Notes under the pieces: model-generated | The model's database searches: none | What the model was told of the DNA's origin: nothing | The model's input: the letters and a program-made list of their open reading frames with translations, nothing else | In this document: piece by piece, positions 1 through 64,000 of the stretch | Layout: every line of letters begins with the position of its first letter | How positions within the stretch are numbered: the first letter of the stretch is position 1 | Made by a program: the position numbers and the translations under genes | Origin: Escherichia phage BB1 | Strand: one strand, 5' to 3' | Length of the DNA stretch: 64,000 nucleotides | Sequence record: NC_106597.1

Positions 1-99
1 CCCCACGGCTGACAAAGAAGTTTGCGAGACTTCTCTTAACTGCCAGAATAGACCCGCCGATCTATCGGAACCTACTCAATAAGTAAACTTTATAGTATC

Positions 100-220
100 A
101 TTCTAGACAGGACTCGAACCTGCTATCACTTGTGCGGACTTACGAGAACCATTCTTTCACTCGAATCGAACGAGCTTCTGCCCTAGCCAAGCTGGTTTCC
201 CCATCAACCACGCTAGAATG
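100..220 (-). other. tRNA-like element(s), not foldable into a canonical cloverleaf by hand
   Basis: Two T-arm-like motifs in minus sense (GCAGG-TTCGAGT-CCTGT at 107-123; GCTCG-TTCGATT-CGAGT at 159-175); terminal 7-mers complementary about 120 nt apart; no clean anticodon arm. Confidence 0.25.
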
Positions 221-404
221 TTTGATTGTTTTCAGTGCAAGAGTCCGAGTCTTGGACACGACCGCTTTGCAAGTACATAGGCAGCTTATCATGAGTCAGC
301 ACTTCCGAATTGCTAGCTCCGTGTTCTGCACTGAAATTTTGTTTAAAGAGTCCGGTGTAGCAGTCCGTAAGGGTGCACCTACTGTAGCCTTTACTCTTTA
401 AATT

Positions 405-480
405 TGGTACACCCACTAGGACTTGAACCTAGAACCCTCCGCTTAAGAGGCGGTAGCTCTAACCATTGAGCTATGGATGT
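405..480 (-). tRNA. tRNA-Lys (anticodon CUU)
   Basis: Manual cloverleaf in minus sense: acceptor ACATCCA/TGGGTGT, D-stem GCTC/GAGC, anticodon loop CTCTTAA, T-arm CTAGG-TTCAAGT-CCTAG, encoded CCA. Confidence 0.7.
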
Positions 481-556
481 ATTATTATGCTTTGCAGTGC
501 TCTAAATATAGATACTTCCCACGCGGTGGTTATCTATACCAGCGTCCTGCAAAAAT

Positions 557-633
557 TGGCGCGACCGATGGGATTTGAACCCACATTCCCTCCCGTGACA
601 GGGGAGTACCATTACCAAGCCAGCCCCGGTCGC
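557..633 (-). tRNA. tRNA-Asp (anticodon GUC)
   Basis: Manual fold: perfectly complementary acceptor (rc of gcgaccg/cggtcgc), 5-bp anticodon stem with loop rc of gtgacag, T-loop TTCAAAT, encoded CCA. Confidence 0.75.
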
Positions 634-642
634 ATAATTCAT

Positions 643-828
643 TTACTCAGCTTTGAGTTTTTCAATAGCTGCATTAAGTTCTTTAAGAAACTCTTTTCGT
701 ACATTAAGACGGTTGAGACTTACTAGTATATCATGTTTAAGTTCTTCGATGTATTTCTTCTCAACTTCAATATTGTTGAGAGTGCTATCACGATGAACTT
801 CTAGCTGTGCAATTACATTCTTGGACAT
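643..828 (-). CDS. hypothetical small protein (61 aa, coiled-coil-like)
   Basis: ORF with GAGGAAAC RBS-like motif upstream of ATG; no recognisable domain. Confidence 0.4.
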   Translation of the reverse strand: MSKNVIAQLEVHRDSTLNNIEVEKKYIEELKHDILVSLNRLNVRKEFLKELNAAIEKLKAE

Positions 829-855
829 GCTTGTTTCCTCAGTTATTAATGAAAA

Positions 856-927
856 TGGTATCTGTGGCTGAATTCGATGTCAGCAATGATAGCTGGTTGG
901 CTACCGGTTTACTTAACTCTACACAGA
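856..927 (-). tRNA. tRNA-like element (possible degenerate tRNA)
   Basis: TGG (rc CCA) followed by 6-bp complementary termini (tctgtg/cacaga); T-arm-like gctga-attcgatg-tcagc; anticodon arm not canonical. Confidence 0.3.
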
Positions 928-930
928 ATT

Positions 931-1013
931 TGGCGGGCCGTGTAGGATTCGAACCTACGTTGTCTTTCGACATGGATTAACAGTCCACCGCCAAACCGCT
1001 TGGCTAACGACCC
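931..1013 (-). tRNA. tRNA-Asn (anticodon GUU) with unusually long 13-nt variable arm
   Basis: Manual fold: acceptor GGGTCGT/ACGGCCC, D-arm GCCA-AGCGGTT-TGGC, anticodon arm GTGGA-CTGTTAA-TCCAT, variable GTCGAAAGACAAC (GAAA tetraloop hairpin), T-arm GTAGG-TTCGAAT-CCTAC, CCA encoded. Confidence 0.65.
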
Positions 1014-1165
1014 TGAATTTGTATTGCTGACTAGGATTTTCACCTAGACGGAGTTAGCACCGTAGCGTGTAGCGGCATACCTCTCCAAACCGTGCCTCAT
1101 CTTTCAATTACGGAGACAGTGTTCCTACGCGTGCCTGAATTGATTTAACAATTCTTTCAGCAAAT

Positions 1166-1241
1166 TGGACGACCGCATGAGATTTGAACTCACATAAAAA
1201 GGATTTGCAATCCTTCGCCTAAGCCATTCAGCCAACGGTCG
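1166..1241 (-). tRNA. tRNA-Cys (anticodon GCA)
   Basis: Manual fold: anticodon stem aagga/tcctt with loop rc of tttgcaa, T-loop TTCAAAT, acceptor pairs with one G-U, encoded CCA. Confidence 0.75.
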
Positions 1242-1289
1242 ATTTATCTTGTTCTGTCATGTTGCTTCTCCAGTTCAATTTATGTAATT

Positions 1290-1318
1290 ATTATACAGAA
1301 CTTTTGGAAACTAAGCAA
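1290..1318 (-). promoter_or_regulatory. early promoter, sigma70-like (minus sense TTGCTT-17 bp-TATAAT)
   Basis: Plus-strand attata at 1290-1295 and aagcaa at 1313-1318 with 17-bp spacer; member of the repeated promoter family. Confidence 0.6.
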
Positions 1319-1583
1319 CTACATTTTTTAAGAATTTGATGCCTTTCTTTTTCTTCTTATATTTCCACGTTAATGGATTCTGTCGATTATGAACGCTTGA
1401 GATCTTTGTCTCGTCAAAGTTCTTCAATATCATGTAATCACAAGATAATTGTTCTAATGGAATGTGATCACCGTCAAAAGCATATACATAAGGCTGTTGA
1501 CTAGCACGATAATGATAGACTTTGTTAATTCTACGTTTCAGCGACTTATCCGCGCAGTAAATAAAGAAATTTTCAGGATGCAT
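1311..1583 (-). CDS. hypothetical protein (90 aa)
   Basis: ORF with AAAGGAG RBS before ATG. Confidence 0.5.
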   Translation of the reverse strand: MHPENFFIYCADKSLKRRINKVYHYRASQQPYVYAFDGDHIPLEQLSCDYMILKNFDETKISSVHNRQNPLTWKYKKKKKGIKFLKNVVA

Positions 1584-1600
1584 CAGCAGCTCCTTTAAAT

Positions 1601-1675
1601 TGGTGCACCCCGTTGGTAACGATCCAACCTCTCAAGCTCTTCAGGCAAGCGCTAATCCATCTCAGCTAAAGGTGC
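1601..1675 (-). tRNA. tRNA, tentative anticodon GAA (Phe); non-canonical (U-U mismatches in anticodon stem, T-loop ATCGTTA)
   Basis: Manual fold: acceptor GCACCTT/GGGGTGC, T-stem GGTTG/CCAAC, anticodon loop CTGAAGA; anticodon stem has only 3 of 5 pairs. Confidence 0.45.
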
Positions 1676-1681
1676 AAATTT

Positions 1682-1758
1682 TGGCAAACCTACTAGGACT
1701 CGAACCTAGACCGTACGGTTTTGGAGACCGACATGCTGTCCAGTAACACTCTAGGAAT
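1682..1758 (-). tRNA. tRNA-Trp (anticodon CCA), tentative
   Basis: T-arm CTAGG-TTCGAGT-CCTAG, anticodon loop CTCCAAA, encoded CCA; acceptor and D-arm pair poorly. Confidence 0.5.
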
Positions 1759-1766
1759 GCAGAAAT

Positions 1767-1843
1767 TGGCGTCCTGTGCGGGGATCGAACCCACAAATCC
1801 TACCTTGAAAGGGTAGTGACTTTACCAGTTTGTCTAACAGGAC
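1767..1843 (-). tRNA. tRNA-Glu (anticodon UUC)
   Basis: Manual fold: perfect acceptor (gtcctgt/acaggac), anticodon stem ctacc/ggtag with loop rc of ttgaaag, T-loop TTCGATC, encoded CCA. Confidence 0.75.
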
Positions 1844-2325
1844 TTAAATTGCTTATTGGATAGATTGTTAAACTCGGAAAGTATTTCGTTTACACCTCTG
1901 TCTAACACTACCCATTCATTAAGCCGTTCAGGAAAGCTATTATGAAGCATTTTCTCCGCTTCTCTAGCATTAAACCAAAATGACCAATGTATTAACTTAT
2001 AATCACGTAAAGGAGAATAGGTTTGGTAATTTCCTAATCTTGTTTTAGGATCAGAAGACATACCAATTTTTACATAGTTATCCCAAGCTGGGTTAGTTAT
2101 TGCGTAAATAAAACCACAGCTGGATTTTTCTCCAATACTTTTGTTATACTTGATAAAAGATAGTGCAGATAACTTCAAGCTATATCGACGATTACTATCG
2201 CGACCAAAGTTAGCTGTACCGAATGTGAGGCTTTCTAACATTAGATCTTTGTTTATATCAGCTGGTGAACCCAACTGTATAATACCCCTATTTGCAGCTT
2301 CTTGAATTATCCGATCAATATACAT
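1834..2325 (-). CDS. T5orf172-type GIY-YIG-like domain protein (putative homing-type endonuclease)
   Basis: 163 aa; motif CGFIYAITNPAWDNYVKIGMSSDPKTRL resembles the GIY-YIG/T5orf172 core; AAAGGTAAAGG RBS; stop codon overlaps the 5' end of tRNA-Glu. Confidence 0.55.
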   Translation of the reverse strand: MYIDRIIQEAANRGIIQLGSPADINKDLMLESLTFGTANFGRDSNRRYSLKLSALSFIKYNKSIGEKSSCGFIYAITNPAWDNYVKIGMSSDPKTRLGNYQTYSPLRDYKLIHWSFWFNAREAEKMLHNSFPERLNEWVVLDRGVNEILSEFNNLSNKQFKSC

Positions 2326-2342
2326 ATCCTTTACCTTTAATT

Positions 2343-2430
2343 TGGTGGGCGTTAATGGAGTCGAACCACTCGAGTCGCAATGACCAGGGATTTACAATCC
2401 CCTCCGCTACCACTTACGGAATAAACGCCC
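2343..2430 (-). tRNA. tRNA-Tyr (anticodon GUA), long variable arm
   Basis: Manual fold: acceptor GGGCGTT/AACGCCC, anticodon loop TTGTAAA, long variable region, T-arm AGTGG-TTCGACT-CCATT, CCA encoded. Confidence 0.75.
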
Positions 2431-2558
2431 ATATTTAAAAGTATTCAAATACTAGTTTAAACACTTTTAAATATGTTTCCAAATTAGATAACTATTATAC
2501 CAAGTTTTAAGGCACTGAGCAAGTCAAATTTTAAAGAACTTGCTCAGTGCTGTATTAG

Positions 2559-2834
2559 TTAGTCGAACTTAGGAGTGACAGTTAAGGAGAATGGAAGTTC
2601 GAAGACTTCTTCGCCCTCATCACTAACAGTAATTACACGACCTTTAAGTTCAGACATTGAAATATCAATATCAGCTTTTGCATCTGGAGCCATGCCAGCT
2701 TCAACACATTTAGCTTTAATTTCCGGCAGAAGTTCTACATCGTAGAAATAAAGCCATTCAATCTCACCTTCCCAGCCTTCCCAGGATTTACAGATTGCAC
2801 TTTCAATACCAGTTGCTATAACACGATTTTGCAT
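2559..2834 (-). CDS. hypothetical protein (91 aa)
   Basis: ORF with GAAGGAG RBS. Confidence 0.5.
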   Translation of the reverse strand: MQNRVIATGIESAICKSWEGWEGEIEWLYFYDVELLPEIKAKCVEAGMAPDAKADIDISMSELKGRVITVSDEGEEVFELPFSLTVTPKFD

Positions 2835-2924
2835 TCGTTAACTCCTTCATCAATTTATATAACTATTATACCAGAAATTTAAAGCAAAAGGCAAGTACAT
2901 TTTTAAAAATTCTGTTTGGAGGAG

Positions 2925-3131
2925 CTAAACTCCAGATTCTTCAGCTAAGTCTAGGCTAATAAGAGATATAGCCATAATTGCTGCTCCGTGTTCTCTTTCT
3001 CCTGTCTCTTTAGCTAGGGTTATAATATCAAGAAATTGCTTATGAAAGTCTGCAACCTCTTGAGTCATACCTGCCTCAGCAATCATGCCTTTAAGCATGA
3101 AACGTTGTGCGGTAATTTCGGGATTAGCCAT
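2925..3131 (-). CDS. hypothetical protein (68 aa)
   Basis: ORF with GGAG RBS. Confidence 0.45.
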   Translation of the reverse strand: MANPEITAQRFMLKGMIAEAGMTQEVADFHKQFLDIITLAKETGEREHGAAIMAISLISLDLAEESGV

Positions 3132-3291
3132 GTTGTTTCTCCAGTTTCATGTTTAATAGTCTACAAATAAAATCAATGTCTTCATCTGTGCCTAGATCTC
3201 TATCTTCAAGAGTTGCCTTGAAGTTTTTCGTCAATTCCATGAGGATAACTTCTCTAGAACGACGTGTTGGCGGAGGTGGATGTCTATACAT
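3124..3291 (-). CDS. hypothetical small protein (about 55 aa, proline-rich N-terminus), below ORF-track size cutoff
   Basis: Hand-translated MYRHPPPPTRRSREVIL...; AAGGAAATAAG RBS; stop overlaps start of downstream gene. Confidence 0.4.
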   Translation of the reverse strand: MYRHPPPPTRRSREVILMELTKNFKATLEDRDLGTDEDIDFICRLLNMKLEKQHG

Positions 3292-3305
3292 CTTATTTCC
3301 TTAAG

Positions 3306-3382
3306 TTGGTAGGGGTGGTGGGATTCGAACCCACAAAACCTGAATTTTAAGTCCAGTACCTATGCCAATTCGATTACACCCC
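3306..3382 (-). tRNA. tRNA with anticodon UAA (Leu-type) but short class-I variable loop
   Basis: Manual fold: acceptor GGGGGTG/CACCCCT, anticodon arm CTGGA-CTTAAAA-TTCAG, variable GTTTT, T-arm GTGGG-TTCGAAT-CCCAC, A73, CCA encoded; D-arm does not pair canonically. Confidence 0.55.
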
Positions 3383-3484
3383 CATGTAATCAGTTTATTA
3401 GTTGGTACATATTATAGCCTAGTGAAAATCCTACTACTAGTCCCACAAACCAACCAATATAATAATCTTTTAGTTTCACAGGTA

Positions 3485-3670
3485 TTATCCTCGTTCAATA
3501 TCTAGGGAAATACCGCAGTTAGGATTAATACCTGTACCGTTGCAATTTGAACAAATCCAGATATTGCAAAAAGTATCTCCTGCTTCTGCATCAGAACTTT
3601 CACCAATTCCCCTACATTCAGGGCAGGCACATTCTTCTAGCTCTTGCTTGAGTTCTTGAAACTTAGACAT
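3485..3670 (-). CDS. small Cys-rich zinc-ribbon-like protein (61 aa)
   Basis: CxxC...C...CxxC pattern (CACPECRG...CNIWICSNCNG); AAGGAG RBS. Confidence 0.5.
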   Translation of the reverse strand: MSKFQELKQELEECACPECRGIGESSDAEAGDTFCNIWICSNCNGTGINPNCGISLDIERG

Positions 3671-3679
3671 ATAGTCTCC

Positions 3680-3868
3680 TTAGTCAATTACTTTTGAGGC
3701 TTCAAGGGAGTCGATATAGTATACGTTTTCTACCATAATCATATAATCTGCCACTTTATCCATAGCTTGGGCCTCAGAGGTAGCTCTGGCTAACCTATAT
3801 CCTTTTTTATATTCATCCGGGTATTCTCTATCTTGAATAAACACAACATAAACTATGTATAATTCCAC
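3680..3868 (-). CDS. hypothetical small protein; start uncertain (GTG at 3868 or ATG at 3763)
   Basis: Track ORF 3680-4015 overlaps tRNA 3888-3965, so truncated to the first plausible start after the tRNA with a GGGGA RBS. Confidence 0.3.
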   Translation of the reverse strand: MELYIVYVVFIQDREYPDEYKKGYRLARATSEAQAMDKVADYMIMVENVYYIDSLEASKVID

Positions 3869-3887
3869 TTGTAATCCCCTAATTAAG

Positions 3888-3965
3888 TTGGTGGCTCCCC
3901 GAGGATTCGAACCTACGTACCTTCCGGTTATGAGCCGGGTGCTCATACCATATGAGCTTGAGAAC
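3888..3965 (-). tRNA. tRNA-Met or tRNA-Ile (anticodon CAU)
   Basis: Manual fold: acceptor GGTTCTC/GGGAGCC (with G-U), D-arm GCTC/GAGC, anticodon arm CCGG-CTCATAA-CCGG; T-stem only 3 bp; CCA encoded. Confidence 0.55.
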
Positions 3966-3971
3966 CAAAAT

Positions 3972-4065
3972 CTGGAGGAAGATGCCAGACTCGAACTGGC
4001 ACACCATGTTTCCACAGTTACTGGCTGTTTAGCAAACAGCTCCCTTACCTTTAGGGTTAATCTTC
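3972..4065 (-). tRNA. tRNA-Ser (anticodon GCU)
   Basis: Manual fold: perfect acceptor GGAAGAT/ATCTTCC, 3-bp D-stem, anticodon arm GCTGT-TTGCTAA-ACAGC, long variable arm, T-arm GCCAG-TTCGAGT-CTGGC, CCA encoded. Confidence 0.65.
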
Positions 4066-4087
4066 CGAATTTATAAGATATATTATA

Positions 4088-4609
4088 TTAGAAATTTAGC
4101 TTCATAGCAAGAAAATTTTTCAAGTTTTCGGTAGACATCTCATCTACATCTACAGGAGAAACAAAGCCGTTTAATTTTCTAGCAAATTTTTCACCATCGG
4201 GATCATTGTCTCCAACAGCTACCAATTTAAAAGGTAGTAATTTCAGTTGCTTTAATAACGCTTTTCCTGGAGAAGAACCCAACATTGCTAGGGCTGGATA
4301 ACCAGCGTTATGTAACGCAACTGCCTTAAATACAGATTCAGCAATCAATACTACTTTTTCATCTCCATTGAGAGTTTCTAGTCCCCATACACACTGGGTA
4401 GTAGAATAAGTAAAGTATTTAGCTTCAAAGGGGCACTTACCATGACCTTTTGGAGCAGAAGGATTATAAGTTTGATAGCCCCTCAACATCCCAGAGAAGT
4501 CATACAACGGGACTGTTAGCCATCCTTCTGGACTTAACCAGCAATGATATTTATCTGTATCAAATCCCCTAGATAAGAGGTGCTGTGTTAGCTCATCAAC
4601 ATTCATATT
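4088..4609 (-). CDS. Toprim-domain-like protein (about 173 aa)
   Basis: Conserved-looking E (IAESVF) and DxD (VGDNDPDGEKF) resembling the Toprim fold; start moved to MNVDELTQ with GAGAGGAACC RBS downstream of promoter 4637-4665. Confidence 0.45.
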   Translation of the reverse strand, partial: NMNVDELTQHLLSRGFDTDKYHCWLSPEGWLTVPLYDFSGMLRGYQTYNPSAPKGHGKCPFEAKYFTYSTTQCVWGLETLNGDEKVVLIAESVFKAVALHNAGYPALAMLGSSPGKALLKQLKLLPFKLVAVGDNDPDGEKFARKLNGFVSPVDVDEMSTENLKNFLAMKLNF

Positions 4610-4636
4610 TGGTTCCTCTCTCAAATTTATAGATAT

Positions 4637-4665
4637 ATTATACAGAGAATTTAGCATTCAAGCAA
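4637..4665 (-). promoter_or_regulatory. early promoter (minus sense TTGCTT-17-TATAAT)
   Basis: attata 4637-4642, 17-bp spacer, aagcaa 4660-4665. Confidence 0.6.
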
Positions 4666-4781
4666 TCAAATTTTTTAACTTTTTAGAGGAAAATCATAGG
4701 GCACTTAAGGGTAGCAGATAAGTGGTGAGGACCAAAATTTGTGACCCCACTAAAAATCCGGGGGCAATTTTTAAAGACCCC

Positions 4782-4810
4782 TTGACATTTTCGCTGGGGT
4801 AGTGTAAAGT
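4782..4810 (+). promoter_or_regulatory. sigma70-type promoter (TTGACA-17-TAAAGT) sharing the 13-mer TTGACATTTTCGC with the element at 34512
   Basis: Consensus -35 at 4782-4787; 17-bp spacer; -10-like TAAAGT at 4805-4810. Confidence 0.5.
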
Positions 4811-4872
4811 ATATGTTATGGATGAGTGATCAAAGAGACACACATTTTCTATATACTAGGAGGTGTCAAAAA

Positions 4873-5859
4873 ATGACAGAAGAAGTAGCTAAGAGTCCTG
4901 AGACCGTCGCTAGCGTTGCAGCAGAACTGCACCGTCACGAGGAATCAGATAAGAAAAAGTGGGAGAAGGTCAGAGCCTACGAAGAAAAACATCGTGAACA
5001 CGATGATGAAGAAGATGACGATGATGAACATTGTCATAAATATGGAAAACATAAAATGCAAGAACCAGTAAACGTATTCACTAGTGGCTTCCCTGGCCTA
5101 CTGGGTGGTTACCCAGCAAACGCAGGTGCTTTCGGTGGTGAAGGTATGGGACTATTCGGAGCTATCCTAATCGGTGCTCTATTAACAGGCGGATTCGGTG
5201 GTTTCGGTGGATTCGGTGGACGTGGTGTAGTTGGTGAAGGTACCGCAGTTGATGCGGTACTTCAGAACCAAGATACCGCTAGTATTCTAGCAGCTATTAA
5301 CACTACTCGTACAGAAGCTAATCAGGGTACTGGGGCTGTGTTAAGCGCAGTTAACAATGGTTTTAGCCAGACATCCCAAAACCAGAGCCGTGATACTCAG
5401 TCTGTACTAACTACGATTTATGGTACAGGTGCTAATCTGTCTAATCAGATCTGCCAGGAAACTCGCAACGTTATTCAGGGTCAGTTCGATCTTTCTCGCC
5501 AGATTGATCAATCTTTCGCAGCTAACCAGATAGCTCGTGCACAAGATAAATTTGATTCTGCACAGATCGCTTTCCAGCAGACTTTACAAACTAATAACCA
5601 GTTTGCCGCTGTTCAGGCTCAGATGTGTGCTAACCAGAACTCTCTGGAACGTCAGATCGCTGAATGTTGCTGTGAACTTCAGACTGCGATCGCTGGTGTA
5701 ACTACTGCGCGTATCCAGGATGAGTTAGATGCATGTCGCCTACGTGAGGCAATCGCTGCGGGTAATGGTGCTAACGGTCAGGTAATTAATCAAATCGCTG
5801 TAAGTCTTGGTGCAATCACTCAGACTCTGGCTGGTCTGCAGGCTAAACTGCCGGCTTAA
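4873..5859 (+). CDS. low-complexity protein: acidic/His-rich N-terminus, Gly-zipper hydrophobic segment (GGFGGFGGFGG), Q/N/S/T-rich C-terminal region
   Basis: AGGAGGTG RBS 7 nt before ATG at 4873 (track ORF starts earlier at 4813); by eye GC and codon choice look higher than neighbours. Confidence 0.6.
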   Translation: MTEEVAKSPETVASVAAELHRHEESDKKKWEKVRAYEEKHREHDDEEDDDDEHCHKYGKHKMQEPVNVFTSGFPGLLGGYPANAGAFGGEGMGLFGAILIGALLTGGFGGFGGFGGRGVVGEGTAVDAVLQNQDTASILAAINTTRTEANQGTGAVLSAVNNGFSQTSQNQSRDTQSVLTTIYGTGANLSNQICQETRNVIQGQFDLSRQIDQSFAANQIARAQDKFDSAQIAFQQTLQTNNQFAAVQAQMCANQNSLERQIAECCCELQTAIAGVTTARIQDELDACRLREAIAAGNGANGQVINQIAVSLGAITQTLAGLQAKLPA

Positions 5860-5880
5860 TATTAAGGGGAGGAGCCCATT

Positions 5881-6297
5881 ATGAGTAAATATGGTTTTGT
5901 AAATAACGGACTTAATCAAAGTATGGGCTCCCAGCAGCCCATTCCGGGTCTGGATAACCCCTACTTACAACAGTTGCAACAGCGTTTAGCAGAAGCGCAA
6001 CAGATGCAGCAACAACTCCAGCAAAACCCTGGAAGTGTGAGTCCTATGCAAATGATGCAGCAAATGAGCGGGCAGTCGCAAATGCCTCAACAAATGCAGC
6101 AACAGGTGCCTCAGCAGCAAGTTCAGCAACAAACCCAACAACCGCAGGTTTCTGCGGAAGGACAGGCAGTACTAGCCCTTTTCGAAGACTTCGCAAAGAC
6201 AGAGGATGGGAAACAGCTTGTATCACTTATGGGTAAGTTTAATAGCTTCTGCCAAAGCCAAGTTGCAAAAGCTCAAAATGGGGGTAGTAACTCCTAA
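5881..6297 (+). CDS. glutamine-rich low-complexity protein (138 aa)
   Basis: GGGGAGGAG RBS; long poly-Q/QM stretches. Confidence 0.55.
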   Translation: MSKYGFVNNGLNQSMGSQQPIPGLDNPYLQQLQQRLAEAQQMQQQLQQNPGSVSPMQMMQQMSGQSQMPQQMQQQVPQQQVQQQTQQPQVSAEGQAVLALFEDFAKTEDGKQLVSLMGKFNSFCQSQVAKAQNGGSNS

Positions 6298-6306
6298 GGA
6301 GGAAAT

Positions 6307-6501
6307 ATGTGTTGCAGAAAATCTGTTTCGTGCTGCCCAATGCCTGTAGCACGTTGTTGCTCTCCAGCAATGTTTACACAAATACCGGCGTTCAATCCCT
6401 TTGCCTTTAAGCCTACTCTTATCCTGCCCCCTAGAGTAGATTTTCAGTCAAGATTGGCCTCCCGTATGGGTGGTTGCTGTACACCGAGAGTATGGTTCTA
6501 A
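6307..6501 (+). CDS. small Cys-rich protein (64 aa, four CC dipeptides)
   Basis: TAAGGAGG RBS 5 nt upstream of ATG; followed by intrinsic terminator. Confidence 0.45.
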   Translation: MCCRKSVSCCPMPVARCCSPAMFTQIPAFNPFAFKPTLILPPRVDFQSRLASRMGGCCTPRVWF

Positions 6502-6511
6502 ACCAAAAACA

Positions 6512-6548
6512 AAAGCCCCTGCCGAAAGGTAAGGGGCTTTTTCTTTTG
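6512..6548 (+). terminator. rho-independent terminator
   Basis: Hairpin aaagcccct...aaggggcttt followed by T-run. Confidence 0.65.
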
Positions 6549-6556
6549 CCTTAAAT

Positions 6557-6592
6557 ACAGAAAAGCCCGCGCTCTCGTAGGAAACGCGGGCT
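6557..6592 (-). terminator. rho-independent terminator (minus sense), downstream of SPFH gene
   Basis: GC-rich hairpin gcccgcg...cgcgggc with T-run in minus sense. Confidence 0.55.
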
Positions 6593-6616
6593 TGGTTCGA
6601 AGATTACGTGTAACTA

Positions 6617-7564
6617 TTACTTGTTACGCATATCCATGATCATTTGACCATCGTAGCCAGTACCTACCACAGTCTGAGGTACACCACCTTGATACTTCTG
6701 AGCACGGATCATTTCAACTTCCAATTGCTTCCAACGAATCATCTCAGGAGTAATGGTACGTTGCAATGCGGCGTTAGCTTCAGCTTCTTTCTTAGCTGCG
6801 TACAGTTTAGCATCTGCGTCACGTTCATTAGCAATAGCTTGGTTGTTACGAGCTTCACGATCTGCTTCTGCTTGTTTAACTTTTTGCTGTGCTTCCTGTT
6901 CAACGCGAGCAAGTTCAGCTTTCGCAGCATTAACTTGCTCTTCACGAACTTTGGTATTCTGTACCTGTTCCATGATTACTGGCGGCAAAGTAATATCCTG
7001 AAGGAACACCTGCTTAACTGTGTAACCATATGGGCGTGCATACTCTTCAACTTCCTGTTGAATTGCAGTTTGCAATTGAGCCTGAATTTTAGCATCAAAT
7101 AAATCTTGTGCTTTAGGTACAGACTTACCAAACTCACGAATAGTAGACAGTAATTTTTCAGTTACATACTTGTCTAGTGCCTGATCCTGAGTACCTGCGT
7201 TAATACGGTTAATCGGTGCTTTAGAACCATCAAACTGCAACATAACAGTCAGGTCAACAGTGGATTTAAACTTATCCTGGCTAGGAACCTGAAGTTTATC
7301 TAATTTTACAGCAATATCTTTTGTACTAAAAGTATCGAAAGATGCAAACGGGTTTACAAGATGGAAACCCGGCAATACTGGATTAGGGTCTACTTTACCC
7401 AGGAATGTTTGGGTTTTAACCGTACCATCAGAAACAATAGTATATGAATTAAAAGCTAGGATTAAACCTGCTAAACCAACTACAGCACCAATACCCCAAC
7501 GTTTAATAGTACGAATTACTTTCTGCTCAGAAGTCAGTTCTTTCATATTTTTAGTAGCAAACAT
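6617..7564 (-). CDS. SPFH/band-7 (prohibitin/HflK-HflC-like) membrane protein
   Basis: N-terminal TM helix (IGAVVGLAGLILAF), SPFH-like core, C-terminal Ala/Glu-rich coiled coil; AAAGGAAAT RBS. Confidence 0.75.
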   Translation of the reverse strand: MFATKNMKELTSEQKVIRTIKRWGIGAVVGLAGLILAFNSYTIVSDGTVKTQTFLGKVDPNPVLPGFHLVNPFASFDTFSTKDIAVKLDKLQVPSQDKFKSTVDLTVMLQFDGSKAPINRINAGTQDQALDKYVTEKLLSTIREFGKSVPKAQDLFDAKIQAQLQTAIQQEVEEYARPYGYTVKQVFLQDITLPPVIMEQVQNTKVREEQVNAAKAELARVEQEAQQKVKQAEADREARNNQAIANERDADAKLYAAKKEAEANAALQRTITPEMIRWKQLEVEMIRAQKYQGGVPQTVVGTGYDGQMIMDMRNK

Positions 7565-7598
7565 ATATTTCCTTTGTTTTAGTTACAGTTAATAAAAT

Positions 7599-7673
7599 TG
7601 GCCGAGGTGACAGGATTCGAACCTGCATAAAGGAATTTAGAAGACTCCTGCCTCTCCCTTAGACTACACCCCG
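7599..7673 (-). tRNA. tRNA-Arg (anticodon UCU)
   Basis: Manual fold: T-arm GCAGG-TTCGAAT-CCTGT, anticodon stem with loop rc of ttagaag, acceptor pairs with one G-U, CCA encoded. Confidence 0.7.
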
Positions 7674-8172
7674 TTTAAGTATTTTTAAGAACTCTCGTAA
7701 AAACTCTTAAAAATACAGACGATACCGGGAGAGTCATAAGTCTCACTCATTAAGTATTTCAAGACAAAATACGGTAACGTCTATTATTTTCCAGTTTAAG
7801 TCAGGGTGACTTAGTGGTTATGTCCTGCGGTATATTGAGGACTCGGTTAGGCTTGGGGTCATGACTTCCCGCCTTTTGCTGCTACTCAACAGGAGTTATC
7901 GCGAATTACCTGTGCTATTGTGCACCATTAGTGACATCTCTCATGTCAGCATTTCCCACTTTGTGGATAGCTTGAAAAACTACTCCGATATGGAGAAAGA
8001 ACTTCACTATCCTAGAATACCTTCTAAAGTTCTTCTTTAGCCTGGACATAGTTAAATCGTAATAAAACTATTCAGCAGACTGGTTGGTTAGTCTGGAACC
8101 AACTACCGCGTGGTTTAGGCAGTGCGCAACTAACCTAGGAAGCTTTTACGTTAAAAGCATCAGTTATCCAGT

Positions 8173-8250
8173 TCTTACCGACCGTAGGATTCGAACCTAC
8201 ATCTTCCACCAGTTACGGCTTGATAATACCAATTATACTAGGACGGCAGT
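8173..8250 (-). tRNA. tRNA-like element (possible pseudo-tRNA)
   Basis: Canonical T-arm GTAGG-TTCGAAT-CCTAC but no CCA, mismatched acceptor and no clean anticodon arm. Confidence 0.3.
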
Positions 8251-8470
8251 GTTACTACATAAGTGATTTCCACACCCCACTATTTATAAATCAGAGAAGA
8301 GTTTAGGGGAGAGGTTTCAGACGCCTCATTTTACACGTTCTAGCCACTAACCGGGATTGCCGCCCCCTGTGTACTAGTTTTACAACTAACCCACCGACTC
8401 TATTCAATGCGCTCCGGTTGGGATTCTGCACTCAGCGTAATCGGCTCGCTGTTCCCTAATTTATGAATAT

Positions 8471-8499
8471 ATTATACAGAATTTATAAGCATTTAGCAA
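8471..8499 (-). promoter_or_regulatory. early promoter (minus sense TTGCTA-17-TATAAT)
   Basis: attata 8471-8476, 17-bp spacer, tagcaa 8494-8499; conserved caatttatgaa downstream. Confidence 0.65.
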
Positions 8500-8507
8500 A
8501 TGAATTT

Positions 8508-8942
8508 TTAGAAAAATTCACTAGCAATCAAAGCAGTTGTTTTACCGTCATAACGTCCTGGAAACTCTGCCTTAATGGTTTTCATTAAGAGAGCTTTGGT
8601 AATGCCGGGGTTTAGCTTAACCAGTTCTGCAAAGTATTTACGAATTTCAGTTTCAGTCAGTTGACTTGGCTGATACTCTTGCAGCATGGAATAAAGCAGT
8701 TGCTCATAGTCTACATCAGTAGGGACTTTCGTACCAACTTTAATAGCGCGCTGTTTTGCATTTTCTAGAGCCTTAATCTGAGCTTTCAGATAGGCTACAA
8801 ACTCGGTTCGAGTAACAATGTCTTTATCAATACGTTGCAGGTCGCCAATCATGGTCTGAAGATTAAGTGCCCGCTCTTTATCACCGTGAGTACGTGCTAG
8901 ACTAAGCAGTCCACGAAGGGTCGTTAGGATATTTTCACCCAT
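8508..8942 (-). CDS. hypothetical protein (144 aa)
   Basis: ORF; start overlaps stop of upstream small ORF (TAATG). Confidence 0.5.
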   Translation of the reverse strand: MGENILTTLRGLLSLARTHGDKERALNLQTMIGDLQRIDKDIVTRTEFVAYLKAQIKALENAKQRAIKVGTKVPTDVDYEQLLYSMLQEYQPSQLTETEIRKYFAELVKLNPGITKALLMKTIKAEFPGRYDGKTTALIASEFF

Positions 8943-9112
8943 TATTTCATCCCCAATGCTTGGTTAAAAGATTGTTCTGTCATAACTGCTGAGACTTTGG
9001 CGAAATCAAACTTTTTAGGGTTCGTAGTGATTTCAGCAACGTTAGAAGTTTTAACAGTTTTCGTAGTACGAATACCGCGAGTGTTAACACCAATAATTAC
9101 AACTGATTTCAT
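8942..9112 (-). CDS. hypothetical small protein (about 56 aa), below ORF-track cutoff
   Basis: Hand-translated MKSVVIIGVNTRGIRTTK...; strong RBS AATGAGAGGAAGCGAAAT before ATG. Confidence 0.45.
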   Translation of the reverse strand: MKSVVIIGVNTRGIRTTKTVKTSNVAEITTNPKKFDFAKVSAVMTEQSFNQALGMK

Positions 9113-9143
9113 ATTTCGCTTCCTCTCATTAATTTATGAAAGT

Positions 9144-9172
9144 ATTATACAGAAATTTAAGTATTTAAGCAA
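9144..9172 (-). promoter_or_regulatory. early promoter (minus sense TTGCTT-17-TATAAT)
   Basis: attata 9144-9149, aagcaa 9167-9172. Confidence 0.6.
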
Positions 9173-9180
9173 ATAAATTT

Positions 9181-9648
9181 TTAAGTTTTAGTGACAACAG
9201 GTTTATAAAATGTATGTCCCTTAATCTTAGTTGTTTTCTTAAACTTCTTTGTCCAGTAAGGTTTATCTTTACCGCTATGAAAGTATAACGCTCCATATGT
9301 GGGATCTTGCGGTAAATCAACGTAGTATATCACTCTAGCTAAATTCTTAGCGGTTTGCCAAGCCTCATCAGTTTTATCAACTTTTGGTCTCTTAGATACC
9401 CAAGAGAACTGGTTAGACTGATATACTACTTTACAGTAGGAATCCGGGAATTTACCGGAGTTTACACGGTTTTTAGTAACATGTGCAATCGCCGTCATTC
9501 CCTTTATGCCCTCACCACGACTTTCGAAATAGATATTTTTAGCAATGCAATCTATTTCTTTTGCATCGTGCGATGCCTGACTACTAAAGCTGAAGGTAAG
9601 GGCAGCTACTAAAAGCAAAGCTGCCTTCATTCTTTTTACTCCTGCCAA
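9181..9648 (-). CDS. secreted cell-wall hydrolase, SleB-like
   Basis: N-terminal signal peptide (MKAALLLVAALTFSFSSQA); motif IAKNIYFESRGEG...VYQSNQFSW typical of the SleB/cell-wall hydrolase family. Confidence 0.65.
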   Translation of the reverse strand: MAGVKRMKAALLLVAALTFSFSSQASHDAKEIDCIAKNIYFESRGEGIKGMTAIAHVTKNRVNSGKFPDSYCKVVYQSNQFSWVSKRPKVDKTDEAWQTAKNLARVIYYVDLPQDPTYGALYFHSGKDKPYWTKKFKKTTKIKGHTFYKPVVTKT

Positions 9649-9953
9649 TCATATTCAACACGATTGGGATTTTCTTTATACCCTAAGTCAAGCAAATCAT
9701 TACGCATATTTTGCTTAGCTACTGGGTTCGAGGTTACTAGTACCACTTTCTTTGGTCTCTGCCCAAATTCTAAGAGTAAACGAAGAATTTGATAACCTTC
9801 CATACCATCTACCGCCAAGTCATTATCCATATAAACGAAGTGGCCTGTGGTATCAGTTTTATTCAGAAACTCTACAGCGGCTTCTGGGGTTCGAATGATA
9901 ATGTCCATTCCGTGAAGATTACGCACATCATCAATCAAAATATGAAAAGTCAT
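9636..9953 (-). CDS. stand-alone receiver (REC/CheY-like) domain protein, tentative
   Basis: 105 aa with alternating beta-alpha pattern, acidic pocket (ILIDD...MDNDL) and KKVVLVTS motif; ACGAGG RBS. Confidence 0.4.
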   Translation of the reverse strand: MTFHILIDDVRNLHGMDIIIRTPEAAVEFLNKTDTTGHFVYMDNDLAVDGMEGYQILRLLLEFGQRPKKVVLVTSNPVAKQNMRNDLLDLGYKENPNRVEYDWQE

Positions 9954-9982
9954 AATAGCCTCGTTTCATCAATTTAAAAATA

Positions 9983-10011
9983 TATTATACAGATAACTTA
10001 GTAAATTAGCA
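9983..10011 (-). promoter_or_regulatory. early promoter (minus sense TTGCTA-17-TATAAT)
   Basis: attata 9983-9988, tagcaa 10006-10011. Confidence 0.6.
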
Positions 10012-10395
10012 AATACATTTTTAAATTGTGAAACTAGTAAACCGATAAACAGCCTAGAGGCGCCACAGGCCATATCTTATGAGCCATGTACCTTTGATCT
10101 AGGGTTTGAATCATCAACGAATACTTTGCATCTTTTAGCTTTAGAAGTTTAGAAGTTTGAGTTCTTTAAACTTTTCAGCTTTCATACTTAAATGTTGATC
10201 TTTGAAGTTGTGTCGGTAATATCAACGACGCTTTGTTCTTACGTGTCAGCTTAAAAGGCTGGTGTAATAAACATAATCTCCAATAGATTATACTTTATAG
10301 TATGGTCAGCGGTCTTATTTAACCTCGTATTTCAACCGCTGCTGCGAGGTAAGATGCTTGGGCTTTCGTCTACCGATTTACTAGCTTTTAAATTA

Positions 10396-11034
10396 TTACT
10401 CTACTTCAATGAAGGTAGAGGCGTTAGACTCGGACAGAACAAAGTCAACATTTGTTGCAAAGTCCTGATATTCCTCGTCATGCTGCTTAATCAGCTTTTC
10501 CAGTTCCAGCGGATCAATCAAGAATGGGGTATTCTTGAGTTCTAGCAGGTTGAGCTGCATTTTAACTTCATCTTCGGAAGTTTTCTTATCGCGGGTAGCC
10601 ATGCTATCCTGCAAACGCTCATATTTAGCATCAAACTGTGCTTTCTGCGTATTAAACTTAACCGTAGCGGCATGGAACTGCTTACGCATGTTAGCCAGCA
10701 GTTGGGCTTTAAGTTCCATAGAACGCTTAGCTTCAATTGCTTCCGCAACAGTCATCTTACGAGAGCCAATCTCAACGATTGTTTCCGCATTGCTTTTAAT
10801 CAGAGCAGCTTTGATACGATCACGCTGGGACATCATATCCAGCAGAGACTGGAAATCAGTCTTAATACGAGTAGACAGATCAGCTACTTCGATTGCAGCG
10901 CCAACTACAACCTGGTTTTTATCCTTACCTTCACCAACAGCGATCAGAAGCTGCTGTTCAGTAGCTTTACGGATTTTAGCTTCCAGAGATTTGATAGTTG
11001 CCAGAGCGCGAGTTTTAGAAATACGAGTAGTCAT
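10396..11034 (-). CDS. hypothetical protein (212 aa, coiled-coil-rich)
   Basis: ORF with AAGGAAG RBS. Confidence 0.55.
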   Translation of the reverse strand: MTTRISKTRALATIKSLEAKIRKATEQQLLIAVGEGKDKNQVVVGAAIEVADLSTRIKTDFQSLLDMMSQRDRIKAALIKSNAETIVEIGSRKMTVAEAIEAKRSMELKAQLLANMRKQFHAATVKFNTQKAQFDAKYERLQDSMATRDKKTSEDEVKMQLNLLELKNTPFLIDPLELEKLIKQHDEEYQDFATNVDFVLSESNASTFIEVE

Positions 11035-11087
11035 TATTTGCTTCCTTATATGAAGTTTGAGATTTGAATTTGTTTAAAGTTGGTCTA

Positions 11088-11270
11088 TTACAGACCAATT
11101 GCCAGCAGAGTGCGTAGAACAGTATCGTTACTGTTATCAATTTTAGGATTAGCACGATTTAGCAGATCAAAGATTTTCTGGACACCTGATTGACGTTCAG
11201 CCATACGACGGATACCCAGATTACGAGTAGCTTTCTTACCATTTTTACGAACATTTTTAGATACTGGCAT
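11088..11270 (-). CDS. hypothetical small basic protein (60 aa)
   Basis: ORF with AAAGGAAAA RBS. Confidence 0.45.
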   Translation of the reverse strand: MPVSKNVRKNGKKATRNLGIRRMAERQSGVQKIFDLLNRANPKIDNSNDTVLRTLLAIGL

Positions 11271-11310
11271 ATTTGTTTTCCTTTTATTGTTTTCTCAAAT
11301 TTATGAATAT

Positions 11311-11339
11311 ATTATACAGAATTTTGGAGCCGGAAGCAA
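11311..11339 (-). promoter_or_regulatory. early promoter (minus sense TTGCTT-17-TATAAT)
   Basis: attata 11311-11316, aagcaa 11334-11339. Confidence 0.6.
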
Positions 11340-11340
11340 A

Positions 11341-12042
11341 TCAAATTTTCATTTTTTCGATCATAGCTGCAACACAATAGCTCTCAACTAAGGCATCAAA
11401 TGCTGGGTCGTGCTTAACCGGATAGATCCCATAACGAATGGTGTCCATCTTCTCCATTTTAGCTTTTGCCCAGCTAATACCCTCAGCCTCTAGATCTTTG
11501 TAACTATAACCAGCTTGCATCCAGAGATTACGAAGAGATCTAACATTGCCCAAATTCCAGAATTTCCACGGAACTACCTCTTCATTGGTTCCAGCATGGA
11601 ACGTGTTTGCAGAGTAGATAGTCATATCAAACTCTGGGCCATTGCCATAATACAGAGCATTTTCGCCTAGAGCCAACTCCATAATATTTTGAGCCATAGA
11701 GAAGGCAGCATAGTTTGAGCCAAATTTATTAGTGCAATGATGTTTACCATTTTGGAAGGCAATCAGTTTTGGATTACGCTCCTTCATAGCTTCCATAATG
11801 TGGATAGCAGACGGGCTATTTTTAGCTTGATCCATCCAGAATGCTAGAGTAGATGCTGTAACTTTGGCACCAGAATTAAGCTGATCCTGCACATCCAAAG
11901 TAACAAATACTAAGTCAGGGTCTTTATCAATCCCATGCATAGCCACAAAAGCGAAAGAAGGCATTGCGATATGAGTAGTACCACAATCTCCTGGAGTTCC
12001 CAGAGATTCAATATCTAGCATACCAAATGGTTTTACTTTCAT
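11341..12042 (-). CDS. DEDDh-type 3'-5' exonuclease (DnaQ-like fold)
   Basis: Exo motifs LDIES (D-x-E), FD, and H-x4-D (HDPAFDA); AAAGGATAAG RBS. Confidence 0.65.
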   Translation of the reverse strand: MKVKPFGMLDIESLGTPGDCGTTHIAMPSFAFVAMHGIDKDPDLVFVTLDVQDQLNSGAKVTASTLAFWMDQAKNSPSAIHIMEAMKERNPKLIAFQNGKHHCTNKFGSNYAAFSMAQNIMELALGENALYYGNGPEFDMTIYSANTFHAGTNEEVVPWKFWNLGNVRSLRNLWMQAGYSYKDLEAEGISWAKAKMEKMDTIRYGIYPVKHDPAFDALVESYCVAAMIEKMKI

Positions 12043-12070
12043 AACTTATCCTTTATTGTGTAGAAAACTA

Positions 12071-12307
12071 TTAAAGAGCTGTCTCTTTAATAGACTCCCA
12101 CTTCTTGGGGTCTTTAAAACCAGGAAGCATATCCTCACTGACATCCCAGTTTTCTTCCATAGAGAAGTCGGGCCATTCATTCCAGCTACCTTCCAGCTCT
12201 TCATAACAGGTGTCCATTACCTCATGACTAGAAAGTCGTGTATAATCTCTAGCGGACTTATGTGTGCTAGCACGGTTAAAATTGTTCTTTGCTACAAAAT
12301 TACGCAT
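12071..12307 (-). CDS. hypothetical protein (78 aa)
   Basis: ORF with GGAGAAAC RBS. Confidence 0.5.
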   Translation of the reverse strand: MRNFVAKNNFNRASTHKSARDYTRLSSHEVMDTCYEELEGSWNEWPDFSMEENWDVSEDMLPGFKDPKKWESIKETAL

Positions 12308-12319
12308 AGTTTCTCCAAA

Positions 12320-12341
12320 TAAGAGGGGCTTTCGCCCCCTG
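12320..12341 (-). terminator. intrinsic terminator-like hairpin (minus sense)
   Basis: gaggggc-tttc-gccccct hairpin with T-rich tract in minus sense. Confidence 0.5.
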
Positions 12342-12348
12342 ATTTAAA

Positions 12349-12564
12349 TCACTTGCCCAGCAGTTTAAGGATATTTTCCATAATAGTTTGGGCAGATTTT
12401 TCGCTCTTGTTGGTTTCAGCCAACTTTAAAGCGAGTTCTTCCTGCTGTTTCTGAATATCCGCAGCAATTTTTTGATCAGCCTCAATACGAGCTTGAAGCT
12501 CATCAGTGATAGTGGTAAAGGAAGCAACGATTTCAGTAACGGAACGTGGTTTCTTAGAGAACAT
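12349..12564 (-). CDS. hypothetical protein (71 aa)
   Basis: ORF with AAGGATA RBS. Confidence 0.5.
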   Translation of the reverse strand: MFSKKPRSVTEIVASFTTITDELQARIEADQKIAADIQKQQEELALKLAETNKSEKSAQTIMENILKLLGK

Positions 12565-12627
12565 AAAAGTATCCTTGATTAGTTAGAGAATTAGTAGATT
12601 GTAGGGGCTTCTGCCCCTATTTATCTA

Positions 12628-13143
12628 TTACTTCGCTTTACGCTTGCGAGCTGGTTTAGTAGATTTACGAGCAGAATCACCCGTGAACTTAATGCCTACA
12701 CCGTAACACAGAGCACGAACATTATCTTTACTATACTCTACGCCAAAGATATTTGGCTTAACAGAACCAAACTGTCCACGAGTATCACGCAATACATCTG
12801 CTGTTGGTTTACGCTTCTGGTTAACTGCCTTCTCATAGTCTTTCATAGACATACCATTACGAGAGAACAATTCAGCCCCAGCGTTGAAGCTCAGGGAAAC
12901 TGGGACAGATTTGTGGCCGTAATTTTCTACATACATAACCATTTTGTAGGATTTACGGGTGGCATTTTTAGCTTTAGGCTTCTGACGAATCGGAGCCGGA
13001 TTATTCAGTGCTTGCGCAGCCTGAGCATCGGTAGGATGCTTACGCAAGTGACGTTCCAGACGAGCTTTGCGATTAGCCTCAGTCTTCGGGAAAGTTTTAA
13101 CTGCCGGAGCTGCTTGAGTTTTTGCGTTTTTCTGCTTAGCCAT
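12628..13143 (-). CDS. hypothetical basic protein (171 aa; Lys/Arg-rich termini, possibly nucleic-acid binding)
   Basis: ORF with AAAGGAAAA RBS; composition only. Confidence 0.5.
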   Translation of the reverse strand: MAKQKNAKTQAAPAVKTFPKTEANRKARLERHLRKHPTDAQAAQALNNPAPIRQKPKAKNATRKSYKMVMYVENYGHKSVPVSLSFNAGAELFSRNGMSMKDYEKAVNQKRKPTADVLRDTRGQFGSVKPNIFGVEYSKDNVRALCYGVGIKFTGDSARKSTKPARKRKAK

Positions 13144-13181
13144 TATTTATTTTCCTTTTTGTTTATCAATTTATGAAGTAT

Positions 13182-13210
13182 ATTATACGAGAATTTGAAG
13201 CGTTTAGCAA
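13182..13210 (-). promoter_or_regulatory. early promoter (minus sense TTGCTA-17-TATAAT)
   Basis: attata 13182-13187, tagcaa 13205-13210. Confidence 0.6.
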
Positions 13211-13218
13211 ATGAATTT

Positions 13219-13668
13219 TTAATTTATTAACTGTAAGCTTCTTTTAATTTCAGACCTTACCTGCATCAAAAGAACTCCTAAAGTATTGTCCCCGATGCCT
13301 CGGCAAACACCCCAATATGTATCTCCCCAGGTATTTCCTTCGATCAAAGTTACATTTTTTGTTGCTAACAGTTTGTCTCTCAAATCAGGGATTGCAAACT
13401 TTAACCGTAAAAGCTCTAGCATTACATCATCTTTTACCTTATCCCAGTCAGAGCGTAGAGTTAATTTACGTCCTCTACGTTTGGCAACTCCTGCATTTAG
13501 GGAGCGTAGTACATGAGCTACATCATCTTTTTGGTCGGATTTCATAGCCTGAAAAGCATGTTCTACAGTATCAGCATGCCATATTTCATTTAGATATTCG
13601 AAAGTAATTGGTGATAAGTAAAAGTTAGATAAAAAACTATAAGTACCTTTAAATTCAGTAATCTTCAT
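13219..13668 (-). CDS. NADAR (YbiA-like) family protein
   Basis: Motifs YSFLSNFY and EHAFQAMK characteristic of the NADAR/DUF1768 family. Confidence 0.7.
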   Translation of the reverse strand: MKITEFKGTYSFLSNFYLSPITFEYLNEIWHADTVEHAFQAMKSDQKDDVAHVLRSLNAGVAKRRGRKLTLRSDWDKVKDDVMLELLRLKFAIPDLRDKLLATKNVTLIEGNTWGDTYWGVCRGIGDNTLGVLLMQVRSEIKRSLQLIN

Positions 13669-13949
13669 TTTTTACGCCCCGCATCTTTAGCCTCCTCGGC
13701 TGTATAGATATACTGATAAGCCCCTTTGGAGTAGGCTGGAGCAGTACACATTTTCTTACGCTCAATCTCTTCTTGAGCTTTTCTTTCGCGTTCCGCTAAT
13801 TCTTCGTCCAAATAAACTAAACGTTGTTCTGGAGGGGGTGGAAGACGTGTTTCTGGCTCGCCAATATTAGCCTTTCTTATTTGACGAGGTGATTGTGCAC
13901 GTTTTCTCAATGGTTTAAATCCTAATGAATTTGAGTTATAAATCCGCAT
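13665..13949 (-). CDS. hypothetical protein (94 aa)
   Basis: ORF with GAGGAGGG RBS. Confidence 0.5.
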   Translation of the reverse strand: MRIYNSNSLGFKPLRKRAQSPRQIRKANIGEPETRLPPPPEQRLVYLDEELAERERKAQEEIERKKMCTAPAYSKGAYQYIYTAEEAKDAGRKK

Positions 13950-13976
13950 AAAGCCCTCCTCACTTTCAATACGAAT

Positions 13977-14005
13977 ATTATACTAAATTAGAGGGCTTTA
14001 AGCAA
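13977..14005 (-). promoter_or_regulatory. early promoter (minus sense TTGCTT-17-TATAAT)
   Basis: attata 13977-13982, aagcaa 14000-14005. Confidence 0.6.
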
Positions 14006-14025
14006 GAAAATTTTTAATTTATTTA

Positions 14026-14502
14026 TCACATCTCAGCCATTTCAGCTTCAGTAATAACTGTATTACATAAGGCATCTACAGCTTCATTACCACTAATACC
14101 AGAGTGTCCTTTAACCTTAATAAAGGTAGGGTTAGTATTATGAAAGTTGATATACTGCTGTGTTAATTTAAATGCTTCCTGCCAAAGTTCTAGATTAAGA
14201 GGAACTTCACCATCTGCTTTCTTCCAGCCTTTCCTTTGCCAAGAAAACATCCAACTTTCCATACCATTTTTGCAGTAAGCAGAATCAGTATAGATAGCAA
14301 TTGGTCTATTATCTTTTTTAACAGACCAACGTAGAGCTTCTACAATAGCTGTGAGTTCCATCTCATTATTTGTAGTTTTAGGATTATAGCCAGATTTAGA
14401 ACCTAAACGATCGTCGTTATCATCATAGACAATAAAACCCCAAGCACCTGGACCTGGGTTAGACTTACAAGCACCATCTGTGTAAATGTGGAAAACCGAC
14501 AT
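14026..14502 (-). CDS. rnhA: ribonuclease H
   Basis: RNase H catalytic motifs (YTDGA, EMELTA, YTDSAY, HSG...NE..D); start set at MSVFHIY with GGGAGG RBS. Confidence 0.85.
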   Translation of the reverse strand: MSVFHIYTDGACKSNPGPGAWGFIVYDDNDDRLGSKSGYNPKTTNNEMELTAIVEALRWSVKKDNRPIAIYTDSAYCKNGMESWMFSWQRKGWKKADGEVPLNLELWQEAFKLTQQYINFHNTNPTFIKVKGHSGISGNEAVDALCNTVITEAEMAEM

Positions 14503-14783
14503 TATACCTCCCAACTAATTTTAAGACCCATATCTACAAAGGCGGCTTCTCTGTAGTATTGTGAGAGATGATACCCCTTATCCGATAAGGTTTTTAGTAC
14601 CGATTTAGCGGCTCCTGGCATTTCTCTAGGATTATATAGCCACCTAGCGTAAGGATTATCTCGAATAATTACTTCTGTATTTCCAGACTTAGCAGCTTCT
14701 ACAATCTTTTCTTCTATAAACTTTAGAAATGCGGGTACTTCTGTTAACCCTGCAAGTTCTTGGGCTTCTTTGGCTGAAATCAT
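14502..14783 (-). CDS. hypothetical protein (93 aa)
   Basis: ORF with GGAGGT RBS; stop overlaps rnh start (TAATG). Confidence 0.5.
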   Translation of the reverse strand: MISAKEAQELAGLTEVPAFLKFIEEKIVEAAKSGNTEVIIRDNPYARWLYNPREMPGAAKSVLKTLSDKGYHLSQYYREAAFVDMGLKISWEV

Positions 14784-14808
14784 TATATACCTCCAATTTA
14801 TAAAATAT

Positions 14809-14837
14809 ATTATATTTAAATTTCACTAAATAAGCAA
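14809..14837 (-). promoter_or_regulatory. early promoter (minus sense TTGCTT-17-TATAAT)
   Basis: attata 14809-14814, aagcaa 14832-14837. Confidence 0.55.
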
Positions 14838-14852
14838 ATGAAATTTAAATAT

Positions 14853-14874
14853 AATAGCCCCGAAGGGCTATTTA
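14853..14874 (-). terminator. intrinsic terminator-like hairpin after thyA (minus sense)
   Basis: tagcccc-gaa-ggggcta hairpin followed by T-rich tract in minus sense. Confidence 0.5.
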
Positions 14875-14876
14875 AA

Positions 14877-15731
14877 TTACACAGTGAATGGATATGCAAT
14901 AGCAGGATGGTGTTCGTAACCACGAACAGTAAAATCATCCTTGCTTACCCAGGTCAATACATCCTCCAGAGTTCTGATATTTGGATTGATTTCTAGGGTA
15001 GGAGGTGCAAAAGGTTCACGATCGAATTGCTTATGCTCCATCAAAACATTATACTGATCCTCATAGATATGAAGATTGATAATCTTCTGGCGTGCAATCC
15101 CTGGTTTAAGGCCTGTAATCTGTGCCATTAATGCTAGAAGCGTGTAGCACTGAACCATGTTAAATACTTGGCCTAATAGGAAGTCATTAGATCTCTGGAA
15201 AGAGTTCAGGTATAATGTATCCCCCAAAATAGAGAACTGATGAGTATGCATACATGGACGTAAGCAACCCTTTGAGAACTCTCCCGGATTCCAGAAGGTT
15301 AGAATTTCCCCACGATCATCAATGCCCTTTTTCAGATTATGATAAATCTTGGCTAGTTGGTCAAACATAAGACCATCGGAATTAGTCCACTGACGTCCTT
15401 GAACACCATAGACTCGTCCCATATCATCCTCACCTTTACGGTATGGATTGTCTAACCAAGCTAAGTTTTCATTTGCATTAGCATTCCATGTGTTAACACC
15501 AATAGCGCGGAATTGTGCTGCTGAATCATACCCACGTAGATACCCAATCATTTCCATTATTGCTTGTTTTGCAAACGCCTTACGAGTAGTAATAAGGGGA
15601 AATTCACCTGCACCTACGTTAAAAGTAAAATCTGCGTCAATAATGGTGAGGCAACGAACCCCTGTTCTAGGATTCGTTACCCACTGACCTTCTGATAGAA
15701 TACGTTTTCCAACTTCGATATACTGATCCAT
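14877..15731 (-). CDS. thyA: thymidylate synthase
   Basis: ThyA signatures incl. active-site region ([10 protein letters not shown]) and [12 protein letters not shown]-terminus. Confidence 0.95.
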
Positions 15732-16264
15732 TAATAAGTAACCAATTCCTGTACAAATCGCAGGCTGTTATCACTGTTTGCGCCAGTTGCGTAAACTAAA
15801 CGAGTAGATTCATAGTTGTAATCTAGAATCGTATTATCCAGATGTACATCTGCCTCTAGTTTTTGATTACTAAAGATTGTGGATACGAAAGCACTTTCAA
15901 TATGCCCATGTTGGTACATTTCTAGAAGAAGACTAGCACCACCTAGAACTACTGTTTGCTGATCTTTTAGAAAAGTAGGTAATGTATCACCTATCATTGA
16001 TATGGGAGTGTAAATATCGTGTGTAATATCGTCTGGCAGTGGACGATCAGCACGAATAAATAGGTCAGAAGCTCCAATCATACGTTCTCTAACGGCATAT
16101 GGAAGAGCTAAATAAGTACCTGCTCCAATAATAATATTATCAGGATTTAGTACATCTAATTGTGAATAAAAAGCATCTAGCTCTTCTTTAAAAGAGCCCC
16201 AGGGAAGCTTACCCCGGAGGCCGAACTCCCCATTCGGCCCAACTGCATACATTGCTGTAATCAT
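15731..16264 (-). CDS. folA: dihydrofolate reductase
   Basis: DHFR fold signature ([15 protein letters not shown]...LPW); translationally coupled to thyA and nrdB. Confidence 0.85.
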
Positions 16265-17406
16265 AGGAAATCTCCAAATTCATTGCCCAGATCTTTCAGA
16301 GTATCAGTAGAGGTCTCAGTTACCTGACCTACACGGTAAGCTGCACCAATCTGGATTTCTTGTGGAGCAGGCTGTAGAGAGGTAGTATCCAACCAGTTCA
16401 TAATCCACGGAATAGGGTTTTTGGTAATTACTGGTAAATGACTAGGCCATTCTACACCGATGTGCATAAATGCATTACGCCCCACAAAGTACAGATATTC
16501 TTCTAGAAGTTCTGCATTCAAGCCAATCAGACTACGACCTTTGAAAATGAAATGACCCCATTCAATTTCAGTTTTCAGAGTTTTCAGGAGCTGTGCTGGT
16601 GCTTTAGCCACTGCTTCATCCACCAGGTCTTTGTCAAACTGCTGGAACATAATCTGGATGATTGCTTTAGACATCTGGGTGTGCAGAGCTTCATCTTTAG
16701 CGATTAATTGCAGATTTTTAGCAATACCTTGCAGAATATCGTTCTCTGCTAATGCAAAGGTACATGCAAAGGATGCGTAAAACTGCATTGCTTCCAGACC
16801 ATAGATCGCAAAGTACGCGTCTAATAGTTTAGCCTGAGTTTCACGTTTAACTTCAGGGAACTCAGTTTCTGGATATGTATTGTCGCCACGATGATCGCGT
16901 ACTGCGATGAAATACTGACCTAACTGGTACAGTTCATCGAATAGTTCAACAGAATCAGCGATGCGTGCGAATGCTTCTTGGTTTTTGGTTACAGAATCAA
17001 TAAATTCTGCTGGATCAGTCAGCACATTACGAATAATATTGCTATAAGCACGACTATGTAGGTCTTCAAAATAGCTCCACTGTTTGAGCATACCTTCCAA
17101 TTCTGGACGACTTACAAGCGGCATAATAGCTGCTTCAGGGGCACGACTGATAAAAGAGTCTGTTTGGGTCTGCCATGCTAAGTTCAGGAGTGTGATTTCC
17201 TGAATTTCACGCGGGAGATTAGGCCATTGTTTCTTATCTGCTTCCAGACTGATTTCAGTTTCAGTCCAAAATTGAGAGCGTTGCAGAAGTGCCAGACGTT
17301 CTAGTTCTGGATGTGCTACACGTACATAATCTGCGATACCGAGAGAATCTCCCAGGAAAAGGTCAGCGTTAGTATGGTCCCAATTCAGGTTTAGTAAAGT
17401 AGTCAT
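16261..17406 (-). CDS. nrdB: ribonucleotide reductase class I small (beta) subunit
   Basis: Di-iron/tyrosyl radical protein pattern (E...H, FACTFALAEND); AAGAGGAAAA RBS. Confidence 0.9.
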   Translation of the reverse strand: MTTLLNLNWDHTNADLFLGDSLGIADYVRVAHPELERLALLQRSQFWTETEISLEADKKQWPNLPREIQEITLLNLAWQTQTDSFISRAPEAAIMPLVSRPELEGMLKQWSYFEDLHSRAYSNIIRNVLTDPAEFIDSVTKNQEAFARIADSVELFDELYQLGQYFIAVRDHRGDNTYPETEFPEVKRETQAKLLDAYFAIYGLEAMQFYASFACTFALAENDILQGIAKNLQLIAKDEALHTQMSKAIIQIMFQQFDKDLVDEAVAKAPAQLLKTLKTEIEWGHFIFKGRSLIGLNAELLEEYLYFVGRNAFMHIGVEWPSHLPVITKNPIPWIMNWLDTTSLQPAPQEIQIGAAYRVGQVTETSTDTLKDLGNEFGDFL

Positions 17407-17437
17407 TGATTTTCCTCTTTCTCACTATTTCAGGAAT

Positions 17438-17466
17438 ATTATAACAAATCTGGTAGCGATTAGCAA
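17438..17466 (-). promoter_or_regulatory. early promoter upstream of nrdB (minus sense TTGCTA-17-TATAAT)
   Basis: attata 17438-17443, tagcaa 17461-17466. Confidence 0.6.
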
Positions 17467-17482
17467 GTAAAATTTCAAAGAA

Positions 17483-17508
17483 AAAGGAGACCCGAAGATC
17501 TCCTTATT
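17483..17508 (-). terminator. rho-independent terminator after nrdA (minus sense)
   Basis: Hairpin ggagatcttcgggtctcc followed by TTTTTCTTT in minus sense. Confidence 0.6.
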
Positions 17509-17510
17509 TA

Positions 17511-19844
17511 TTATAATTGGCAACCACCTGATACGCATCCAGCAGCAGCTTCCTCTCCTGCACCTCCACCGTTTGCGGTGTTGAAGTTAGCATAATAGAA
17601 AGTTTTCCACCCGTATTTAACAGCAGTCATGAAATCACGAACTACTACTGGGCCAGGAATAATTTCATTCTCAAACTTGGTGTAGTCATAGTACATATTC
17701 GTACTGATAGACTGACTGAAGAATTTCTGCATAGTTGCTACCCATTTGATCCACTCGATACGATCCACATCATAAGCCAATTTATAGCTCATTAACGTTT
17801 CCCAATCGGTTGCACCTGGAGCAATTGCAATTACTTTATTCACTGCACTACCTTTGATAGATACAATCTTACGAGGCGGTTCAATAGAGTTAGTAACTCC
17901 TAGCAGAACAGAAGAACTTTCTCCCGGCATCTGAGCAGTCAGAACAGAGTTACGCATACCATATTTCAGAATATCTGCACGCAGAGACTCCCAATCCATT
18001 TCTAGACCTACGGATACCAGTTCATCAACAGTTTTCTTATACGTGTCGATTACCAGAGTTCCCTTAGATGGTTTAGTACGATCAAACCACTCACAGGCAC
18101 CCTGCTCTTTAGCCAGGCGTACAGAGGCTTTATGCAGGAAGTAAGACAGTTTTTCAGCCTCACGGTGAATCCAGTTACGGGCTTCAATACCTTCATAAGC
18201 CAGACCTTCTGCTGCCATTGCACCTGCTGCGTTCATTAGGCCAATACCAACATTACGACGTTTCTTAGCCGTATATTCCATAGTTGGGAACGGATAATCC
18301 TGAATTTCAATAATTGTATCAACGAATTTCAGAAGGATGTAGCAAGTTTTTTCCCACTCAGCTAGAGATTCCATGCGTCCAAGTACAACACCACCTAAGT
18401 TACATAGAGATACTTCACCAATATCCTCCGGCTTCATTTGATCAAGCTGCTCTTTTGTCTTATACAGCTCTGTAATATGATGGAACGGGCGTGTAGGCTG
18501 AGTAATTTCAACACAAAGGTTTGTCATACGGATCGGATCAAGGAAGTTACCGTGACGATTAGATTCCCCGATGTGATGAGCATACATACGTCCTGTTTCC
18601 ATTCGGATACGTAGCCAAGTATCTAGGATTTCTTTTGCAGAGACTTTAGGAGCTGCTGGAACTGTTTTTCCTTCATGGTCGATCTTTGTAAGAGATGCCA
18701 CACGTTTCTCCGCTGCCACGTAGATTTCTTCAAATTTAGCCTCGTCATCACTATAAAACGCTTCATGAACTTCTGGAGCATAGAAGTATGACATTAGCGT
18801 AATATCTTCGTTTTTAAGATAACGTTTTAACAAAAGATTGTTAAAGCTCAGAGAATAATCCATCTTATCGATTTTATTCTCATCTGTAGCACGTTGTTGC
18901 TTAACCTGCATCAATTGAATGATTTCAGGGTCGAAGTATGGATAAGACACTGTAGCAGAACCACCACGAGTTTGCTGAGTATTGGCCTTTACTGAGCGGT
19001 CAATGTGTCGATAATATGGCAGTTTTCCGGAATGCGGGAATGCCCCATTTCGCACCGGATCAGCAATTGATCGGCTTTCAAGATGATACCCGATTCCCGC
19101 TCTGGCTGCGACCATTTTGAAGACGATGTGCTCGGCGGTGTCGATTGAATCCAACGTGTCAGTGGAATCCACGAGACAGCAACTAGCAAATCCACGGTCA
19201 CTAGAGCGCAGACCAACCAGTGGCGGCGTAGGAACGTTGATTTTGTGGAGTGACATTGCGTTGTAGAGGTCGATTGCATCTAGAATTGTCCAGTTAGGTT
19301 GAGATAGCATCGCCATTGCCATACCCATGTAGGCAAACTGCGGGGTTTCATAAATTTCACCAGTGGCTATATTACGACGGGAATACTTATCAAAGAACTG
19401 CTTCAGCCCACCACTAGTAAAAAGACGGTCACGATCATGGTCGATAACCTGATTCAGAGCTTCAAATTGCTCATCGGTAATCCATGCACTCATGTCTTCC
19501 CATGCACCTACGCTAACCATGTGGTCATGGAAGAAGCGTAGAGAAGGTGGTTCGAAAGAGTCATAAAGGCGTTTACGCATTTGCGCAAGACGTAATTCCT
19601 TTGCTGGCACATCGTATGCTGGGTTATCTTTGATAAGACTTTCAGCAGCTTTAATTAATGCGTCCATCAGAGTGTCGGAATCTACAACCCCTTTAGGTAG
19701 AGTTTTTTGAGCAGCCATAGTAATGGCGGACCAACTTACATCAACTGTTTTGCAACCATACTCTGCCCAACCATTGAGTTTTTCAGGAGCAAAGTCTTCT
19801 ACAGTACCGTCACGTTTAATTACTTTTTCAATGCGATGGCTCAT
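17511..19844 (-). CDS. nrdA: ribonucleotide reductase class I large (alpha) subunit
   Basis: ATP-cone N-terminus (VIKRDGTVEDF), catalytic core (NLCVEI, CxxxxGxC tail); start moved to MSHRIEKV with AAAAAGGAAAG RBS because a promoter-like element lies inside the longer track ORF. Confidence 0.9.
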   Translation of the reverse strand: MSHRIEKVIKRDGTVEDFAPEKLNGWAEYGCKTVDVSWSAITMAAQKTLPKGVVDSDTLMDALIKAAESLIKDNPAYDVPAKELRLAQMRKRLYDSFEPPSLRFFHDHMVSVGAWEDMSAWITDEQFEALNQVIDHDRDRLFTSGGLKQFFDKYSRRNIATGEIYETPQFAYMGMAMAMLSQPNWTILDAIDLYNAMSLHKINVPTPPLVGLRSSDRGFASCCLVDSTDTLDSIDTAEHIVFKMVAARAGIGYHLESRSIADPVRNGAFPHSGKLPYYRHIDRSVKANTQQTRGGSATVSYPYFDPEIIQLMQVKQQRATDENKIDKMDYSLSFNNLLLKRYLKNEDITLMSYFYAPEVHEAFYSDDEAKFEEIYVAAEKRVASLTKIDHEGKTVPAAPKVSAKEILDTWLRIRMETGRMYAHHIGESNRHGNFLDPIRMTNLCVEITQPTRPFHHITELYKTKEQLDQMKPEDIGEVSLCNLGGVVLGRMESLAEWEKTCYILLKFVDTIIEIQDYPFPTMEYTAKKRRNVGIGLMNAAGAMAAEGLAYEGIEARNWIHREAEKLSYFLHKASVRLAKEQGACEWFDRTKPSKGTLVIDTYKKTVDELVSVGLEMDWESLRADILKYGMRNSVLTAQMPGESSSVLLGVTNSIEPPRKIVSIKGSAVNKVIAIAPGATDWETLMSYKLAYDVDRIEWIKWVATMQKFFSQSISTNMYYDYTKFENEIIPGPVVVRDFMTAVKYGWKTFYYANFNTANGGGAGEEAAAGCVSGGCQL

Positions 19845-19986
19845 TTGGCTTTCCTTTTTATAGTTATCAGGATTTAAGGAATATTCTACTTTATTATCGG
19901 TCATTAGGCAAATAAAATTTTCTGATAGAAAAGGCCCGAGTATTTTCATACCCAGGCCCTGTATATTACCAGTCTAGCTTTTTAGC

Positions 19987-20208
19987 TTATTCAATTACTT
20001 TAGCTCTAGCTACTTCTTTTAATAGAATATCTATGGAGGTGCTCAGCTCGTTATAATTGAATGGTTTATTTGGATTTGAGGTTACAATTTTCCACGCTAG
20101 GGTTGTCTTAGGACTTTCTTCCCCTTCCTTACGTGTAATTATATTAGCAGCACTCAGTGAAGTACGATGTATTTTAGTTTTACGGCTCAGATGAACGACG
20201 TTTCCCAT
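19987..20208 (-). CDS. hypothetical protein (73 aa)
   Basis: Start set at MGNVVHL with GGGGAAGGTG RBS immediately after phoH stop. Confidence 0.45.
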   Translation of the reverse strand: MGNVVHLSRKTKIHRTSLSAANIITRKEGEESPKTTLAWKIVTSNPNKPFNYNELSTSIDILLKEVARAKVIE

Positions 20209-20209
20209 A

Positions 20210-20962
20210 TTACACCTTCCCCATGTCTTTAAAAATGTCATAGAATGCTTTAGACTCAACAGAACGAACGTTATCAATCAATTCGATCATTGAGAATGGA
20301 GCATTTTCATATTTCTCATAAACTTCCATAAGAAGTGCTAGACCTGAGTCACCTTTAATGTCTTTCTGAGCTATATCTCCGCAGATAATTAAACGGCAGT
20401 CTTGTCCTACACGAGTTAGGAGACAAATCATTGCCTCAACGGAAATATTCTGAGCTTCATCGACAATTACATAGGAGTTGTTGAAAGTTCTGCCACGAGC
20501 ATGTTCGATAGCCAAAAATTTAATTTTCTGACGTTCGACATATCCTTTATATGCATGATCGCCGATGGCCCATTTCATACCATCGGCTATTGGCTCCAAC
20601 CAAGGCTCTAGCTTTTCCGCTAGATCACCAGGAAGCATACCAAGAGACTTACCTAGAGGTTCATTAGGACGTACGAGAATCACTTGCTCAATATCTGAGT
20701 GAATGTCTACTAGTTCCTGAGCTGCAAGAACGGACGGAATAAAGGTTTTACCAGTACCTGGCTCACCGATACCCACAGTCACTGTGTTGTTCTTGATCAT
20801 ATTGATATATGATTTTTGCTCGCGGTTTTTACCTACTAGGGATTTAGCAACTGGGTTAGCGTAATCATTAGAAAAATCAGCCTGAATTACGTTATTCTCA
20901 TATTTGTTGCCACGCTTTCTTGAACCATTGCGGTTCTCTCTTTTTTGACGTGCTTTTCCCAT
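20210..20962 (-). CDS. phoH: PhoH-like ATPase
   Basis: Walker A GEPGTGKT, Walker B IVDEAQN; start set at ATG 20962 after AGGAGTG RBS. Confidence 0.9.
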   Translation of the reverse strand: MGKARQKRENRNGSRKRGNKYENNVIQADFSNDYANPVAKSLVGKNREQKSYINMIKNNTVTVGIGEPGTGKTFIPSVLAAQELVDIHSDIEQVILVRPNEPLGKSLGMLPGDLAEKLEPWLEPIADGMKWAIGDHAYKGYVERQKIKFLAIEHARGRTFNNSYVIVDEAQNISVEAMICLLTRVGQDCRLIICGDIAQKDIKGDSGLALLMEVYEKYENAPFSMIELIDNVRSVESKAFYDIFKDMGKV

Positions 20963-21037
20963 AAATAACACTCCTATAGTGTACTTCGCTAACAGAGGAT
21001 CAACAAAAAGATCTTGTTTATCAACTTACAAATATAT

Positions 21038-21066
21038 TATACCAATATATACAGTAAAAAGCAACT
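21038..21066 (-). promoter_or_regulatory. early promoter upstream of phoH (minus sense TTGCTT-17-TATAAT)
   Basis: attata 21038-21043, aagcaa 21061-21066. Confidence 0.6.
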
Positions 21067-21177
21067 ACAATTTTAAATAAGCCTATGATATTGCATTTAA
21101 ATAAAAAATTTGCTTGCTTTTAATGGAAATGTATGGTATTAGATAATCATTTTATACCGCGTACATAGGCGCGTGAT

Positions 21178-21206
21178 TATACTATTTTAAGTACAAAATA
21201 GCAAAT
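21178..21206 (-). promoter_or_regulatory. second early promoter in divergent region (minus sense TTGCTA-17-TATAAT)
   Basis: attata 21178-21183, tagcaa 21201-21206. Confidence 0.55.
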
Positions 21207-21275
21207 AAATTTTTTAACAATTTGCTAACCTTTTAGCACAGATCAAAATACAATATCTAAGAGAAAAATTATATT

Positions 21276-21304
21276 GACATCCGCCCTCGAATGAGTTATA
21301 ATAG
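21276..21304 (+). promoter_or_regulatory. consensus sigma70 promoter (TTGACA-17-TATAAT) upstream of nrdD
   Basis: Perfect -35 and -10 hexamers with 17-bp spacer, about 28 nt upstream of the nrdD start. Confidence 0.7.
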
Positions 21305-21331
21305 TAGTCTTAGTTAGAGAAGGAGGGTGTA

Positions 21332-23206
21332 ATGAATCGTAATGAAGAACTAAAATATAAAGAAATGCAGGCGTTAATTAGAAACTGCAAAGAGATTATC
21401 GAAGGGTCAGCAGACGAAGAACTGCTATTTAATAATGCCAATAAACCCTCAGAACGTTTCCCTACACAAAGGGATATGCTTGCAGGTGAATTGAGTAAGT
21501 ATCTAATTCTAGAAGAAATGCCGATTCAGATTCGAAATGCCCATATGATTGGGGATATTCATTTCCATGATGCTGATTATGCTGCATTAGGTATGACTAA
21601 CTGTTGTCTGGTAGCTCTGGAAGATATGTTGAAGAATGGTATGAAAGTTGGTAATGCTGAAATTAGCACTCCAAACTCTATCACTACTGCGGCGGCTATT
21701 ACTGCTCAGATTATCACTCAAGTTAGCTCCCATCAGTATGGTGGTACTTCTGTAGATCGCCTTGATGAAGTATTAGCCCCTTATGTTCGTAAATCCTATG
21801 ACAAAAATCATGCGTTTGCAAAACGTTGGACTAAGGATGAAGCCAAAGCATCCGTAATGGCTACGGAGATGACTGAGAAAGAAGTCTATGACGCTTGTCA
21901 GGGTTTAGAATATGAAATCAATACCATGTTCAACTCTAATGGTCAGAGTCCATTTATTACCTTTGGTTTTGGTCTAGGAACTTCCTGGGAAGCACGTCTA
22001 GTACAGAAAGCAATACTGAAAGTACGCATGGATGGCTTAGGTATCAATAAACGTACAGCTATCTTCCCGAAACTGGTATTTGTTCTGCGTGATGGCGTAA
22101 ATATGAAACCAGGAGATGTTAATTATGACATCAAGAAGTTAGCTATGAAATGTACTGCTGAACGTATGTATCCAGATTATATCAGCTATGACAAGGTTGT
22201 AGAAGTTACTGGAGACTATAAAGTTTCTATGGGCTGCCGTTCATTCCTAGCTGCTACAGAAGATGGTGAAACTGCTGGTCGTAATAACTTAGGTGTTGTT
22301 TCTGTAAACTTGCCTAGAATTGCTATCGAAGCTGAAGGAAATATTGATCTATTCTTTGATTTGCTTGAGCTACGTGTGGATACAGCGTTAAAAGCATTGG
22401 AGTGGAGAGTTGATCGCTTAAAATACATCCAAGCTAAAGCTGCACCCATCCTCTATATGTCAGGAGCCTTTGGGTTACGCTTGGAGCCTGATGAATATGT
22501 ATTCGATCATTTCTATAACCGTGCTTCTGTATCTCTAGGGTATATTGGTTGCCATGAAATGCTACAGTTCATGTTTGGCAAAGATGTAGACACAATGTCC
22601 GAGACCTGCATCAAGTTTGTTCAGCGTGTATTGCAGTACATGCGAGATAGGGTCGATCAGAAGAAGGAGGAGACTAAGTTAGGTTATAGCCTGTATGCTA
22701 CACCGTCGGAATCCCTATGCGATCGTTTTTGTCGTCTAGACCGTGAATATTTCCCGGAGCATGAAGATATTCTGTCCAAAGGATACTACACTAACTCTCA
22801 CCACCTTGATGTGGAACGTAAAGTTGCTCCCAATGTGAAATTTGATTATGAATCTAACTTTACTCCGATTGCTTCTGGTGGATGTATTTCCTATGTAGAA
22901 CTACCGGATATGAAACGATTCCCAGATGCACTAGAATGGGTTATTAATTATGCTGCTAGTAAAGTTCATTACTTCGGTATTAATACTCCAGTGGATTCTT
23001 GTGGTAAATGTGGATTCTTAGGTGAAACAATAGCATCCGAAGATGGATTTAAGTGCCCTATCTGTGGTAATCATGACCCCGAAACTCTTGAAGTAACTCG
23101 TCGAGTTTGTGGGTATCTTGGAAATCCAGGTGCTCGTCCATTTAACCCAGGCAAACAGCATGAGGTTATGGGCAGGGTGAAACATCAGGATATTCGAGCT
23201 AAATAA
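21332..23206 (+). CDS. nrdD: anaerobic ribonucleoside-triphosphate reductase (class III)
   Basis: C-terminal glycyl-radical motif (RVCGYLG) preceded by Cys cluster (CGKCG...CPICG); AGAAGGAGGGTG RBS. Confidence 0.9.
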   Translation: MNRNEELKYKEMQALIRNCKEIIEGSADEELLFNNANKPSERFPTQRDMLAGELSKYLILEEMPIQIRNAHMIGDIHFHDADYAALGMTNCCLVALEDMLKNGMKVGNAEISTPNSITTAAAITAQIITQVSSHQYGGTSVDRLDEVLAPYVRKSYDKNHAFAKRWTKDEAKASVMATEMTEKEVYDACQGLEYEINTMFNSNGQSPFITFGFGLGTSWEARLVQKAILKVRMDGLGINKRTAIFPKLVFVLRDGVNMKPGDVNYDIKKLAMKCTAERMYPDYISYDKVVEVTGDYKVSMGCRSFLAATEDGETAGRNNLGVVSVNLPRIAIEAEGNIDLFFDLLELRVDTALKALEWRVDRLKYIQAKAAPILYMSGAFGLRLEPDEYVFDHFYNRASVSLGYIGCHEMLQFMFGKDVDTMSETCIKFVQRVLQYMRDRVDQKKEETKLGYSLYATPSESLCDRFCRLDREYFPEHEDILSKGYYTNSHHLDVERKVAPNVKFDYESNFTPIASGGCISYVELPDMKRFPDALEWVINYAASKVHYFGINTPVDSCGKCGFLGETIASEDGFKCPICGNHDPETLEVTRRVCGYLGNPGARPFNPGKQHEVMGRVKHQDIRAK

Positions 23207-23213
23207 GCTAATC

Positions 23214-23246
23214 AGCCAGGTTGCTAGTCGACCTGGCTTTTATTTT
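23214..23246 (+). terminator. rho-independent terminator after nrdD
   Basis: Hairpin agccaggt...acctggct followed by TTTTATTTTATTT. Confidence 0.65.
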
Positions 23247-23248
23247 AT

Positions 23249-23277
23249 TTGCTTTCAGCCAAAAATTTATGTATAAT
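23249..23277 (+). promoter_or_regulatory. early promoter (TTGCTT-17-TATAAT)
   Basis: -35 23249-23254, -10 23272-23277, followed by conserved tttataaatttgagagg leader and RBS. Confidence 0.7.
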
Positions 23278-23305
23278 AGATTTATAAATTTGAGAGGAGA
23301 AAGAT

Positions 23306-23686
23306 ATGGAATTAAAGCCCTATATAGTTGAGTCTACGTGTGGTGGTTTCCATCTTGGTGTAGACGATCTTAGAGAAGCTATTTTTGCATCTACTGGAGA
23401 TTATTCCCATTTAGAGGGTATTGGATATTCATCAATTATTGGTGATTGGGTAGAAACAAATCTAGATGTATCACCGTATAGCTCAGATTGCTTGTTTGAC
23501 GAGGATGAGGATGAAGTAGAACATACTATTGAATTTGTCTATAATAGAGTACTAAAAGTATACCAACGTAGTCCCAAGGGATACGAAGATATTACTAAAG
23601 ATATTAAACAATATCTTAAAGATATATACTCTAGTTTTTCTGACGAAGACCTAGAAACAGTTGCAGTGGAGTTTAATAATGACTAA
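23306..23686 (+). CDS. hypothetical acidic protein (126 aa)
   Basis: ORF with GAGAGGAGAAAG RBS. Confidence 0.55.
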   Translation: MELKPYIVESTCGGFHLGVDDLREAIFASTGDYSHLEGIGYSSIIGDWVETNLDVSPYSSDCLFDEDEDEVEHTIEFVYNRVLKVYQRSPKGYEDITKDIKQYLKDIYSSFSDEDLETVAVEFNND

Positions 23687-23885
23687 GAATGTAAAACACC
23701 TTAAATATCGCTTAATTTACAACGGACGTATGGAAACAGAAGATCTGGCCCAATTAGCTATTAATTCTAATGAGGTTACAGTGCGTGCGCTGGCAATTGA
23801 AAAGTTGCGTGCCTCTTATGAAAATCGTGTTATGGAACTAGAGGAGAAACTTTATGGCATTCTCGAAGCCGATGCTACCAGATAA
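23679..23885 (+). CDS. hypothetical small protein (68 aa)
   Basis: Start set at MTKNVKH with GGAG RBS. Confidence 0.4.
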   Translation: MTKNVKHLKYRLIYNGRMETEDLAQLAINSNEVTVRALAIEKLRASYENRVMELEEKLYGILEADATR

Positions 23886-24075
23886 GGGTTTAAACGCCGC
23901 TTTGGAAAACGCATTAATGCAGCGCTGGGAAACTGGCTATAAGGATGGTGTTGAATCCTGCGCTACTATGCTAGAAGTTATTGCTAATACCTTAAGGGAG
24001 AAAGGCAATAAAGAATTAGCTGAGCTATTAGACAGTATTGGGCAAAACTTCAGAGAACAGGTGAAAAATGCGTAG
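23854..24075 (+). CDS. hypothetical small protein (73 aa)
   Basis: ORF with GAGGAGAAAC RBS. Confidence 0.5.
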   Translation: MAFSKPMLPDKGLNAALENALMQRWETGYKDGVESCATMLEVIANTLREKGNKELAELLDSIGQNFREQVKNA

Positions 24076-24883
24076 ATTAATTATTATTAGCGGTGCAGGT
24101 TTGAGTGTTGAAAGTGGTGTACGAGCTTTTCGTACTGATACTGCTAGTGGTAAAGCATTGTGGGATGATTATGATCTAGAAGAAGTATGTAATATTCATG
24201 CCTTTCGTGGTAATTTTTATCATAAAACCCATATGTTTTACAACAAGCGTCGTGAAGAGCTAAAAACTGTTGAACCCAATCTTGCGCATTTGCGTATTGG
24301 TGAATGGTATAAACAATATCCAGGTCAAGTAGTAAACTTGACTACCAACGTTGATGACCTTATTGAGCGTGCTGGAGTATCAAAAGAAGACATACTCCAT
24401 ATTCATGGGTACCTGAAAGAAATTATAGTAGAGCACGCATTCGACCAGACACGTGATATTATTGATATTGGGTATAGCTCTATTGACCCCGATGACTTTG
24501 ACTGGGTTAAACCTAATGTAATCTTCTTTGGAGAGCATGCTCCAGCGTACAAAACAATGTATGAGATTTTTGATGGCATTACCGGTCAAGATATGATCAT
24601 TGTGGTTGGTTGCTCTAACCAAGTAATTAACTTCTACTGGGAATTATTTCCTGTTCTTAATTTGACTGCTGCGAAACTTATGGTTGTTAACTACTATGAT
24701 AGTGCCCTCGCGGCGGAACCGGGCTATCAAGGTATGACTCGTAGTGAGATGTACCAGCTGGAAGAACGCGGTATACCTTACTGGAGTAAAGGTGCGGTAG
24801 ATGCTTTCAGTGATCCTGATTTTATTGCTCGTGTAGAAGCTCATTTAGAGGGTAGACCCTATGTGTCGGGAAGCAAGAAATAA
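24068..24883 (+). CDS. Sir2 (sirtuin)-family NAD-binding protein, no zinc ribbon
   Basis: Sirtuin motifs GAGLSVESGVRAFR, TTNVDDL, HIHG, PNVIFFGE; no CxxC...CxxC zinc module. Confidence 0.7.
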   Translation: MRRLIIISGAGLSVESGVRAFRTDTASGKALWDDYDLEEVCNIHAFRGNFYHKTHMFYNKRREELKTVEPNLAHLRIGEWYKQYPGQVVNLTTNVDDLIERAGVSKEDILHIHGYLKEIIVEHAFDQTRDIIDIGYSSIDPDDFDWVKPNVIFFGEHAPAYKTMYEIFDGITGQDMIIVVGCSNQVINFYWELFPVLNLTAAKLMVVNYYDSALAAEPGYQGMTRSEMYQLEERGIPYWSKGAVDAFSDPDFIARVEAHLEGRPYVSGSKK

Positions 24884-25036
24884 TGAATGGGATATTTTTA
24901 TAACTGAGTCTGGCACTTGGTGTTATAGGTTTGCCTACAGATTTCCCAGTGTAAGAAAACGGTTGGGATACACGTATAAAATTATCTATACTACTGATAA
25001 TATATGGTTATCATCTGGGGAAGAGGAGAAACAGAT

Positions 25037-25219
25037 ATGTCCATAGTTAAATCTGTGTATACACATCCCGAGGATATATTTGTATGGGCAGATGGTAGTT
25101 GGTGCTATAGATGTGAGTTATGGGAAATGGACTATAAATCTGATGACTATGGTGTCATATATGTTGATACGGTTGAGTATGATACGTTCTTAGAAAGGAA
25201 CAAAAATGGAAATAAGTAA
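25037..25219 (+). CDS. hypothetical small protein (60 aa)
   Basis: Start set at MSIVKSVY with GAAGAGGAGAAAC RBS. Confidence 0.45.
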   Translation: MSIVKSVYTHPEDIFVWADGSWCYRCELWEMDYKSDDYGVIYVDTVEYDTFLERNKNGNK

Positions 25220-25712
25220 TACTCCAATTATTTTTCTAGATATTGATGGGGTGCTCAATTCGAGCATCTCCCACCATCATGCACCTGATGACGAAAAGAT
25301 TTTCTTTGGAAGTGACTGGGTTTTCAAACCGCTTCTCAAGGCTTTTCAGGACTTTATTCGTCCTTCTCCGATAATGATTGTTGGAGTATCCTCATGGTTC
25401 TCTGTCAGGAATGAGATGGAGAACGTTCAGATTATGACCGGATTAGGCCTTATTGATCGTTTTCTTGGTACAACGGATTTTACTGGTGGTGGGCTATCTA
25501 GGGGTAATTCTGTTCTTCGCTTCGTTGAAAAGCACAAGCTCAAACACTGGTGTGTGCTGGATGATGCTGGTGCTATGATGTATCAGTATCCAACAGTTAT
25601 AGTTAATGGTAGAACTGGGATAAATCTTCAAGATTTAAGAGCTGTTAGCTATATGTTAGAATTTAGTCCAGATCTTGAAATGTGTAAAGCCCTACAACAA
25701 TTTAAGGTGTAA
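25206..25712 (+). CDS. HAD-superfamily phosphatase-like protein
   Basis: HAD motif I FLDIDGVLN and downstream VLDD; AAAGGAAC RBS. Confidence 0.65.
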   Translation: MEISNTPIIFLDIDGVLNSSISHHHAPDDEKIFFGSDWVFKPLLKAFQDFIRPSPIMIVGVSSWFSVRNEMENVQIMTGLGLIDRFLGTTDFTGGGLSRGNSVLRFVEKHKLKHWCVLDDAGAMMYQYPTVIVNGRTGINLQDLRAVSYMLEFSPDLEMCKALQQFKV

Positions 25713-25714
25713 AT

Positions 25715-26143
25715 ATGTTCAATAATGTATTTTCTAAAGAAGCTAACCCAATATTGGTTAATTTTTGGCGTACTCTTCCAGCCAACCTGTACAACGAGGC
25801 TATTAATGCTCTGAAAATATGGTGTGAGAATAATGAAATCTCCTTTGCTTTTAAAGGTGAGATTGAAGAGGCTCCCTGTATTGGTTTAATTGTGCAGGTA
25901 GAGGATGGTCTTGAAGAGATTGTCGGCTGGAAAGAGCTAGATGAAATGGGCTTGGTTTTTGCGTTAAACTATAAGCTGTTTATGCCTAATAAACACCGTA
26001 TTGTTGTTAACTATAAAACCAATGAATCTCCTGGTTTTCAAGTTAATGAACATTACGGTTGGTCTTACTCACCGGAAGAGGTAAATGATGGTATCCAGAA
26101 ACTTCGTCGTTTTGGTTATCAGATTCCTGGTTTAACTGCCTAA
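25715..26143 (+). CDS. hypothetical protein, paralog A of a tandem pair
   Basis: Shares pattern PCIG...W.EL.EMGL.FALN..LF.P...Y.PE...L.R.GY.IPGL with 26153-26545. Confidence 0.55.
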   Translation: MFNNVFSKEANPILVNFWRTLPANLYNEAINALKIWCENNEISFAFKGEIEEAPCIGLIVQVEDGLEEIVGWKELDEMGLVFALNYKLFMPNKHRIVVNYKTNESPGFQVNEHYGWSYSPEEVNDGIQKLRRFGYQIPGLTA

Positions 26144-26152
26144 GGGGGCACA

Positions 26153-26545
26153 ATGGAACAAGTATATTGGCGTCAGATTGATCCTAGTTTGGTGAAGCGT
26201 GCGGAGAAGCTGCTACAACGTTGGTTGGGGGTAAGACAAGCCTCCTTCACTTTTCCGGAGCAGCAAATAGACGATCCCTGTATTGGTGTTTTCCTATCAG
26301 GCTACGCTAGGGAATGGGAATTGGATTGGAATGAGTTGTCTGCTATGGGTTTAATTGTTGCACTAAATTTCTCTTTGTTCCATCCACGTGGTTTGGCCAT
26401 ATGTCGTGTGCCTGATGACGGTTGTTCGCCCCATCTTTTACAGGTGGAGGATGATATTTGGGAGTACACTCCAGATATTCTCAAAGAAGCTAAAGAACAG
26501 TTAAACCGTGTTGGGATCTATGTTCCAGGCCTGAATGATGAATGA
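26153..26545 (+). CDS. hypothetical protein, paralog B of a tandem pair
   Basis: Alignable by eye to 25715-26143 over most of its length. Confidence 0.55.
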   Translation: MEQVYWRQIDPSLVKRAEKLLQRWLGVRQASFTFPEQQIDDPCIGVFLSGYAREWELDWNELSAMGLIVALNFSLFHPRGLAICRVPDDGCSPHLLQVEDDIWEYTPDILKEAKEQLNRVGIYVPGLNDE

Positions 26546-26636
26546 TTTTTATTAGCTGAAATTTGTAATCCGGGCTATTAGTGCTCGGATTATTACATAA
26601 TCTTTCCAGTCGATTAACAGTCAAAATAAATTGTCG

Positions 26637-26665
26637 TTGACAATTTGGATGGATTATGTAATAAT
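26637..26665 (+). promoter_or_regulatory. sigma70-type promoter (TTGACA -35) upstream of HNH endonuclease
   Basis: TTGACA 26637-26642, 17-bp spacer, AATAAT -10. Confidence 0.5.
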
Positions 26666-26684
26666 ATATGTATTGGAGGTGAGG

Positions 26685-27137
26685 ATGTCATTCACACAGC
26701 AAGAACTTTTAGATAACTTCCGATATGAAGATGGTAAGTTATTTAGAACTACAGGAAGAAATGCAGGGAAAGAATGTTGTGTTTCTACGGGTAACGGATA
26801 TTATCGTATATCTCTAGGGAATAGGACTATGCTTCGGCATAGAGCAATATTTTTAATGCATCATGGATACTTACCTGATTTAGTAGATCATGTGAACACT
26901 ATAAAAGGTGATGATCGTATTGAAAACCTTAGAGAGCAGACAGTATCTGGTAATCTAAGAAATATCAAATATAAGAAAGGAATGCATGTTTACCCTTCTG
27001 GTAGTAAGAACTGGCAAGTAGTATTTACTATTAACCGTAAACGTATAGTTAAAGGAACATATGACAACTATGAGGTTGCATGTTCTATGGCCAAGATGTT
27101 TAGAGGTCAATTATACGGTAGGGAATCAATCCAGTAA
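26685..27137 (+). CDS. HNH homing endonuclease (HNH_3 + AP2-like DNA-binding domain)
   Basis: HRAIFLMHHGYLP...VDHVNTIKGDDRIENLREQT motif; start set at MSFTQQ after GGAGGTGAGG RBS. Confidence 0.8.
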   Translation: MSFTQQELLDNFRYEDGKLFRTTGRNAGKECCVSTGNGYYRISLGNRTMLRHRAIFLMHHGYLPDLVDHVNTIKGDDRIENLREQTVSGNLRNIKYKKGMHVYPSGSKNWQVVFTINRKRIVKGTYDNYEVACSMAKMFRGQLYGRESIQ

Positions 27138-27145
27138 AATTTCAT

Positions 27146-27175
27146 TTGCAAGGGAGTATTATTTTATAGTATAAT
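27146..27175 (+). promoter_or_regulatory. early-type promoter (TTGCAA-18-TATAAT) without an adjacent ORF
   Basis: -35 27146-27151, -10 27170-27175; followed by degenerate leader and no start codon for about 500 nt. Confidence 0.5.
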
Positions 27176-27672
27176 ATTCCCATAAATGAGAGACATTAGT
27201 AAAAATTGATTTTGCTAATTTTTCTTGTTTACAATCCGCGATACGGAACAGTTAGGCTGCCCCATTAAGGGTTGTTTTAACTGTTACGTGTTAGTTTTTA
27301 AACAAATAGTTAATAGAATACTTAGCGATCTGCGTCCCGTAGGAACCCTGGTAAGGCCTCGAAGCAACCTAGATAGAGGTGGTTGTGAAGTGAGACGGGA
27401 GGAGTGAAAAACTCCGAGACGTGATTCTGTAAGTTATATTGCATCTAGTATGAGCTAGTATATGAAGCATTAGGTGAGCAAATCTGGCTTAGCGGCCATC
27501 CTCAAGGATTTGTGCGGTATAGCAAAGCAGCAGCGCAGCGTGAAAGTGGAAGTTGCCACCCCACTTCAGTATTTGCAATTAATTTGTTGAGAAATTGACA
27601 GTAACAGTTGTTCTATTCTTTCTGAATAGTCCTAAAGAAAACTTATTTCATTTCCAACACAGGAGTATTGTT
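27176..27672 (+). other. long untranslated segment; candidate structured RNA or regulatory leader
   Basis: About 500 nt without a credible RBS+ORF, several GC-rich hairpins (e.g. ggagt-gaaaa-actcc at 27401-27415), GC-richer than typical intergenic DNA here. Confidence 0.3.
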
Positions 27673-30459
27673 GTGTTTTCAATCCTACAAGGTCATGCAG
27701 GATTTCATCGCGATTTAGCCACAGGCAATTGGCGAGAAGTTAAGGCAGAAGATTATCTTTTTGCTAAAAGATTTTCCTCAAAGCATCCTGAAGGTAAACC
27801 AGCTTCAATGCCCTTCAAGTTTGATGTAATTGATGAAGTTGATCCTCAAACCCTAGTAGAAATGCTTCCTCTTATGAGACGTTTAACGTCTGACCCTCAT
27901 ATCGTTGCGGTACGAGGTCGATGTCTTGCACCTAAAAATAATGTGCGACGTAAGAAGGGCAACTTTAATGTATCTAACCCAAGTCATATAATTGCAATGG
28001 ACGTGGATGGTATTGTAGATACAGGTGGTTGTAACAAGTTTGATCTTGTTGGCATGGCTCGACATATTATTAGGATGTTAAATAGTATTAGTGAGGATAT
28101 GTTTCCTCTTGATGCAGGGTTTATTGCTCATGCATCGTCTTCGGCCGGACTAAAACCAGGTATCCGAATGCACTTAATACTAGAATCTAATGTTAAAGTA
28201 ACTCAGGGTCAAATCAAATTCTTATTTACATCTATCAACGAAAGTAGTAGACAAAAGTATGGCTTTGATATTGCCGACTTAGCTTATTACTCTTCTGTAC
28301 AGCTCCATTACTTTGCAGATCCTTTATTTATTGATGGTATAGTTGATCCGTTTAAAGCGGAGGGTGCTTCACGTCTGGTATTTGTTAAAGGCTCAAAAGT
28401 AAATTTACCTAATAATCTAGTTGACTATGAAACAACTAGAGGAGAGTTTAAAGAGGAATTCTACTCCCTACTCGATCAAATTAAAGGTAAAAAAGCTGCC
28501 TCTGATAAAGTAGAAGAAACCATCAGCGAATTAGAAGAAGCTGAGGATGGTGTATATCTACGTATTATTCCTAAACTCTATCACCGAGCACTAGAGGATG
28601 GTGTAGATTTTGGCTGGCTAGAGAAGGAGATCCGCCCAGCTTTATCTGAGTATATTGCAACTAAAGATAATAGTCGTAATATTCAAGATTACTTTAATAA
28701 CGGTCGAAAACAGGCTCTGAAAGCATTTGTTAATAATTCTAAACGTGATATACCTGATGTTTTAAAAGGTATTCCGCTTAAAAAGCTAGAAACTAACTCT
28801 CTAGAAACAGATAATTTCCTGAAATTAAACACTGTACCACCAGAAGGTTACATGACTTTTGTAAAAGCAAGTCTAGGCACAGGTAAAACCACGGCGGTTG
28901 TGCGTTGGTTAGATTCAGGGGTTATTAAAGGTAATTTCTTAGCAATTACCAATACTAGAGCACTGGTATCTTCAAATGCCAAGAAATTTAGTGCAGGACA
29001 ATATGATAAGTCTGTAGATATGCTTAATTTTAAGCGTGGTGCTATTGACCGTATGTCCACAACTATCCACTCTTTACATAAGTTTAAGAGTTTTATTGGC
29101 CAAATTGATGCAATCTTTATCGATGAATGTGATGCAGTAATGAATGACCTATTATTCGCCCCGGTTGTTAAGCAACGTCGCGAGTGTATTCAGGTTCTTC
29201 GGGATATTCTTGCAACTGCGAAAATAATTATATTATCTGATGGGGATATTAGTGCAGAAACAATTGAAGCATATGGTTCTTTGATTGAATTTGATAAACC
29301 GGTCGCATTTTATAATCATCATCGTAAGATGCTGTCAAAAGCTCATGCTTATGAGTTCCCTGATGAATCCAGTATTTGGGTTGCACTCCAGACTTCTCTA
29401 GAGATGGGTGAGAAATCTATTCTAGTATCTGATTGTGGTCCTGATGAGCTGAATGAGAAGGGTATGGCACTGCGTCGTAATACGGGTGCGTTAGTTAAGG
29501 AAATCCATTCAAACTCCACCTCAGATGTGGATATTCGACGTATTCTGGATTATACAACTAATGAGCTAATTGATCAACAAATTGATTGCTTATTATGTAG
29601 TCCATCCGTAACGAGTGGCGTTGACTTTAACTATTTCGATAATGTATTTGTTATTACTAGAACCAGTAATCAAGCGCCAAACATGCGTTTTCAAGCAATC
29701 AGGCGCGACCGTGGTGCTCAGAATATCTATTATTTTATTGATAAATCTACGAGTGGATTCTCCGCAGGTTCTGAACAATATAACATTGATGAAGGTTGGC
29801 TGGAGTTAGCACAGCAATTATACGCACGTCGCAGGGAGCTGGAATCTAGGAACTATACTAGTACTTTACGTTATTACTTGCTTGATCAGGGTGCAACTAT
29901 TGATATTTTCAGCGAAAGCTGGGGAACTATTGAAGGTGCTGGTAAAGAATATACAGAAGAGCGAATCAAAGCTATTCTGCATTCAACTCCAGATTATTGT
30001 GCTCCACGTCATGCGGATGCATATGAAGCTAAACTACTTCTTGTTCGCTATTACCATCTTGAGTCTATTAAAGATGTAACAGTTGAGCATGTTGAACAAT
30101 ATATCAAAGATAAACCAAATGATCGAGCTGCATTCTTCCATAAGATGCACGAGATGTTCTGGGAAGACATTAAGAAGTGTTCAAATGTAACCATTAAACC
30201 ATTCATAGAAGCTCTGAAAGGTAAGAAGAAAGACTTCTTCCTTAAAACAGGTCAGAGTGCTAACCCAAAATATGCTAGAATGTATCTTGGTATGATGGGT
30301 ATTGGTAAGGATATGAACACTGAAAATATCGTAGACTGGTACAGAACCTATTGTAAAATCGAATGTATGCCAATTCCTTTCAAATTCATGACAGAGGAAG
30401 AGAAAGCTATGGCAGAAGAAGTAATGTCCGAACTTGGAGCAACTAATGAAGATGCATAA
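27673..30459 (+). CDS. putative primase-polymerase (AEP-like N-domain) fused to P-loop NTPase/helicase
   Basis: N-terminal IIAMDVDG and SSSAGLKPGIRMHL resemble AEP motifs; Walker A LGTGKTT, Walker B IFIDECD; start set at GTG 27673 7 nt after AGGAG. Confidence 0.6.
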   Translation: MFSILQGHAGFHRDLATGNWREVKAEDYLFAKRFSSKHPEGKPASMPFKFDVIDEVDPQTLVEMLPLMRRLTSDPHIVAVRGRCLAPKNNVRRKKGNFNVSNPSHIIAMDVDGIVDTGGCNKFDLVGMARHIIRMLNSISEDMFPLDAGFIAHASSSAGLKPGIRMHLILESNVKVTQGQIKFLFTSINESSRQKYGFDIADLAYYSSVQLHYFADPLFIDGIVDPFKAEGASRLVFVKGSKVNLPNNLVDYETTRGEFKEEFYSLLDQIKGKKAASDKVEETISELEEAEDGVYLRIIPKLYHRALEDGVDFGWLEKEIRPALSEYIATKDNSRNIQDYFNNGRKQALKAFVNNSKRDIPDVLKGIPLKKLETNSLETDNFLKLNTVPPEGYMTFVKASLGTGKTTAVVRWLDSGVIKGNFLAITNTRALVSSNAKKFSAGQYDKSVDMLNFKRGAIDRMSTTIHSLHKFKSFIGQIDAIFIDECDAVMNDLLFAPVVKQRRECIQVLRDILATAKIIILSDGDISAETIEAYGSLIEFDKPVAFYNHHRKMLSKAHAYEFPDESSIWVALQTSLEMGEKSILVSDCGPDELNEKGMALRRNTGALVKEIHSNSTSDVDIRRILDYTTNELIDQQIDCLLCSPSVTSGVDFNYFDNVFVITRTSNQAPNMRFQAIRRDRGAQNIYYFIDKSTSGFSAGSEQYNIDEGWLELAQQLYARRRELESRNYTSTLRYYLLDQGATIDIFSESWGTIEGAGKEYTEERIKAILHSTPDYCAPRHADAYEAKLLLVRYYHLESIKDVTVEHVEQYIKDKPNDRAAFFHKMHEMFWEDIKKCSNVTIKPFIEALKGKKKDFFLKTGQSANPKYARMYLGMMGIGKDMNTENIVDWYRTYCKIECMPIPFKFMTEEEKAMAEEVMSELGATNEDA

Positions 30460-30964
30460 ACCAATGCCTCCTATGGAATTTATCCTAGAAAAGCTTAGGT
30501 ATGACGAAAGTACTGGGGACTTAATTTGGTTATCTGGCCCAAGGAAGGGAAAGGTAGCGGGCTCCAAAATGAAAACTGGGAGACAGCTAGAGTTTACGAT
30601 AAATGGGGAGCGGACAGCTTACTTAGCCCATAGAATAATCTGGTTTATAAAGACAGGCGAAGATCCTGGAGATAAAACTATCGACCATAAAGACGGTGAT
30701 AGTTTAAACAACTTGTGGGATAATTTACGTAAGGCTACCTATTCCGAAAATGGAAAGAATAAGAAGTGTTCTACTAATTCTACCGGATTCACTGGAGTTG
30801 TAAAACGAGGTAATAGGTATATGGCCTACGCTTACTGCGATGGAAAGCAGCATATTTTTGGTAGACGAGATACCCCGGAAGAAGCCCATCAGCTATACCT
30901 TAGGGGAGTTAAAGAGCTGTTTGGTGAATTTAATCCCTCGGAGAGATATGACAGTGAAGAATAA
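30446..30964 (+). CDS. HNH homing endonuclease (second copy, HNH_3 + AP2-like)
   Basis: AHRIIWFIKTGEDPGDKTIDHKDGDSLNNLWDNLR motif and GFTGV...AY AP2-like region; GGAG RBS; overlaps 3' end of upstream gene. Confidence 0.75.
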   Translation: MKMHKPMPPMEFILEKLRYDESTGDLIWLSGPRKGKVAGSKMKTGRQLEFTINGERTAYLAHRIIWFIKTGEDPGDKTIDHKDGDSLNNLWDNLRKATYSENGKNKKCSTNSTGFTGVVKRGNRYMAYAYCDGKQHIFGRRDTPEEAHQLYLRGVKELFGEFNPSERYDSEE

Positions 30965-31181
30965 AAAATGGGAAACAAGGAAGTTCCCAGTAAAAGAGCG
31001 TAAAGTTCCTGTTTACGACACTTCGGAAAAGCTATGTAGGGTGGTACCACATAGATTAGCTGGCATCCCTAACATATCCGAGTGGTTACTTAAACAACGG
31101 AAAACAAACGTGTCTCTTCGCATCGGCTTTGAATTAGATAAAGTCTATGCTGAACTTGCTTCTTTGCTCAAGGAATCGTAA
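30948..31181 (+). CDS. hypothetical small protein (77 aa)
   Basis: Start set at MTVKNKKW with GGAGAGAT RBS; overlaps HNH 3' end in another frame. Confidence 0.45.
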   Translation: MTVKNKKWETRKFPVKERKVPVYDTSEKLCRVVPHRLAGIPNISEWLLKQRKTNVSLRIGFELDKVYAELASLLKES

Positions 31182-31189
31182 AAATTTAT

Positions 31190-31218
31190 TTGCTTTCAGG
31201 AAAATTTTTCTGTATAAT
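31190..31218 (+). promoter_or_regulatory. early promoter (TTGCTT-17-TATAAT)
   Basis: -35 31190-31195, -10 31213-31218; conserved leader attcataaatttgagagagg. Confidence 0.7.
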
Positions 31219-31249
31219 AGATTCATAAATTTGAGAGAGGAGTTTAAAT

Positions 31250-31951
31250 ATGGCTGGTTCTCGCAGAAAGAAACATATCCATGAAATCCCGGATGAAGTC
31301 TTCAAAAAGGTTATAGAGCATCTAGAGAACGGTGGTACTAAGAAAGCAGCATGTGAAATGCTCGGCGTATCATCCAATCCAACTATGGAAAGGATGATTG
31401 AAGAATGGCAAGACCGCCAGATCCAAGTTGCCGAAATGAAGAAAAAGAAACGTGGCACACTCATTGAAGGCATCGAGTTAGCCAACGTTATTGAACAGTA
31501 TTTATCTGGTGATTCTTTTGAAGAGATTGCCGATCGTAATTATCGCTCTGTAGCAATGGTTAAATCTGTTCTGGAACGCTACGGTGCTCTACTTCGTTTG
31601 AATGATATTGTGGATCCATTGAATCCTCCGATTATTCCTGATGATGCTGTAGCAGAAGAATTTGCAGTTGGTGAGCTTGTTTGGGTTCCTGGATACCAGT
31701 GTATTGGTGAAATCAAAAAAGCAATGGATAACCCTGTTGGTTGTTACCGTGTATGGCTTTTATCAGAAGGCAAACAACAGAACGTTCATTATATGAATTA
31801 CGAGCTGGCTTCTGTTAAACATCTGGAAAAGCTAGGGGTTGATGTAAAATCTCTGGGATACAAGTGGACTCGTGAAGAAGTAATTTCGTTGATTAACGAA
31901 GCTGTTAAGGCTGCCCTGAAACTTGATAAAGAAAAAAGGAAAACGCCGTGA
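31250..31951 (+). CDS. putative DNA-binding protein with N-terminal helix-turn-helix
   Basis: HTH-like segment GGTKKAACEMLGVSSNPTMERMI; no other recognisable domain. Confidence 0.5.
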   Translation: MAGSRRKKHIHEIPDEVFKKVIEHLENGGTKKAACEMLGVSSNPTMERMIEEWQDRQIQVAEMKKKKRGTLIEGIELANVIEQYLSGDSFEEIADRNYRSVAMVKSVLERYGALLRLNDIVDPLNPPIIPDDAVAEEFAVGELVWVPGYQCIGEIKKAMDNPVGCYRVWLLSEGKQQNVHYMNYELASVKHLEKLGVDVKSLGYKWTREEVISLINEAVKAALKLDKEKRKTP

Positions 31952-32193
31952 GTAAACTAACAGATTTACTGAAAGCTGGGGACGTAAAATATCTCCAGCG
32001 AGATTGCTGGAAAAACGATAAAAACTTTATGCTTCTTTTTGAGTTTAATGTTGACAATGATACCATCAAAAGTTTTGCACCATTGCCCACAGGTATTTTT
32101 GAAAATTTTAAACGATCACATAAGCAAGATGTGGAGTTAACTTTAGAAGAAATTCTAGCGGATGATTGGGAGATTGTTGAGCTAGATGTGTAG
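31948..32193 (+). CDS. hypothetical protein (81 aa)
   Basis: ORF overlapping upstream stop (ATGA). Confidence 0.5.
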   Translation: MSKLTDLLKAGDVKYLQRDCWKNDKNFMLLFEFNVDNDTIKSFAPLPTGIFENFKRSHKQDVELTLEEILADDWEIVELDV

Positions 32194-32213
32194 CAATTAC
32201 CGAAAAATTTCAG

Positions 32214-32242
32214 TTGCTTAATCCTATAATTCTTGATATAAT
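32214..32242 (+). promoter_or_regulatory. early promoter (TTGCTT-17-TATAAT)
   Basis: -35 32214-32219, -10 32237-32242. Confidence 0.6.
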
Positions 32243-32299
32243 ATTCTCATAGTTTGAAAGAACTATTCTGTTTAATTCTTAATTAAGGAAATATAAAAT

Positions 32300-32710
32300 A
32301 TGACTACTCCAACTCAGTGGACTGATGAACTGTTCGAAAAAATGTCTTCCGAATACGTTGCTCGTATGGAGCAATTCCCAGAGGATGAACGTCCGGGTGT
32401 TAGCATGGAAATTGTTAGCGAAATTGCTCAGGAAAATGGTGTAACTCCGAACGGTTTTCGTATGAAGTTGACCAAAGCAGGTGTATATATCAAGAAAGCT
32501 GCTGGCTCTGCTTCTAAATCTAGCGCATCTACTGGAGAAAAGGCTTCTGGTGGTTCTCGTACTTCCAAAGCCCAAGCTCATGCCGACCTTCGTTCAGCAT
32601 TCTCTGATGCTGGCTTAGCCCCAGATTTTCTGGATGATGCAATTATCGACAAACTGACCGGTAAAGCGGCTGCTCATCTGGCAGAAGCAATCCGAGCTAT
32701 CACTAAGTAA
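32300..32710 (+). CDS. hypothetical protein (136 aa)
   Basis: ORF with AAGGAAAT RBS. Confidence 0.55.
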   Translation: MTTPTQWTDELFEKMSSEYVARMEQFPEDERPGVSMEIVSEIAQENGVTPNGFRMKLTKAGVYIKKAAGSASKSSASTGEKASGGSRTSKAQAHADLRSAFSDAGLAPDFLDDAIIDKLTGKAAAHLAEAIRAITK

Positions 32711-32746
32711 TTTTAGATAAATCCACCAACAAAAGGAACTACAGTT

Positions 32747-33043
32747 ATGACCAAAGCTGAAATTATCGCACAATGTGAAAAATTTGGTGAGTTTTATCTT
32801 CATTACGAGAAACTTCGTCAGAAAGGAACCACGTACCTTCAGGGTACGATGGAATTTGATCCAGCCCAAGATAAATATCTGGCTGAGCGTATTAAACGTG
32901 AACGTATTCGTAAAGCGAAAGATGATGAGATCCTTGTCTTCTCTCGTACTAATGATAGCTTCCGTTTTATTCCTGTCGAAAAAGTCCGTCGTGTGACTAG
33001 CCTCCAATCAGAGTTAGATCGTGCTTCTCCAGTAGGCCGATAA
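32747..33043 (+). CDS. hypothetical protein (98 aa)
   Basis: ORF with AAAAGGAAC RBS. Confidence 0.5.
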   Translation: MTKAEIIAQCEKFGEFYLHYEKLRQKGTTYLQGTMEFDPAQDKYLAERIKRERIRKAKDDEILVFSRTNDSFRFIPVEKVRRVTSLQSELDRASPVGR

Positions 33044-33053
33044 GAAACCAATT

Positions 33054-33077
33054 AGCCCCTATATGGGGCTTTTTGTG
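33054..33077 (+). terminator. rho-independent terminator
   Basis: agcccct-atat-ggggct hairpin followed by TTTTTGTG. Confidence 0.65.
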
Positions 33078-33093
33078 TATTTGGGATATGTAA

Positions 33094-33402
33094 ATGAGCG
33101 AACAGGTAAATCAAAACTATGAAGGACACGTTGATGACCAGTCCATCATACTTTGGGAGAAGGAGGGAGAACAAGTAAGACTAACAGTATCTGAATTTCG
33201 TGGGAATCTATACATGGGTATTCGTTACTGGCTTCTTGATATTAATGATGAATGGTTTCCAACGAAATCTGGCTTCTCTTTTCCTTACACCCTAGAAACA
33301 ACATCACAGCTTTTCTATGCGTTTACACAGATTCTTAGCGAATCTGAGGTTTTACATGAAGTACAGAAACGAGCTGAAGAACTCAAAGCCAAGAATGCCT
33401 AG
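33094..33402 (+). CDS. PC4-like (transcriptional coactivator p15 fold) ssDNA-binding protein
   Basis: Segment VRLTVSEFRGNLYMGIRYW...FPTKSGFSF matches the PC4/YdbC pattern (...FKGK.LIDIREYW...KGIS). Confidence 0.55.
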   Translation: MSEQVNQNYEGHVDDQSIILWEKEGEQVRLTVSEFRGNLYMGIRYWLLDINDEWFPTKSGFSFPYTLETTSQLFYAFTQILSESEVLHEVQKRAEELKAKNA

Positions 33403-33419
33403 TTCTTGGCTTTTTCTTT
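33388..33419 (+). terminator. rho-independent terminator
   Basis: gccaagaa...ttcttggc hairpin followed by TTTTTCTTT. Confidence 0.65.
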
Positions 33420-33429
33420 ATAAATGTAT

Positions 33430-33458
33430 TTGCTTTCAACTCAGTTTTATTATATAAT
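33430..33458 (+). promoter_or_regulatory. early promoter (TTGCTT-17-TATAAT)
   Basis: -35 33430-33435, -10 33453-33458. Confidence 0.65.
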
Positions 33459-33489
33459 ATTTATATAAATTGATGAGAGATATAAATAA

Positions 33490-34461
33490 ATGACTAATGT
33501 AAAAGACTTTATTAAACGCTGTCAAGAAGCATATTATCAAGGTATGTCTTTAATCTCTGATGAGGAGTATGATTGCCTGGTAAAACGCTTCCCATTAGAA
33601 GAAGAGATCGGACCTAAGGGTGATATTCCACATCTATATCGTATGTATTCTTTACAGAAAGTTTATTATAATCGTGGAGATAAACCCCCATTCAACCCAT
33701 TAGGTCAGGTAGAAACTGATAAGTTAGATGGTTGTGCGATTTCTCTGTTATATATTAATGGAGAATTTGTTCAAGCACTAACTCGTGGCAATGGTATTCT
33801 GGGAAATGATGTCACAAGCAACGTAAGATTGCTGAATATCCCTAAAAAGATTTCCCAAAAAATACCTACTCAAATCACTGGTGAAGTTCTAATTACAAAA
33901 GAAGTAGAAAATAAACGTAACTTTGCCTCTGGTGCTATTAACCTCAAAGATAGCGATGATTTCGTACAGCGTATCGGGGAAGGTGGTTTAATCTTCGTCG
34001 CATATGGCATTCAGTGTTCTGCTGAATCTGTAGGTATTACAGAAGCATATTTAAAAGATATGCTTTGGCTGGAGAATGAGAACTTCTTAACAGTTGTTAA
34101 TGTACGTTCCTTCTTTAAATGGATTCCGACGGACGGTAAAGTTGTTCGTATTAATGACAACAACAAATTCTTCCGTGAAGGCTGGACTAATAAATTCCCT
34201 CGCGGGGCGTTCGCTATTAAAGAGGATGAAGAAGGCGAGATTACAACTCTTACTAAAGTTGAATGGCAGGTAGGGGCTTCTGGTAAAGTAACTCCAGTTG
34301 GTTATTTCGAACCGGTAATTATTGATGATGCTACAATTGTTAAAGCGACTCTTAATAACGTTGATTATATTAACTCTCTCGATCTAGAGATCGGTTGCCA
34401 GATTCGAGTGATTCGTGCTGGTGGTGTAATCCCGTGCATAGTAGAGCGAGTATACGATTAA
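33490..34461 (+). CDS. ligA: NAD-dependent DNA ligase, N-terminal (adenylation/OB) subunit
   Basis: KxDG adenylation motif (ETDKLDGCAISLLY), TRGNGILGNDVT; ends before the zinc-finger/HhH/BRCT part. Confidence 0.8.
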   Translation: MTNVKDFIKRCQEAYYQGMSLISDEEYDCLVKRFPLEEEIGPKGDIPHLYRMYSLQKVYYNRGDKPPFNPLGQVETDKLDGCAISLLYINGEFVQALTRGNGILGNDVTSNVRLLNIPKKISQKIPTQITGEVLITKEVENKRNFASGAINLKDSDDFVQRIGEGGLIFVAYGIQCSAESVGITEAYLKDMLWLENENFLTVVNVRSFFKWIPTDGKVVRINDNNKFFREGWTNKFPRGAFAIKEDEEGEITTLTKVEWQVGASGKVTPVGYFEPVIIDDATIVKATLNNVDYINSLDLEIGCQIRVIRAGGVIPCIVERVYD

Positions 34462-34511
34462 TACATAACCCTTTGCTACCCATCTACCATATCGGAATTA
34501 TAAAGTGGTTA

Positions 34512-34540
34512 TTGACATTTTCGCCGCTTAGGTATATACT
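34512..34540 (+). promoter_or_regulatory. sigma70-type promoter (TTGACA-17-TATACT) within the ligase split
   Basis: -35 34512-34517, -10 34535-34540; shares TTGACATTTTCGC with 4782-4794. Confidence 0.5.
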
Positions 34541-34604
34541 ATTATCATTCAGTTGAGGGATAGAAAGTTATGGCGAGGGTAAGCAAAGTTAGTTAAAATT
34601 GTAG

Positions 34605-34633
34605 TTGCTAAATGCTTAAATACTTGCTATAAT
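34605..34633 (+). promoter_or_regulatory. early promoter (TTGCTA-17-TATAAT) upstream of ligase C-terminal subunit
   Basis: -35 34605-34610, -10 34628-34633. Confidence 0.65.
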
Positions 34634-34660
34634 ATTTATATAAATTGATAAGGAAGAAAT

Positions 34661-35443
34661 TTGATGAAAATCGAAATTCCAACACAATGTCCCTCTTGTG
34701 GTTCTAAGCTAGATCTTGTCAACGGACAATTATTCTGTCGGAATAAGTCCAACTGTCCAGCGCAATCAAGCAAGTTAATTGAGAACTTCTGTTCAAAAAT
34801 GAAGTTAAAGGGCTTTGGCCCAAAAACTATTGAGAAGCTGGAGCTGACGAAGATTTCAGAACTATTTTACCTAACCGAAGAAGATTTGGTTAGAGCCGTG
34901 GGTAGCAAGGTTGCCGCTAAGTTAATTAGCGAATTAAATACTAAAGTTCGCGGAGACATTGACTTTGGTTCAGTTCTCGGTTCTTTAGGAATCCCTCTAA
35001 TTGGAGAGGTTGCAGCAAAGAAATTATCCCAAAATTGCACTAGCTTCCATGATGTGAAGGCTGACGGCAAGGCTGGAGAAAATTATAAAGCCTGGCTAAA
35101 TTCCCCACAAGGCAAGGATGTTATCGAATTACCGTGGAAATTTTCAACTGGTATTAAGGGCACTAAAGCTGACGTCATCATTACAGATGAATTAGTTGCC
35201 CAGCCAAATGGAATCGCGGTATGTATTACCGGATCTTTGCAAGATTTTGCAAATCGAACGGATGCAACAAACTATTTAGAAAGTCTAGGGTATACGGTTA
35301 AGAAATCCGTTACCAAAGACGTCAAATACCTAATCTGTGAGGATGAATCGAAGCGTTCTTCCTCATCTTATAAGAAAGCCGAAACGAATGGGATAGAAAT
35401 CCTGTCGATTAAAGAACTATTGGAGAAAAATAATAATGTCTAA
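34661..35443 (+). CDS. ligB: NAD-dependent DNA ligase, C-terminal (Zn-finger/HhH/BRCT) subunit
   Basis: Cys4 zinc finger (CPSCGSKL...CRNKSNCPAQ), HhH-like GIPLIGEVAAKKL, BRCT-like C-terminus. Confidence 0.8.
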   Translation: MMKIEIPTQCPSCGSKLDLVNGQLFCRNKSNCPAQSSKLIENFCSKMKLKGFGPKTIEKLELTKISELFYLTEEDLVRAVGSKVAAKLISELNTKVRGDIDFGSVLGSLGIPLIGEVAAKKLSQNCTSFHDVKADGKAGENYKAWLNSPQGKDVIELPWKFSTGIKGTKADVIITDELVAQPNGIAVCITGSLQDFANRTDATNYLESLGYTVKKSVTKDVKYLICEDESKRSSSSYKKAETNGIEILSIKELLEKNNNV

Positions 35444-36203
35444 ACTGAACTGGAACGTAGAAGGTGTAACCGAGTCTCTGAAAGCAAAAGCCACTGCTCT
35501 GGGTGTTTCTGTAATCTCTCAAGAACAAGTAGCTGCTATCGCTACTGAACTGGCTGCTGAAACTGGCAAAGATGTTACTGCTCGCTCTGTTGGCTCTAAA
35601 CTGCGTAAAGAAGGTTTTGAAGTACAGAAAGCTAACGAAGTACAGAAATCCCCGTGGACTCCTGAGCAGGAAGCTGAACTGGTTGATTTCCTGAACGCTC
35701 ATGCTGGTCAGTATACCTATGCTGAAATCGCTGCTGCTGTAGCTGGTGGTCAGTTCGGTGCTAAACAGGTACAGGGTAAGATCCTGAGTCTGGAAATGAC
35801 TGCTTCTGTTAAACCAACTGAAAAAGCTGCTGCTGTTCGTTCCTTTACTCCGGATGAAGAAACTGATTTTGTTAATCAGGTTGTTGCTGGTGCTACTATT
35901 GAAGCTATCGCTGCTCACTTCGGTCGTAATATCAAGCAGATCCGTGGTAAAGCTCTGAGCCTGCTTCGTGAAGGTCGTATCGCTGCTATGCCGGTACAGG
36001 AAACCTCAAGTGCTAAAACTCGTGAAGATCTGTTAGAAGGTCTGGATCTGGCTAACATGACTGTTGCTGAGATCGCTGAGAAAACTGGTAAATCTGAGCG
36101 CGGTGTTAAATCTATGCTGTCTCGTCGTGGTCTGGTTGCTAAGGACTATGATGGTGCCGCTAAGCGTGCTAAACTGGATGCAAAAGCTGCGGCTGCTGAA
36201 TAA
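35436..36203 (+). CDS. Ala-rich protein with four internal HTH-like repeats; putative abundant DNA-binding protein
   Basis: Four repeats of about 30 aa (e.g. YTYAEIAAAVAGGQFGAKQVQGKILSLE / ATIEAIAAHFGRNIKQIRGKALSLL); by eye codon choice resembles highly expressed genes. Confidence 0.55.
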   Translation: MSKLNWNVEGVTESLKAKATALGVSVISQEQVAAIATELAAETGKDVTARSVGSKLRKEGFEVQKANEVQKSPWTPEQEAELVDFLNAHAGQYTYAEIAAAVAGGQFGAKQVQGKILSLEMTASVKPTEKAAAVRSFTPDEETDFVNQVVAGATIEAIAAHFGRNIKQIRGKALSLLREGRIAAMPVQETSSAKTREDLLEGLDLANMTVAEIAEKTGKSERGVKSMLSRRGLVAKDYDGAAKRAKLDAKAAAAE

Positions 36204-36220
36204 TCTGGTAAATTAAACCT

Positions 36221-36253
36221 AAGGGGAGGGGGCTATGCTCCTTCCCCTTTTTG
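36221..36253 (+). terminator. rho-independent terminator
   Basis: aaggggaggggg...ccttcccctt hairpin followed by TTTTG; overlaps the first track-ORF start at 36235. Confidence 0.6.
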
Positions 36254-36285
36254 CATTTAGAAGGCACGAAAGCGTGCAAAGGAGA

Positions 36286-37758
36286 ATGACCTTGTTTAAC
36301 GTGCAAGCTGTAGTGTTGAAGATGCTTCTAGCTTCTGAACAGAAGCAAATAGCATTGGAAACATTCTCAAAACTGCATAAAGATCATTTTAATGACGCTT
36401 TCTCCTCAATTTACCAAGCCGTCCAGAATTATTATAAAAAATATAACACAATGCCGTCCATTGATGCACTGATGCTTGAGGCTAATAGGAACGCCCGCCT
36501 TTCTCAAGCTCTAGTCGTCTTAGCTAACACTCAAATTCCAGAAGTGAGCATGGAACAGGCACTTGAAGTCCTAGAGGCCGAATATACACAGGATTTATTC
36601 CTGAAGCTTCTAGAAACAGACGTGCTTCAAGATTTAACAATGCTGGATCAGGGAGAAATTCTCAACCGAGTTGCCTCCCTTCACTTAAAATTAGAAGAGA
36701 AAGTAACGAATACTGGAAAAGTATTCAACGCAGATAACATGCGTATTTTCCAGAGAGAAGAAGATACCAAACTGAACCTAATCGCTCTTGGTATTTGTAA
36801 TGAGTTCGACGCTCAAATTGGTTTAGCTCGCACAGAAACGTTACTGCTTGGTGGTTGGCGTGGTACTGGTAAATCCATTATCTGTTCAAACATACAGGTT
36901 CAGCAATATTTGAATGGAGATATTGCTCCATACTTCTCAATTGAGATGAAAGAACATGAAGTATTTAGACGTAATCTAGCCATGTTAGCTGGTGTATCAG
37001 CATTAGCAATGCGTAATAATACTCTAGAAGGTGCAGCTCTGTTGAGATTGGCCAGAACTAGAGCTAGAATGTTTAATGGGGGTGAAGAGCTTTTTGATAA
37101 CTTCGTTAAACAGTACACAATGGCTAAGATGAGTGATTTCTACGATATGGAGAGTAAGCTAATAGAGGGATATGAACTACATACTCCCATGATTATTGTT
37201 TATGATCCTGAACTGTCCATTACAACAGTTGACGTAGAATTAAATAAATTAGTTGCTAGATACGGAGATAAAGTTACAGTAGCTTTACTGGACTATATTA
37301 ACCAAACCCGACTTCCAGACTCTAAAACCATTGATATGTATGACTGGAAAGAACAGATGGTTGTTAGCTCGTCTTTCAAATCTATCTGCCAGAAACATAA
37401 CGTGGCTGGCGTAGCTCCTTACCAGATCGATCAAGATGGTAGAACACGTATGTCAAAGGGGATTCTTGATTCTGCAGACATGGCTGCTAATCTTAATGCT
37501 GCAAAAGCTGATAATGGTCAAGGTGCTATTATGTTTGACTTCGTTAAGACTCGTTCTTCTGATAGCGTGAAGTTTATGCCTAAAATGAACTGGGAAACCC
37601 TGCGGATGGATAACACTACCAACCTAGCAATGGAAGATATATCTCAAATGGAAGCTGAGTTCGTTATCCCTATTGAGAAGGATAAGCCGGCTCAACCTAA
37701 ACGTGCTAAGAAAGACAAAGCTGAAAATTCAACAGGTGAACAGGCCAGCGATATATGA
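36286..37758 (+). CDS. replicative helicase-like P-loop ATPase (DnaB/RecA-fold), tentative
   Basis: Walker A GGWRGTGKS, Walker B-like region; start moved to MTLFNV (AAAGGAG RBS) downstream of terminator. Confidence 0.6.
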   Translation: MTLFNVQAVVLKMLLASEQKQIALETFSKLHKDHFNDAFSSIYQAVQNYYKKYNTMPSIDALMLEANRNARLSQALVVLANTQIPEVSMEQALEVLEAEYTQDLFLKLLETDVLQDLTMLDQGEILNRVASLHLKLEEKVTNTGKVFNADNMRIFQREEDTKLNLIALGICNEFDAQIGLARTETLLLGGWRGTGKSIICSNIQVQQYLNGDIAPYFSIEMKEHEVFRRNLAMLAGVSALAMRNNTLEGAALLRLARTRARMFNGGEELFDNFVKQYTMAKMSDFYDMESKLIEGYELHTPMIIVYDPELSITTVDVELNKLVARYGDKVTVALLDYINQTRLPDSKTIDMYDWKEQMVVSSSFKSICQKHNVAGVAPYQIDQDGRTRMSKGILDSADMAANLNAAKADNGQGAIMFDFVKTRSSDSVKFMPKMNWETLRMDNTTNLAMEDISQMEAEFVIPIEKDKPAQPKRAKKDKAENSTGEQASDI

Positions 37759-38645
37759 GTAGAATAACAGAACTACTTGATCTGAAAGGCATTGAATATA
37801 AAGACACAGGTGGGGACATCCTCATCTGTTGTCTCAATCCAGATCATGACGATAAACACCCAAGTTTGCGTATTGATCCTGAAACAGGTATTATGCACTG
37901 CTTGAGTTGTGGCTTCGGTAAAGGTATACCGAGCATTTACCATTATTTTAATGAGACTCAGTACCGACAGTCCCCAAGACTATCACAGGTACGTAAAAAG
38001 ATTTCAGAGATTAGGAATGGATCTACGAATCTTGCAATTCCTGAATCTGCTTACCTTTTCGAAGGTGATTTCCGAGGTATAAGTTCTAAGACCTTGAAGA
38101 AATATTTTGCTTTCCAACACCAAGCAGACTGGGAAGGCAGAATTGTATTCCCAATCACAGATGCTGTTGGACGCAATATCCTATTTTTGGGTCGTTCTAT
38201 AAACAGTTCTGCCCCTCCTAAATACCTAGTAAAACCAAAACAAGTTTCACCGCCAATTTTTCCTGTACGATATAATACTCCAGTTCTTATTCTAGTTGAA
38301 GGTATCTTTGATATGCTGAATCTAGAGGATAATGGTATAGACTATGCTTCTTGTTGCTTTGGTACACATCAGTTTACTTCAGACAACATTGCAGATAAGT
38401 TCAGTCCGTATATTATTGCTGGTGTTAAAGTTGTTGTTATCTTACTAGATAATGATGCTTCTGGTAATAAAGCTGCACAAGCACTGGCTAAGCTAATTCG
38501 TACAAAAACGCGTTTAACACCTGTAGTTGCTAACTTTCTTCTGCCTGAAGGTAAAGACCCAGGTGACTTAAATAAAGAAGAAATTGATATGTTAGCAAAA
38601 CGTATTGAAATTTTAGTTGCTGAATCGCTTAAAGATTTGGTATAA
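37755..38645 (+). CDS. DNA primase (DnaG-type: zinc-binding + Toprim)
   Basis: Zinc ribbon CCLNPDHDDKHPSLRIDPETGIMHCLSCG; Toprim motifs LVEGIFDMLNL and ILLDNDASG. Confidence 0.8.
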   Translation: MSRITELLDLKGIEYKDTGGDILICCLNPDHDDKHPSLRIDPETGIMHCLSCGFGKGIPSIYHYFNETQYRQSPRLSQVRKKISEIRNGSTNLAIPESAYLFEGDFRGISSKTLKKYFAFQHQADWEGRIVFPITDAVGRNILFLGRSINSSAPPKYLVKPKQVSPPIFPVRYNTPVLILVEGIFDMLNLEDNGIDYASCCFGTHQFTSDNIADKFSPYIIAGVKVVVILLDNDASGNKAAQALAKLIRTKTRLTPVVANFLLPEGKDPGDLNKEEIDMLAKRIEILVAESLKDLV

Positions 38646-38671
38646 TAGTCCTAAATAACTGAGGAGCTACT

Positions 38672-39001
38672 ATGGAATATGTATATATTTATGCGGATGT
38701 TCCAGTGTATGATAGTATAACACACAAAGAGGTTAAACTAGAGCGGTTTACAACACTGGAGTCCCTTAATAAACGAAAGAATTTCCATTTATTTGGTGAT
38801 CCTAAATTACCTGCATCTTATATTTACTTTAAAGTAAAAGATACAGGTCAAGAGGTATACCTAACATATGATTGGGCTGTTGTAGAAAATACTGAGCAAT
38901 CTATGAAAGCGCTAGATGCTTTTCTGCGTATAGATGAAGAATTTCGGGTACTAGAAAAGCAGCGCAATGAAATGCGTAAATTACTTCACACCTATAAATA
39001 G
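38672..39001 (+). CDS. hypothetical protein (109 aa)
   Basis: ORF with GAGGAG RBS. Confidence 0.5.
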   Translation: MEYVYIYADVPVYDSITHKEVKLERFTTLESLNKRKNFHLFGDPKLPASYIYFKVKDTGQEVYLTYDWAVVENTEQSMKALDAFLRIDEEFRVLEKQRNEMRKLLHTYK

Positions 39002-39004
39002 TAT

Positions 39005-39033
39005 TTGCTATTATCCCAATATTTTGATATAAT
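39005..39033 (+). promoter_or_regulatory. early promoter (TTGCTA-17-TATAAT) upstream of DNA polymerase
   Basis: -35 39005-39010, -10 39028-39033; leader contains inverted repeat ggtaagt...acttacc. Confidence 0.65.
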
Positions 39034-39094
39034 ATATTGGTAAGTTAGAGAAGAAACACTGAAGTTATACTTACTTACCAAGAGGAGATTAAAT

Positions 39095-41662
39095 TTGAAA
39101 ATCGCAGTAGTTGATAAAGCTCTAAACAACACTCGTTATGATAAACATTTCCAGCTATACGGCGAGGAAGTTGATGTATTCCATATGTGTAACGAGAAGT
39201 TATCTGGTCGTTTGCTTAAAAAGCACATTACTATTGGAACACCAGAAAACCCATTTGATCCTAATGATTATGATTTTGTTATACTAGTAGGTGCCGAACC
39301 TTTCCTGTACTTTGCAGGTAAGAAAGGTATTGGTGATTATACCGGTAAACGTGTAGAGTATAATGGATATGCTAACTGGATTGCGAGTATCAGCCCAGCC
39401 CAGTTACATTTTAAACCTGAAATGAAACCAGTTTTTGATGCAACAGTAGAGAATATCCACGATATTATCAATGGTCGTGAGAAGATTGCAAAAGCTGGTG
39501 ATTACCGTCCTATTACTGACCCTGATGAGGCGGAAGAATATATCAAGATGGTGTATAATATGGTTATCGGACCTGTCGCATTCGACTCCGAAACCTCAGC
39601 ACTATACTGTCGAGATGGTTATCTGCTTGGTGTTTCTATGTCTCACCAAGAATATCAGGGTGTATATATCGATTCTGATTGTCTCACAGAGGTTGCAGTA
39701 TATTATCTCCAGAAAATTCTGGATAGTGAAAACCACACTATTGTTTTTCACAACTTGAAGTTTGATATGCACTTTTATAAGTACCATCTGGGACTTGCTT
39801 TTGATAAAGCGCATAAAGAACGCAGGCTCCATGATACCATGTTGCAGCACTATGTTCTAGATGAACGTCGTGGTACTCATGGCTTGAAATCTCTAGCGAT
39901 GAAGTACACCGATATGGGTGACTATGACTTCGAACTAGATAAGTTCAAAGATGATTACTGCAAAGCACATAAAATCAAGAAAGAAGATTTCACCTATGAT
40001 TTAATTCCGTTTGATATTATGTGGCCTTACGCTGCGAAAGATACAGATGCTACCATACGTTTGCACAACTTCTTCTTACCAAAAATTGAGAAGAATGAAA
40101 AACTTTGCAGTCTGTATTACGATGTTCTAATGCCTGGTTGTGTATTCCTACAGCGTGTTGAAGATCGTGGTGTACCTATTTCTGTTGATCGTTTAAAAGA
40201 AGCTCAGTATCAGTTAACCCATAATCTGAATAAAGCCCGTGAGAAACTGTATACTTATCCAGAAGTCGTTCAGCTAGAAAAAGACCAGAACGAAGCATTT
40301 AACCCAAACTCTGTTAAGCAGCTACGTGTTCTTCTGTTTGATTATGTTGGTTTAACTCCAACAGGTAAACTGACGGATACTGGAGCAGATTCTACGGATG
40401 CAGAAGCTCTGAATGAACTGGCTACGCAGCATCCAATTGCTAAAACTCTGCTAGAGATTCGTAAGCTGACTAAGCTAATTTCTACTTATGTTGAGAAAAT
40501 TCTTCTGAGTATTGATGCAGATGGTTGCATTCGTACTGGTTTCCACGAACATATGACTACTTCTGGTCGTCTGAGTTCTTCTGGTAAACTGAACCTGCAA
40601 CAGTTACCTCGTGATGAATCTATTATCAAGGGTTGTGTAGTAGCTCCTCCTGGGTACCGTGTAATCGCGTGGGACTTAACAACTGCGGAAGTTTACTATG
40701 CTGCTGTTCTATCTGGTGATAGAAATATGCAACAGGTATTTATCAACATGAGAAATGAACCTGATAAATACCCTGACTTCCACTCTAACATCGCACACAT
40801 GGTATTTAAGCTCCAATGCGAGCCTCGTGATGTTAAAAAGTTATTCCCAGCTCTGCGTCAGGCTGCTAAGGCAATTACCTTCGGTATTTTGTATGGTTCT
40901 GGTCCGGCTAAAGTAGCTCATTCTGTTAACGAAGCTCTTCTGGAACAGGCTGCTAAGACAGGAGAACCGTTTGTTGAGTGTACTGTTGCTGATGCGAAGG
41001 ACTATATCGAAACTTACTTCGGTCAGTTCCCGCAGCTTAAGCGTTGGATTGATAAGTGCCACGATCAGATCAAGAATCATGGATTTATCTATAGTCACTT
41101 TGGTCGTAAACGTCGTCTGCATAATATCCATTCAGAAGACCGTGGCGTTCAGGGTGAAGAAATTCGTTCTGGGTTTAACGCAATCATTCAGTCTGCTTCT
41201 TCTGATAGCCTACTTTTAGGTGCTGTAGATGCAGATAATGAGATCATTTCTCTTGGCCTAGAACAAGAGATGAAGATTGTTATGCTGGTTCACGACTCCG
41301 TAGTTGCTATTGTTCGTGAGGATTTGATCGACCAATACAATGAAATCCTGATTCGTAATATTCAGAAAGACCGTGGTATTAGTATTCCTGGCTGTCCGAT
41401 TGGTATTGATTCAGATTCTGAAGCTGGAGGTTCTCGTGACTACTCTTGTGGTAAGATGAAGAAACAGCACCCATCAATCGCTTGTATTGATGATGATGAA
41501 TATACTCGTTATGTCAAGGGTGTATTACTTGATGCAGAGTTCGAGTATAAGAAACTAGCTGCAATGGATAAAGAGCATCCAGATCATAGCAAATACAAGG
41601 ATGATAAGTTTATTGCTGTATGTAAAGATTTGGATAACGTGAGAAGGATTCTCGGTGCTTAA
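39095..41662 (+). CDS. DNA polymerase, family A (Pol I-like, with 3'-5' exonuclease domain)
   Basis: Motif B RQAAKAITFGILYG, motif C VHDS, exonuclease FDSET; apparent TTG start 8 nt after AGAGGAG. Confidence 0.95.
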   Translation: MKIAVVDKALNNTRYDKHFQLYGEEVDVFHMCNEKLSGRLLKKHITIGTPENPFDPNDYDFVILVGAEPFLYFAGKKGIGDYTGKRVEYNGYANWIASISPAQLHFKPEMKPVFDATVENIHDIINGREKIAKAGDYRPITDPDEAEEYIKMVYNMVIGPVAFDSETSALYCRDGYLLGVSMSHQEYQGVYIDSDCLTEVAVYYLQKILDSENHTIVFHNLKFDMHFYKYHLGLAFDKAHKERRLHDTMLQHYVLDERRGTHGLKSLAMKYTDMGDYDFELDKFKDDYCKAHKIKKEDFTYDLIPFDIMWPYAAKDTDATIRLHNFFLPKIEKNEKLCSLYYDVLMPGCVFLQRVEDRGVPISVDRLKEAQYQLTHNLNKAREKLYTYPEVVQLEKDQNEAFNPNSVKQLRVLLFDYVGLTPTGKLTDTGADSTDAEALNELATQHPIAKTLLEIRKLTKLISTYVEKILLSIDADGCIRTGFHEHMTTSGRLSSSGKLNLQQLPRDESIIKGCVVAPPGYRVIAWDLTTAEVYYAAVLSGDRNMQQVFINMRNEPDKYPDFHSNIAHMVFKLQCEPRDVKKLFPALRQAAKAITFGILYGSGPAKVAHSVNEALLEQAAKTGEPFVECTVADAKDYIETYFGQFPQLKRWIDKCHDQIKNHGFIYSHFGRKRRLHNIHSEDRGVQGEEIRSGFNAIIQSASSDSLLLGAVDADNEIISLGLEQEMKIVMLVHDSVVAIVREDLIDQYNEILIRNIQKDRGISIPGCPIGIDSDSEAGGSRDYSCGKMKKQHPSIACIDDDEYTRYVKGVLLDAEFEYKKLAAMDKEHPDHSKYKDDKFIAVCKDLDNVRRILGA

Positions 41663-42152
41663 TTTCAAATTGCCCGTATATGCTTTACGGGCGTTTGTAT
41701 CAATTGAGCAAGAAGGTGATTATTCCGTAATTACAACAAGATATAATAAATATGTGCTAGATAATAGGAAGTTGCCTGGCACATTTTCTCAACGTAGGCT
41801 TATTCTATTTGAGAAACGGAAAGAATTACCATACAAGCTCTATCCTATTAGAGGTAGAATATCAATGTTGTCCCAATTAGTTGGGTCAAAGCGTAGCCAA
41901 TTTATAGATTCTGATGGAAATCTTATTAACTGGAAGAAAACTACGTTCTATGATGTTGTCACCTCTAAAGTTTTGCATTCAGCTAGAATCTATAACGGAA
42001 AATACCAATGCTATGTAGCTAAAGTTCCATATCCATTTGTATTATCCTATGTTCCAGCTTATATAAGCTATATTCTGGTAAATAATAGCCCTGTTATTTA
42101 TCAAGTCCATCAAGAGGAGCCTGAAATTCCTAGACTTAGAATAAAATTATGA
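41655..42152 (+). CDS. hypothetical protein (165 aa)
   Basis: ORF overlapping polymerase stop. Confidence 0.5.
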   Translation: MLNFKLPVYALRAFVSIEQEGDYSVITTRYNKYVLDNRKLPGTFSQRRLILFEKRKELPYKLYPIRGRISMLSQLVGSKRSQFIDSDGNLINWKKTTFYDVVTSKVLHSARIYNGKYQCYVAKVPYPFVLSYVPAYISYILVNNSPVIYQVHQEEPEIPRLRIKL

Positions 42153-43501
42153 AGGTTGTTATATCTAATAAAGCCTATTTCAAGCCCGATGATGAACTTT
42201 GGGATTACTGTAGTAAGCAAACCACTTATCACATAGAGACAATGACTAGTAAATACCCTATTATGTATAAGAATAGTGGTGTTGTTGCCAAAGAGATTAA
42301 GTGGATTCCTATTACGCGTCTGGACTTACTAGATGCTAAAGGAGTAAAATACGAATTAGTCGATAAACGCACATTAGCTCCAGTAGATATACCAAAACCT
42401 AAGTTCAAGCTGCGTGAAGAAGACCAGCTCCCAATATATGAAGAGTGCGATGATACCTGTATTATTAATGGTAAGCCTGGATTTGGCAAAACTATCCTAG
42501 CTCTTGCACTTGCATATAAATTTGGCCAGAAAACTTTGGTAATTTGTACCAACACATCTATTCGTGAAATGTGGGCGGCAGAAGTTCGTAAATGGTTTGG
42601 GTTTGAACCAGGTATCATAGGTTCTGGGAAATACAATATTGATCCACCAATTGTGGTCAGTAATATTCAAACAGTGAATAAACATGCGAATAATCTTTCT
42701 AAAGTATTCGGTACTGTTATAGTTGATGAAGTTCACCATTGTGTGGCTACAACTTTCACTAACTTCCTAGAAATATCATGTGCCCGCTATAAGATTGGAC
42801 TATCCGGTACATTAAAACGAAAAGATGGTCTACAAGTTATGTTCAAAGATTTCTTTGGATATAAGATCTTTAGTCCGCCGGTTAATAATACTGTTGCACC
42901 TACAATCCATAGGTACTCCGTGCCTGTTGAGTTATCGGGTAACCAAAACGTACCATGGGCATTACGTGCTAATGATGTGTATAATCATCCTGAATATCGA
43001 GAGACTATTATAAACCTGGCGCATTTATATGTGAATATGGGGCATAAAGTGCTCATTGTAAGTGACAGAACAGAGTTGATCCAAACAGTACTAGAAGCTC
43101 TTGCACAGCGTGGTGTTACAACATACGAAATTATAGGGGCAACCCACTTGGATGACCGATTAAAAATTCAGGAAGATATAGCAAAAGGTGGACCTTGTGT
43201 ACTTGCAGCAGCTCAAAGTATCTTCTCTGAAGGTATTTCCCTTAATGAGCTGTCTTGTTTAATAATGGGAAGTCTCATTAATAATGAATCTCTAATCGAA
43301 CAGCTTGCAGGACGTGTTCAACGTATTGTCGATGGTAAACTCGACCCTATTGTTGTAGATCTAATTATGAAAGGTGGCACTGGACTAAGACAGGCTTCCG
43401 GACGTATGGCAGTATATCGTAACAACGGGTGGAAAACTATTACCATGACTCCGGAAAAAGCAGTTCAATTAGCTAAAATTGCATTTGGCAACAGCTCATA
43501 A
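42149..43501 (+). CDS. SF2 (DEAH-type) helicase
   Basis: Walker A GKPGFGKT, Walker B VIVDEVHH, C-terminal helicase motifs. Confidence 0.85.
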   Translation: MKVVISNKAYFKPDDELWDYCSKQTTYHIETMTSKYPIMYKNSGVVAKEIKWIPITRLDLLDAKGVKYELVDKRTLAPVDIPKPKFKLREEDQLPIYEECDDTCIINGKPGFGKTILALALAYKFGQKTLVICTNTSIREMWAAEVRKWFGFEPGIIGSGKYNIDPPIVVSNIQTVNKHANNLSKVFGTVIVDEVHHCVATTFTNFLEISCARYKIGLSGTLKRKDGLQVMFKDFFGYKIFSPPVNNTVAPTIHRYSVPVELSGNQNVPWALRANDVYNHPEYRETIINLAHLYVNMGHKVLIVSDRTELIQTVLEALAQRGVTTYEIIGATHLDDRLKIQEDIAKGGPCVLAAAQSIFSEGISLNELSCLIMGSLINNESLIEQLAGRVQRIVDGKLDPIVVDLIMKGGTGLRQASGRMAVYRNNGWKTITMTPEKAVQLAKIAFGNSS

Positions 43502-43513
43502 ATGATGTATAAT
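43485..43513 (+). promoter_or_regulatory. early promoter (TTGGCA-17-TATAAT) at 3' end of helicase gene
   Basis: -35 43485-43490, -10 43508-43513, followed by conserved ataaatttgagagag leader. Confidence 0.55.
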
Positions 43514-43584
43514 ATATACATAAATTTGAGAGAGAAAGTTTCGGATTGATAAGAAAGTCCGAAGCAGAAAAATAAAAATTTTAG

Positions 43585-43614
43585 TTGCTAAATTCTCTCG
43601 AAATCTAGTATAAT
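43585..43614 (+). promoter_or_regulatory. early promoter (TTGCTA-18-TATAAT)
   Basis: -35 43585-43590, -10 43609-43614. Confidence 0.6.
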
Positions 43615-43998
43615 ATATACATAAATTCGAGGAGAAAACAAAAATTAAATTCTTCGATTATGAAAAGCTATACTTACTAGCTAGAGGAAATTCCGACCTA
43701 ATTATTAAGCTATTCAAAAGAATGCTTACAGAGCCTGATGCTCACCAATTATTGGTCGGTTCTTCATTCATTTTGAATGAATCAACAATAGTTGATAATC
43801 CAAATAAATTGTCTAATAGACAACTGGCAGAATATCTAGGAATTTTAAGTCTACGAAATTATGCCGAATACAAGTTTACAAACGATCCTAGTTTGGACAT
43901 ACAATATGTTCCAGTATGGATACCACGTTTAGTAATCGACACTAACCCACTAATCGCAATTAACAAATCGAAATTAATCTTTAAAGAGGAAATAAAAT

Positions 43999-44772
43999 AT
44001 GGCTAAGTCTTGGGGCGAAACTACTGGCGGTTCTAATGATAAAATCGAATTCCTGAAGTTCAACAACGGTATCACTCGTGTTCGTATCGTTTCTGGTGTT
44101 CTTCCACGTTATGTCTATTGGCTGACTAATAAAGAGGGTAGCGTAGCTCCTTTCGAATGTCTCCGTTTTAACCGTGACAAAGAGAGCTTTGTTCGTGGTA
44201 AAGCCGATCCGGTTCATGAGATGGGCTTCTTCGAGAAAGAGCTGGATAAAGATGGTAATCGTGTTCCGCTGAAACCGAAGAAAAACTATATCGCTTTTGT
44301 TATCGACCGTTCTGATAACAAACTGAAAGTAATGGAAGTCAAGGCTACTATTCTGAAAGGCATCCAGTCTATCATGAAGCAGTTGAATCTGGCAACCCCA
44401 TTTGATATTGATATTTCTATCGAGAAAAAAGGTAAAGGTTTCGATACTGAGTATGACGTACAGCAGATTGCTGCTATGCAGTTCCAGATTAAGCTGCAAG
44501 ATCCTAACAGTGCAGAATCTAAGCAATATGCTGCAGACGTAGATCTAATCGGTGAAGCTATGTGTGACGAAGATGGCGACATCATTAAGTTCGAAAAAGT
44601 TCCTTCTCTGGAACAAACCTATCCGGTTCCTACCTATGAAGAGCAGAAAGAAGCGATTCAAGCCTTCATGGAAGGTCGTGAGAATAAAGATGATGATGCC
44701 AAATCTGGTAATAGCAATGCGGGCTCCCAGAAAGGTATTGACTCAGAAGCTGCAAGCGATCTGGACGACTAA
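43999..44772 (+). CDS. hypothetical protein with acidic C-terminal tail (SSB-like feature); function uncertain
   Basis: 257 aa, AAAGAGGAAAT RBS, C-terminus DSEAASDLDD; by eye codon choice resembles highly expressed genes. Confidence 0.45.
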   Translation: MAKSWGETTGGSNDKIEFLKFNNGITRVRIVSGVLPRYVYWLTNKEGSVAPFECLRFNRDKESFVRGKADPVHEMGFFEKELDKDGNRVPLKPKKNYIAFVIDRSDNKLKVMEVKATILKGIQSIMKQLNLATPFDIDISIEKKGKGFDTEYDVQQIAAMQFQIKLQDPNSAESKQYAADVDLIGEAMCDEDGDIIKFEKVPSLEQTYPVPTYEEQKEAIQAFMEGRENKDDDAKSGNSNAGSQKGIDSEAASDLDD

Positions 44773-44778
44773 TAAATA

Positions 44779-44805
44779 GAGGGGCTTCGGCCCCTTTCTT
44801 TTTAA
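44779..44805 (+). terminator. rho-independent terminator
   Basis: gaggggc-ttcg-gcccct hairpin followed by TTCTTTTT. Confidence 0.65.
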
Positions 44806-44808
44806 CCA

Positions 44809-45786
44809 ATGAGAATATTATTTAGTGCTGATCATCATATCAAACTAGGACAAGATAAAGTTCCAAAGGAATGGCAGAAGCGTCGCTTCCTGATGCTAGG
44901 AGAACGGTTAAATGATATATTCCATAATCATAACTGTGATCTTCATATTGCTGGTGGTGATATACTTGATGTTGCCGACCCGTCGTCAGAAGAAATAGAG
45001 CTGCTTGAACAGTTCATGTCAAGACTCGACCATCCAGGCAAAATCTTTACTGGAAATCATGAAATGTTAACTAAAACCATTTCATGTCTATATCACTATG
45101 CAGGAGTTATTAATAAAGTAACTAGTGGAAAGTGGGAAGTAATTACCAAACCATATCGTTCTCCTGAATTTGATATTGTTCCGTATGATGAGATCCATAA
45201 ATCTAAGTGGAAACCATCTGAATCAAAACTATGTTTCACGCATGTTCGCGGTGAAATCCCTCCGCATGTAAAACCAGAAATTGATCTAACTAAGTACAAC
45301 TGTTATGATACTGTAATTGCTGGCGATTTACATTCTTATACTAATAGCCAGACTATCGGATCTACTAGACTCCTCTACCCAGGGTCTCCATTAACTACAT
45401 CGTTCCATAGAGAACGCACAAAAGGTACAAATGGTTGCTTTATCATTGATACCGACACATTAAAAGTAGAATGGATTGAACTCGGTGATTTACCACAACT
45501 GATTCGTAAAACAATCGGAGCTGGTGAAGAGATGGAACCTAGTGATTATGATCGTGTAGTCTATGAAGTTACTGGTGACGTTGTTCAATTAAAGTCTATC
45601 AAAGACTCTGATTTATTAGATAAGAAGATTAACCATCGAGTTACTAAAGACGCTAAGTTAAATCTTGTTGATCTTGATATGTTAGGCGAACTTGAACTTT
45701 ACTTCCGTGAAGTCGAGAAGCTATCTCAAGGCGACATTGATAGAATCTTGGCTAGAGCTGCGAAATATGTCAAAGATTACAATTAA
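44809..45786 (+). CDS. SbcD/Mre11-like nuclease (calcineurin-like phosphoesterase)
   Basis: Metallophosphatase motifs SADHH, GGDILD, GNHE. Confidence 0.8.
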   Translation: MRILFSADHHIKLGQDKVPKEWQKRRFLMLGERLNDIFHNHNCDLHIAGGDILDVADPSSEEIELLEQFMSRLDHPGKIFTGNHEMLTKTISCLYHYAGVINKVTSGKWEVITKPYRSPEFDIVPYDEIHKSKWKPSESKLCFTHVRGEIPPHVKPEIDLTKYNCYDTVIAGDLHSYTNSQTIGSTRLLYPGSPLTTSFHRERTKGTNGCFIIDTDTLKVEWIELGDLPQLIRKTIGAGEEMEPSDYDRVVYEVTGDVVQLKSIKDSDLLDKKINHRVTKDAKLNLVDLDMLGELELYFREVEKLSQGDIDRILARAAKYVKDYN

Positions 45787-47605
45787 GACACTAAAATTTA
45801 GTAACGTTATGTCTTACGGTAAGGACATCGTAATTCATTTCGATAAGAATCCAGTTACTCAACTAATTGGTGGCAATGGGCTAGGGAAATCCACCATTGC
45901 TACTGTTATTGAAGAACTATTTTATAATAAGAACTCACGCGGTATTAAGAAAGATGCTCTGTTCTCTTGGTCTTCTCCGAAAAAAGAGTATGATATGCAC
46001 GCTTATTTCTCGAAAGATGAAGATGAGTATGAACTGCATAAAGTAGTTAAGTCAACTGCTAAAGTAACTCTTATTAAGAATGGGGAAGATATTAGTGGAC
46101 ACACGGCAACCCAAACATACAAGATGATTGAAGAGATTATGGGTGGTGACTTCCAAACATTCACCAAACTAATTTATCAATCAGTGGGTTCCAATCTAGA
46201 CTTTCTAAAAGCAACAGATGCAACACGTAAGGCTTTTCTTGTTAACTTGTTCAATCAAGAACAGTACAAAGAAATGTCAGAAACTATTAAGGCTGACCGT
46301 AAAGAAATAGCAAATACCTTAAATAATTTGCAGGGCCAAATGGCTGTAATTACGAAAATCCTTAATGGAAAGAATAACTTGGGAACCTTACAAGAACCAG
46401 TCGAAGTGCCGGAGTTTGATGAAGAGCCATTAGCACAAGAACTTACTGAATCGAAAATTAAGGCGGCATTAGCCAAGTCTCAAGAGGCTAATATTACTAA
46501 ATTGCGTAATTTGGACAAAGCTGTACAAGTTGCCGAACAATCTTTCGAGCCTTTTAAAAATTTGCCTGCGCCCACTGACCAAAACGAAGAGATCTCAAGT
46601 GTTACGCGTGACCTAACGATTGTGACCTCACGTGCGGGCGAAGTTAAGAAACGTTATCAGAAGTTCAAGCAAGAGGCTTCAAATACTGAATGCCCTACCT
46701 GTGGTACTCATCTAGATACAACTGCTGCTCAAAAAGCAATGGATATGGCTAGAACAGAATATGATCCTCTGTTCAAAGAGAAGCAATCTCTTGAAGCTAA
46801 GCTAGAACAGTTGAAGAAAGAACAACTTGAGTATGTTGCGTATACTAGAGCAAAGGATGCTTTGGATAAAGCAGTGGTAGCTAGAGACGAGTTCAAAAAT
46901 TCAATGAGTGATGCTTCTTTTGAAGAACTCAATGTGCAAATCCTACAGGTGCAAATCCGACAATTAGAACAGGAAATCGCTGATGGGCGTTCTAAGGTTG
47001 CAATTGCTAAAGAACATAATGCAAATGTTGAGTTAGCCAATGCAAAATATAAAGCGAAACTAGAGCAGATTGAGAAAGCTGAAGCAGAAATGTCCGAGAT
47101 TACTTCTAAACTGGATGGAGTATCCGAAGCTGTTGCTGATCTCGATATTCTGATTGCTGCATTAAAGAATCTAGTAGGGTATAAACTAGAGCATAGTGTG
47201 AAAGTATTTGAAGAGCTAATTAATAAATACCTTTCAATTATGACTGGTGGTAAATTCGCACTTGGATTTGAACTTGATGAAACAAAATTACAAGTAGTAA
47301 TCTTCAATGATGGAAACCGTACCAGTATGGAGAACTGCTCTACTGGTCAGCAAAGTCGAATTAATCTAGCAACCCTGTTAGCTATTCGGATGCTGTTAAC
47401 ATCTATTAGTAAAGTTAATATTAATCTTCTATTCCTTGATGAAGTAATTAGCTTTATTGATACAAAAGGACTTGATACTCTCGTTGAACTATTAAATGAG
47501 GAAGAGAGTCTAAATTCTATCATTGTTTCTCATGGGCATACGCATCCACTAGCTCATAAGATTACTGTCAAAAAAGATGCAGAAGGATTTTCCTACTTAG
47601 AATAA
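45767..47605 (+). CDS. SbcC/Rad50-like ATPase
   Basis: Walker A GGNGLGKST, long coiled coil with CPTCG zinc hook, C-terminal LLFLDEV Walker B; start set at MSKITIK. Confidence 0.8.
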   Translation: MSKITIKTLKFSNVMSYGKDIVIHFDKNPVTQLIGGNGLGKSTIATVIEELFYNKNSRGIKKDALFSWSSPKKEYDMHAYFSKDEDEYELHKVVKSTAKVTLIKNGEDISGHTATQTYKMIEEIMGGDFQTFTKLIYQSVGSNLDFLKATDATRKAFLVNLFNQEQYKEMSETIKADRKEIANTLNNLQGQMAVITKILNGKNNLGTLQEPVEVPEFDEEPLAQELTESKIKAALAKSQEANITKLRNLDKAVQVAEQSFEPFKNLPAPTDQNEEISSVTRDLTIVTSRAGEVKKRYQKFKQEASNTECPTCGTHLDTTAAQKAMDMARTEYDPLFKEKQSLEAKLEQLKKEQLEYVAYTRAKDALDKAVVARDEFKNSMSDASFEELNVQILQVQIRQLEQEIADGRSKVAIAKEHNANVELANAKYKAKLEQIEKAEAEMSEITSKLDGVSEAVADLDILIAALKNLVGYKLEHSVKVFEELINKYLSIMTGGKFALGFELDETKLQVVIFNDGNRTSMENCSTGQQSRINLATLLAIRMLLTSISKVNINLLFLDEVISFIDTKGLDTLVELLNEEESLNSIIVSHGHTHPLAHKITVKKDAEGFSYLE

Positions 47606-47608
47606 AAC

Positions 47609-48091
47609 ATGGCTGTAGATAGTAGAGAGAAAGGTAAACGTGGCGAATATCAGGTAAGAGATATTTTACGTGAACGTACAGGTCTTGAGTGGGAACGTGT
47701 TCCTGGTTCTGGTGCTTTTGGCCAGAGCCACGGACTGAAAGGTGACATCTACCTTCCACCACAAAGCGGGCACATTAGTAAATACTGCTTCGAAGTTAAG
47801 TGGTATAAAGATGATAATATATCAAGTAATTTATTTAATGTTGGTGAATCCACTCTAGAGAAATGGTGGCAGCAGTGCTCACGTGAAGGTGAGCAGATGA
47901 ACTCCAAGCCTGCATTAATATTCAAAAAAGACAGAGGACAGTGGTTAATAGCTTTGGATAGCTCAGACCCGATGGTTGACAACTTAATGAGTCGTACCCA
48001 TATGGTGTTAAATAAGAAAGACATGGAAATCGTAATTGGCTTATTTGAACCGTGGCTACATCATGCATCTGTTGAGGACTTAATTAAATAA
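47609..48091 (+). CDS. putative PD-(D/E)xK nuclease, Holliday-junction-resolvase-like (tentative)
   Basis: Pattern KGKRGEYQVRDIL...SG...GDI...EVK resembles Hjc-type resolvases. Confidence 0.4.
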   Translation: MAVDSREKGKRGEYQVRDILRERTGLEWERVPGSGAFGQSHGLKGDIYLPPQSGHISKYCFEVKWYKDDNISSNLFNVGESTLEKWWQQCSREGEQMNSKPALIFKKDRGQWLIALDSSDPMVDNLMSRTHMVLNKKDMEIVIGLFEPWLHHASVEDLIK

Positions 48092-48966
48092 TGAGTAAAT
48101 CCTGGGGAAAATTTATTGAAGAAGAGGAAGCTGAAATGGCTTCCCGTCGTAACCTAATGATTGTCGATGGAACTAACTTAGGCTTTCGCTTCAAGCATAA
48201 CAATAGTAAAAAACCATTTGCCTCAAGTTATGTTTCCACTATTCAGTCTCTTGCAAAATCTTATTCTGCTAGAACTACAATAGTTTTAGGAGATAAAGGG
48301 AAGTCTGCATTCCGCTTAGAGCATCTTCCCGAGTATAAAGGGAATCGAGATGAGAAATACTCACAGCGTACGGAAGAGGAGAAAGCATTAGATGAGCAGT
48401 TCTTCGAGTATTTGAAAGATGCTTTCGAATTATGTGAAACTACATTCCCAACTTTCACTATTCGTGGTGTAGAAGCAGATGATATGGCAGCTTATATTGT
48501 TAAGTTGATCGGACATCTATATGATCACGTTTGGCTGATTTCTACTGACGGTGACTGGGATACTTTATTAACTGATAAAGTATCTCGCTTCTCTTTCACA
48601 ACACGTCGTGAATATCATCTTCGTGATATGTATGAGCATCATAATGTTGACGATGTAGAGCAGTTTATCTCTCTAAAAGCAATTATGGGTGATTTAGGGG
48701 ATAATATCCGTGGTGTTGAAGGTATTGGGGCAAAACGCGGGTATAACATTATTCGTGAATTTGGTAACGTTCTGGATATTATTGATCAGCTTCCACTGCC
48801 TGGAAAACAGAAATATATACAGAATTTAAATGCTTCGGAAGAATTGCTTTATCGAAACCTAATTCTGGTTGATTTACCTACCTACTGTGTGGATGCTATT
48901 GCTGCAGTGGGTCAAGACGTATTAGATAAGTTTACAAAAGATATTTTGGAGATTGCAGGACAATGA
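48091..48966 (+). CDS. 5'-3' exonuclease / flap endonuclease (FEN family)
   Basis: FEN motifs LMIVDGTNLGFRF, STDGDWDTL, helix-3-turn-helix GIGAKRG. Confidence 0.9.
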   Translation: MSKSWGKFIEEEEAEMASRRNLMIVDGTNLGFRFKHNNSKKPFASSYVSTIQSLAKSYSARTTIVLGDKGKSAFRLEHLPEYKGNRDEKYSQRTEEEKALDEQFFEYLKDAFELCETTFPTFTIRGVEADDMAAYIVKLIGHLYDHVWLISTDGDWDTLLTDKVSRFSFTTRREYHLRDMYEHHNVDDVEQFISLKAIMGDLGDNIRGVEGIGAKRGYNIIREFGNVLDIIDQLPLPGKQKYIQNLNASEELLYRNLILVDLPTYCVDAIAAVGQDVLDKFTKDILEIAGQ

Positions 48967-49409
48967 TTAAAATTAAATTAACCCATCCAGATTGTATGCC
49001 TAAGATTGGCTCCGAAGATGCCGCAGGTATGGATCTGCGAGCGTTCTTTGGTACTAACCCTGCTGCAGATTTACGTGCTATTGCACCAGGCAAATCTCTT
49101 ATGATTGACACCGGTGTCGCGGTAGAAATTCCGCGAGGTTGGTTCGGTTTGGTGGTCCCTCGTAGCTCCTTAGGTAAACGTCATCTGATGATTGCAAACA
49201 CCGCAGGAGTGATTGACTCAGACTATCGTGGAACTATTAAGATGAACCTTTATAACTATGGTTCTGAAATTCAAACTCTGGAAAATTTTGAAAGACTTTG
49301 TCAGCTAGTAGTAGTACCGCACTACTCAACTCATAATTTTGAAATCGTTGACGAACTAGGGGAGACTGGTCGTGGGGAAGGCGGATTTGGAAGTTCAGGA
49401 AGCAAATAA
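48963..49409 (+). CDS. dut: dUTP pyrophosphatase
   Basis: dUTPase motifs AAGMDLRA, GVIDSDYRG, GRGEGGFGSSG. Confidence 0.9.
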   Translation: MIKIKLTHPDCMPKIGSEDAAGMDLRAFFGTNPAADLRAIAPGKSLMIDTGVAVEIPRGWFGLVVPRSSLGKRHLMIANTAGVIDSDYRGTIKMNLYNYGSEIQTLENFERLCQLVVVPHYSTHNFEIVDELGETGRGEGGFGSSGSK

Positions 49410-49638
49410 TTTTACCGATCCTAATATGGTAGGTATTAATACTAATACGTCAACTTATCAGATTAAAACTACTGAACCAGAAACGGTTGTACTAAAAACA
49501 GATAAAGAAGGTAATGTTATTTTCTGGGATCCTGAAGGTTTTGTAGAGCTTTGTACTAATACGGATAATGAGCAGTTAAAAATATTATTAACTATTTATA
49601 ATCTTGGTATTATAGAAGGTTGTAGAAGTGAATAATAG

Positions 49639-49678
49639 AAAACCCCAGTGGATTTTGTCCACTGGGGTTTCTTTTTAG
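49639..49678. terminator. bidirectional rho-independent terminator between convergent early (+) and late (-) units
   Basis: Hairpin aaaaccccagtgga...tccactggggttt flanked by A-run upstream and T-run downstream. Confidence 0.7.
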
Positions 49679-49681
49679 CTA

Positions 49682-52600
49682 TTATCTATTCGCTAGTAGA
49701 GAGTTAACTACTATGGTTAGATCTGCAATTTGCTTTTTAAGATCAGATACTTCTGATTCTAGAGCTGTGATCCTGCTATCAGATTCTCTGCTTACCTGTA
49801 CTAACAACCCGGTAATGGCCCCATAATCTACCGAATAGAATCGTTCCTCTCCAACGAGAGGCTCACCGTTTAGGGTGGCACCTGCGAGATCTGTATATTT
49901 TGTAAATCCACTTACAGCCTCCGGTAGCGCTTCCATCACTTCCTGGGCTATAACTCCCGCGTACGGCATACCGTTTTCTTTAAGGGTATATGTATATCCT
50001 TTCATTTTACGGAGAGATTCTGTAGCATTGGGTATCTCTACTATGTTATCTTTTAGATCCCTATCAGAAGCTTGGTTAAATGCGATTGCTTGAGCAGCCC
50101 CATTTACTTGGAGAACACGAGATCCATCAGTATTTTGTTGCGCATAAAATAAGTATCCATCAGTTAATTTACACTCAATAACAGAAGGTCTTCCAGTAGT
50201 ATTACCCCATAATTGAAGTATAGCATCTTTAGCTGCATTTGATGTATTTTCAATTCTAAACTGTCGATTATTTGAACGACGTACAACTATAGCAGTACTA
50301 TCTGCAAAAACTCCACCACCATAATTAGGGGTCCTTATTGAAGTATTACCATCCTCCCCTAAACTTAATGAACTGCCCATCATCTCATTAGCTATAACAA
50401 CAGATTTTCCAGCTCCGGTTTTACCAAAATACCACATTCTAGTATTATTAGCTGTTCTACCTGCTAAATAACCACTTTCAGAAGTATCATCAACACTAGA
50501 TTTTAGGGTTAATGCCTCTCCATTTTTATTTATAAAAAGAGGGACTTTAAAATCAGCATATTGATCCGTAATTATACGATTCCATGCACCTATAGTGCCA
50601 GATTCAATACTTCTCAGATAATATTTATTACCCCTACCGGCTAGTTGAGTAGCATAGTTACCACTAAAACCTATATGTACCCCACCATATACAACATTGT
50701 TTTCAGGACTATTAACTTGACCAGCAATACCATAAAACTTATTGATAGTGTTATGTTGTGTATTCCAGTCTACACCAGTAGAAGATAACATACCTGAAGG
50801 AGCTGAGAAGGTCCCATCCTTATTAAAATTAAAGAATTTATGACTAGCAGAACTAGTCATATCCCTAACAATAATCTGTCCAGCTTCTTCTGTTGCCCTA
50901 AACTCACTTTGTCCTAATATGGTATCAGCACTATTTACTAACTGAGATGTGTATGTATTTTTTGTTACAGCATCGCCTCTAGCAGAAAAACTATTAGCAC
51001 CAACAACACTACCATTAAAAGTAAAAGAAGGTGCAGTAGCAGAAAAGGCGTTACCAGAGTTAAGATTATTAGTTAAAGCAAAATTAGGAGATAATCCCTG
51101 ACGGAAAGGATGATTAGAGTAAAAGCCAGAACCGCCACCAGTAAAGTTCAAGAGGTTGCTAACATTACCCTCAGCATTTCCATCACCCGCATCTGTTACT
51201 CCAAATTTAAATTTAACCCCGTTAGTTCCTAATACATAGTCTTCCGTTGGAACATTTATAACAACCTTTGGGTCTGTCATAATGTTCACAGGAAATGCTT
51301 TATAGTGCACATAAACTGCTATGTGTTGAGCATAGTCCTTGTTACTTCCTTTTATGCATAGAATACCCAACTCATTGGGGTCATACGTTGTGAATACTCC
51401 ATATGCTATACTAGGGCTATCGCTCCAGCCACCACAAGTTACGTAGCCAGAAAAAACATTATTATTCATCTCATGGCCGGCCGATCTACCAGGAGTACGA
51501 ATAGATATAGGTACTGGCATAACCCCATTACCATTAACACCTCCAGTATAAAATATAACTGGATAGTATTTCCCATCAACAGCACCTGAAGGCGCATTAA
51601 TAGTTTGGTAAGTACCTATAAATCCTGTAGTAGGTATACCTAAATTTTGTTGAGTTACAGTAAGATTCCTAACAGCTATAGTATCCGTATTAATCTCATT
51701 TGGTACGAATAGTTGACCATTATGTTTAAAATGGAATGTTTTATAAGATGGGCCAGTATCTTCTCCCATAATCTGCAGAGTTGCAGCAGCAGTACCATCA
51801 GAAAGTTTTTCAGGGTATAAGCGCATACGCGCTCTTTGAGTACCATTCACAGCTCTTAAGTAACTATTAATAATACCTCCAGCAGCTGCCGTACTATCAC
51901 TATATCCAGTTAATGATAGACCAGCAAATAATGGTGCATGCTGGGAACCTAGCTCAATAAGCTGTCTACAGTAGCTAGGATCGTAACTATTAAGGATAGA
52001 TCCCCAGGCAGACCATGTTGAGGTACCTGGGTTATAACTACGTTCGTATATCCTATTAGTACTAAAGGTAATGTATATCTGACAACATCCAGCAACCCCA
52101 TTAGCACTATTTTGTAGTACCATTAAGTTTCCCGCTTCTTGAATAGGATAATTACGGGCTATAGTTGCATTAGCAGATAGATTCTGGTAATAGAAACCTG
52201 CAGACTCACCCGTAAGATCATTCAAGTTCTGATCTGTTAAGGTAGAAAATCTACGATACATTACTTCCAGATTTCTACGTGCGTCAGAAGTATTAAGAGC
52301 ACCAGTGCCGCCCTGAGCTATTGCGAGAGGTTGCCACCTACTAGTTGTAGGATTAAATGCTCCCCACTGACCACCAGCATCAACCTGTAAGTAACAGCCA
52401 TCCGACTGAATATCTGTTGAACAAACGATGGTTCTTGTATCACTGGAACGTTGGAAGCGGTTTAGCTGTAGATTAGTTCTCGCTTCAGCAGCTGATCTAC
52501 CTCCGGTACCACCCTGTCCTACTGCAAGAGGTATGTATGTCCTATTCTCTATATCATAAGCTCCCCAGAGTTTATTGGAAGTAATAATTATTTTTGCACC

Positions 52601-53584
52601 TTCATTAGGGTTTAATAGTTGAGTTTCAGAATTTAGTTGGACGAGCTTATCAACCTCATTCTTACGTGCATGACGTGTCCACTGCGGGCCAGTAGATGTA
52701 CTCCAACGATAGGTGTATAATGAGCGAGACGCCCATCCTTGGAAAACACCAGTGTACGCTGGACTACCATCCACTTGACTAATAAACCCTGTAAGACTAC
52801 TCTCACCAGAGGCTATTGATGGGAAGCCTACTGCATTACTCATGATACGCATAAAGCCAATATACGCAGAAGGATTACCAGAAATATCAGGACAATCACG
52901 AGGGGCATTACCTAAACCTATAGAGGCTTTCATGCCGGAAGCTACATTTTCAGCTTTAGTAGCTGAAGCAGCCGCATTAGTTTCCGAAGTTTTAGCATTA
53001 GTTTCTGATACTTTAGCAGCATTAGCACTGTTAGCAGCAGCAGTTTTACTACTATTAGCGTTAGTTTCAGAAGTTTTAGCGGCAGAAGCAGATGCAGCAG
53101 CATTAGTTTCTGAGGTTTTTGCTGCGGAAGCAGATGCAGCAGCAGCAGTTTTGCTACTATTAGCATTGGTCTCAGAAGTTTTAGCCGCTGTTTCACTAGC
53201 TTTTGCATTGGTTTCTGAAGTTTTTGCAGCCGTCTCACTAGCTTTTGCGTTAGTCTCAGAAGTCTTAGCAGCTTTAGCGCTATTAGCAGAAGTAGTAGCA
53301 GAAGAGGCAGACTGAGTTGCAGATTGCTGGGAAGATGCTGCGGAAATTTCTGCTTCATTCTCAGAGTCTTTAGCGTTTAGCTCTGACTGTTTAGCATTAA
53401 TCTCTGATTGTTTAGCTGCTGCAGCAGAAGCTTTAGAGGATTCTATAGCAGTAGTTAGTTCTCCTGCCGTAATAGAGCTAATGGAATTAGAAAGCACAAC
53501 TGTATACTTAGGATACTTACTTGCAGTTATGCTATTCTGGTCCATAATGACCATTTGCTGTAAAATTATTTTAGTTATAGCCAT
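49682..53584 (-). CDS. ltf: L-shaped tail fibre protein with C-terminal intramolecular chaperone domain
   Basis: 1300 aa; N-terminal AKTSETNA repeats; C-terminal SDRDLKDNIVEI...GYTYTLKENG chaperone-type domain. Confidence 0.85.
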   Translation of the reverse strand: MAITKIILQQMVIMDQNSITASKYPKYTVVLSNSISSITAGELTTAIESSKASAAAAKQSEINAKQSELNAKDSENEAEISAASSQQSATQSASSATTSANSAKAAKTSETNAKASETAAKTSETNAKASETAAKTSETNANSSKTAAAASASAAKTSETNAAASASAAKTSETNANSSKTAAANSANAAKVSETNAKTSETNAAASATKAENVASGMKASIGLGNAPRDCPDISGNPSAYIGFMRIMSNAVGFPSIASGESSLTGFISQVDGSPAYTGVFQGWASRSLYTYRWSTSTGPQWTRHARKNEVDKLVQLNSETQLLNPNEGAKIIITSNKLWGAYDIENRTYIPLAVGQGGTGGRSAAEARTNLQLNRFQRSSDTRTIVCSTDIQSDGCYLQVDAGGQWGAFNPTTSRWQPLAIAQGGTGALNTSDARRNLEVMYRRFSTLTDQNLNDLTGESAGFYYQNLSANATIARNYPIQEAGNLMVLQNSANGVAGCCQIYITFSTNRIYERSYNPGTSTWSAWGSILNSYDPSYCRQLIELGSQHAPLFAGLSLTGYSDSTAAAGGIINSYLRAVNGTQRARMRLYPEKLSDGTAAATLQIMGEDTGPSYKTFHFKHNGQLFVPNEINTDTIAVRNLTVTQQNLGIPTTGFIGTYQTINAPSGAVDGKYYPVIFYTGGVNGNGVMPVPISIRTPGRSAGHEMNNNVFSGYVTCGGWSDSPSIAYGVFTTYDPNELGILCIKGSNKDYAQHIAVYVHYKAFPVNIMTDPKVVINVPTEDYVLGTNGVKFKFGVTDAGDGNAEGNVSNLLNFTGGGSGFYSNHPFRQGLSPNFALTNNLNSGNAFSATAPSFTFNGSVVGANSFSARGDAVTKNTYTSQLVNSADTILGQSEFRATEEAGQIIVRDMTSSASHKFFNFNKDGTFSAPSGMLSSTGVDWNTQHNTINKFYGIAGQVNSPENNVVYGGVHIGFSGNYATQLAGRGNKYYLRSIESGTIGAWNRIITDQYADFKVPLFINKNGEALTLKSSVDDTSESGYLAGRTANNTRMWYFGKTGAGKSVVIANEMMGSSLSLGEDGNTSIRTPNYGGGVFADSTAIVVRRSNNRQFRIENTSNAAKDAILQLWGNTTGRPSVIECKLTDGYLFYAQQNTDGSRVLQVNGAAQAIAFNQASDRDLKDNIVEIPNATESLRKMKGYTYTLKENGMPYAGVIAQEVMEALPEAVSGFTKYTDLAGATLNGEPLVGEERFYSVDYGAITGLLVQVSRESDSRITALESEVSDLKKQIADLTIVVNSLLANR
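52940..53305 (-). repeat. in-frame tandem repeats inside the tail-fibre gene (AKTSETNA/AKASETAA heptad-like units)
   Basis: Repeated tttctgaagtttt/agcagcattag DNA units; produces spurious antisense ORFs 52842-53315 and 52942-53358. Confidence 0.75.
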
Positions 53585-54006
53585 TATTGAGTTACCCCAT
53601 CGCTAATATAAACTTTGCCTTCCATAATACGGAAAGAGCTAGCAGCGCTACCAACAGCTGTTCTAGTAATTATAACATCGTAGTATCCAGCTAACCTTTG
53701 TCTAGGATTATACCTATCTCTTTCTTTAGATGCTTTAGATGCAATAGTAGTTACAGCATTAACAGGTAAACTTATAGATGCTACACCTTGTTTAGCATCT
53801 ATAATAGAAGTGGTAAAGGATGCTAAATTTTCAGCCCCATCCTCTAAACTACTCTTAATACTTCCTCTAAGAGAGAAGCCAGTAAGATCTACTGGCTTAG
53901 ATGTAGCAGGATAAACACTATCATCTACATCCATAAATTGCATAAGTAAACCATAAGGTACGTTTTCGTCTACTACTAAATCAATAACTCTATTTTCTGT
54001 ACTCAT
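53584..54006 (-). CDS. tail collar protein (p132-like), by size and synteny
   Basis: 140 aa, directly upstream of ltf in a T5-like tail cluster; no domain confirmed. Confidence 0.5.
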
Positions 54007-54011
54007 TATTT

Positions 54012-56150
54012 TTACCTTATATGGATATACCCGTTTTGCAGGTCTATCTTCATTTTGTAAGATCCCTCTGGATTAGAGGATAGTGCGGCTGCACGATCAT
54101 ATATAATATTTACACCAATTTGTGATAAGAAAGCGTTATTAGCAACAATTTTACTAGCAGTTACCGTACCATTAACTATCATATCACCATGTAAAACCAT
54201 TGCAGGGCTAGCCCATGCTGAACCATTCCACTGCCTAGTGAATGCTGTTCCTGGTGCCCCACTTTTATACTCGGTTAATACATCATATTTAACAGGACCA
54301 GTACCAAAATTAGATGTAAAAAACGAATTAGCCTGAGAATCATTCCATGCCGTTAAGTTAGCAATAGCAAGAGAATACATTCCAGGACCACGTTGTCCGT
54401 CTGCTCCTGGCCGCCCATCAGCACCTGGTTTTCCATCGGCACCTGGTTTTCCATCAGCACCTGGTAGTCCATCAGCTCCCGGCTTACCATCTACCCCTTC
54501 TGTACCGCTCCATTGAACTACATCTGACCAACTAGTTCCGGATACTAATTGATTAGTAACAGGGTCCAGAGTACCCGTAGAACAGTAAATATTCTGAGTA
54601 TTAGATATTCTATTCGGCGGAGTTTTAGACCAACCAGAAGGTGGGTATGCAGGGCTTGTTGGTTTAGCAGGTAATGAAGTACCTAGAATATAAATAAATA
54701 CTGTTTGCTTACCTTGTATACCTGTTTCTATATCAATATCGCCATTAGGTGTACCAATTACAACTCCACTAGAAATTCTTAATGTATCACCATCGAAACG
54801 AATATATTGCGTAGCATTACCAATATCTACTTTTGGCTTCGCAGTAGCATTATCCATGCCCATCCAAATACCAGATTTTGTATCTCCCCAAGTTTTACCT
54901 TGAGTATAAATTGCTGGGTTGTCTTGACCAGTTAAGTTAGTCATTACAAAGTTCGCAGCATTAATGGTTTTAGTTATTACACTTCCATCAACGTTAATTA
55001 TCTTTTTAATAGGGTCAAAAGATATTGGTGCTTTTCCTTCTGCATCTAGAAGACCTATATTAATAGCACCTGTAGCAGCATCTATTAGGAAGGTTTGTTT
55101 CCAGGTAGATCCATCTTTGATCTTACCCTTAATGTACGCGTAATTTACTTCGATACCAGTTTCATTAACAAAACTATTATCTAATGGAGTACTCTCATTT
55201 AATATAAATGTCTGTACTGCGGAATCAGTAACATCTTGAGCATCTGGTCCCCAGGCAATAGATGACACTTTAAATTTATGCTCTACTTTCCATGGAAATG
55301 ATATAATTGTTGCTGACTGAGCAGCACCCACGTTGATTTTTTGTGCCTTAGTCCATCCAGTTCTAGCAAATTCTGCTGAATCTATATATGATAGAACGAA
55401 TTCACGAACGTTGGCGCCTGTCCCTCTATTCCAATCCCATTGCACACGTAAATCATAGCGTTCTTTACCATCCGCTATACGCGCAGCTTTAAACACAATA
55501 TTAACAGGAGCTGTAGGAGGTACAAAGTTATATCTAACTTCAAAGACAGTAGGATACTCATAGTATCCAGATGAATCAATAGTTACTCCGTCTGGCAGGG
55601 ATACTTGTCCAGAAATTCTTACCTTATAGGATCCGATTGGCACACCACCAAACATAATAGTTGGCATCAACGCACCAACATAATATTTAACCCACGGATT
55701 ATTAGCATTAGAATTATTTTTTAATTCTATAGTACAATAATCAGCTTCTCCTGTAGTATCTATATAAACTATTGGCGCTCCAACACCTACGTCTACAGGC
55801 TCTGATTCACATCTAACACCTGTAATTCTAGGTGCTGACTTCATTTTAAAAGTTTGTTTATCAGATAGATTAATACCTATCTGAGCATTAAGTAGTTCAG
55901 AGTCTATTATAGAATCATAAAATGCACCCTGAACTTCATAAGTTGTTGTAGGTTTTAAGTTATTAATAGTTACAGAAAAGGTATCAACTCCAGTAAAATC
56001 TCTACGAGTAACGTTGCTACCTTCTTTAAGCCAAAAAGATCTACCTATAACGTCATAATCAGAATAGATAGAATGCTGGATATACGCCAACGTATATCCA
56101 GTTAAGACGCTATTTAGAACCATTTTAGCTGGTGCATTATTTGAAATCAT
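54012..56150 (-). CDS. baseplate/central-fibre protein (pb4-like) with collagen-like repeat
   Basis: 712 aa; GKPGADG x5 Gly-X-Y tract; position between hub and collar genes. Confidence 0.6.
54380..54490 (-). repeat. collagen-like Gly-X-Y repeat ([31 protein letters not shown]) coding tract
   Basis: Repeated 15-18-nt DNA unit ccatc(a/g)gcacctggtt. Confidence 0.7.
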
Positions 56151-59000
56151 TTAAATAGTAGCCCAACCAACAGATTGCTCACCATTTTCCCCTTCTGCTC
56201 TAATCCTGAATCGTAGTTTACGATTAATTCCTAAAGCACCAGAGTTTAATAGTGCAAAATCCGCCTTATTATATGTTAATAGATAGTCATAGGTATAGGC
56301 ATCCTCTATCCTAATACTACGAAGCATTCTATCCTGAGAATCATGTATTTCTAGAGTATAATAAATTTCTGGAATTATTTCTTCCTCGGGTATCTTATCC
56401 CAAGCAAGTTTCACGTCTGGTCCAACAAATTCAGTCACGTCTCCAGAAGCTGTATTAGTTACTCTAAAGTTACTAACTACACTTAAGTTTCTAGCAGAGT
56501 TAAGATCCACGGAAAGGGTAACAGGAGAACTACGTCTACCATTAATATCAACAGCACGTAACTCAAAAATAGCTAAACCAGCAGGCTCACCTATAATCTC
56601 CTGAACCATCCTTTCATTAGGATTATTCTCTAATTGCTGAATTATGTAAGGATCTACATGACCTGAATGAGCTATAGAATAATATACTACGTTATTAGTA
56701 AGACTAGGTAGCCAAGATAGTTCCCCATTTTTACCTATAGCACCTATCATACCACCAGGAGTTGGTGTATACTTAAAGTCCCTAGGAGGAAGTACATTAT
56801 TACTAATATCTGGAATATCATTACCACTGTTATCCACTTGATCAGAGTTGATAAATACATCTTCACCATACTCTTGTAGTGTTAAGTTAATCTTACCATC
56901 ACGAGTATTTTCTACTTCATCTACTAGGAAGAACTTATCCTTCCACCCATAACGCTCATAAGTAAAAGCAATCGGATCATTTGGCTCTATACCAATAAAC
57001 TTATAAGGTACTGAGAAGCTAAGTGTACGTGAGTATCTAGATTTTTTAAGTTCCCTATCTGCATAACTACGAGCAGTGTAGTAGTTAGTAATATTTGCAA
57101 AAGATAGCTGAAGTTTTTTATCCAAACCCTTATCTTGTTCTTTAAACTTAGAGTTATAGAATGTAATAGAGTTTGTTTTCCAACTTAGCGCAGGATCTAC
57201 TAGGGATGCTTGTACTGAGTTAAACTTATTTCTACCAGTAGTATCAGATAAGTCTAAGTCCCCGTAAGTATCTAGAAAACCTATCTTCAAAGGAGTTGTA
57301 GAATGCTTCTCTACAGTTATTCTATACTCACCAGATAAGTTATTTATAGCTCCGCCAAAAGAATCCAGTACTCCTTGAACATTTTTAAATACTGATTCGG
57401 AGGTATCTAATATAGTGTTTAACTGAACTACTTGGCGATGTTCAGAAATAGAATCACTCCAACCAACATATCTCCAATAGGGTTGCCAGCTAATCTGATA
57501 AGATTCATCAATTATATCTAGAATTTTTGCTTCTGATATAATCTTTTGTAGCGGGAACTGATCCAGAGTTATATTAGCCCCATAACGTTCAGAGGTTAGA
57601 TAGTCCATGAGCTGCCAGATACCGTTAAGGCTAGTTTTATCAGCTTTAACAGACCCATCAGAGCTATATACTTTGACTTTCTTACCTTGTACTTCAGCAC
57701 TAATTTCTGGAATTTCAGTTCTATTCTCATTAATAGTAAATCTAACTACAGCGTAGGCTGTGTCTAAGAGCTTATAACGAGAATCCCAGTATTCTGGGCC
57801 ATTGCCATTTTGATTTTGTAAATAGAAACCCTTTCTTTTAGCGATATCCACTAATACTTGAGCTGCTGTCTGATCTGGTTTGCCATGAAAAGTCCATATT
57901 CTTATGTCACCATTACCATCATTATACTTATACTCCTGACCATGAACAGAAGGTTGAGAAGTGCTTGTACCAGCAGCTAGTCTATGCATTGTATCACCTA
58001 CTAGTTTCTTACGACCGAAGCAGGTTCTAGTATTGGAATCTGCTTCATCGAAACAGATCATTGGGCTGTCCCCAATATAGAAATCTAGGAATCCATCAAT
58101 TTCTCCTTCCGAAAAAGCATAGACTACATACACTATATTAGGGTTATTTAGCTCAGTATCTGCAAAAATAGGGATACCAGGGATTTTCTGAACCCCATAT
58201 ACAACAGGTATAAATTTAGCAGCTAAGTTAAAGTCTAAATCAACTTCTTTAGTTACAGTCTCATAATACTTTTTAAGACTGTAACTTCTTGATAGCCCAA
58301 AAAGTTTCTTCTTGGACTGAAGTTTATAACGCTCTTCTTTTACTTGATATTTAGCTAATATAGTGGTACTTTTATTAGAGTGGAAGAAGCCATAGTCTTC
58401 TTGGTACTCAGGACGTTTAGCACCATTAGAAGGTTGTAATTGTCCATTAACAACTTCAAGCCCTCGGTGGGAAGCATCATCGGTATAACGACCGTTCACT
58501 CTATCAAAATCATAGAACTGATTAGAACAGTTCCATGTTATAACAGAGGTTCCTATACCGGAAGTACTAACGTTGTCCTTTATTCCGCCGCCAGTAATTT
58601 TACCACGAAAGAATAGTAAAGGTCCATTAGTATCAGGATCTACAGGAAGAATATTACCTTCTTCATCAATTATAGCTTGATGTATAGTGATAGTTCTATC
58701 TAAGAAAGATACTCCATTTTGAACTAGTTTTAATACTTCATCTTCTGCTGTACCAGTTATGGTAAAAGATAGACTACCAATAGATAGTTCACGGTTTTGC
58801 TTATGGGAGCCGATACTTTTTACTTTACCAGATCTATATAAGATTCCATTATAGGTAACATCTCTAAAGTAGTCAGTTAAATAAACATAAGTAGCAGCAG
58901 AGCCTGATGAACTAGGAAGCTCTAAAGCTATAAGACAAGCTGTTTTTAGCTTGTCATGAGTATTAAGATATGTTTTAGCACTATCGAGTATCTGCTTCAT
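56151..59000 (-). CDS. baseplate hub / tail tip protein (pb3-like)
   Basis: 949 aa protein between Dit and pb4-like genes; assignment by size and synteny. Confidence 0.6.
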   Translation of the reverse strand: MKQILDSAKTYLNTHDKLKTACLIALELPSSSGSAATYVYLTDYFRDVTYNGILYRSGKVKSIGSHKQNRELSIGSLSFTITGTAEDEVLKLVQNGVSFLDRTITIHQAIIDEEGNILPVDPDTNGPLLFFRGKITGGGIKDNVSTSGIGTSVITWNCSNQFYDFDRVNGRYTDDASHRGLEVVNGQLQPSNGAKRPEYQEDYGFFHSNKSTTILAKYQVKEERYKLQSKKKLFGLSRSYSLKKYYETVTKEVDLDFNLAAKFIPVVYGVQKIPGIPIFADTELNNPNIVYVVYAFSEGEIDGFLDFYIGDSPMICFDEADSNTRTCFGRKKLVGDTMHRLAAGTSTSQPSVHGQEYKYNDGNGDIRIWTFHGKPDQTAAQVLVDIAKRKGFYLQNQNGNGPEYWDSRYKLLDTAYAVVRFTINENRTEIPEISAEVQGKKVKVYSSDGSVKADKTSLNGIWQLMDYLTSERYGANITLDQFPLQKIISEAKILDIIDESYQISWQPYWRYVGWSDSISEHRQVVQLNTILDTSESVFKNVQGVLDSFGGAINNLSGEYRITVEKHSTTPLKIGFLDTYGDLDLSDTTGRNKFNSVQASLVDPALSWKTNSITFYNSKFKEQDKGLDKKLQLSFANITNYYTARSYADRELKKSRYSRTLSFSVPYKFIGIEPNDPIAFTYERYGWKDKFFLVDEVENTRDGKINLTLQEYGEDVFINSDQVDNSGNDIPDISNNVLPPRDFKYTPTPGGMIGAIGKNGELSWLPSLTNNVVYYSIAHSGHVDPYIIQQLENNPNERMVQEIIGEPAGLAIFELRAVDINGRRSSPVTLSVDLNSARNLSVVSNFRVTNTASGDVTEFVGPDVKLAWDKIPEEEIIPEIYYTLEIHDSQDRMLRSIRIEDAYTYDYLLTYNKADFALLNSGALGINRKLRFRIRAEGENGEQSVGWATI

Positions 59001-59611
59001 AGACTTTCCCTCAAGGAAAGTGAAATACCAGAGTAAGTACCATTGTTATTTAATGTAGAACCAAAAGAATCAGCATTCATTAGCTTAGTTCTAAATAAGA
59101 TACCATTAAAAACTGGTTTTTCACTACCCGTAGTAGTAATAAATAGGTCAGGGTATAAGGATAAGTTCCATACATTTCCTGAGCTAGTAAAATTTGTTAT
59201 TTTATAGACTTTTGGGTGATTGGATAATTTAAATAGATCTCCAGCTTTTGGTAGTCCTGTCAAAGTTCCATTAGTATTTAGTATAATCTGAGAACCTTTC
59301 TGGCCTGCTGGTATAGTAACACTTTTAGTATCACCACGTACTCTAAATGCTTCATACTGAGGTAGAAGTACTTCTAGATAATCTCCAGTTCTTTTATATT
59401 CTAAAATTTTAGAATCTAGGAATGCATATTCATCTGGGAAAAGTTCCGGGTATGAGATATTAATTCCCCAGTATTGAGCAGATATTTTAACCTCTTTGAC
59501 TTTACCATTAGGTAATTCATCACGAATCATAGGGTCATTATCTACTACGTTGACGCTTTCAAAACCTAACCCTGGGTACTCTGGGTTCGTGTATGGATCT
59601 GGTAGTCTCAT
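58997..59611 (-). CDS. distal tail protein (Dit, pb9-like)
   Basis: 204 aa, immediately downstream of tape measure gene; synteny-based. Confidence 0.6.
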   Translation of the reverse strand: MRLPDPYTNPEYPGLGFESVNVVDNDPMIRDELPNGKVKEVKISAQYWGINISYPELFPDEYAFLDSKILEYKRTGDYLEVLLPQYEAFRVRGDTKSVTIPAGQKGSQIILNTNGTLTGLPKAGDLFKLSNHPKVYKITNFTSSGNVWNLSLYPDLFITTTGSEKPVFNGILFRTKLMNADSFGSTLNNNGTYSGISLSLRESL

Positions 59612-59689
59612 AGTTAATTTCTCCTCTTTAATAACAATATTATAATAGTATTGGAAAATTTTATCAAGAAATTTTTATTTTTCCATAAA

Positions 59690-59716
59690 GAAAAGGAGGA
59701 CATAAAGTCCTCCTCC
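59690..59716 (-). terminator. intrinsic terminator-like hairpin between tape-measure and Dit genes (minus sense)
   Basis: ggaggac-tttat-gtcctcc hairpin followed by TTTTCTTTATGG in minus sense. Confidence 0.45.
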
Positions 59717-59720
59717 AATA

Positions 59721-62700
59721 TTACATATTACCAAGAGATTTAAGGGTGGATCCATTCTCATTAAGAGCCAGTTCCACGGCATCTCTTAAAGCAGTGCTGT
59801 TATTCGATGCAAAATCTCTAAAGCTAGCAGCATCCATTGTGCTAATATTCAGAATGATTGGTCTTCCAGAGGTAGTCTTTGATCCATCAGAAAGCTGATC
59901 ATTAGGTGTGGCTTTCATAGGAACCATAGGAGTTACTACTTCGGTACCATGCTCACCCATTTGATAACTAACCCCAGGGTACATCATACCACCTTCAGCA
60001 CGAGGAACAAATGAGTTGGCATTACCAATACCTTTATCACCACGTAGGTAGGATAATTCTCCTGAGCTAGCTTGCATAGATACATCAACGTTCTTCTGTC
60101 GCTCACCTAGGGTTAGGTACTGAGTAGTATCTGCTCCAGAATCTGCAATAGAAGACATACCAGATGCAGAAGATGCTTGAGCAAGAGCTAAGGCACCTGC
60201 TAAACCTGCCGCCACCATCAAAGGAATAGAGAACGGGTATGGTACAGCTGTTGCTGCCTGCATTACTGCCACTGCTGTCTGGATAATAATTTGTTTCTTT
60301 GCTGCGTCTTGCTGGATTTTTAACTTTTCAGCTTCTAACTTTTTCAGTTTAGCTTTAGATGCTTCAGATTTACCATCTCGTTTCTGTTCTGCTGCAATAG
60401 CCTGATCAATTGCACTAACCTGTTGACTAGTACTATATTGAATCATAGAGGCCACAGTCTGCATACCAGAAGCAATCATAGACGTAGTATCTAGAGATCC
60501 CTGTGAGAATTGAATCATAGAGTTAGTTAAATTACCCATGCTTTGAGCTACAGCAGTTGCTTCGGAATTTAACTCAGATAGTTTAGAGATTGCCTGATCA
60601 TATGAAGACATCCTATTCTGCATATCAGCAAAATCTTTATCTGCTCCAGATAGACCAGTTGTAGGAGTATAAGTAGCTCCAACAGAAGAACCTACCTGTT
60701 GCTGCATCTGAGCATTACGTTGTGCTGTTAAAGCTGACATCTGGGCCCTTGTCTTGGCTATTTCGGCATTCCAGCGCATTTGCTCGTTAGCATTACCTTT
60801 GGTAAGTTCTTTCATCTGAGTATAAAAATCTAACTGCATTTCCATTTTTTGCATTTCCCCTGCCAGAGGGAACATGGAAGTTAGAGTATTTTCAAAGGCT
60901 TCTTGCCTTTTACTGGTCATTTCAGCTTGCTGATCCTGACGGAATTTCCATATTTCACGTTCAATTTGGGCTTGAGAACGTCTAGACTGTTCAGCCTCTT
61001 TCTGTTTATCAGCTTGTTTTGTATACCATTCGTACTTCTCTTTTTCAATGGTCAATTCAAGATTTAACTGTGCTAGACGATACTGAGTATCTGTCATAGT
61101 ACGGTTATTTAAGAGAGCTATCTCACGATCTACACCAAGAATTTTATCTGTGTAATCCTTGACCTTCTTCTGAGCTTCCATACCATGATTGGTAAGTTTA
61201 AGTTTCTCCAGCTGAATTTTTTCAATTTCTTTCTCAACAGCTTTATTTCCCTGGTTTGTTTGAAGAACACGGCGTAAAGCAGTTTCTTGCTCTTCTAACT
61301 GTTGCAACTCTAAACGTCTACCAGCTTCCTGAGCTTTTTCCTTATCCTTAGTTTGATTATACACATCAGCTATTTTCTGTTGAACTGCTAACTGATTTTT
61401 AGTTTCATTACCCGTTAGTTTAACGTACTCGGATAAGGCTTGGGAAGCAGTTTTCATCTCAGATAGGGTGTTAAACCCTAAGTTGAGACTTTTAACATAC
61501 TCATCCGCACTCTTACCAGTTCCTGCGGAGAGAGATTCTACATTTCTAATTACCTCTTCAAAAGTTGCACTAGTTTTAGCAGCGGTATCTGTACTACTAG
61601 CTATATTTTGAAAGTCATTAGCTAAATCACTAGCCGTTTTCTTAGTCTGATTATATGCTTTTTGTTGTTCTGTCAGGCTCTTTAGAGCAGCAGAATTAAA
61701 GTCGTATACAGCATCTGGGTCATACACATCTTTCTGTAGATTAATCTGTTTCTGGAACTCTGGATTAGCTTTTGCAGCAGCAGCTCCAGCAGCTTGATAA
61801 GCCGATTTCCAAGCATTGAGGTTCTCTGTAGAATCCTCTACTTCCTTACCAAGTCTAGTTACTTGTAGACCCATAGCCGCTGTTTCTTCTACAAACTTTT
61901 TATTAGCTTCGGAAGCGCCCGCGGCTGCAATACCAACAGGAATACCTTCACCAACTTGACGTATAGCTAGTTTTGTATAGAAATCTGCTTGTTCCATTCG
62001 TTTATCGAACTCAGATTTTAGCTTATTACGCTTATCAAGAGATTCCTTATACATATCTAGAGCTTTATTATAGCCTTCTTCAGAAGCGGCCAAACTTAAA
62101 GCAACAGCACCAACGTTGGTAGGATCTATCTGTCTATTAGTTTTTTCTTGAGCTCTAGCTGCTTCAGCAGATACAGAAGCCTGAGAAGTATAAAATACTG
62201 TGTTGATAGCATCAATTACTGGCCCTAAGTACTTAGCAGCAGCTTGTTGTATTGTTCTTAGTGCAGCATCTGCGTTAGCAGCAAATTGCTCCCACGGAGT
62301 AGCACGTAAAACTTCATCTAAGTAACCAAAACGTTTAGTAGATTCTGCTATAACAGCATTAGCATACGCTTGCTGTTTCTGGAAGGTAGTAAGGCTATTA
62401 ATATTATATGTTATACCCGTGTTTGCAGCATTTAACTGTTTAACGTAATCAGCATAAGCATCGTTAAGACGAATAGTAACACCAAGTTCATCCAGAAGTT
62501 CGATTTCTTGTTTAGATACACCCTTAATTACACGGTTAAGTGCGTCAGTCATATCAACGCCAAGAACAGCAGCAGCACGACGAGCTACTAGACCAAACTT
62601 ATTAAGTTGTTCAGCATCAAATCCATAAGCGGACGCTGAGGATGCTTGTCTCATAGCTTCTTCAAAAGAGATTGCATAGCCAGCTGCCTCTTGCAGTGAT

Positions 62701-63404
62701 CTAGCAAGGGACTGAACAGGAGTACCTGTCTGAGTACCTACTATAACACCAAATTTTTCTAGACGATTTAGCTGATCACCTAGTTTAAGTTGTTCGAATG
62801 CAGATTGCAAAACGAAGATGTTGGAAGCAAGAGCTGCGTACATAATAGGTAAACTACCACCTATCTTAGCCATTGCTGCAAAATCACGAGTTGCACCGCG
62901 TGCTGAACCAGAAGTATTACCAATAGCTCTAGAAGCTCTACCAGCAGCACCAGCAGTATCATTAAAACCTCTAGCTGTACCGCCTAAAACTCTATTGGTA
63001 TCATACAATCTATCTTGAACTTTCTCTGTTGCAGCTGCAACATCATTACCCATTGCTTTAACAGATCTAGAAACTCCATCGAATCCAATTTCTAGTTTAT
63101 CTGTTACTTCAATAAGTTGGATAGCCAGGTAATCTAGCTTATCACCAATACCATCAATGGATTTAGTGATACCAGCCATACCCCTACTAGCTTGCATTTT
63201 AGTAAGACTTTTTGCTGCTCTATCTGCTGCCCTCTCAATGGAGTATAGAGTTCTGGGCATTTTACCTAACTGTTCATTTGTTAGTTCAGAAGCAGCAGCA
63301 GCGTTCTCTAATGCATCAGCTACGTTTTCAATAGACTTTGCAGTACGAGTTGCCCCCTTCTGTTTAACGTCTATTAGTAATTCTCGTATTAGCTTATCAG
63401 TCAT
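59721..63404 (-). CDS. tail tape measure protein (pb2-like)
   Basis: 1227 aa, long coiled coil, hydrophobic TM-like segment near the C-terminus (IIIQTAVAVMQAATAV...LAGALALAQA). Confidence 0.85.
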   Translation of the reverse strand: MTDKLIRELLIDVKQKGATRTAKSIENVADALENAAAASELTNEQLGKMPRTLYSIERAADRAAKSLTKMQASRGMAGITKSIDGIGDKLDYLAIQLIEVTDKLEIGFDGVSRSVKAMGNDVAAATEKVQDRLYDTNRVLGGTARGFNDTAGAAGRASRAIGNTSGSARGATRDFAAMAKIGGSLPIMYAALASNIFVLQSAFEQLKLGDQLNRLEKFGVIVGTQTGTPVQSLARSLQEAAGYAISFEEAMRQASSASAYGFDAEQLNKFGLVARRAAAVLGVDMTDALNRVIKGVSKQEIELLDELGVTIRLNDAYADYVKQLNAANTGITYNINSLTTFQKQQAYANAVIAESTKRFGYLDEVLRATPWEQFAANADAALRTIQQAAAKYLGPVIDAINTVFYTSQASVSAEAARAQEKTNRQIDPTNVGAVALSLAASEEGYNKALDMYKESLDKRNKLKSEFDKRMEQADFYTKLAIRQVGEGIPVGIAAAGASEANKKFVEETAAMGLQVTRLGKEVEDSTENLNAWKSAYQAAGAAAAKANPEFQKQINLQKDVYDPDAVYDFNSAALKSLTEQQKAYNQTKKTASDLANDFQNIASSTDTAAKTSATFEEVIRNVESLSAGTGKSADEYVKSLNLGFNTLSEMKTASQALSEYVKLTGNETKNQLAVQQKIADVYNQTKDKEKAQEAGRRLELQQLEEQETALRRVLQTNQGNKAVEKEIEKIQLEKLKLTNHGMEAQKKVKDYTDKILGVDREIALLNNRTMTDTQYRLAQLNLELTIEKEKYEWYTKQADKQKEAEQSRRSQAQIEREIWKFRQDQQAEMTSKRQEAFENTLTSMFPLAGEMQKMEMQLDFYTQMKELTKGNANEQMRWNAEIAKTRAQMSALTAQRNAQMQQQVGSSVGATYTPTTGLSGADKDFADMQNRMSSYDQAISKLSELNSEATAVAQSMGNLTNSMIQFSQGSLDTTSMIASGMQTVASMIQYSTSQQVSAIDQAIAAEQKRDGKSEASKAKLKKLEAEKLKIQQDAAKKQIIIQTAVAVMQAATAVPYPFSIPLMVAAGLAGALALAQASSASGMSSIADSGADTTQYLTLGERQKNVDVSMQASSGELSYLRGDKGIGNANSFVPRAEGGMMYPGVSYQMGEHGTEVVTPMVPMKATPNDQLSDGSKTTSGRPIILNISTMDAASFRDFASNNSTALRDAVELALNENGSTLKSLGNM

Positions 63405-63423
63405 ATTTTATTTTTCCCAATAA

Positions 63424-63455
63424 AAAAGGCTCTGGGCAAATCACCCAGAGCCAAG
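63424..63455 (-). terminator. intrinsic terminator-like hairpin (minus sense)
   Basis: ggctctggg-tgatttg-cccagagcc followed by TTTTTT in minus sense. Confidence 0.5.
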
Positions 63456-63487
63456 CCTCATCGTGGAACGCCCATTGGAGGAAACTT

Positions 63488-63856
63488 TTACCGTGCACGA
63501 GATCTAGCATGTGGCTTAACGTTAGGAATCCTTCCGTTTTGCGGTTTATGCTTCTCGGCACGTTTACGTGCAGCATCTACAGCTTTAGCATCAAATATAT
63601 TGATAATGTGTAGAACAAATTCTTTTTCTATAGGATCAGTAATCCCATAAATATCAAATAAAACACCTAAAGCAGCTTTGTCTTTACCTATAAAAATAGG
63701 AAAGTCACCAGGTATGAAACAGTCAATTAGACTATTATAAATATTCATACTAATAGCTACAATAGGTGGAAAGTCTTCAAGTTCAACAGGCATAGCCTTA
63801 GGATCAGGCTCTATACCCATTGATTCACAAAGTATTAAATATTGTTGTTTAGTCAT
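63488..63856 (-). CDS. putative tail assembly chaperone (synteny with tape measure)
   Basis: 122 aa ORF immediately upstream of tape measure gene. Confidence 0.45.
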   Translation of the reverse strand: MTKQQYLILCESMGIEPDPKAMPVELEDFPPIVAISMNIYNSLIDCFIPGDFPIFIGKDKAALGVLFDIYGITDPIEKEFVLHIINIFDAKAVDAARKRAEKHKPQNGRIPNVKPHARSRAR

Positions 63857-63917
63857 TTTAGATGCTGAGCTTTTAATACACTTATCTGCAAAATCAGCAA
63901 CAGCATCTAGTAATTCT

Positions 63918-64000
63918 TTACGCTTTTGAGCTACGAAAAGTGTCTAAGTGGAACACTGTCTGGTTGATCCAAGAATCAAACGCGGCGGAGTTCTGCATAA
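63918..64000 (-). CDS. 3' end of a minus-strand gene continuing beyond the window (likely tail component)
   Basis: Open frame from window edge to TAA (minus sense ...FDSWINQTVFHLDTFRSSKA*); partial. Confidence 0.4.
   Translation of the reverse strand, partial: MQNSAAFDSWINQTVFHLDTFRSSKA

Follow-up and report, generated by a model that had tools for sequence, protein, structure and literature searches.

A putative T5orf172-type homing endonuclease gene between phage tRNA genes takes its stop codon from the downstream tRNA-Glu

In the window, that is, the whole 64,000-nucleotide stretch of Escherichia phage BB1 analyzed here (NC_106597.1), a reading frame of 163 amino acids sits between the genes for tRNA-Tyr and tRNA-Glu and ends inside the latter. 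With a probability of roughly 0.8, we read this frame as a member of the T5orf172 branch of the GIY-YIG nucleases, a free-standing homing endonuclease gene that occupies a 6-nt Tyr/Glu spacer and whose overlap with the tRNA is mostly a by-product of that location. We consider the annotation of the locus settled as a real T5orf172/GIY-YIG homing-type gene between tRNA-Tyr and an intact tRNA-Glu, a case that is real but largely ordinary and that does not overturn current understanding. Nuclease activity, a target site, and homing are what we infer for the product. By sequence comparison, the window belongs to a T5-like phage (Demerecviridae, Tequintavirus/Epseptimavirus), the region sharing 98% identity with Escherichia phage slur09 and resembling that of hundreds of T5-like phages.

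The tRNA-Glu(UUC) gene, which has an encoded CCA and is the "Glu-A" gene as in T5, was placed at 1767..1843 on the minus strand by ARAGORN (anticodon ttc), and the Rfam tRNA model covers 1770..1843 on the same strand (58.4 bits) with an identical 5' end. This boundary at 1843 is firm because direct reading gives a perfect 7-bp acceptor stem (GTCCTGT/ACAGGAC) followed by G and the encoded CCA; furthermore, the first 30 nt of the tRNA and the 8 nt upstream match T5 at 38 of 38 positions. Both predictors and the list of open reading frames thus bear out what the preliminary description had claimed, namely, that the stop codon of the frame overlaps the 5' end of tRNA-Glu, and automated prediction did not shift the boundary. 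The frame itself runs from an ATG at 2325..2323 and occupies 1834..2325 (minus strand), with a helical N-terminal region (aa 1 to 63) and a C-terminal T5orf172/GIY-YIG nuclease domain (aa ~70 to 160). Its final codons are CAA TTT AAG TCC TGT TAG, in which the tRNA begins with the G of AAG (nucleotide 1), continues with TCC TGT (nucleotides 2 to 7), and provides the TAG at 1836..1834 as U8-A9-G10. Consequently, the 10-nt same-strand overlap (1834..1843, minus strand; GTCCTGTTAG) supplies the end of a Lys codon, Ser, Cys, and the stop, while the tRNA stays intact. Upstream, tRNA-Tyr(GUA) lies at 2343..2430 on the minus strand (ARAGORN; it aligns with the tRNA-Tyr of relatives), and the insertion starts directly after its encoded CCA (2345..2343). 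A 17-nt leader (2326..2342, minus strand), in which a Shine-Dalgarno-like AAAGG/AAGGA can be read (AATTAAAGGTAAAGGAT-ATG), separates tRNA-Tyr from the start codon and is kept in two other phage contigs, L089 and L091.

The inserted cassette does not bring a stop codon with it; the last five codons of the frame plus the stop come from the older spacer and the tRNA gene. A copy 88 to 89% identical (contigs L089 and L091; HEG1b arrangement) sits at the same position after tRNA-Tyr and adjoins a different tRNA-Glu(UUC), "Glu-B," which begins GCACCTATCG. Beside Glu-B, where the spacer is ATTTTAAT, this copy ends CAA TTT TAA, 1 nt before the tRNA. The TAA of the spacer is in frame with the longer Glu-B spacer and out of frame with the 6-nt ATTTAA, so that U8-A9-G10 of the tRNA is used in the window. 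A one-base difference in spacer length would therefore be the simplest account of the overlap, one that would explain it without any special function; the natural variant with a conventional stop also indicates that the overlap is dispensable for the persistence of the gene. We considered whether the two tRNA-Glu sequences were alleles swapped together with the endonuclease gene and rejected this, as phage TrudiGerster (MZ501108.1, 76092-76780; locus L100, 311..469) carries both in tandem, in the order Tyr-AATTTAAT-GluB-AATTAAT-GluA and then Trp, with no endonuclease gene. Glu-A and Glu-B are thus paralogous genes with unequal upstream spacers. Other T5-like phages keep a single Glu gene, Glu-A in the window and T5 and Glu-B in L089, L091, and SSP1; the tRNA cluster consequently varies by differential retention of paralogous genes.

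Reading into the next tRNA is a recurrent feature of the family. Using tblastn and ARAGORN over all fetched loci, we measured the distance from each T5orf172 stop to the next same-strand tRNA (negative values lying inside the tRNA). Eleven of 15 gene/site combinations in phage tRNA clusters stop 10 to 43 nt inside a tRNA: at -10 nt, the window type (Glu-A), pKMKP103/L009 (Asn), TrudiRoth/L011/L014 (Lys-UUU), and L056 (Lys); at -15 nt, SSP1/L010 (Glu-B'), SE19 (Glu), and SE11 (Leu); at -24 nt, T5 ORF065/L013/Kenya-K18 (Asn); at -27 nt, the T4-like Aeromonas phage 44RR2.8t.2 (Lys); at -39 nt, Kenya-K45 (Arg); and at -43 nt, My1 (Ser). Three more stop 0 to 1 nt before it, L015 (Asp) and GlastoCabaret (Pro) at 0 nt and L089/L091 (Glu-B) at +1 nt, and Vibrio phage Chazly21 (Asn) stops at +86 nt. 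As a control, we tallied by hand, from the annotation tables of these loci, 25 other non-redundant annotated CDSs that immediately precede a tRNA: 4 overlap the tRNA, 12 end 0 to 11 nt before it, and 9 end further away. The difference in overlap (11/15 versus 4/25) gives a Fisher p of 5e-4, to be read with the fact that the 15 cases are related and not independent. Stop triplets are common at the beginning of tRNAs, with one at nucleotides 8 to 10 in 85 of 142 distinct tRNAs of these loci and a median read-in of 22 nt over all tRNAs and frames. A stop-less frame beside any tRNA therefore ends soon in the stop-rich 5' half; the enrichment of read-through among T5orf172 genes is not fully explained by such accidents.

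Several observations accompany this survey. An unannotated T5orf172 frame of 44RR2.8t.2 (KY290948.1; locus L095, about 1501..1851) lies between tRNA-Tyr and tRNA-Lys and runs 27 nt into tRNA-Lys; as this phage belongs to the Straboviridae, the read-in pattern is not confined to T5-like phages. According to the AY587007 annotation, T5 ORF065 would end 45 nt before tRNA-Asn, a placement we rejected since it ends 24 nt inside the tRNA by ARAGORN positions. All tRNA features in AY587007.1 32757-35576 (locus L004) lie 68 nt away from their ARAGORN positions, tRNA-Tyr, for instance, being given as 297..384 versus 229..316. Relatives from IMG/VR were set aside as evidence on the overlap, because most of the 80 loci hold environmental T5orf172 genes with no tRNA nearby. 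A few small CDSs without a tblastn match to the query (L005, 1913..2092 and 2192..2356; L006, 2528..2719; L096, 46..447) end 7 to 23 nt inside the next tRNA. Many other CDSs of tRNA clusters stop 0 to 11 nt before a tRNA, and the clusters are tightly packed in general. In the literature searched, we found no paper on overlap between reading frames and tRNAs that involves homing endonucleases or T5orf172, and the systematic placement of the stop inside the downstream tRNA is the sole element of this case not found there, which makes it a modest observation.

The overlap raises the question of whether a selfish nuclease has its expression coupled to the processing of a tRNA. It could be a selected regulatory device, the endonuclease mRNA serving as a spacer of the tRNA precursor and RNase P cleavage limiting the dose, which we regard as unlikely. 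The predicted RNase P site at the tRNA-Glu 5' end splits the Lys codon into AA and G, 10 nt ahead of the point where the stop codon ends; a cut there would remove the last 2.3 codons and the stop, and it is similarly doubtful that the resulting non-stop mRNA, handled by tmRNA, matters for expression. Nor do we give much credence to the corollary that intact protein comes only from unprocessed precursors, by which a potentially toxic nuclease would be kept low and coupled to tRNA maturation; conversely, ribosomes on tRNA nucleotides 1 to 10 might delay processing. Co-transcripts of mRNA and tRNA cut by RNase P are familiar from E. coli secG-leuU and from the tRNA punctuation model of mitochondria, where 5' processing of the tRNA sets the 3' end of the upstream coding RNA. 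In the window, by contrast, the predicted cut falls upstream of the stop codon, and for phage endonuclease genes, no such case was found in the literature searched. A regulatory role is favored by the recurrence described above, which includes the T4-like Aeromonas phage, and by a reason to limit dosage: T4 SegB has been called potentially toxic, tRNA-like sites being widespread (PMC2330249). Against it, the copy beside Glu-B terminates at an ordinary TAA that leaves 1 nt to its tRNA; the gene can thus be maintained without the overlap, which could be at most a modulator. The overlap lengths (10, 15, 24, 27, 39, and 43 nt) vary as expected from the first in-frame stop, given the median read-in of 22 nt; the 15 cases are not phylogenetically independent; and a stop 0 to 1 nt before the tRNA would also leave an mRNA ending at its stop, so that the overlap adds little. 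A trade-off between translation and RNase P processing, as the preliminary description suggested, is plausible from the arrangement of the two genes. Extended to the family, T5orf172 genes of tRNA clusters would be "stop-less" cassettes that take the stop of a tRNA (often U8-A9-G10) and whose messages become non-stop mRNAs upon RNase P maturation, a generalization that we hold to be rather improbable. If it is true, the processing of a tRNA would set an inherent limit on the dose of a selfish gene, and the 11 of 15 cases across Demerecviridae and the T4-like Aeromonas phage would be explained.

The preferred reading, a homing endonuclease gene in a tiny spacer, is carried by the comparison of occupied and empty sites. 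The tRNA cluster of relatives, to which the preliminary description had pointed as informative, indeed revealed a presence/absence polymorphism, with 38 occupied records, about 186 with the empty pattern, and the Salmonella phages vB_Sen_TUMS_E3 and Kenya-K37. When the window, slur09, and GreteKellenberger were aligned with vB_Sen_TUMS_E3 and T5 and annotated tRNA spacing was taken into account, a segment of ~493 bp (1849..2341, minus strand) was missing from the relatives with an empty site; as a CAA stands at either end, the edges can be placed only to within 3 nt. The flanks of vB_Sen_TUMS_E3 and Kenya-K37 are 97 to 98% identical and match in two pieces, without exactly these ~493 bp, and the gap between tRNA-Tyr and tRNA-Glu is 6 nt in both phages, as also annotated in vB_Sen_TUMS_E3. 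In the alignments, the empty junction reads ...CCCACCA-ATTTAA-GTCCTGTTAG... and the occupied one ...CCCACCA-AATTAAAGGTAAAGGATATG...AATAAGCAATTTAA-GTCCTGTTAG.... A 60-nt probe over the junction of the frame and the tRNA matched in full in 38 phage records (several of them GenBank/RefSeq duplicates), in agreement with tblastn, which also gave 38 records at 95 to 99% protein identity. In another 186 records, T5 and BF23 among them, the match was limited to CAATTTAA and the initial 30 nt of tRNA-Glu; this pattern is the product of Tyr-CCA, ATTTAA, and Glu, as confirmed directly in T5 and vB_Sen_TUMS_E3, and these records appear to have the empty site.

Related genes occupy analogous places. SSP1 has a 44%-identical paralogue at the same Tyr/Glu position, and paralogues elsewhere are found at Tyr/Asn, Cys/Asn, .../Lys, Ala/Leu, Leu/Pro, and other sites. 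Six of the 15 T5orf172 sites directly follow tRNA-Tyr, whose 3' part may be a candidate piece of the target. In phage AZ21 (LC788708.1; locus L007, 1201..1392), aa 1 to 62 are retained at 98% identity and joined directly to tRNA-Met by a deletion, which reads as a decay remnant; tRNA-Glu, tRNA-Trp, and tRNA-Phe are missing from this stretch. At the edges of the gene, one tRNA-Tyr or tRNA-Glu gene gives way to a different one, the downstream tRNA-Trp being shared. Close relatives thus either carry the gene at this locus or have an intact empty site there, and the family of the gene is spread over analogous sites with decayed copies; owing to the exact empty site and to the paralogues at the same and at other inter-tRNA sites, it behaves like a free-standing homing endonuclease gene. 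Its 163 aa are small for a homing endonuclease, a point against this reading. A possible marker of co-conversion, a D-loop ACTGG in the window versus ACGGG in vB_Sen_TUMS_E3 that seemed linked to the gene, was discarded because T5 and ~185 records with the empty pattern carry the window version; there is thus no co-conversion signal, and no flanking polymorphism linked to the presence of the gene was found among the window, vB_Sen_TUMS_E3, T5, and the junction-probe records.

Under the homing interpretation, the cassette inserted in the Tyr/Glu spacer would have comprised a stop-less frame preceded by a short leader that carries a ribosome-binding site. Translation would cross TTTAA, which is what is left of the spacer, enter the tRNA gene, and end at the conserved U8-A9-G10 (TAG). 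By analogy with characterized relatives, the protein would cleave a co-infecting relative at its empty Tyr/Glu allele or at a nearby tRNA sequence, and recombinational repair would then copy the gene into the cut relative. The overlap would most simply be a by-product of insertion in a tiny spacer beside the stop-rich 5' half of a tRNA, with no dedicated device.

A further reading, which we judge quite improbable, is that the gene is not mobile and encodes a domesticated T5orf172 protein that serves the phage, for instance as a regulator or as a nuclease directed at hosts, competitors, or satellites; ordinary loss from a dispensable region would then account for the patchy distribution. Strong purifying selection (dN/dS of 0.06) would fit such a role, although the same selection is equally expected for an actively homing gene. 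The tRNA region of T5 tolerates deletions, as known from T5 deletion mutants, which would favor loss. Domestication of T5orf172 proteins has occurred elsewhere, as in Odn of ICP1 and proteins of PLE (PMC8263062, PMC8096241). What tells against a resident gene is the exact empty site within flanks 97 to 98% identical, the presence of different paralogues at the same site in a family scattered over many inter-tRNA sites, and the coincidence of the gene boundaries with switches between different tRNA-Tyr and tRNA-Glu genes; exact empty sites, site sharing, and boundary switches are all typical of homing endonuclease genes (PMC10448857).

The family assignment of the product, proposed in the preliminary description as GIY-YIG/T5orf172, was confirmed by profile search and fold. 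Pfam T5orf172 (PF10544) scored 34.8 bits and MUG113 (PF13455) 34.6 bits, both over aa 71 to 134 and above the curated cut-offs of 20 and 22.3 bits, respectively, and both domains were found in 15 of 15 database homologues. At an E value of 1 or less, the Pfam search returned only these two families and no canonical GIY-YIG match. Residues G71, Y74, K86, G88, R96, and E124 are invariant across 15 aligned homologues, and the Tyr of GIY, the xIG motif, the Arg, and the putative catalytic Glu can be assigned among the conserved residues by motif order. An AlphaFold model built with the homologue alignment (pLDDT of 87.4, pTM of 0.82) has a helical N-terminal part (aa 5 to 63) and a beta-beta-alpha-beta-alpha C-terminal domain, a predicted arrangement that agrees with the GIY-YIG alpha/beta fold. 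The link to solved GIY-YIG nucleases comes from fold comparison only, a profile search of solved structures having given unrelated proteins at best (E of 0.19). The N-terminal region matched no recognizable DNA-binding family in Pfam, and fold comparison gave weak matches only. PHROGs assigns the protein to phrog_5032, a group labeled there as of unknown function, and NCBI names an 89%-identical protein "GIY-YIG nuclease family protein." Relative to the 88 to 89% identical copy of the two other phage contigs, dS is 0.9 and dN 0.055 to 0.06, and the resulting dN/dS of ~0.06 indicates strong purifying selection on the frame. Taken at the level of sequence, the frame is a real gene of the T5orf172/GIY-YIG type with presumed nuclease activity. 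That it is a chance frame or dead remnant, with the overlap an annotation artifact, is refuted, although it is left unannotated in several public records such as slur09 (automated annotation often drops such frames because of the tRNA overlap), by the Pfam scores above the cut-offs, the confident predicted fold, the intact frame in 38 records with its low dN/dS, and a tRNA 5' end fixed by two independent methods.

The gene is a further case of a known type, as seen from the annotation of its orthologue, the NCBI naming, and the published abundance of the family. GreteKellenberger (MZ501072, BASEL collection) carries bas26_0098, whose protein is 98% identical and which has the same Tyr/Glu position and 10-nt overlap; its public annotation is "putative homing endonuclease," with coordinates that overlap tRNA-Glu. 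The same gene is present in ~37 other T5-like phage records (slur09, GEC_vB_N3/N5/N7, S114, S116, and others), and neither bas26_0098 nor these copies differ materially from the window gene. Paralogues such as T5 ORF065 (AY587007), SSP1 gp017, TrudiRoth bas30_0119, and pKMKP103 CDS0005 are 25 to 55% identical, of similar size, and located between tRNAs, and they end 10 to 24 nt inside the downstream tRNA; they differ from the window gene in lying at other inter-tRNA sites or at the same site with different flanking tRNA genes. Published work treats T5orf172 genes as homing endonuclease genes that form a subfamily within GIY-YIG, abound in T5-like phages, and sit at boundaries of genetic exchange, with one member whose nuclease activity depends on a conserved glutamate (PMC10448857). 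The genes studied there by Barth et al. (2023), from ICP1 and other phages, share the Pfam family and the boundary location with the window gene; that paper mentions tRNA only as satellite integration sites, with no tRNA-cluster locations or stops inside tRNA genes. The T5orf172 family thus colonizes inter-tRNA spacers of T5-like phages, usually reading into the next tRNA, which helps explain the mosaicism of phage tRNA clusters.

Homing-type endonucleases in phage tRNA clusters are a known theme, as the preliminary description had stated, exemplified by T4 SegB (PMC2330249) and the HNH-type F-Tfl enzymes of T5 (cited in PMC10644984). The segB gene lies in the T4 tRNA cluster, and its product, a GIY-YIG homing endonuclease, cuts a conserved tRNA (TpsiC) motif in relatives without segB and so leads to preferential inheritance of the tRNA region (PMC2330249). 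Both segB and the window gene are free-standing genes of the GIY-YIG superfamily located in a phage tRNA cluster and absent from close relatives. However, SegB is a canonical GIY-YIG protein (PF01541-type) and the window protein matches T5orf172/MUG113 only; moreover, canonical Seg proteins (SegA-G) have an N-terminal catalytic and a C-terminal DNA-binding domain, whereas the nuclease domain of the window protein is C-terminal (aa ~70 to 160). The window protein is therefore not a member of the Seg family, although it is SegB-like in location and probably in role, and by analogy its gene may be viewed as the T5 counterpart of T4 segB. For segB, the passages of PMC2330249 consulted gave no stop codon within a tRNA. 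The F-TflI/II/IV and F-TslI enzymes are site-specific endonucleases of the T5 tRNA region (Akulenko 2004, as cited in PMC10644984); their genes, which underlie much of the variation among T5-like genomes, belong to the HNH family, unlike the GIY-YIG window gene.

Co-transcription of the gene with its tRNA neighbors, also expected in the preliminary description, is consistent with the anatomy, since only 17 nt separate tRNA-Tyr from the ATG and there is no room before tRNA-Glu; the consensus scans of the region speak neither for nor against it. The best sigma-70-like match in these scans is a TTGCCT-18-TATAAT with TG at 2865..2894 (minus strand), and no terminator-like site was found on the minus strand in 1200..3400; promoter and terminator matches were no more numerous than in shuffled sequence. 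A candidate transcript from 2865..2894 would include an ORF at 2834..2559, tRNA-Tyr, the endonuclease gene, and tRNA-Glu/Trp/Phe.

A dense minus-strand tRNA cluster, in which ARAGORN finds 10 tRNAs, makes up the first ~8 kb of the window. Rfam adds three that ARAGORN missed, all on the minus strand: 1604..1675 (33.4 bits; tRNA-Phe in the slur09 annotation), 3892..3966 (40.3 bits; tRNA-Met in the GreteKellenberger annotation), and 8176..8247 (35.5 bits). The tRNA-Asn at 931..1013 (minus strand) is 83 nt long by ARAGORN versus 78 nt, with a different 5' sequence, in T5 and several relatives; an insertion, or the presence of a different Asn gene, may account for this. At 643..828 (minus strand), a 61-aa frame matches DUF7337 end to end (E of 2e-29) and ends 9 nt before tRNA-Asp, likewise in related phages. 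Additionally, a 189-aa frame at 4088..4657 (minus strand) has a weak Toprim-like match (E of 1e-4) and ends 21 nt before tRNA-Ser.

Follow-up and report, generated by a model that had tools for sequence, protein, structure and literature searches.

Can a tRNA that carries a leucine anticodon but not the long variable arm of leucine tRNAs nevertheless be a leucine tRNA, and what would such a molecule do for the phage that encodes it? The question is raised by a short gene in a 64,000-nucleotide stretch of Escherichia phage BB1 (sequence record NC_106597.1), which we refer to as the window. According to a 2023 review of tRNA identity (PMC9976931), the long arm of tRNALeu is universal except in animal mitochondria, and the sole bacterial exception that we found in the searchable literature is one Streptomyces tRNA. 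An earlier note on this DNA, made from the sequence, had left three readings side by side: an unusual leucine isoacceptor, a tRNA of different identity, or an error in the manual folding.

ARAGORN calls the gene as tRNA-Leu(taa), 77 nt long with the anticodon at position 35, the 77 nt consisting of 74 nt plus an encoded CCA. The same program predicts ten tRNA genes on the minus strand in the first 8 kb of the window. The Rfam tRNA model (RF00005) matches positions 3310-3383 of the minus strand from end to end with 57.4 bits (E = 1.3e-10; the gathering score of the model is 29) and flags zero non-canonical pairs. A 77-nt tRNA, as claimed in the earlier note, is therefore borne out. The 5-nt variable loop and A73 described there are both present in the sequence, and the anticodon loop, given as CTTAAAA, indeed holds U34 A35 A36, the anticodon that the software also assigns. 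Since ARAGORN and Rfam agree with the manual fold, mis-folding can be set aside. The position needed a small correction: the gene had been placed at 3306-3382, with no strand given, and lies one base further on, at 3307-3383 of the minus strand.

From its 5' end the tRNA reads GGGGGUG UA AUCG AAUUGGCAU AGGU A CUGGA CUUAAAA UUCAG, and continues with GUUUU GUGGG UUCGAAU CCCAC CACCCCU A CCA. It includes the RF00005 features U8, A14, G18G19, U33 and the T loop UUCGAAU. The D arm has three pairs and a G13·A22 mismatch around a 9-nt loop (AAUUGGCAU) and carries A14, A15, G18G19 and A20a. The remark that this arm pairs poorly was thus accurate, but the defect that it hinted at is not one: this is a normal tRNALeu D arm. 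Single-sequence thermodynamic folding gives a minimum-energy structure that is not a cloverleaf (z = -1.2). We do not count this against the tRNA because the covariance model and the comparative data described below both back the cloverleaf. The features of the locus are collected in the table.

Table. Position of the tRNA-Leu(UAA) gene, its parts and neighbouring features in the window
Feature	Position	Strand	Basis
tRNA-Leu(UAA) gene, type I	3307..3383	-	ARAGORN; Rfam; near-identical copies in phage records
Acceptor stem, 5' strand GGGGGUG; G1·U72 wobble as in E. coli leuZ	3377..3383	-	sequence, Rfam, alignment
D arm AUCG-AAUUGGCAU-AGGU	3358..3374	-	segment alignment with leuZ, T4 and 201phi2-1
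Anticodon arm CUGGA-CUUAAAA-UUCAG, with A36-A37-A38 motif	3340..3356	-	sequence, Rfam, alignment
Anticodon UAA, for UUA and UUG	3347..3349	-	ARAGORN
Variable loop GUUUU, 5 nt; final U is U48, which pairs with A15	3335..3339	-	alignment
T arm GUGGG-UUCGAAU-CCCAC	3318..3334	-	Rfam, alignment
Acceptor stem, 3' strand CACCCCU, then discriminator A73 at 3310	3310..3317	-	sequence
CCA end, genome-encoded	3307..3309	-	sequence
Cassette absent from T5: tRNA-Leu and 61-aa ORF (3485-3670)	3314..3878	-	blastn against T5
Promoter-like site TTGCTA-17-TATAAT (10/12)	4082..4110	-	at the position of T5 promoter P15b (T5 annotation)

Whether the molecule is a leucine tRNA depends on what LeuRS recognizes. For the E. 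coli enzyme the determinants are A73, the A15-U48 Levitt pair, G18G19, A20a and the tertiary pairs linking the D loop with the T loop; anticodon and long variable arm are both dispensable, and tRNALeu with a truncated arm is still active (PMC9976931). A14 has been added to the list (PMC6614811). The phage tRNA has A73, A14, A15-U48, G18G19, A20a and the D/T tertiary pairs, that is, the full E. coli LeuRS set. The class II hallmark, a variable arm of more than 10 nt, is absent, the variable loop being 5 nt. As the long arm is a hallmark and not an E. coli LeuRS determinant, we class the molecule as a tRNALeu on identity, UAA being one of the leucine anticodons (NAG or YAA), and as a type-I tRNA on shape, a loop of 4-5 nt being typical of type-I tRNALeu.

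We aligned it segment by segment with E. coli leuZ and with the tRNALeu of phages T4 and 201phi2-1, all of which have the anticodon UAA. The segments are of equal length in all four tRNAs, with the exception of the variable region, which is a 15-nt stem-loop in the other three and 5 nt (GUUUU) in the window tRNA. (Class II tRNALeu have a variable region of 13-15 nt.) Outside this region, identity to the window tRNA is 60% for leuZ, 72% for T4 and 78% for 201phi2-1. The anticodon loop CUUAAAA is the same as in T4 and 201phi2-1, and the T stem is identical to that of T4. All four share a D arm of 4+9+4 nt in which positions 13-22 are unpaired (G13·A22 in the window tRNA, A13·A22 in T4). A14, A15, G18G19, A20a, A26, A73 and the encoded CCA are also common to the window tRNA and class II tRNALeu(UAA), and the G1·U72 wobble is shared with leuZ. 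In its sequence, the window tRNA resembles what would remain of a phage class II tRNALeu(UAA) after excision of the variable stem-loop.

Charging with another amino acid, for example by PheRS, would instead make it a tRNA that recodes UUA/UUG, and a suppressor function could be imagined as well. The type-I shape is typical of most non-leucine tRNAs, A35, A36 and A73 are common to the window tRNA and tRNAPhe, and by BLAST the 3' two-thirds of the molecule are partly similar to a Pseudomonas phage tRNA-Gln. However, E. coli PheRS requires G34, U20 and U59 (PMC9976931), where the window tRNA has U34, C20 and A59; among the tRNAPhe elements G34, A35, A36, U20 and U59 only A35 and A36 are present. 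TyrRS requires U35, and SerRS requires G73 together with a long arm. AlaRS needs G3·U70, which is missing here. The Phe, Tyr, Ser, Ala and Gln identities were all rejected on their determinants, so that the different-identity reading of the earlier note fails for these amino acids. As for suppression, the anticodon 5'-UAA-3' pairs with UUA/UUG and not with any stop codon; it is not one of the stop-complementary anticodons CUA, UUA and UCA. Recoding the commonest leucine codon of the phage would, in addition, harm every protein. Finally, the same tRNA body occurs elsewhere with UAG, CAA, CAG, GAG and AAG but never, among the matches listed, with GAA. We consider a non-leucine or suppressor tRNA very improbable. 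Leucine, as a type-I isoacceptor with the anticodon UAA, is the identity supported by these sequence features.

These other anticodons come from a search for relatives. BLAST finds 77-nt Leu tRNAs (UAG or UAA) in further Demerecviridae (SPC35, Obesumbacterium phage Ob_P, and Vibrio phages JSF12 and PG07) and, outside those phages, in Aeromonas phage LAh_8. IMG/VR was searched with a pattern in which three elements are set, namely the D loop, U33 to A37 and the T loop, spaced as in type I, and all other positions are free. At least 120 contigs match, and the 92 distinct sequences among the matches listed were taken unfiltered. In these, 91.4% of the stem cells are paired, compared with 40-49% when the 3' partners are slid by 1-2 columns. 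Double-sided compensatory changes are seen at 20 of the 21 cloverleaf pairs; the remaining pair, 13-22, is paired in just one of the 92. A73 (91/92) and U48 (92/92), neither of which is fixed by the pattern, are nearly or completely invariant in the same set, and its variable loop has the consensus R-U-U-Y-U. There are at least 81 distinct viral cloverleaves with UAG or UAA, and CCA is encoded in 72 of the 81.

The pattern was also applied with other anticodons. With a non-A at position 35, IMG/VR gives 40 matches, eight of which are genuine tRNAs (Glu, His, Gln, Asn, Lys). With V34-A35 it gives at least 87 cloverleaves; those among the matches listed carry CAA (54), GAG (11), CAG (10) and AAG (8), and these 83 leucine cloverleaves all have A73 and U48. 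The other four have the anticodon CAU and a different body, and the V34-A35 matches listed include no GAA (Phe), Val or Ile anticodon. All six leucine anticodons therefore occur on the type-I body, in at least 160 distinct viral tRNAs, with almost no other anticodons. Such a restriction to leucine fits a synthetase that is blind to the anticodon. Type-I Leu tRNAs are present in bacterial genome contigs as well (76 distinct).

When the variable region and the anticodon are masked, the nearest neighbour is again type I for 237 of 249 type-I Leu tRNAs, in a sample that is biased by the way it was collected, and for 85 of those 237 the neighbour has a different anticodon. This suggests a coherent type-I tRNALeu lineage that has diversified by anticodon switching. 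The window tRNA fits it in its D loop (AAUNGGYAUA), G13·A22, R-U-U-Y-U variable loop, A73, leucine anticodon and CCA. It is most closely related to viral type-I tRNALeu, at 77-80% identity, and to phage class II tRNALeu(UAA). By these sequence criteria it is a member of a large type-I tRNALeu lineage of phages and bacterial tRNA gene arrays.

How far the loss of the arm extends to other class II tRNAs can be judged from 233 viral loci, in which ARAGORN predicts 3,229 tRNAs. Long and short forms number 219 and 1 for Ser, 78 and 6 for Tyr, and 125 and 368 for Leu; short and long Leu tRNAs occur together in 90 of 231 loci. In 40 viral loci that had been fetched for an unrelated reason, which are the only near-unbiased sample of the short:long ratio and a small one, six Leu tRNAs are short and five long, while all eight Ser and all four Tyr tRNAs are long. 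Arm loss confined to Leu is what would be expected if the arm is dispensable solely where the synthetase ignores it.

A relative of the window tRNA is already at work in E. coli. The genome of phage OSYSP (MF402939.1) contains exactly two Leu tRNA genes, both 77 nt long and type I, and its tRNALeu(UAA) is 100% identical to the gene in the window. Two reports describe a 'bacteriophage-derived (MF402939.1) tRNALeu(CGA)' that decodes TCG as leucine in recoded E. coli (PMC13596443; PMC11758808). According to the first, the OSYSP-derived tRNALeu(CGA) was chosen from a library of anticodon-swapped tRNALeu and to be the basis of 'firewalled' strains (PMC13596443). As both OSYSP Leu genes are short, whichever was used, a type-I tRNALeu of this phage type is charged with leucine in E. 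coli. A G5 to A mutation reported for the viral tRNALeu is compatible with both OSYSP genes, each of which has G5. The first of the three readings left by the earlier note, an unusual Leu isoacceptor, is thus favoured by the E. coli leucine identity set, by the architecture of the molecule, by the leucine anticodons of its relatives and by the OSYSP tRNALeu.

The gene might still be a decaying one, a tRNALeu pseudogene left by deletion of the variable arm. Phage T5 does without it, and two variants are damaged: in the relative phiAPCEc03 the two Leu tRNA genes form a broken chimera, and the WP85 variant has a C27·U43 mismatch. Against decay, the cloverleaf in the window is perfect and its Rfam score is high, compensatory changes run through a family of more than 160 members in which the leucine determinants are conserved, and a short tRNALeu from the same type of genome works in E. 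coli. The pattern of conservation points the same way. Over the 2 kb around the gene, many T5-like phages infecting Escherichia and Salmonella (Tequintavirus, Demerecviridae) match the window at 93-97% identity, and identity across that group is mostly 80-95%, but the 77 nt of the tRNA reach at least 99% in 291 of the 339 full-length matches, where the usual annotation is 'tRNA-Leu'. Retention of the tRNA in hundreds of genomes while the flanking sequences diverge is a signature of purifying selection and, judged by this signature, the gene is under such selection. We find it hard to credit that it is a pseudogene.

A search of 5,426 complete E. coli genomes revealed no copy of the gene, chromosomal or in a prophage, but only 23-nt matches to the T arm, on plasmids; the tRNA was therefore not recently captured from the host. 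In T5 the same flanks (window 2471-3313 corresponds to T5 35529-36371, and window 3879-4695 to T5 37076-37886 by blastn) enclose the HNH endonuclease gene hegA according to the T5 annotation, and the sole tRNALeu of T5 is an 85-nt class II molecule with the anticodon UAG. The absence of the short gene from T5 probably explains why it does not figure in classical work on T5 tRNAs; it also means that the gene is dispensable, at least in some hosts.

In the window, tRNA-Leu is located within a minus-strand run of tRNAs and small ORFs. Pfam and PHROG searches with the flanking small ORFs gave no match tied to tRNA function. Upstream of tRNA-Ser(GCU), tRNA-Ile2(CAU), the 61-aa ORF and tRNA-Leu is a promoter-like site (see table). 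A promoter scan of the region does not yield more sites than expected by chance, and we have used only this one, which matches P15b in position. It is the likely source of a polycistronic transcript that would include tRNA-Leu.

The coding sequences of the phage indicate why such a tRNA would be useful. Among the leucine codons in 39 ORFs of the window, UUA ranks first (27%, 22.4 per 1000) and CUA second (23.5%); the two short Leu tRNAs of this phage group are cognate to these codons. In E. coli both are minor codons and are read by minor tRNAs. We propose the following course of events. To judge from the layout, tRNA-Leu would share a transcript with its neighbours in the early tRNA region of the minus strand, both tRNAs and small ORFs. 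The transcript would be trimmed by host RNases, the CCA being already present in the gene. Host MiaA could then modify A37, which lies in an A36-A37-A38 context, and TrmL could modify U34. This is possible because both enzymes need only the anticodon loop. TrmL, for example, methylates U34/C34 of tRNALeu(UAA/CAA), and deletion of the arm is harmless to the reaction (PMC4615657). Charging with leucine by host LeuRS is predicted from the published identity rules and gains indirect support from the OSYSP tRNALeu. As UUA is the leucine codon most used by the phage and is poorly served by E. coli, the charged tRNA, reading UUA and UUG, would supplement or replace host tRNALeu(UAA) during infection. 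Taken together, the evidence makes it very probable that the gene encodes a functional type-I tRNALeu(UAA) of a T5-like phage, charged by host LeuRS and supplementing UUA/UUG decoding.

Decoding does not by itself account for the short shape. It is conceivable that the main selected role is anti-defence: a tRNALeu without the arm would escape immune enzymes that recognize or cut the arm and would still decode UUA/UUG. This proposal adds to the decoding explanation and does not exclude it. There are several suggestive parallels. The PtuAB nuclease of Retron-Eco7 and Septu, both E. coli defence systems, cleave the variable loop of tRNATyr, and T5 tRNATyr resists them by means of a distinct variable loop (PMC13096335). 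The nucleotidyltransferase toxins AbiEii and MenT3 seem to favour long-armed class II tRNAs (bioRxiv 2026.01.19.700257), and fragments of tRNALeu are abundant with the HEPN nuclease of Retron-Kva2. Moreover, short tRNALeu are concentrated in mobile sets of tRNAs (phage clusters and tRNA arrays), and nothing similar is found in the E. coli genomes searched. Bacterial Schlafen was also considered as a type II-specific nuclease and was discarded; the paper in question shows cleavage in the anticodon arm and no class II preference.

On the other side, the same phages retain long arms on their Ser and Tyr tRNAs, although this is not decisive because SerRS and TyrRS need those arms. We know of no defence system that acts on the variable arm of tRNALeu. 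Many viral clusters keep short and long Leu tRNAs together, as seen in the counts given above, and the pattern is accounted for just as well by neutral loss, which LeuRS permits by ignoring the arm. Neutral loss of the arm is sufficient for the data, and we consider an anti-defence function as the main selected role to be rather unlikely. In its general form, the proposal would be that arm loss is adaptive and widespread in mobile tRNALeu, with all six anticodons, producing tRNAs that remain chargeable yet are invisible to immune nucleases and nucleotidyltransferases that target the arm. Such a lineage would be open to Leu since LeuRS, alone among the synthetases for class II tRNAs, ignores the arm. 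We consider this wider version, too, to be rather unlikely. If true, it would make E. coli LeuRS a natural dual type-I/type-II enzyme, at odds with the way it has been described in print.

As a gene it holds no novelty, since hundreds of records already list it as tRNA-Leu and synthetic biology makes use of a relative. Its type-I shape, however, is barely described in phages and tRNA arrays. A search for 'type I tRNALeu' and variants of the term in the searchable literature returned only the Streptomyces paper, and short Leu tRNAs go unmentioned in reviews of non-canonical tRNAs and of tRNA arrays. In the window the function is an ordinary one, the decoding of the favourite leucine codon of the phage, and the wider lineage is more interesting than the gene, which is the visible tip of hundreds of short tRNALeu in phages and bacterial tRNA arrays. 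E. coli and Salmonella receive a short-armed tRNALeu from a common group of coliphages. For annotation, this means that Leu tRNAs in mobile elements cannot be screened by length or by class II shape. For synthetase biology, type-I tRNAs are probably among the natural substrates of E. coli LeuRS. In phage-host conflict, defence nucleases are known to target the variable arm and, in synthetic biology, a short viral tRNALeu from the same type of genome underlies 'firewalled' E. coli strains with a swapped code.

Four further known systems can be compared with the window tRNA. The first is the engineered viral tRNALeu(YGA) of the Ser-to-Leu swapped genetic code, whose source genome contains a gene 100% identical to that in the window and a second tRNALeu that is also type I. 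It differs in its anticodon, CGA or UGA instead of UAA, and either OSYSP gene is a possible parent.

The second comprises the phage tRNAs that resist host defence, T5 tRNATyr against Retron-Eco7/Septu and T5 tRNALys against PARIS, which come from the same phage family and the same tRNA region. The window tRNA is, like T5 tRNATyr, a phage isoacceptor that differs from that of the host in the variable loop, the part of tRNATyr that is cut by the nucleases. For T5 tRNATyr the resistance is on record, whereas for the window tRNALeu the resemblance would serve only as a lead.

The third is the type-I tRNALeu(CAA) of Streptomyces coelicolor, which also has a short variable loop and shares its cytoplasm, and a single LeuRS, with type II tRNALeu (PMC6614811). 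It is chromosomal and A73 is not a determinant, whereas the window tRNA is phage-borne and has the full E. coli set and the anticodon UAA. E. coli LeuRS could not charge the S. coelicolor tRNA (Fan et al. 2019, PMC6614811), and the same authors describe the enzyme as charging type II alone and its leucine-specific domain as preferring a large variable loop (PMC6614811). Given this failure, charging of the window tRNA may be below that of host tRNALeu. A relative of the window tRNA nevertheless works in E. coli, in contrast to what is reported for the S. coelicolor molecule.

The fourth is animal mitochondrial tRNALeu(UUR), which, like the window tRNA, is type I, has the anticodon UAA and uses A73 and A14 as identity elements (PMC9976931). 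The mitochondrial molecule has a relaxed structure and is served by a dedicated mitochondrial LeuRS, whereas the window tRNA has a canonical G-C-rich cloverleaf and a standard elbow.

Dense bacterial tRNA arrays (10 to 23 genes per 1 to 3 kb) contain short Leu tRNAs of 74 to 78 nt. Such arrays are found in chromosomal contigs of Flavobacteriaceae, in Rariloculaceae/Gammaproteobacteria chromosomes and in Ca. Uabimicrobium (see table). The Flavobacteriaceae genes do not encode the CCA and are kept across genera. Ca. Uabimicrobium carries five type-I Leu tRNAs (UAG, CAA, two UAA and AAG) interleaved with class II tRNA-Tyr. Among the 120 bacterial genome loci listed, 181 Leu tRNAs are short compared with 15 that are long, and all 85 Ser tRNAs are long.

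In one 78-nt Leu subfamily, represented by the two members in the table and by similar matches, the spacer between acceptor and D-stem is 3 nt (UGA) instead of 2 and the CCA is encoded. This subfamily was found in Burkholderiales and Gammaproteobacteria contigs and also in some viral contigs. A type-I-shaped tRNA-Leu(UAG), flanked by tRNA-Gln and tRNA-Met, is present in Candidatus Nardonella dryophthoridicola, an insect endosymbiont with a 0.2-Mb (200-kb) genome, and could be a cellular, non-mobile example of an armless tRNALeu.

Unusual lengths were also observed for Ile. Among the IMG/VR viral loci listed, 42 of the 156 Ile tRNAs are at least 80 nt long, which may reflect a long arm, an intron or a mis-call. 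The same three readings apply to the 93-nt tRNA-Ile(UAU) calls in two of the bacterial arrays.

In Escherichia phage phiAPCEc03, one tRNA-like gene is a chimera: the third at its 5' end derives from the Leu(UAA) gene and the remainder mostly from the Leu(UAG) gene. Its two acceptor strands cannot pair with each other, and ARAGORN called no tRNA at this position. This looks like the product of a recombination deletion between these two short Leu genes.

Positions of the features discussed (L-numbers designate loci from phages or bacterial contigs)
Feature	Source	Position (strand)	Remarks
tRNA-Lys(CUU)	window	405-480 (-)	64.8 bits
tRNA-Asn(GUU)	window	931-1013 (-)	83 nt
tRNA-Phe(GAA)	window	1601-1675 (-)	Rfam; odd T loop AUCGUUA
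163-aa ORF	window	1834-2325 (-)	T5orf172/MUG113 domain (GIY-YIG-like)
tRNA-Leu(UAA) and 61-aa ORF cassette	window	3314-3878	
61-aa ORF	window	3485-3670 (-)	immediately upstream of tRNA-Leu(UAA)
CAU tRNA	window	3889-3966 (-)	Rfam; tRNA-Ile2 in T5 annotation
tRNA-like sequence without CCA	window	8173-8247 (-)	Rfam; upstream of tRNA-Arg; region is RNAX in T5 annotation
Segment with HNH endonuclease gene hegA	T5	36372-37075	
Chimeric tRNA-like gene	phiAPCEc03 (KR422353.1), L008	~151-227	
tRNA-Leu(UAG), type-I-shaped	Nardonella, L165	5664-5739	
78-nt Leu subfamily	L132; L179	7369-7446; 3620-3697	
tRNA-Ile(UAU), 93 nt	L132; L179	7191-7283; 3785-3877	
Arrays with short Leu tRNA	L155, L176, L150, L195, L208, L186		Flavobacteriaceae
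Arrays with short Leu tRNA	L132, L179		Rariloculaceae/Gammaproteobacteria
Array with short Leu tRNA	L185		Ca. Uabimicrobium

The 61-aa ORF includes two CxxCxGxG motifs. A Pfam search gave a DnaJ zinc-finger match below threshold, and the ORF matches PHROG 6060, which is labelled 'anti-termination protein Q-like'. The cassette formed by this ORF and tRNA-Leu(UAA) occupies, between conserved flanks, the same site as hegA in T5. A second such difference lies beside tRNA-Ala, where T5 has a class II tRNALeu(UAG) and both SPC35 and OSYSP have a type-I tRNALeu(UAG). In addition, the 163-aa ORF is inserted between tRNA-Glu and tRNA-Tyr, overlapping the 5' end of tRNA-Glu, whereas in T5 these two genes are separated by a gap of just 6 nt.

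Three tRNA matches in the window (Phe, CAU and the tRNA-like sequence) were obtained with the Rfam model only, with no ARAGORN call. The tRNA-Asn(GUU) has a 13-nt variable region able to form a GUC-GAAA-GAC hairpin, so that a usually type-I isotype carries a long arm in this case, the converse of the short Leu tRNAs. It is also 83 nt long in OSYSP, but 78 nt in T5. Finally, the tRNA-Lys(CUU) may be relevant to defences directed at Lys tRNAs (for example, PARIS and PrrC): it is present in the window, whereas tRNA-Lys(UUU) is the sole Lys tRNA listed in the T5 reference.

Follow-up and report, generated by a model that had tools for sequence, protein, structure and literature searches.

What does a small protein that resembles the catalytic part of a primase do at the head of a tRNA operon in a bacteriophage? 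The question is raised by a gene of Escherichia phage BB1 (sequence record NC_106597.1), of which a stretch of 64,000 nucleotides, here called the window, was analyzed. The original prediction had placed a Toprim-like protein of roughly 170 amino acids at positions 4088-4609, within a cluster of tRNA genes, and had proposed, by analogy with RNase M5 and with OLD-family nuclease modules, that it might take part in RNA maturation. The gene as such is, of course, not new. It is the ortholog of T5.076 of phage T5 and has already been catalogued; RefSeq, Pharokka and PHROG all label its product "DNA primase," and the T5 record reads "DNA primase; matches the Toprim sub-domain." Here, we ask what that label leaves out.

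An early gene heading a tRNA operon

The window derives from a T5-like phage (Tequintavirus). Over bases 3000-6500, its identity to many T5-like genomes, from phages of Escherichia and Salmonella, is 96-98%, and its first 25 kb are collinear with these. The gene, on the minus strand at 4088-4606, encodes 172 amino acids plus a stop codon. Its product is 96.5% identical to T5.076 (NC_005859, 37279-37797; YP_006904.1), which also has 172 amino acids. Orthologs are found at 95% identity or better in 207 records (55 of these at 99% or better), which places the gene in more than 200 T5-like genomes at 95-100% identity. Its neighbors in the window are the same as those in T5 and in vB_EcoS_MM-1. This place is conserved: in the T5 annotation, P15a and P15b are the promoters on either side, and tRNA-Ser3 and tRNA-Ile2 follow downstream.

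The gene that was predicted is thus real and on the minus strand, but its end at 4609 was one codon too long; the ATG occupies 4606-4604. A longer mechanical reading frame (4088-4657) was also considered, and its start was dropped. The start at 4606 was preferred because the upstream ATG falls inside the spacer of an early promoter, because a Shine-Dalgarno element read from the sequence (GAGAGGAA, 4613-4620, minus strand) stands 6 nt ahead of the ATG at 4606, and because the orthologs have 172 residues.

Two early promoters of T5 type flank the gene, both on the minus strand and near-identical in their extended sequences. The one that drives it (TTGCTT-17-TATAAT, 4637-4665) is the P15a of T5, which is annotated directly 5' of T5.076. 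A simple promoter scan passed over this element, as its -35 hexamer matches TTGACA at only three of six positions. The other (TTGCTA-17-TATAAT, 4082-4110), found by the scan with 10 of 12 matches, is the P15b of T5. It overlaps the final codons and the stop of the gene, and serves the tRNAs that lie downstream.

The nearest of these, tRNA-Ser(GCU), was called by ARAGORN at 3973-4066 on the minus strand, 21 nt from the stop codon. A second, at 3892-3966 on the same strand, is absent from the ARAGORN calls and was recovered with the Rfam tRNA model, at the position that tRNA-Ile2/Met CAU holds in T5. ARAGORN and Rfam together place more tRNAs downstream of the gene and a tRNA-Arg upstream, all on its strand, which bears out the description of a gene embedded in a tRNA cluster. 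In T5, one tRNA lies upstream of T5.076 and at least 22 lie downstream. All 10 of the tRNAs that ARAGORN calls in the window encode their CCA, and their trailers are A/U-rich, of a kind processed by host enzymes. As each of these 10 already encodes CCA, the case for a dedicated 3' processing activity resembling RNase Z is weakened.

Two further features of this neighborhood may be recorded. A protein with a cRec domain is encoded 5 kb from the gene in the window, and a 61-residue protein with a CxxCxGxG motif, missing in T5 proper, is encoded at 3485-3670. When cRec, YqeY and T5.077/078 were sought as co-travelling partners, none was found near the homologs elsewhere.

Fold, catalytic motifs and the second primase

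Profile searches match the small protein to Toprim and primase models, with different degrees of assurance. Pfam Toprim_2 scores just over its curated cut-off (22.8 bits against 22.1; E = 1.2e-4). For PHROG 849, "DNA primase," E is 1.2e-60; the small protein covers positions 145-337 of the 435 in this profile, a stretch that corresponds to the central part of longer primases. The sole match in NCBIfam is TIGR00646, the family of the Mycoplasma MG010 "DNA primase-like protein" (E = 0.002, residues 23-148); at 17.7 bits against a cut-off of 260.65 bits, the score is far too low for the small protein to be a member. In PADLOC, the only match is to the model for a DRT-associated protein, over a Toprim segment that is DnaG-like (E = 9e-6). 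The relatives are many. A word-index search combined with an exhaustive HMM search returned 1773 cluster representatives at E ≤ 1e-3, 422 of them at 1e-10, and nearly all members of the family are stand-alone proteins of 165-190 residues.

Structure prediction had been suggested as the check on the Toprim assignment. An AlphaFold2 model built on an alignment of 87 sequences (pLDDT 94.3, pTM 0.90) and compared by Foldseek returned a Toprim fold, and one of primase type. The model has the Glu in strand 1, the DxD and the Rossmann-like fold that define the Toprim superfamily. It also has an N-terminal subdomain (residues ~1-85) packed on the Toprim domain (residues ~85-172), the arrangement of a primase RNA-polymerase domain. 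The best 39 matches in the PDB are all to DnaG, T7 gp4, Twinkle or T4 gp61, and the neighbors among the predicted viral structures of BFVD are DnaG-like phage primases. RNase M5 ranks after these 39 chains, aligned over no more than ~95-105 columns, and topoisomerases are likewise matched through their Toprim domains. As modeled, then, the small protein is the whole RNA-polymerase domain of a DnaG/T7-type primase, of minimal T7-like size, and is more than a Toprim domain alone.

What the polypeptide lacks is equally clear. It begins at motif II, and the Zn_ribbon_DnaG model finds no CHC2/Cys4 zinc-binding domain in it; its three cysteines include none in CxxC pairs. At the other end, it stops about 16 residues past motif VI, and has neither a helicase-binding C-terminal domain nor a fused helicase. 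On both absences, the first reading of this polypeptide was correct.

Conservation was counted over 264 members of the family. Invariant or nearly so are R13, G43, Q45, Y47, K53, K/R63-Y64, E90, F93, D133, D135, G138, D153 and D155/E156, a set that includes the Glu and the DxD from which the Toprim domain was first recognized. The Arg at 13 (codon at 4568-4570, minus strand, as for the motifs below) is found in all 255 members that are ungapped at this site. The segment that holds it, HLLSRGF, appears to be the counterpart of DnaG motif II (YLxxRG), judging from the sequence pattern and from the full-length structural alignment; from our reading of the motif, its equivalent in E. coli DnaG is presumably Arg146. 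Motif V, D133-N-D135 (4202-4210), is the Toprim DxD, matched in the alignment by DGD in E. coli DnaG (D133 in 249 and D135 in 256 of the 264). The third acidic cluster, motif VI, D153-V-D155-E156 (4139-4150), falls on KDPGD when aligned to the canonical primase of T5 type.

Motif IV, E90-S-V-F-K94 (4325-4339), is where the small protein departs from the classical pattern. It is aligned by HMM with VVEGYMDVVAL of E. coli DnaG and with VEGIFDML of the phage's own primase, and its Glu (4337-4339) is kept in 261 of 264 members. Classical DnaG primases, however, have EGxxD here, and the small protein has Lys94 at the site of that Asp (Asp269 in E. coli DnaG). Of the DnaG motif set, therefore, motifs II, V and VI and the Glu of motif IV are all seen, while the Asp of motif IV is replaced. 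Position 94 is Lys in 163 and Asp in 78 of the 264 members; the branch that includes T5 has E[GS]xFK, and more distant members have Asp. The Lys could alter or abolish metal binding at this site. Active primases of plasmids and of phage P4, with EGYATA at motif IV, likewise do without that Asp.

The phage has a second primase, and this one is complete. At 37755-38645 on the plus strand, a DnaG-type protein of 296 residues combines a CHC2 zinc ribbon, DNAG_N and Toprim, with EGIFD, DND and KDPGD as its motifs. The start of its gene overlaps the stop of the gene for a DnaB-like helicase (36235-37758), which is about 32 kb away from the T5.076 ortholog. The resemblance between the two primase-like proteins of the phage is marginal (23% over 132 residues, E = 0.1). 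Kagunavirus phages and one metagenomic locus (L100) similarly have a separate primase besides their copy of the T5.076 family.

The small gene is also dispensable. The viable deletion mutant T5 st0 lacks T5.076; its record marks the site of recombination, and tblastn gives a blank over the matching region. The deletion in T5Mos spans 30661-38625, and this phage grows normally on cells that lack PARIS (PMC11464382). T5.076 falls within it.

Surroundings of the relatives

In the literature, no biochemical account was found for any member of the family, and no paper was found on the function of T5.076 or on a link between Toprim proteins, NAMPT and tRNA. To see where relatives reside, 80 loci were fetched from IMG/VR, which form about 25 lineages at 70% identity, together with several phages from GenBank and several contigs from metagenomes. 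The pattern used to scan IMG/VR demanded FK, and this selected the Lys subtype. Some synteny, with Band 7 and cell-wall hydrolase genes, is shared between lineages, which are for this reason not fully independent. Across this sample, the surroundings of the family split two ways: into modules of DNA metabolism, and into neighborhoods of tRNA, CCA-adding and NAD genes.

On the DNA side, the Kagunavirus gene follows an SNF2 helicase gene, to which it is translationally coupled, in a PolA module; these loci have no tRNAs, and the helicase shows no homology to D10 of T5. In environmental phages of ~60-105 kb, the gene follows those for an ATP-dependent ligase, a metallophosphoesterase (Metallophos) and DUF7831, a synteny limited to two related groups of these phages and absent in T5. 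In jumbo phages of the Erwinia type, it stands amid genes for a flap endonuclease (FEN), a Dam methylase and a dCMP deaminase. Rare fusions join the family domain to a DUF3268 zinc finger or to ParB_N, and the fusion to Mom described below also speaks for a role with DNA.

A primase core that has lost its zinc ribbon might, of course, be served by one supplied from elsewhere. A small open reading frame with CxxC..CxxC lies just downstream of the family gene in the Erwinia jumbo phages, and a zinc-ribbon neighbor is likewise seen at locus L096 and a few others. Overall, zinc-ribbon candidates made up 3 of 48 adjacent small reading frames against 21 of 756 in the background, which is not significant (p = 0.17). 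Nor did any reading frame in the window or in the fetched loci resemble the zinc-ribbon part found at the N-terminus of the T5-type primase.

On the other side stand the tRNAs. In 14 of the 14 tRNA-bearing IMG/VR loci, the family gene lies within or heads the array and shares its strand with all of the tRNAs. A few tRNAs precede it in these loci and 13-22 follow; in most loci, the gaps measure 12-350 nt. Providencia phage PR1 has the same tRNA layout as T5.

Enzymes that maintain tRNA are near at hand as well. In Shewanella phage 1/40, the family gene overlaps the stop of a gene for a CCA-adding enzyme and is followed by NAD-salvage genes. Fusions with CCA-adding enzymes are rare overall, but occur in both domain orders (P0170 has one, P0265/P0253 the other), and the junction in the latter is present on two contigs, making it a real one. 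By word-index search, the nearest homologs of the CCA part of P0265 are solo genes within structural modules of T4-like phages. In the L100 locus, the family domain is fused to a GNAT of the Mom family, and its gene is tail to tail with one for a CCA-adding enzyme; Mom uses Gly-tRNA for DNA modification (PMC13219725). In Erwinia phage Special G, the family gene adjoins one for RtcB.

Genes of NAD metabolism and translation rescue complete this set. Of the 80 loci, 20 have NAMPT within 10 kb of the family gene, and in 8 the distance is no more than 1.3 kb; NMNAT-Nudix, Pth/PTH2, ArfA and an Acb2/Tad1-like gene are also found nearby. Other partners in fusions are domains of the Arr-type ADP-ribosyltransferase, GNAT, NMNAT-like and HAD phosphatase kinds. 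Searches of the PDB by sequence with the fused HAD, Arr-like and unidentified N-terminal domains returned nothing informative.

Possible functions and known systems

We lean towards the view that the T5.076 ortholog is an accessory, helicase-independent nucleotidyl transferase of primase type, predicted to carry out metal-dependent ribonucleotidyl transfer outside the replisome. Here, the protein would be an early product, expressed at the head of the tRNA operon under the gene's own promoter of T5 type. It would bind a single strand of DNA or RNA, together with NTPs, in the cleft between the N-terminal subdomain and the Toprim center. R13, K53 and K/R63-Y64 would line the side of the cleft formed by the N-terminal subdomain, and the acidic center of the Toprim domain (E90, D133, D135, D153 and D155/E156) would hold the catalytic metal ions. 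Ribonucleotides would then be joined, either to make a short oligoribonucleotide or to extend a 3'-OH. An accessory and dispensable action outside the replisome is suggested because the protein has neither a zinc ribbon nor a means of docking on a helicase, and because a complete primase is encoded beside the helicase.

Our expectation is divided about equally between two substrates. One half goes to single-stranded DNA, which would be primed independently of a helicase, the specificity being relaxed or a zinc ribbon being provided in trans. The primase domain of T7, when it lacks its zinc ribbon, is incapable of template-directed primer synthesis, and this counts against reading the small protein as a primase. 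The other half goes to the 3' ends of RNA, with the protein belonging to a toolkit for tRNA maintenance as a partner of CCA-adding enzymes.

A more specific form of the second idea is that a primase core has been moved from DNA replication to tRNA maintenance, acting on the 3' ends of tRNA; we hold this only tentatively. Damaged acceptor ends would be refilled or extended by templated addition of ribonucleotides, or would be trimmed, upstream of the CCA-adding enzyme. Further out lies a variant in which short RNAs initiated with NAD would be made for the ADP-ribosyltransferase and NAD-salvage genes to which members of the family are linked or fused. As for RNA maturation, which the original prediction had raised, the protein may have such a role; the position of the gene in tRNA operons of many phages, and the adjacency and fusion to CCA-adding enzymes, are circumstantial support. 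The conserved primase motifs, as far as sequence can tell, point to polymerization of nucleotides rather than to cleavage of RNA.

Cleavage must nevertheless be weighed, since the Toprim fold also serves nucleases. A Toprim ribonuclease might trim or resolve the polycistronic precursors of co-transcribed tRNAs, or clear damaged or added nucleotides from 3' ends before the CCA-adding enzyme rebuilds them. Precedent exists in AriB, the Toprim nuclease of PARIS, which cleaves tRNA (PMC11464382, PMC12409363), and this proposal accounts for the place of the gene in tRNA operons on their strand, for CCA-adding enzymes adjacent or fused, for the adjacency of RtcB, and for an active center that, with Lys for the Asp of motif IV, is unlike that of classical primases. 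We nevertheless judge it unlikely. Conservation of the basic motifs (R13, K53, K/R63-Y64) and of the N-terminal subdomain that carries them is as strong as that of the acidic residues, and this primase subdomain is missing in the Toprim nucleases known; the models for RNase M5 and for OLD-type proteins are unmatched; the 10 tRNAs called by ARAGORN encode CCA and have A/U-rich trailers; and the Kagunavirus members reside in loci free of tRNA. Rather less probable still is a counter-defense protein that polymerizes nothing. Such a protein might bind or hydrolyze, in its primase-like cleft, an immune signal derived from a nucleotide or from NAD. Alternatively, where a host system senses primase-like or Toprim proteins or makes use of them, it might act on that system as a decoy or an inhibitor. 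It would be at home in accessory early regions that hold phage tRNAs, NAMPT, NMNAT-Nudix, Acb2/Tad1-like genes, ArfA, Pth/PTH2 and cRec; the fusions to Arr-type ADP-ribosyltransferase, GNAT and NMNAT-like domains agree with it, as does the fact that laboratory hosts do not require the gene. However, all of the catalytic motifs of a primase are near-invariant, which suggests primase-like chemistry rather than mere binding; no resemblance was seen to known anti-defense families, and a shared location in accessory islands is weak evidence.

The remaining two alternatives take the annotation at its word or discount the protein altogether. Decay would make it a functionless remnant, a paralog of a primase that has lost its zinc finger. 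The protein is, indeed, shorter than canonical primases and dispensable, and a homolog in jumbo phages is broken into two reading frames. Against this, length is uniform (165-190 residues) over hundreds of clusters at 35-50% identity with catalytic residues invariant, the gene has a strong promoter and a Shine-Dalgarno element of its own, and its conservation among the T5-like genomes is that given above; decay is accordingly very improbable. Hardest of all to credit is that the small protein is the replicative (lagging-strand) primase of the phage, as the labels in RefSeq, Pharokka and PHROG would have it. The gene beside that for the DnaB-like helicase already specifies a complete primase, zinc ribbon included, and the small protein has no domain for zinc or for binding a helicase. 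Because of that complete primase, and because mutants that lack T5.076 are viable, T5.076 is not the replicative primase; for T5, the deletions in st0 and T5Mos rule it out.

The accessory transferase that we favor would matter to different degrees, depending on its substrate. If it is only a spare DNA primase, the annotation should change from "DNA primase" to "zinc-finger-less primase catalytic core, accessory," and the present label should be flagged as misleading when replication modules are called. If it acts on the ends of tRNA, it would represent a new class of RNA-repair enzyme, active in tRNA repair or counter-defense by phages, and an enzyme of replication would have been redeployed to protect translation. 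T5-like phages are model systems and candidates for therapy, and their tRNA region defeats immune systems that cleave tRNA, such as PARIS and retrons. T5.076 merits a direct test because a conserved, predicted enzyme heads this anti-immunity region. At the level of the family, we did not find in the literature a description of a stand-alone primase core that has neither zinc finger nor helicase, has E[GS]xFK, and is encoded as a second primase-like gene. That such genes repeatedly head phage tRNA operons or adjoin those for CCA-adding enzymes was likewise not found described.

How, then, does the small protein compare with systems that are known? The analogies first offered for it do not extend past the Toprim domain. 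RNase M5, a Toprim ribonuclease that matures 5S rRNA, shares with it the fold, the Glu and DxD, and a small stand-alone form. In RNase M5, however, the Toprim domain is N-terminal and is followed by a domain that binds RNA, whereas here a primase subdomain comes before the Toprim domain; the structural match spans 87-105 residues of the Toprim half only, and neither the family nor its C-terminal domain is matched in NCBIfam or Pfam, even at E ≤ 10. The comparison with OLD fares no better: PADLOC gives no match to OLD, GajA (Gabija) or AriB (PARIS), the ABC-type ATPase domain of that family is absent, and no ATPase gene is adjacent. Mycoplasma MG010 is likewise a short DnaG-like paralog, although MG010 itself is cellular.

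Among phages, homologs in jumbo phages of Erwinia, Klebsiella and Serratia are 42-52% identical to the small protein and share E[GS]xFK, and a reading frame with CxxC..CxxC comes after them. In group 2 jumbo phages, to which the Erwinia phages may belong, a stand-alone zinc ribbon accompanies DnaG-like primases (Iyer et al., 2021, PMC7824862). The jumbo-phage homolog is in two reading frames among genes of DNA metabolism. The gene in the window, unlike it, is a single reading frame, belongs to a tRNA operon and has no zinc-ribbon gene as an obligatory neighbor.

From bacterial DnaG, T7 gp4 and T4 gp61, the small protein differs in having no CHC2 zinc ribbon and neither a helicase-binding domain nor a fused helicase. 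Its gene does not lie beside that of the replicative helicase and is dispensable, and the second acid of motif IV is Lys. In function, the closest analogies for such a core are the split primases of the jumbo phages and the short, 56-kDa form of T7 gp4, the latter a natural primase core that lacks the zinc-binding domain and is made from the same gene alongside the full-length primase. The likeness to T7 lies in the coexistence of a core without a zinc ribbon and a full primase. The short gp4, however, is still fused to its helicase and works in the replisome, while T5.076 is a separate and distant paralog with no link to a helicase.

Promoters and tRNA genes around the primase-like gene

The primase-like gene (4088-4606, minus strand) lies between two promoters on its own strand, one upstream of it at 4637-4665 (-), corresponding to the T5 promoter P15a, and one at its 3' end at 4082-4110 (-), corresponding to P15b. 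These have in common a near-identical extended sequence, TTGCTWGAAKGCTAAATT...TATAATATATCTWTAAATT, and their likeness reaches well past the -35 and -10 hexamers. This extended sequence is a T5 early-promoter signature, which a plain sigma-70 scan half misses.

The surrounding tRNA genes are also on the minus strand. All ten tRNAs reported by ARAGORN (405-7673, -) have an encoded CCA end, and the 3' flank of each carries a similar A/T-rich tetramer (AATT, ATTT, AAAT, ACTT or GATT). This tetramer may be a common processing signal. The Rfam tRNA model finds three more tRNAs that ARAGORN did not report, at 1604-1675 (-), 8176-8247 (-) and 3892-3966 (-), the last of these directly 3' of tRNA-Ser, the position of the T5 tRNA-Ile2/Met CAU.

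Protein-coding neighbours

Approximately 420 nt downstream of the primase-like gene, in the same operon, is a gene for a 61-aa protein (3485-3670, -) having two DnaJ-type CxxCxGxG zinc-finger repeats, which in relatives carries the label "antitermination Q-like." T5 proper lacks this protein and has the HNH gene hegA at that place. A similar protein of 62-65 aa is encoded 2.4-3.1 kb upstream of the homologue of the primase-like gene, there 288 aa, on ∼108-kb phage-plasmid-like contigs from Acinetobacter (L019-L021).

On the other side, the divergent neighbours of the primase-like gene are the equivalents of T5.077, a 329-aa Gly/Gln-rich protein (4870-5859, +), and of T5.078, a 138-aa Gln-rich protein of low complexity (5881-6297, +); neither has a Pfam match. 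Between tRNA-Glu and tRNA-Tyr lies a gene for a 163-aa T5orf172/MUG113-domain protein (1834-2325, -). This is probably a mobile insertion within the tRNA array, since the T5-like phage vB_EcoS_MM-1 has no CDS annotated at the matching position.

Some 5 kb from the primase-like gene, the equivalent of T5.084 (105 aa; 9636-9953, -) matches Pfam cREC_REC (E=3.8e-15), described there as a "cyclic-phosphate processing receiver domain." The cRec domain has been tied to NAD-centred systems and also, beside RNA ligases, to the healing of 2',3'-cyclic RNA ends (Iyer et al., 2021, PMC7824862). No cRec gene was found near the primase-like homologues in the other loci examined.

Homologues in other phages

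In jumbo phages of Erwinia, Klebsiella and Serratia (L004, L007, L064-L087), the homologue is consistently two ORFs, as in gp48 and gp49 of Erwinia phage Special G (L004 4902-5511) and at L007 4995-5505. The break, a gap of 37-110 nt, separates the Glu motif from the DxD motif. Each half is conserved, and the pair precedes a small zinc-ribbon ORF (CxxC..CxxC). The two ORFs could be the parts of a split but functional enzyme, a case of recoding, or a pseudogene that these phages share.

Two groups of environmental phages (∼60-105 kb) have DUF7831 (∼127-130 aa, motif FVFGDNL...GIGTGMAK) upstream of the homologue, at a distance of one to three genes, at L092 7433-7816, L097 6167-6559 and in 11 more loci. 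Here, an ATP-dependent ligase and a metallophosphoesterase come first, then DUF7831, then the homologue.

Locus L100, which additionally carries a canonical DnaG-type primase, encodes a 528-aa fusion (6608-8194, -) of a primase core of the Asp subtype with a Mom-family GNAT domain. Its gene is convergent with that of a CCA-adding enzyme, at a spacing of 24 nt. The Mom family hypermodifies DNA adenine using Gly-tRNA (PMC13219725).
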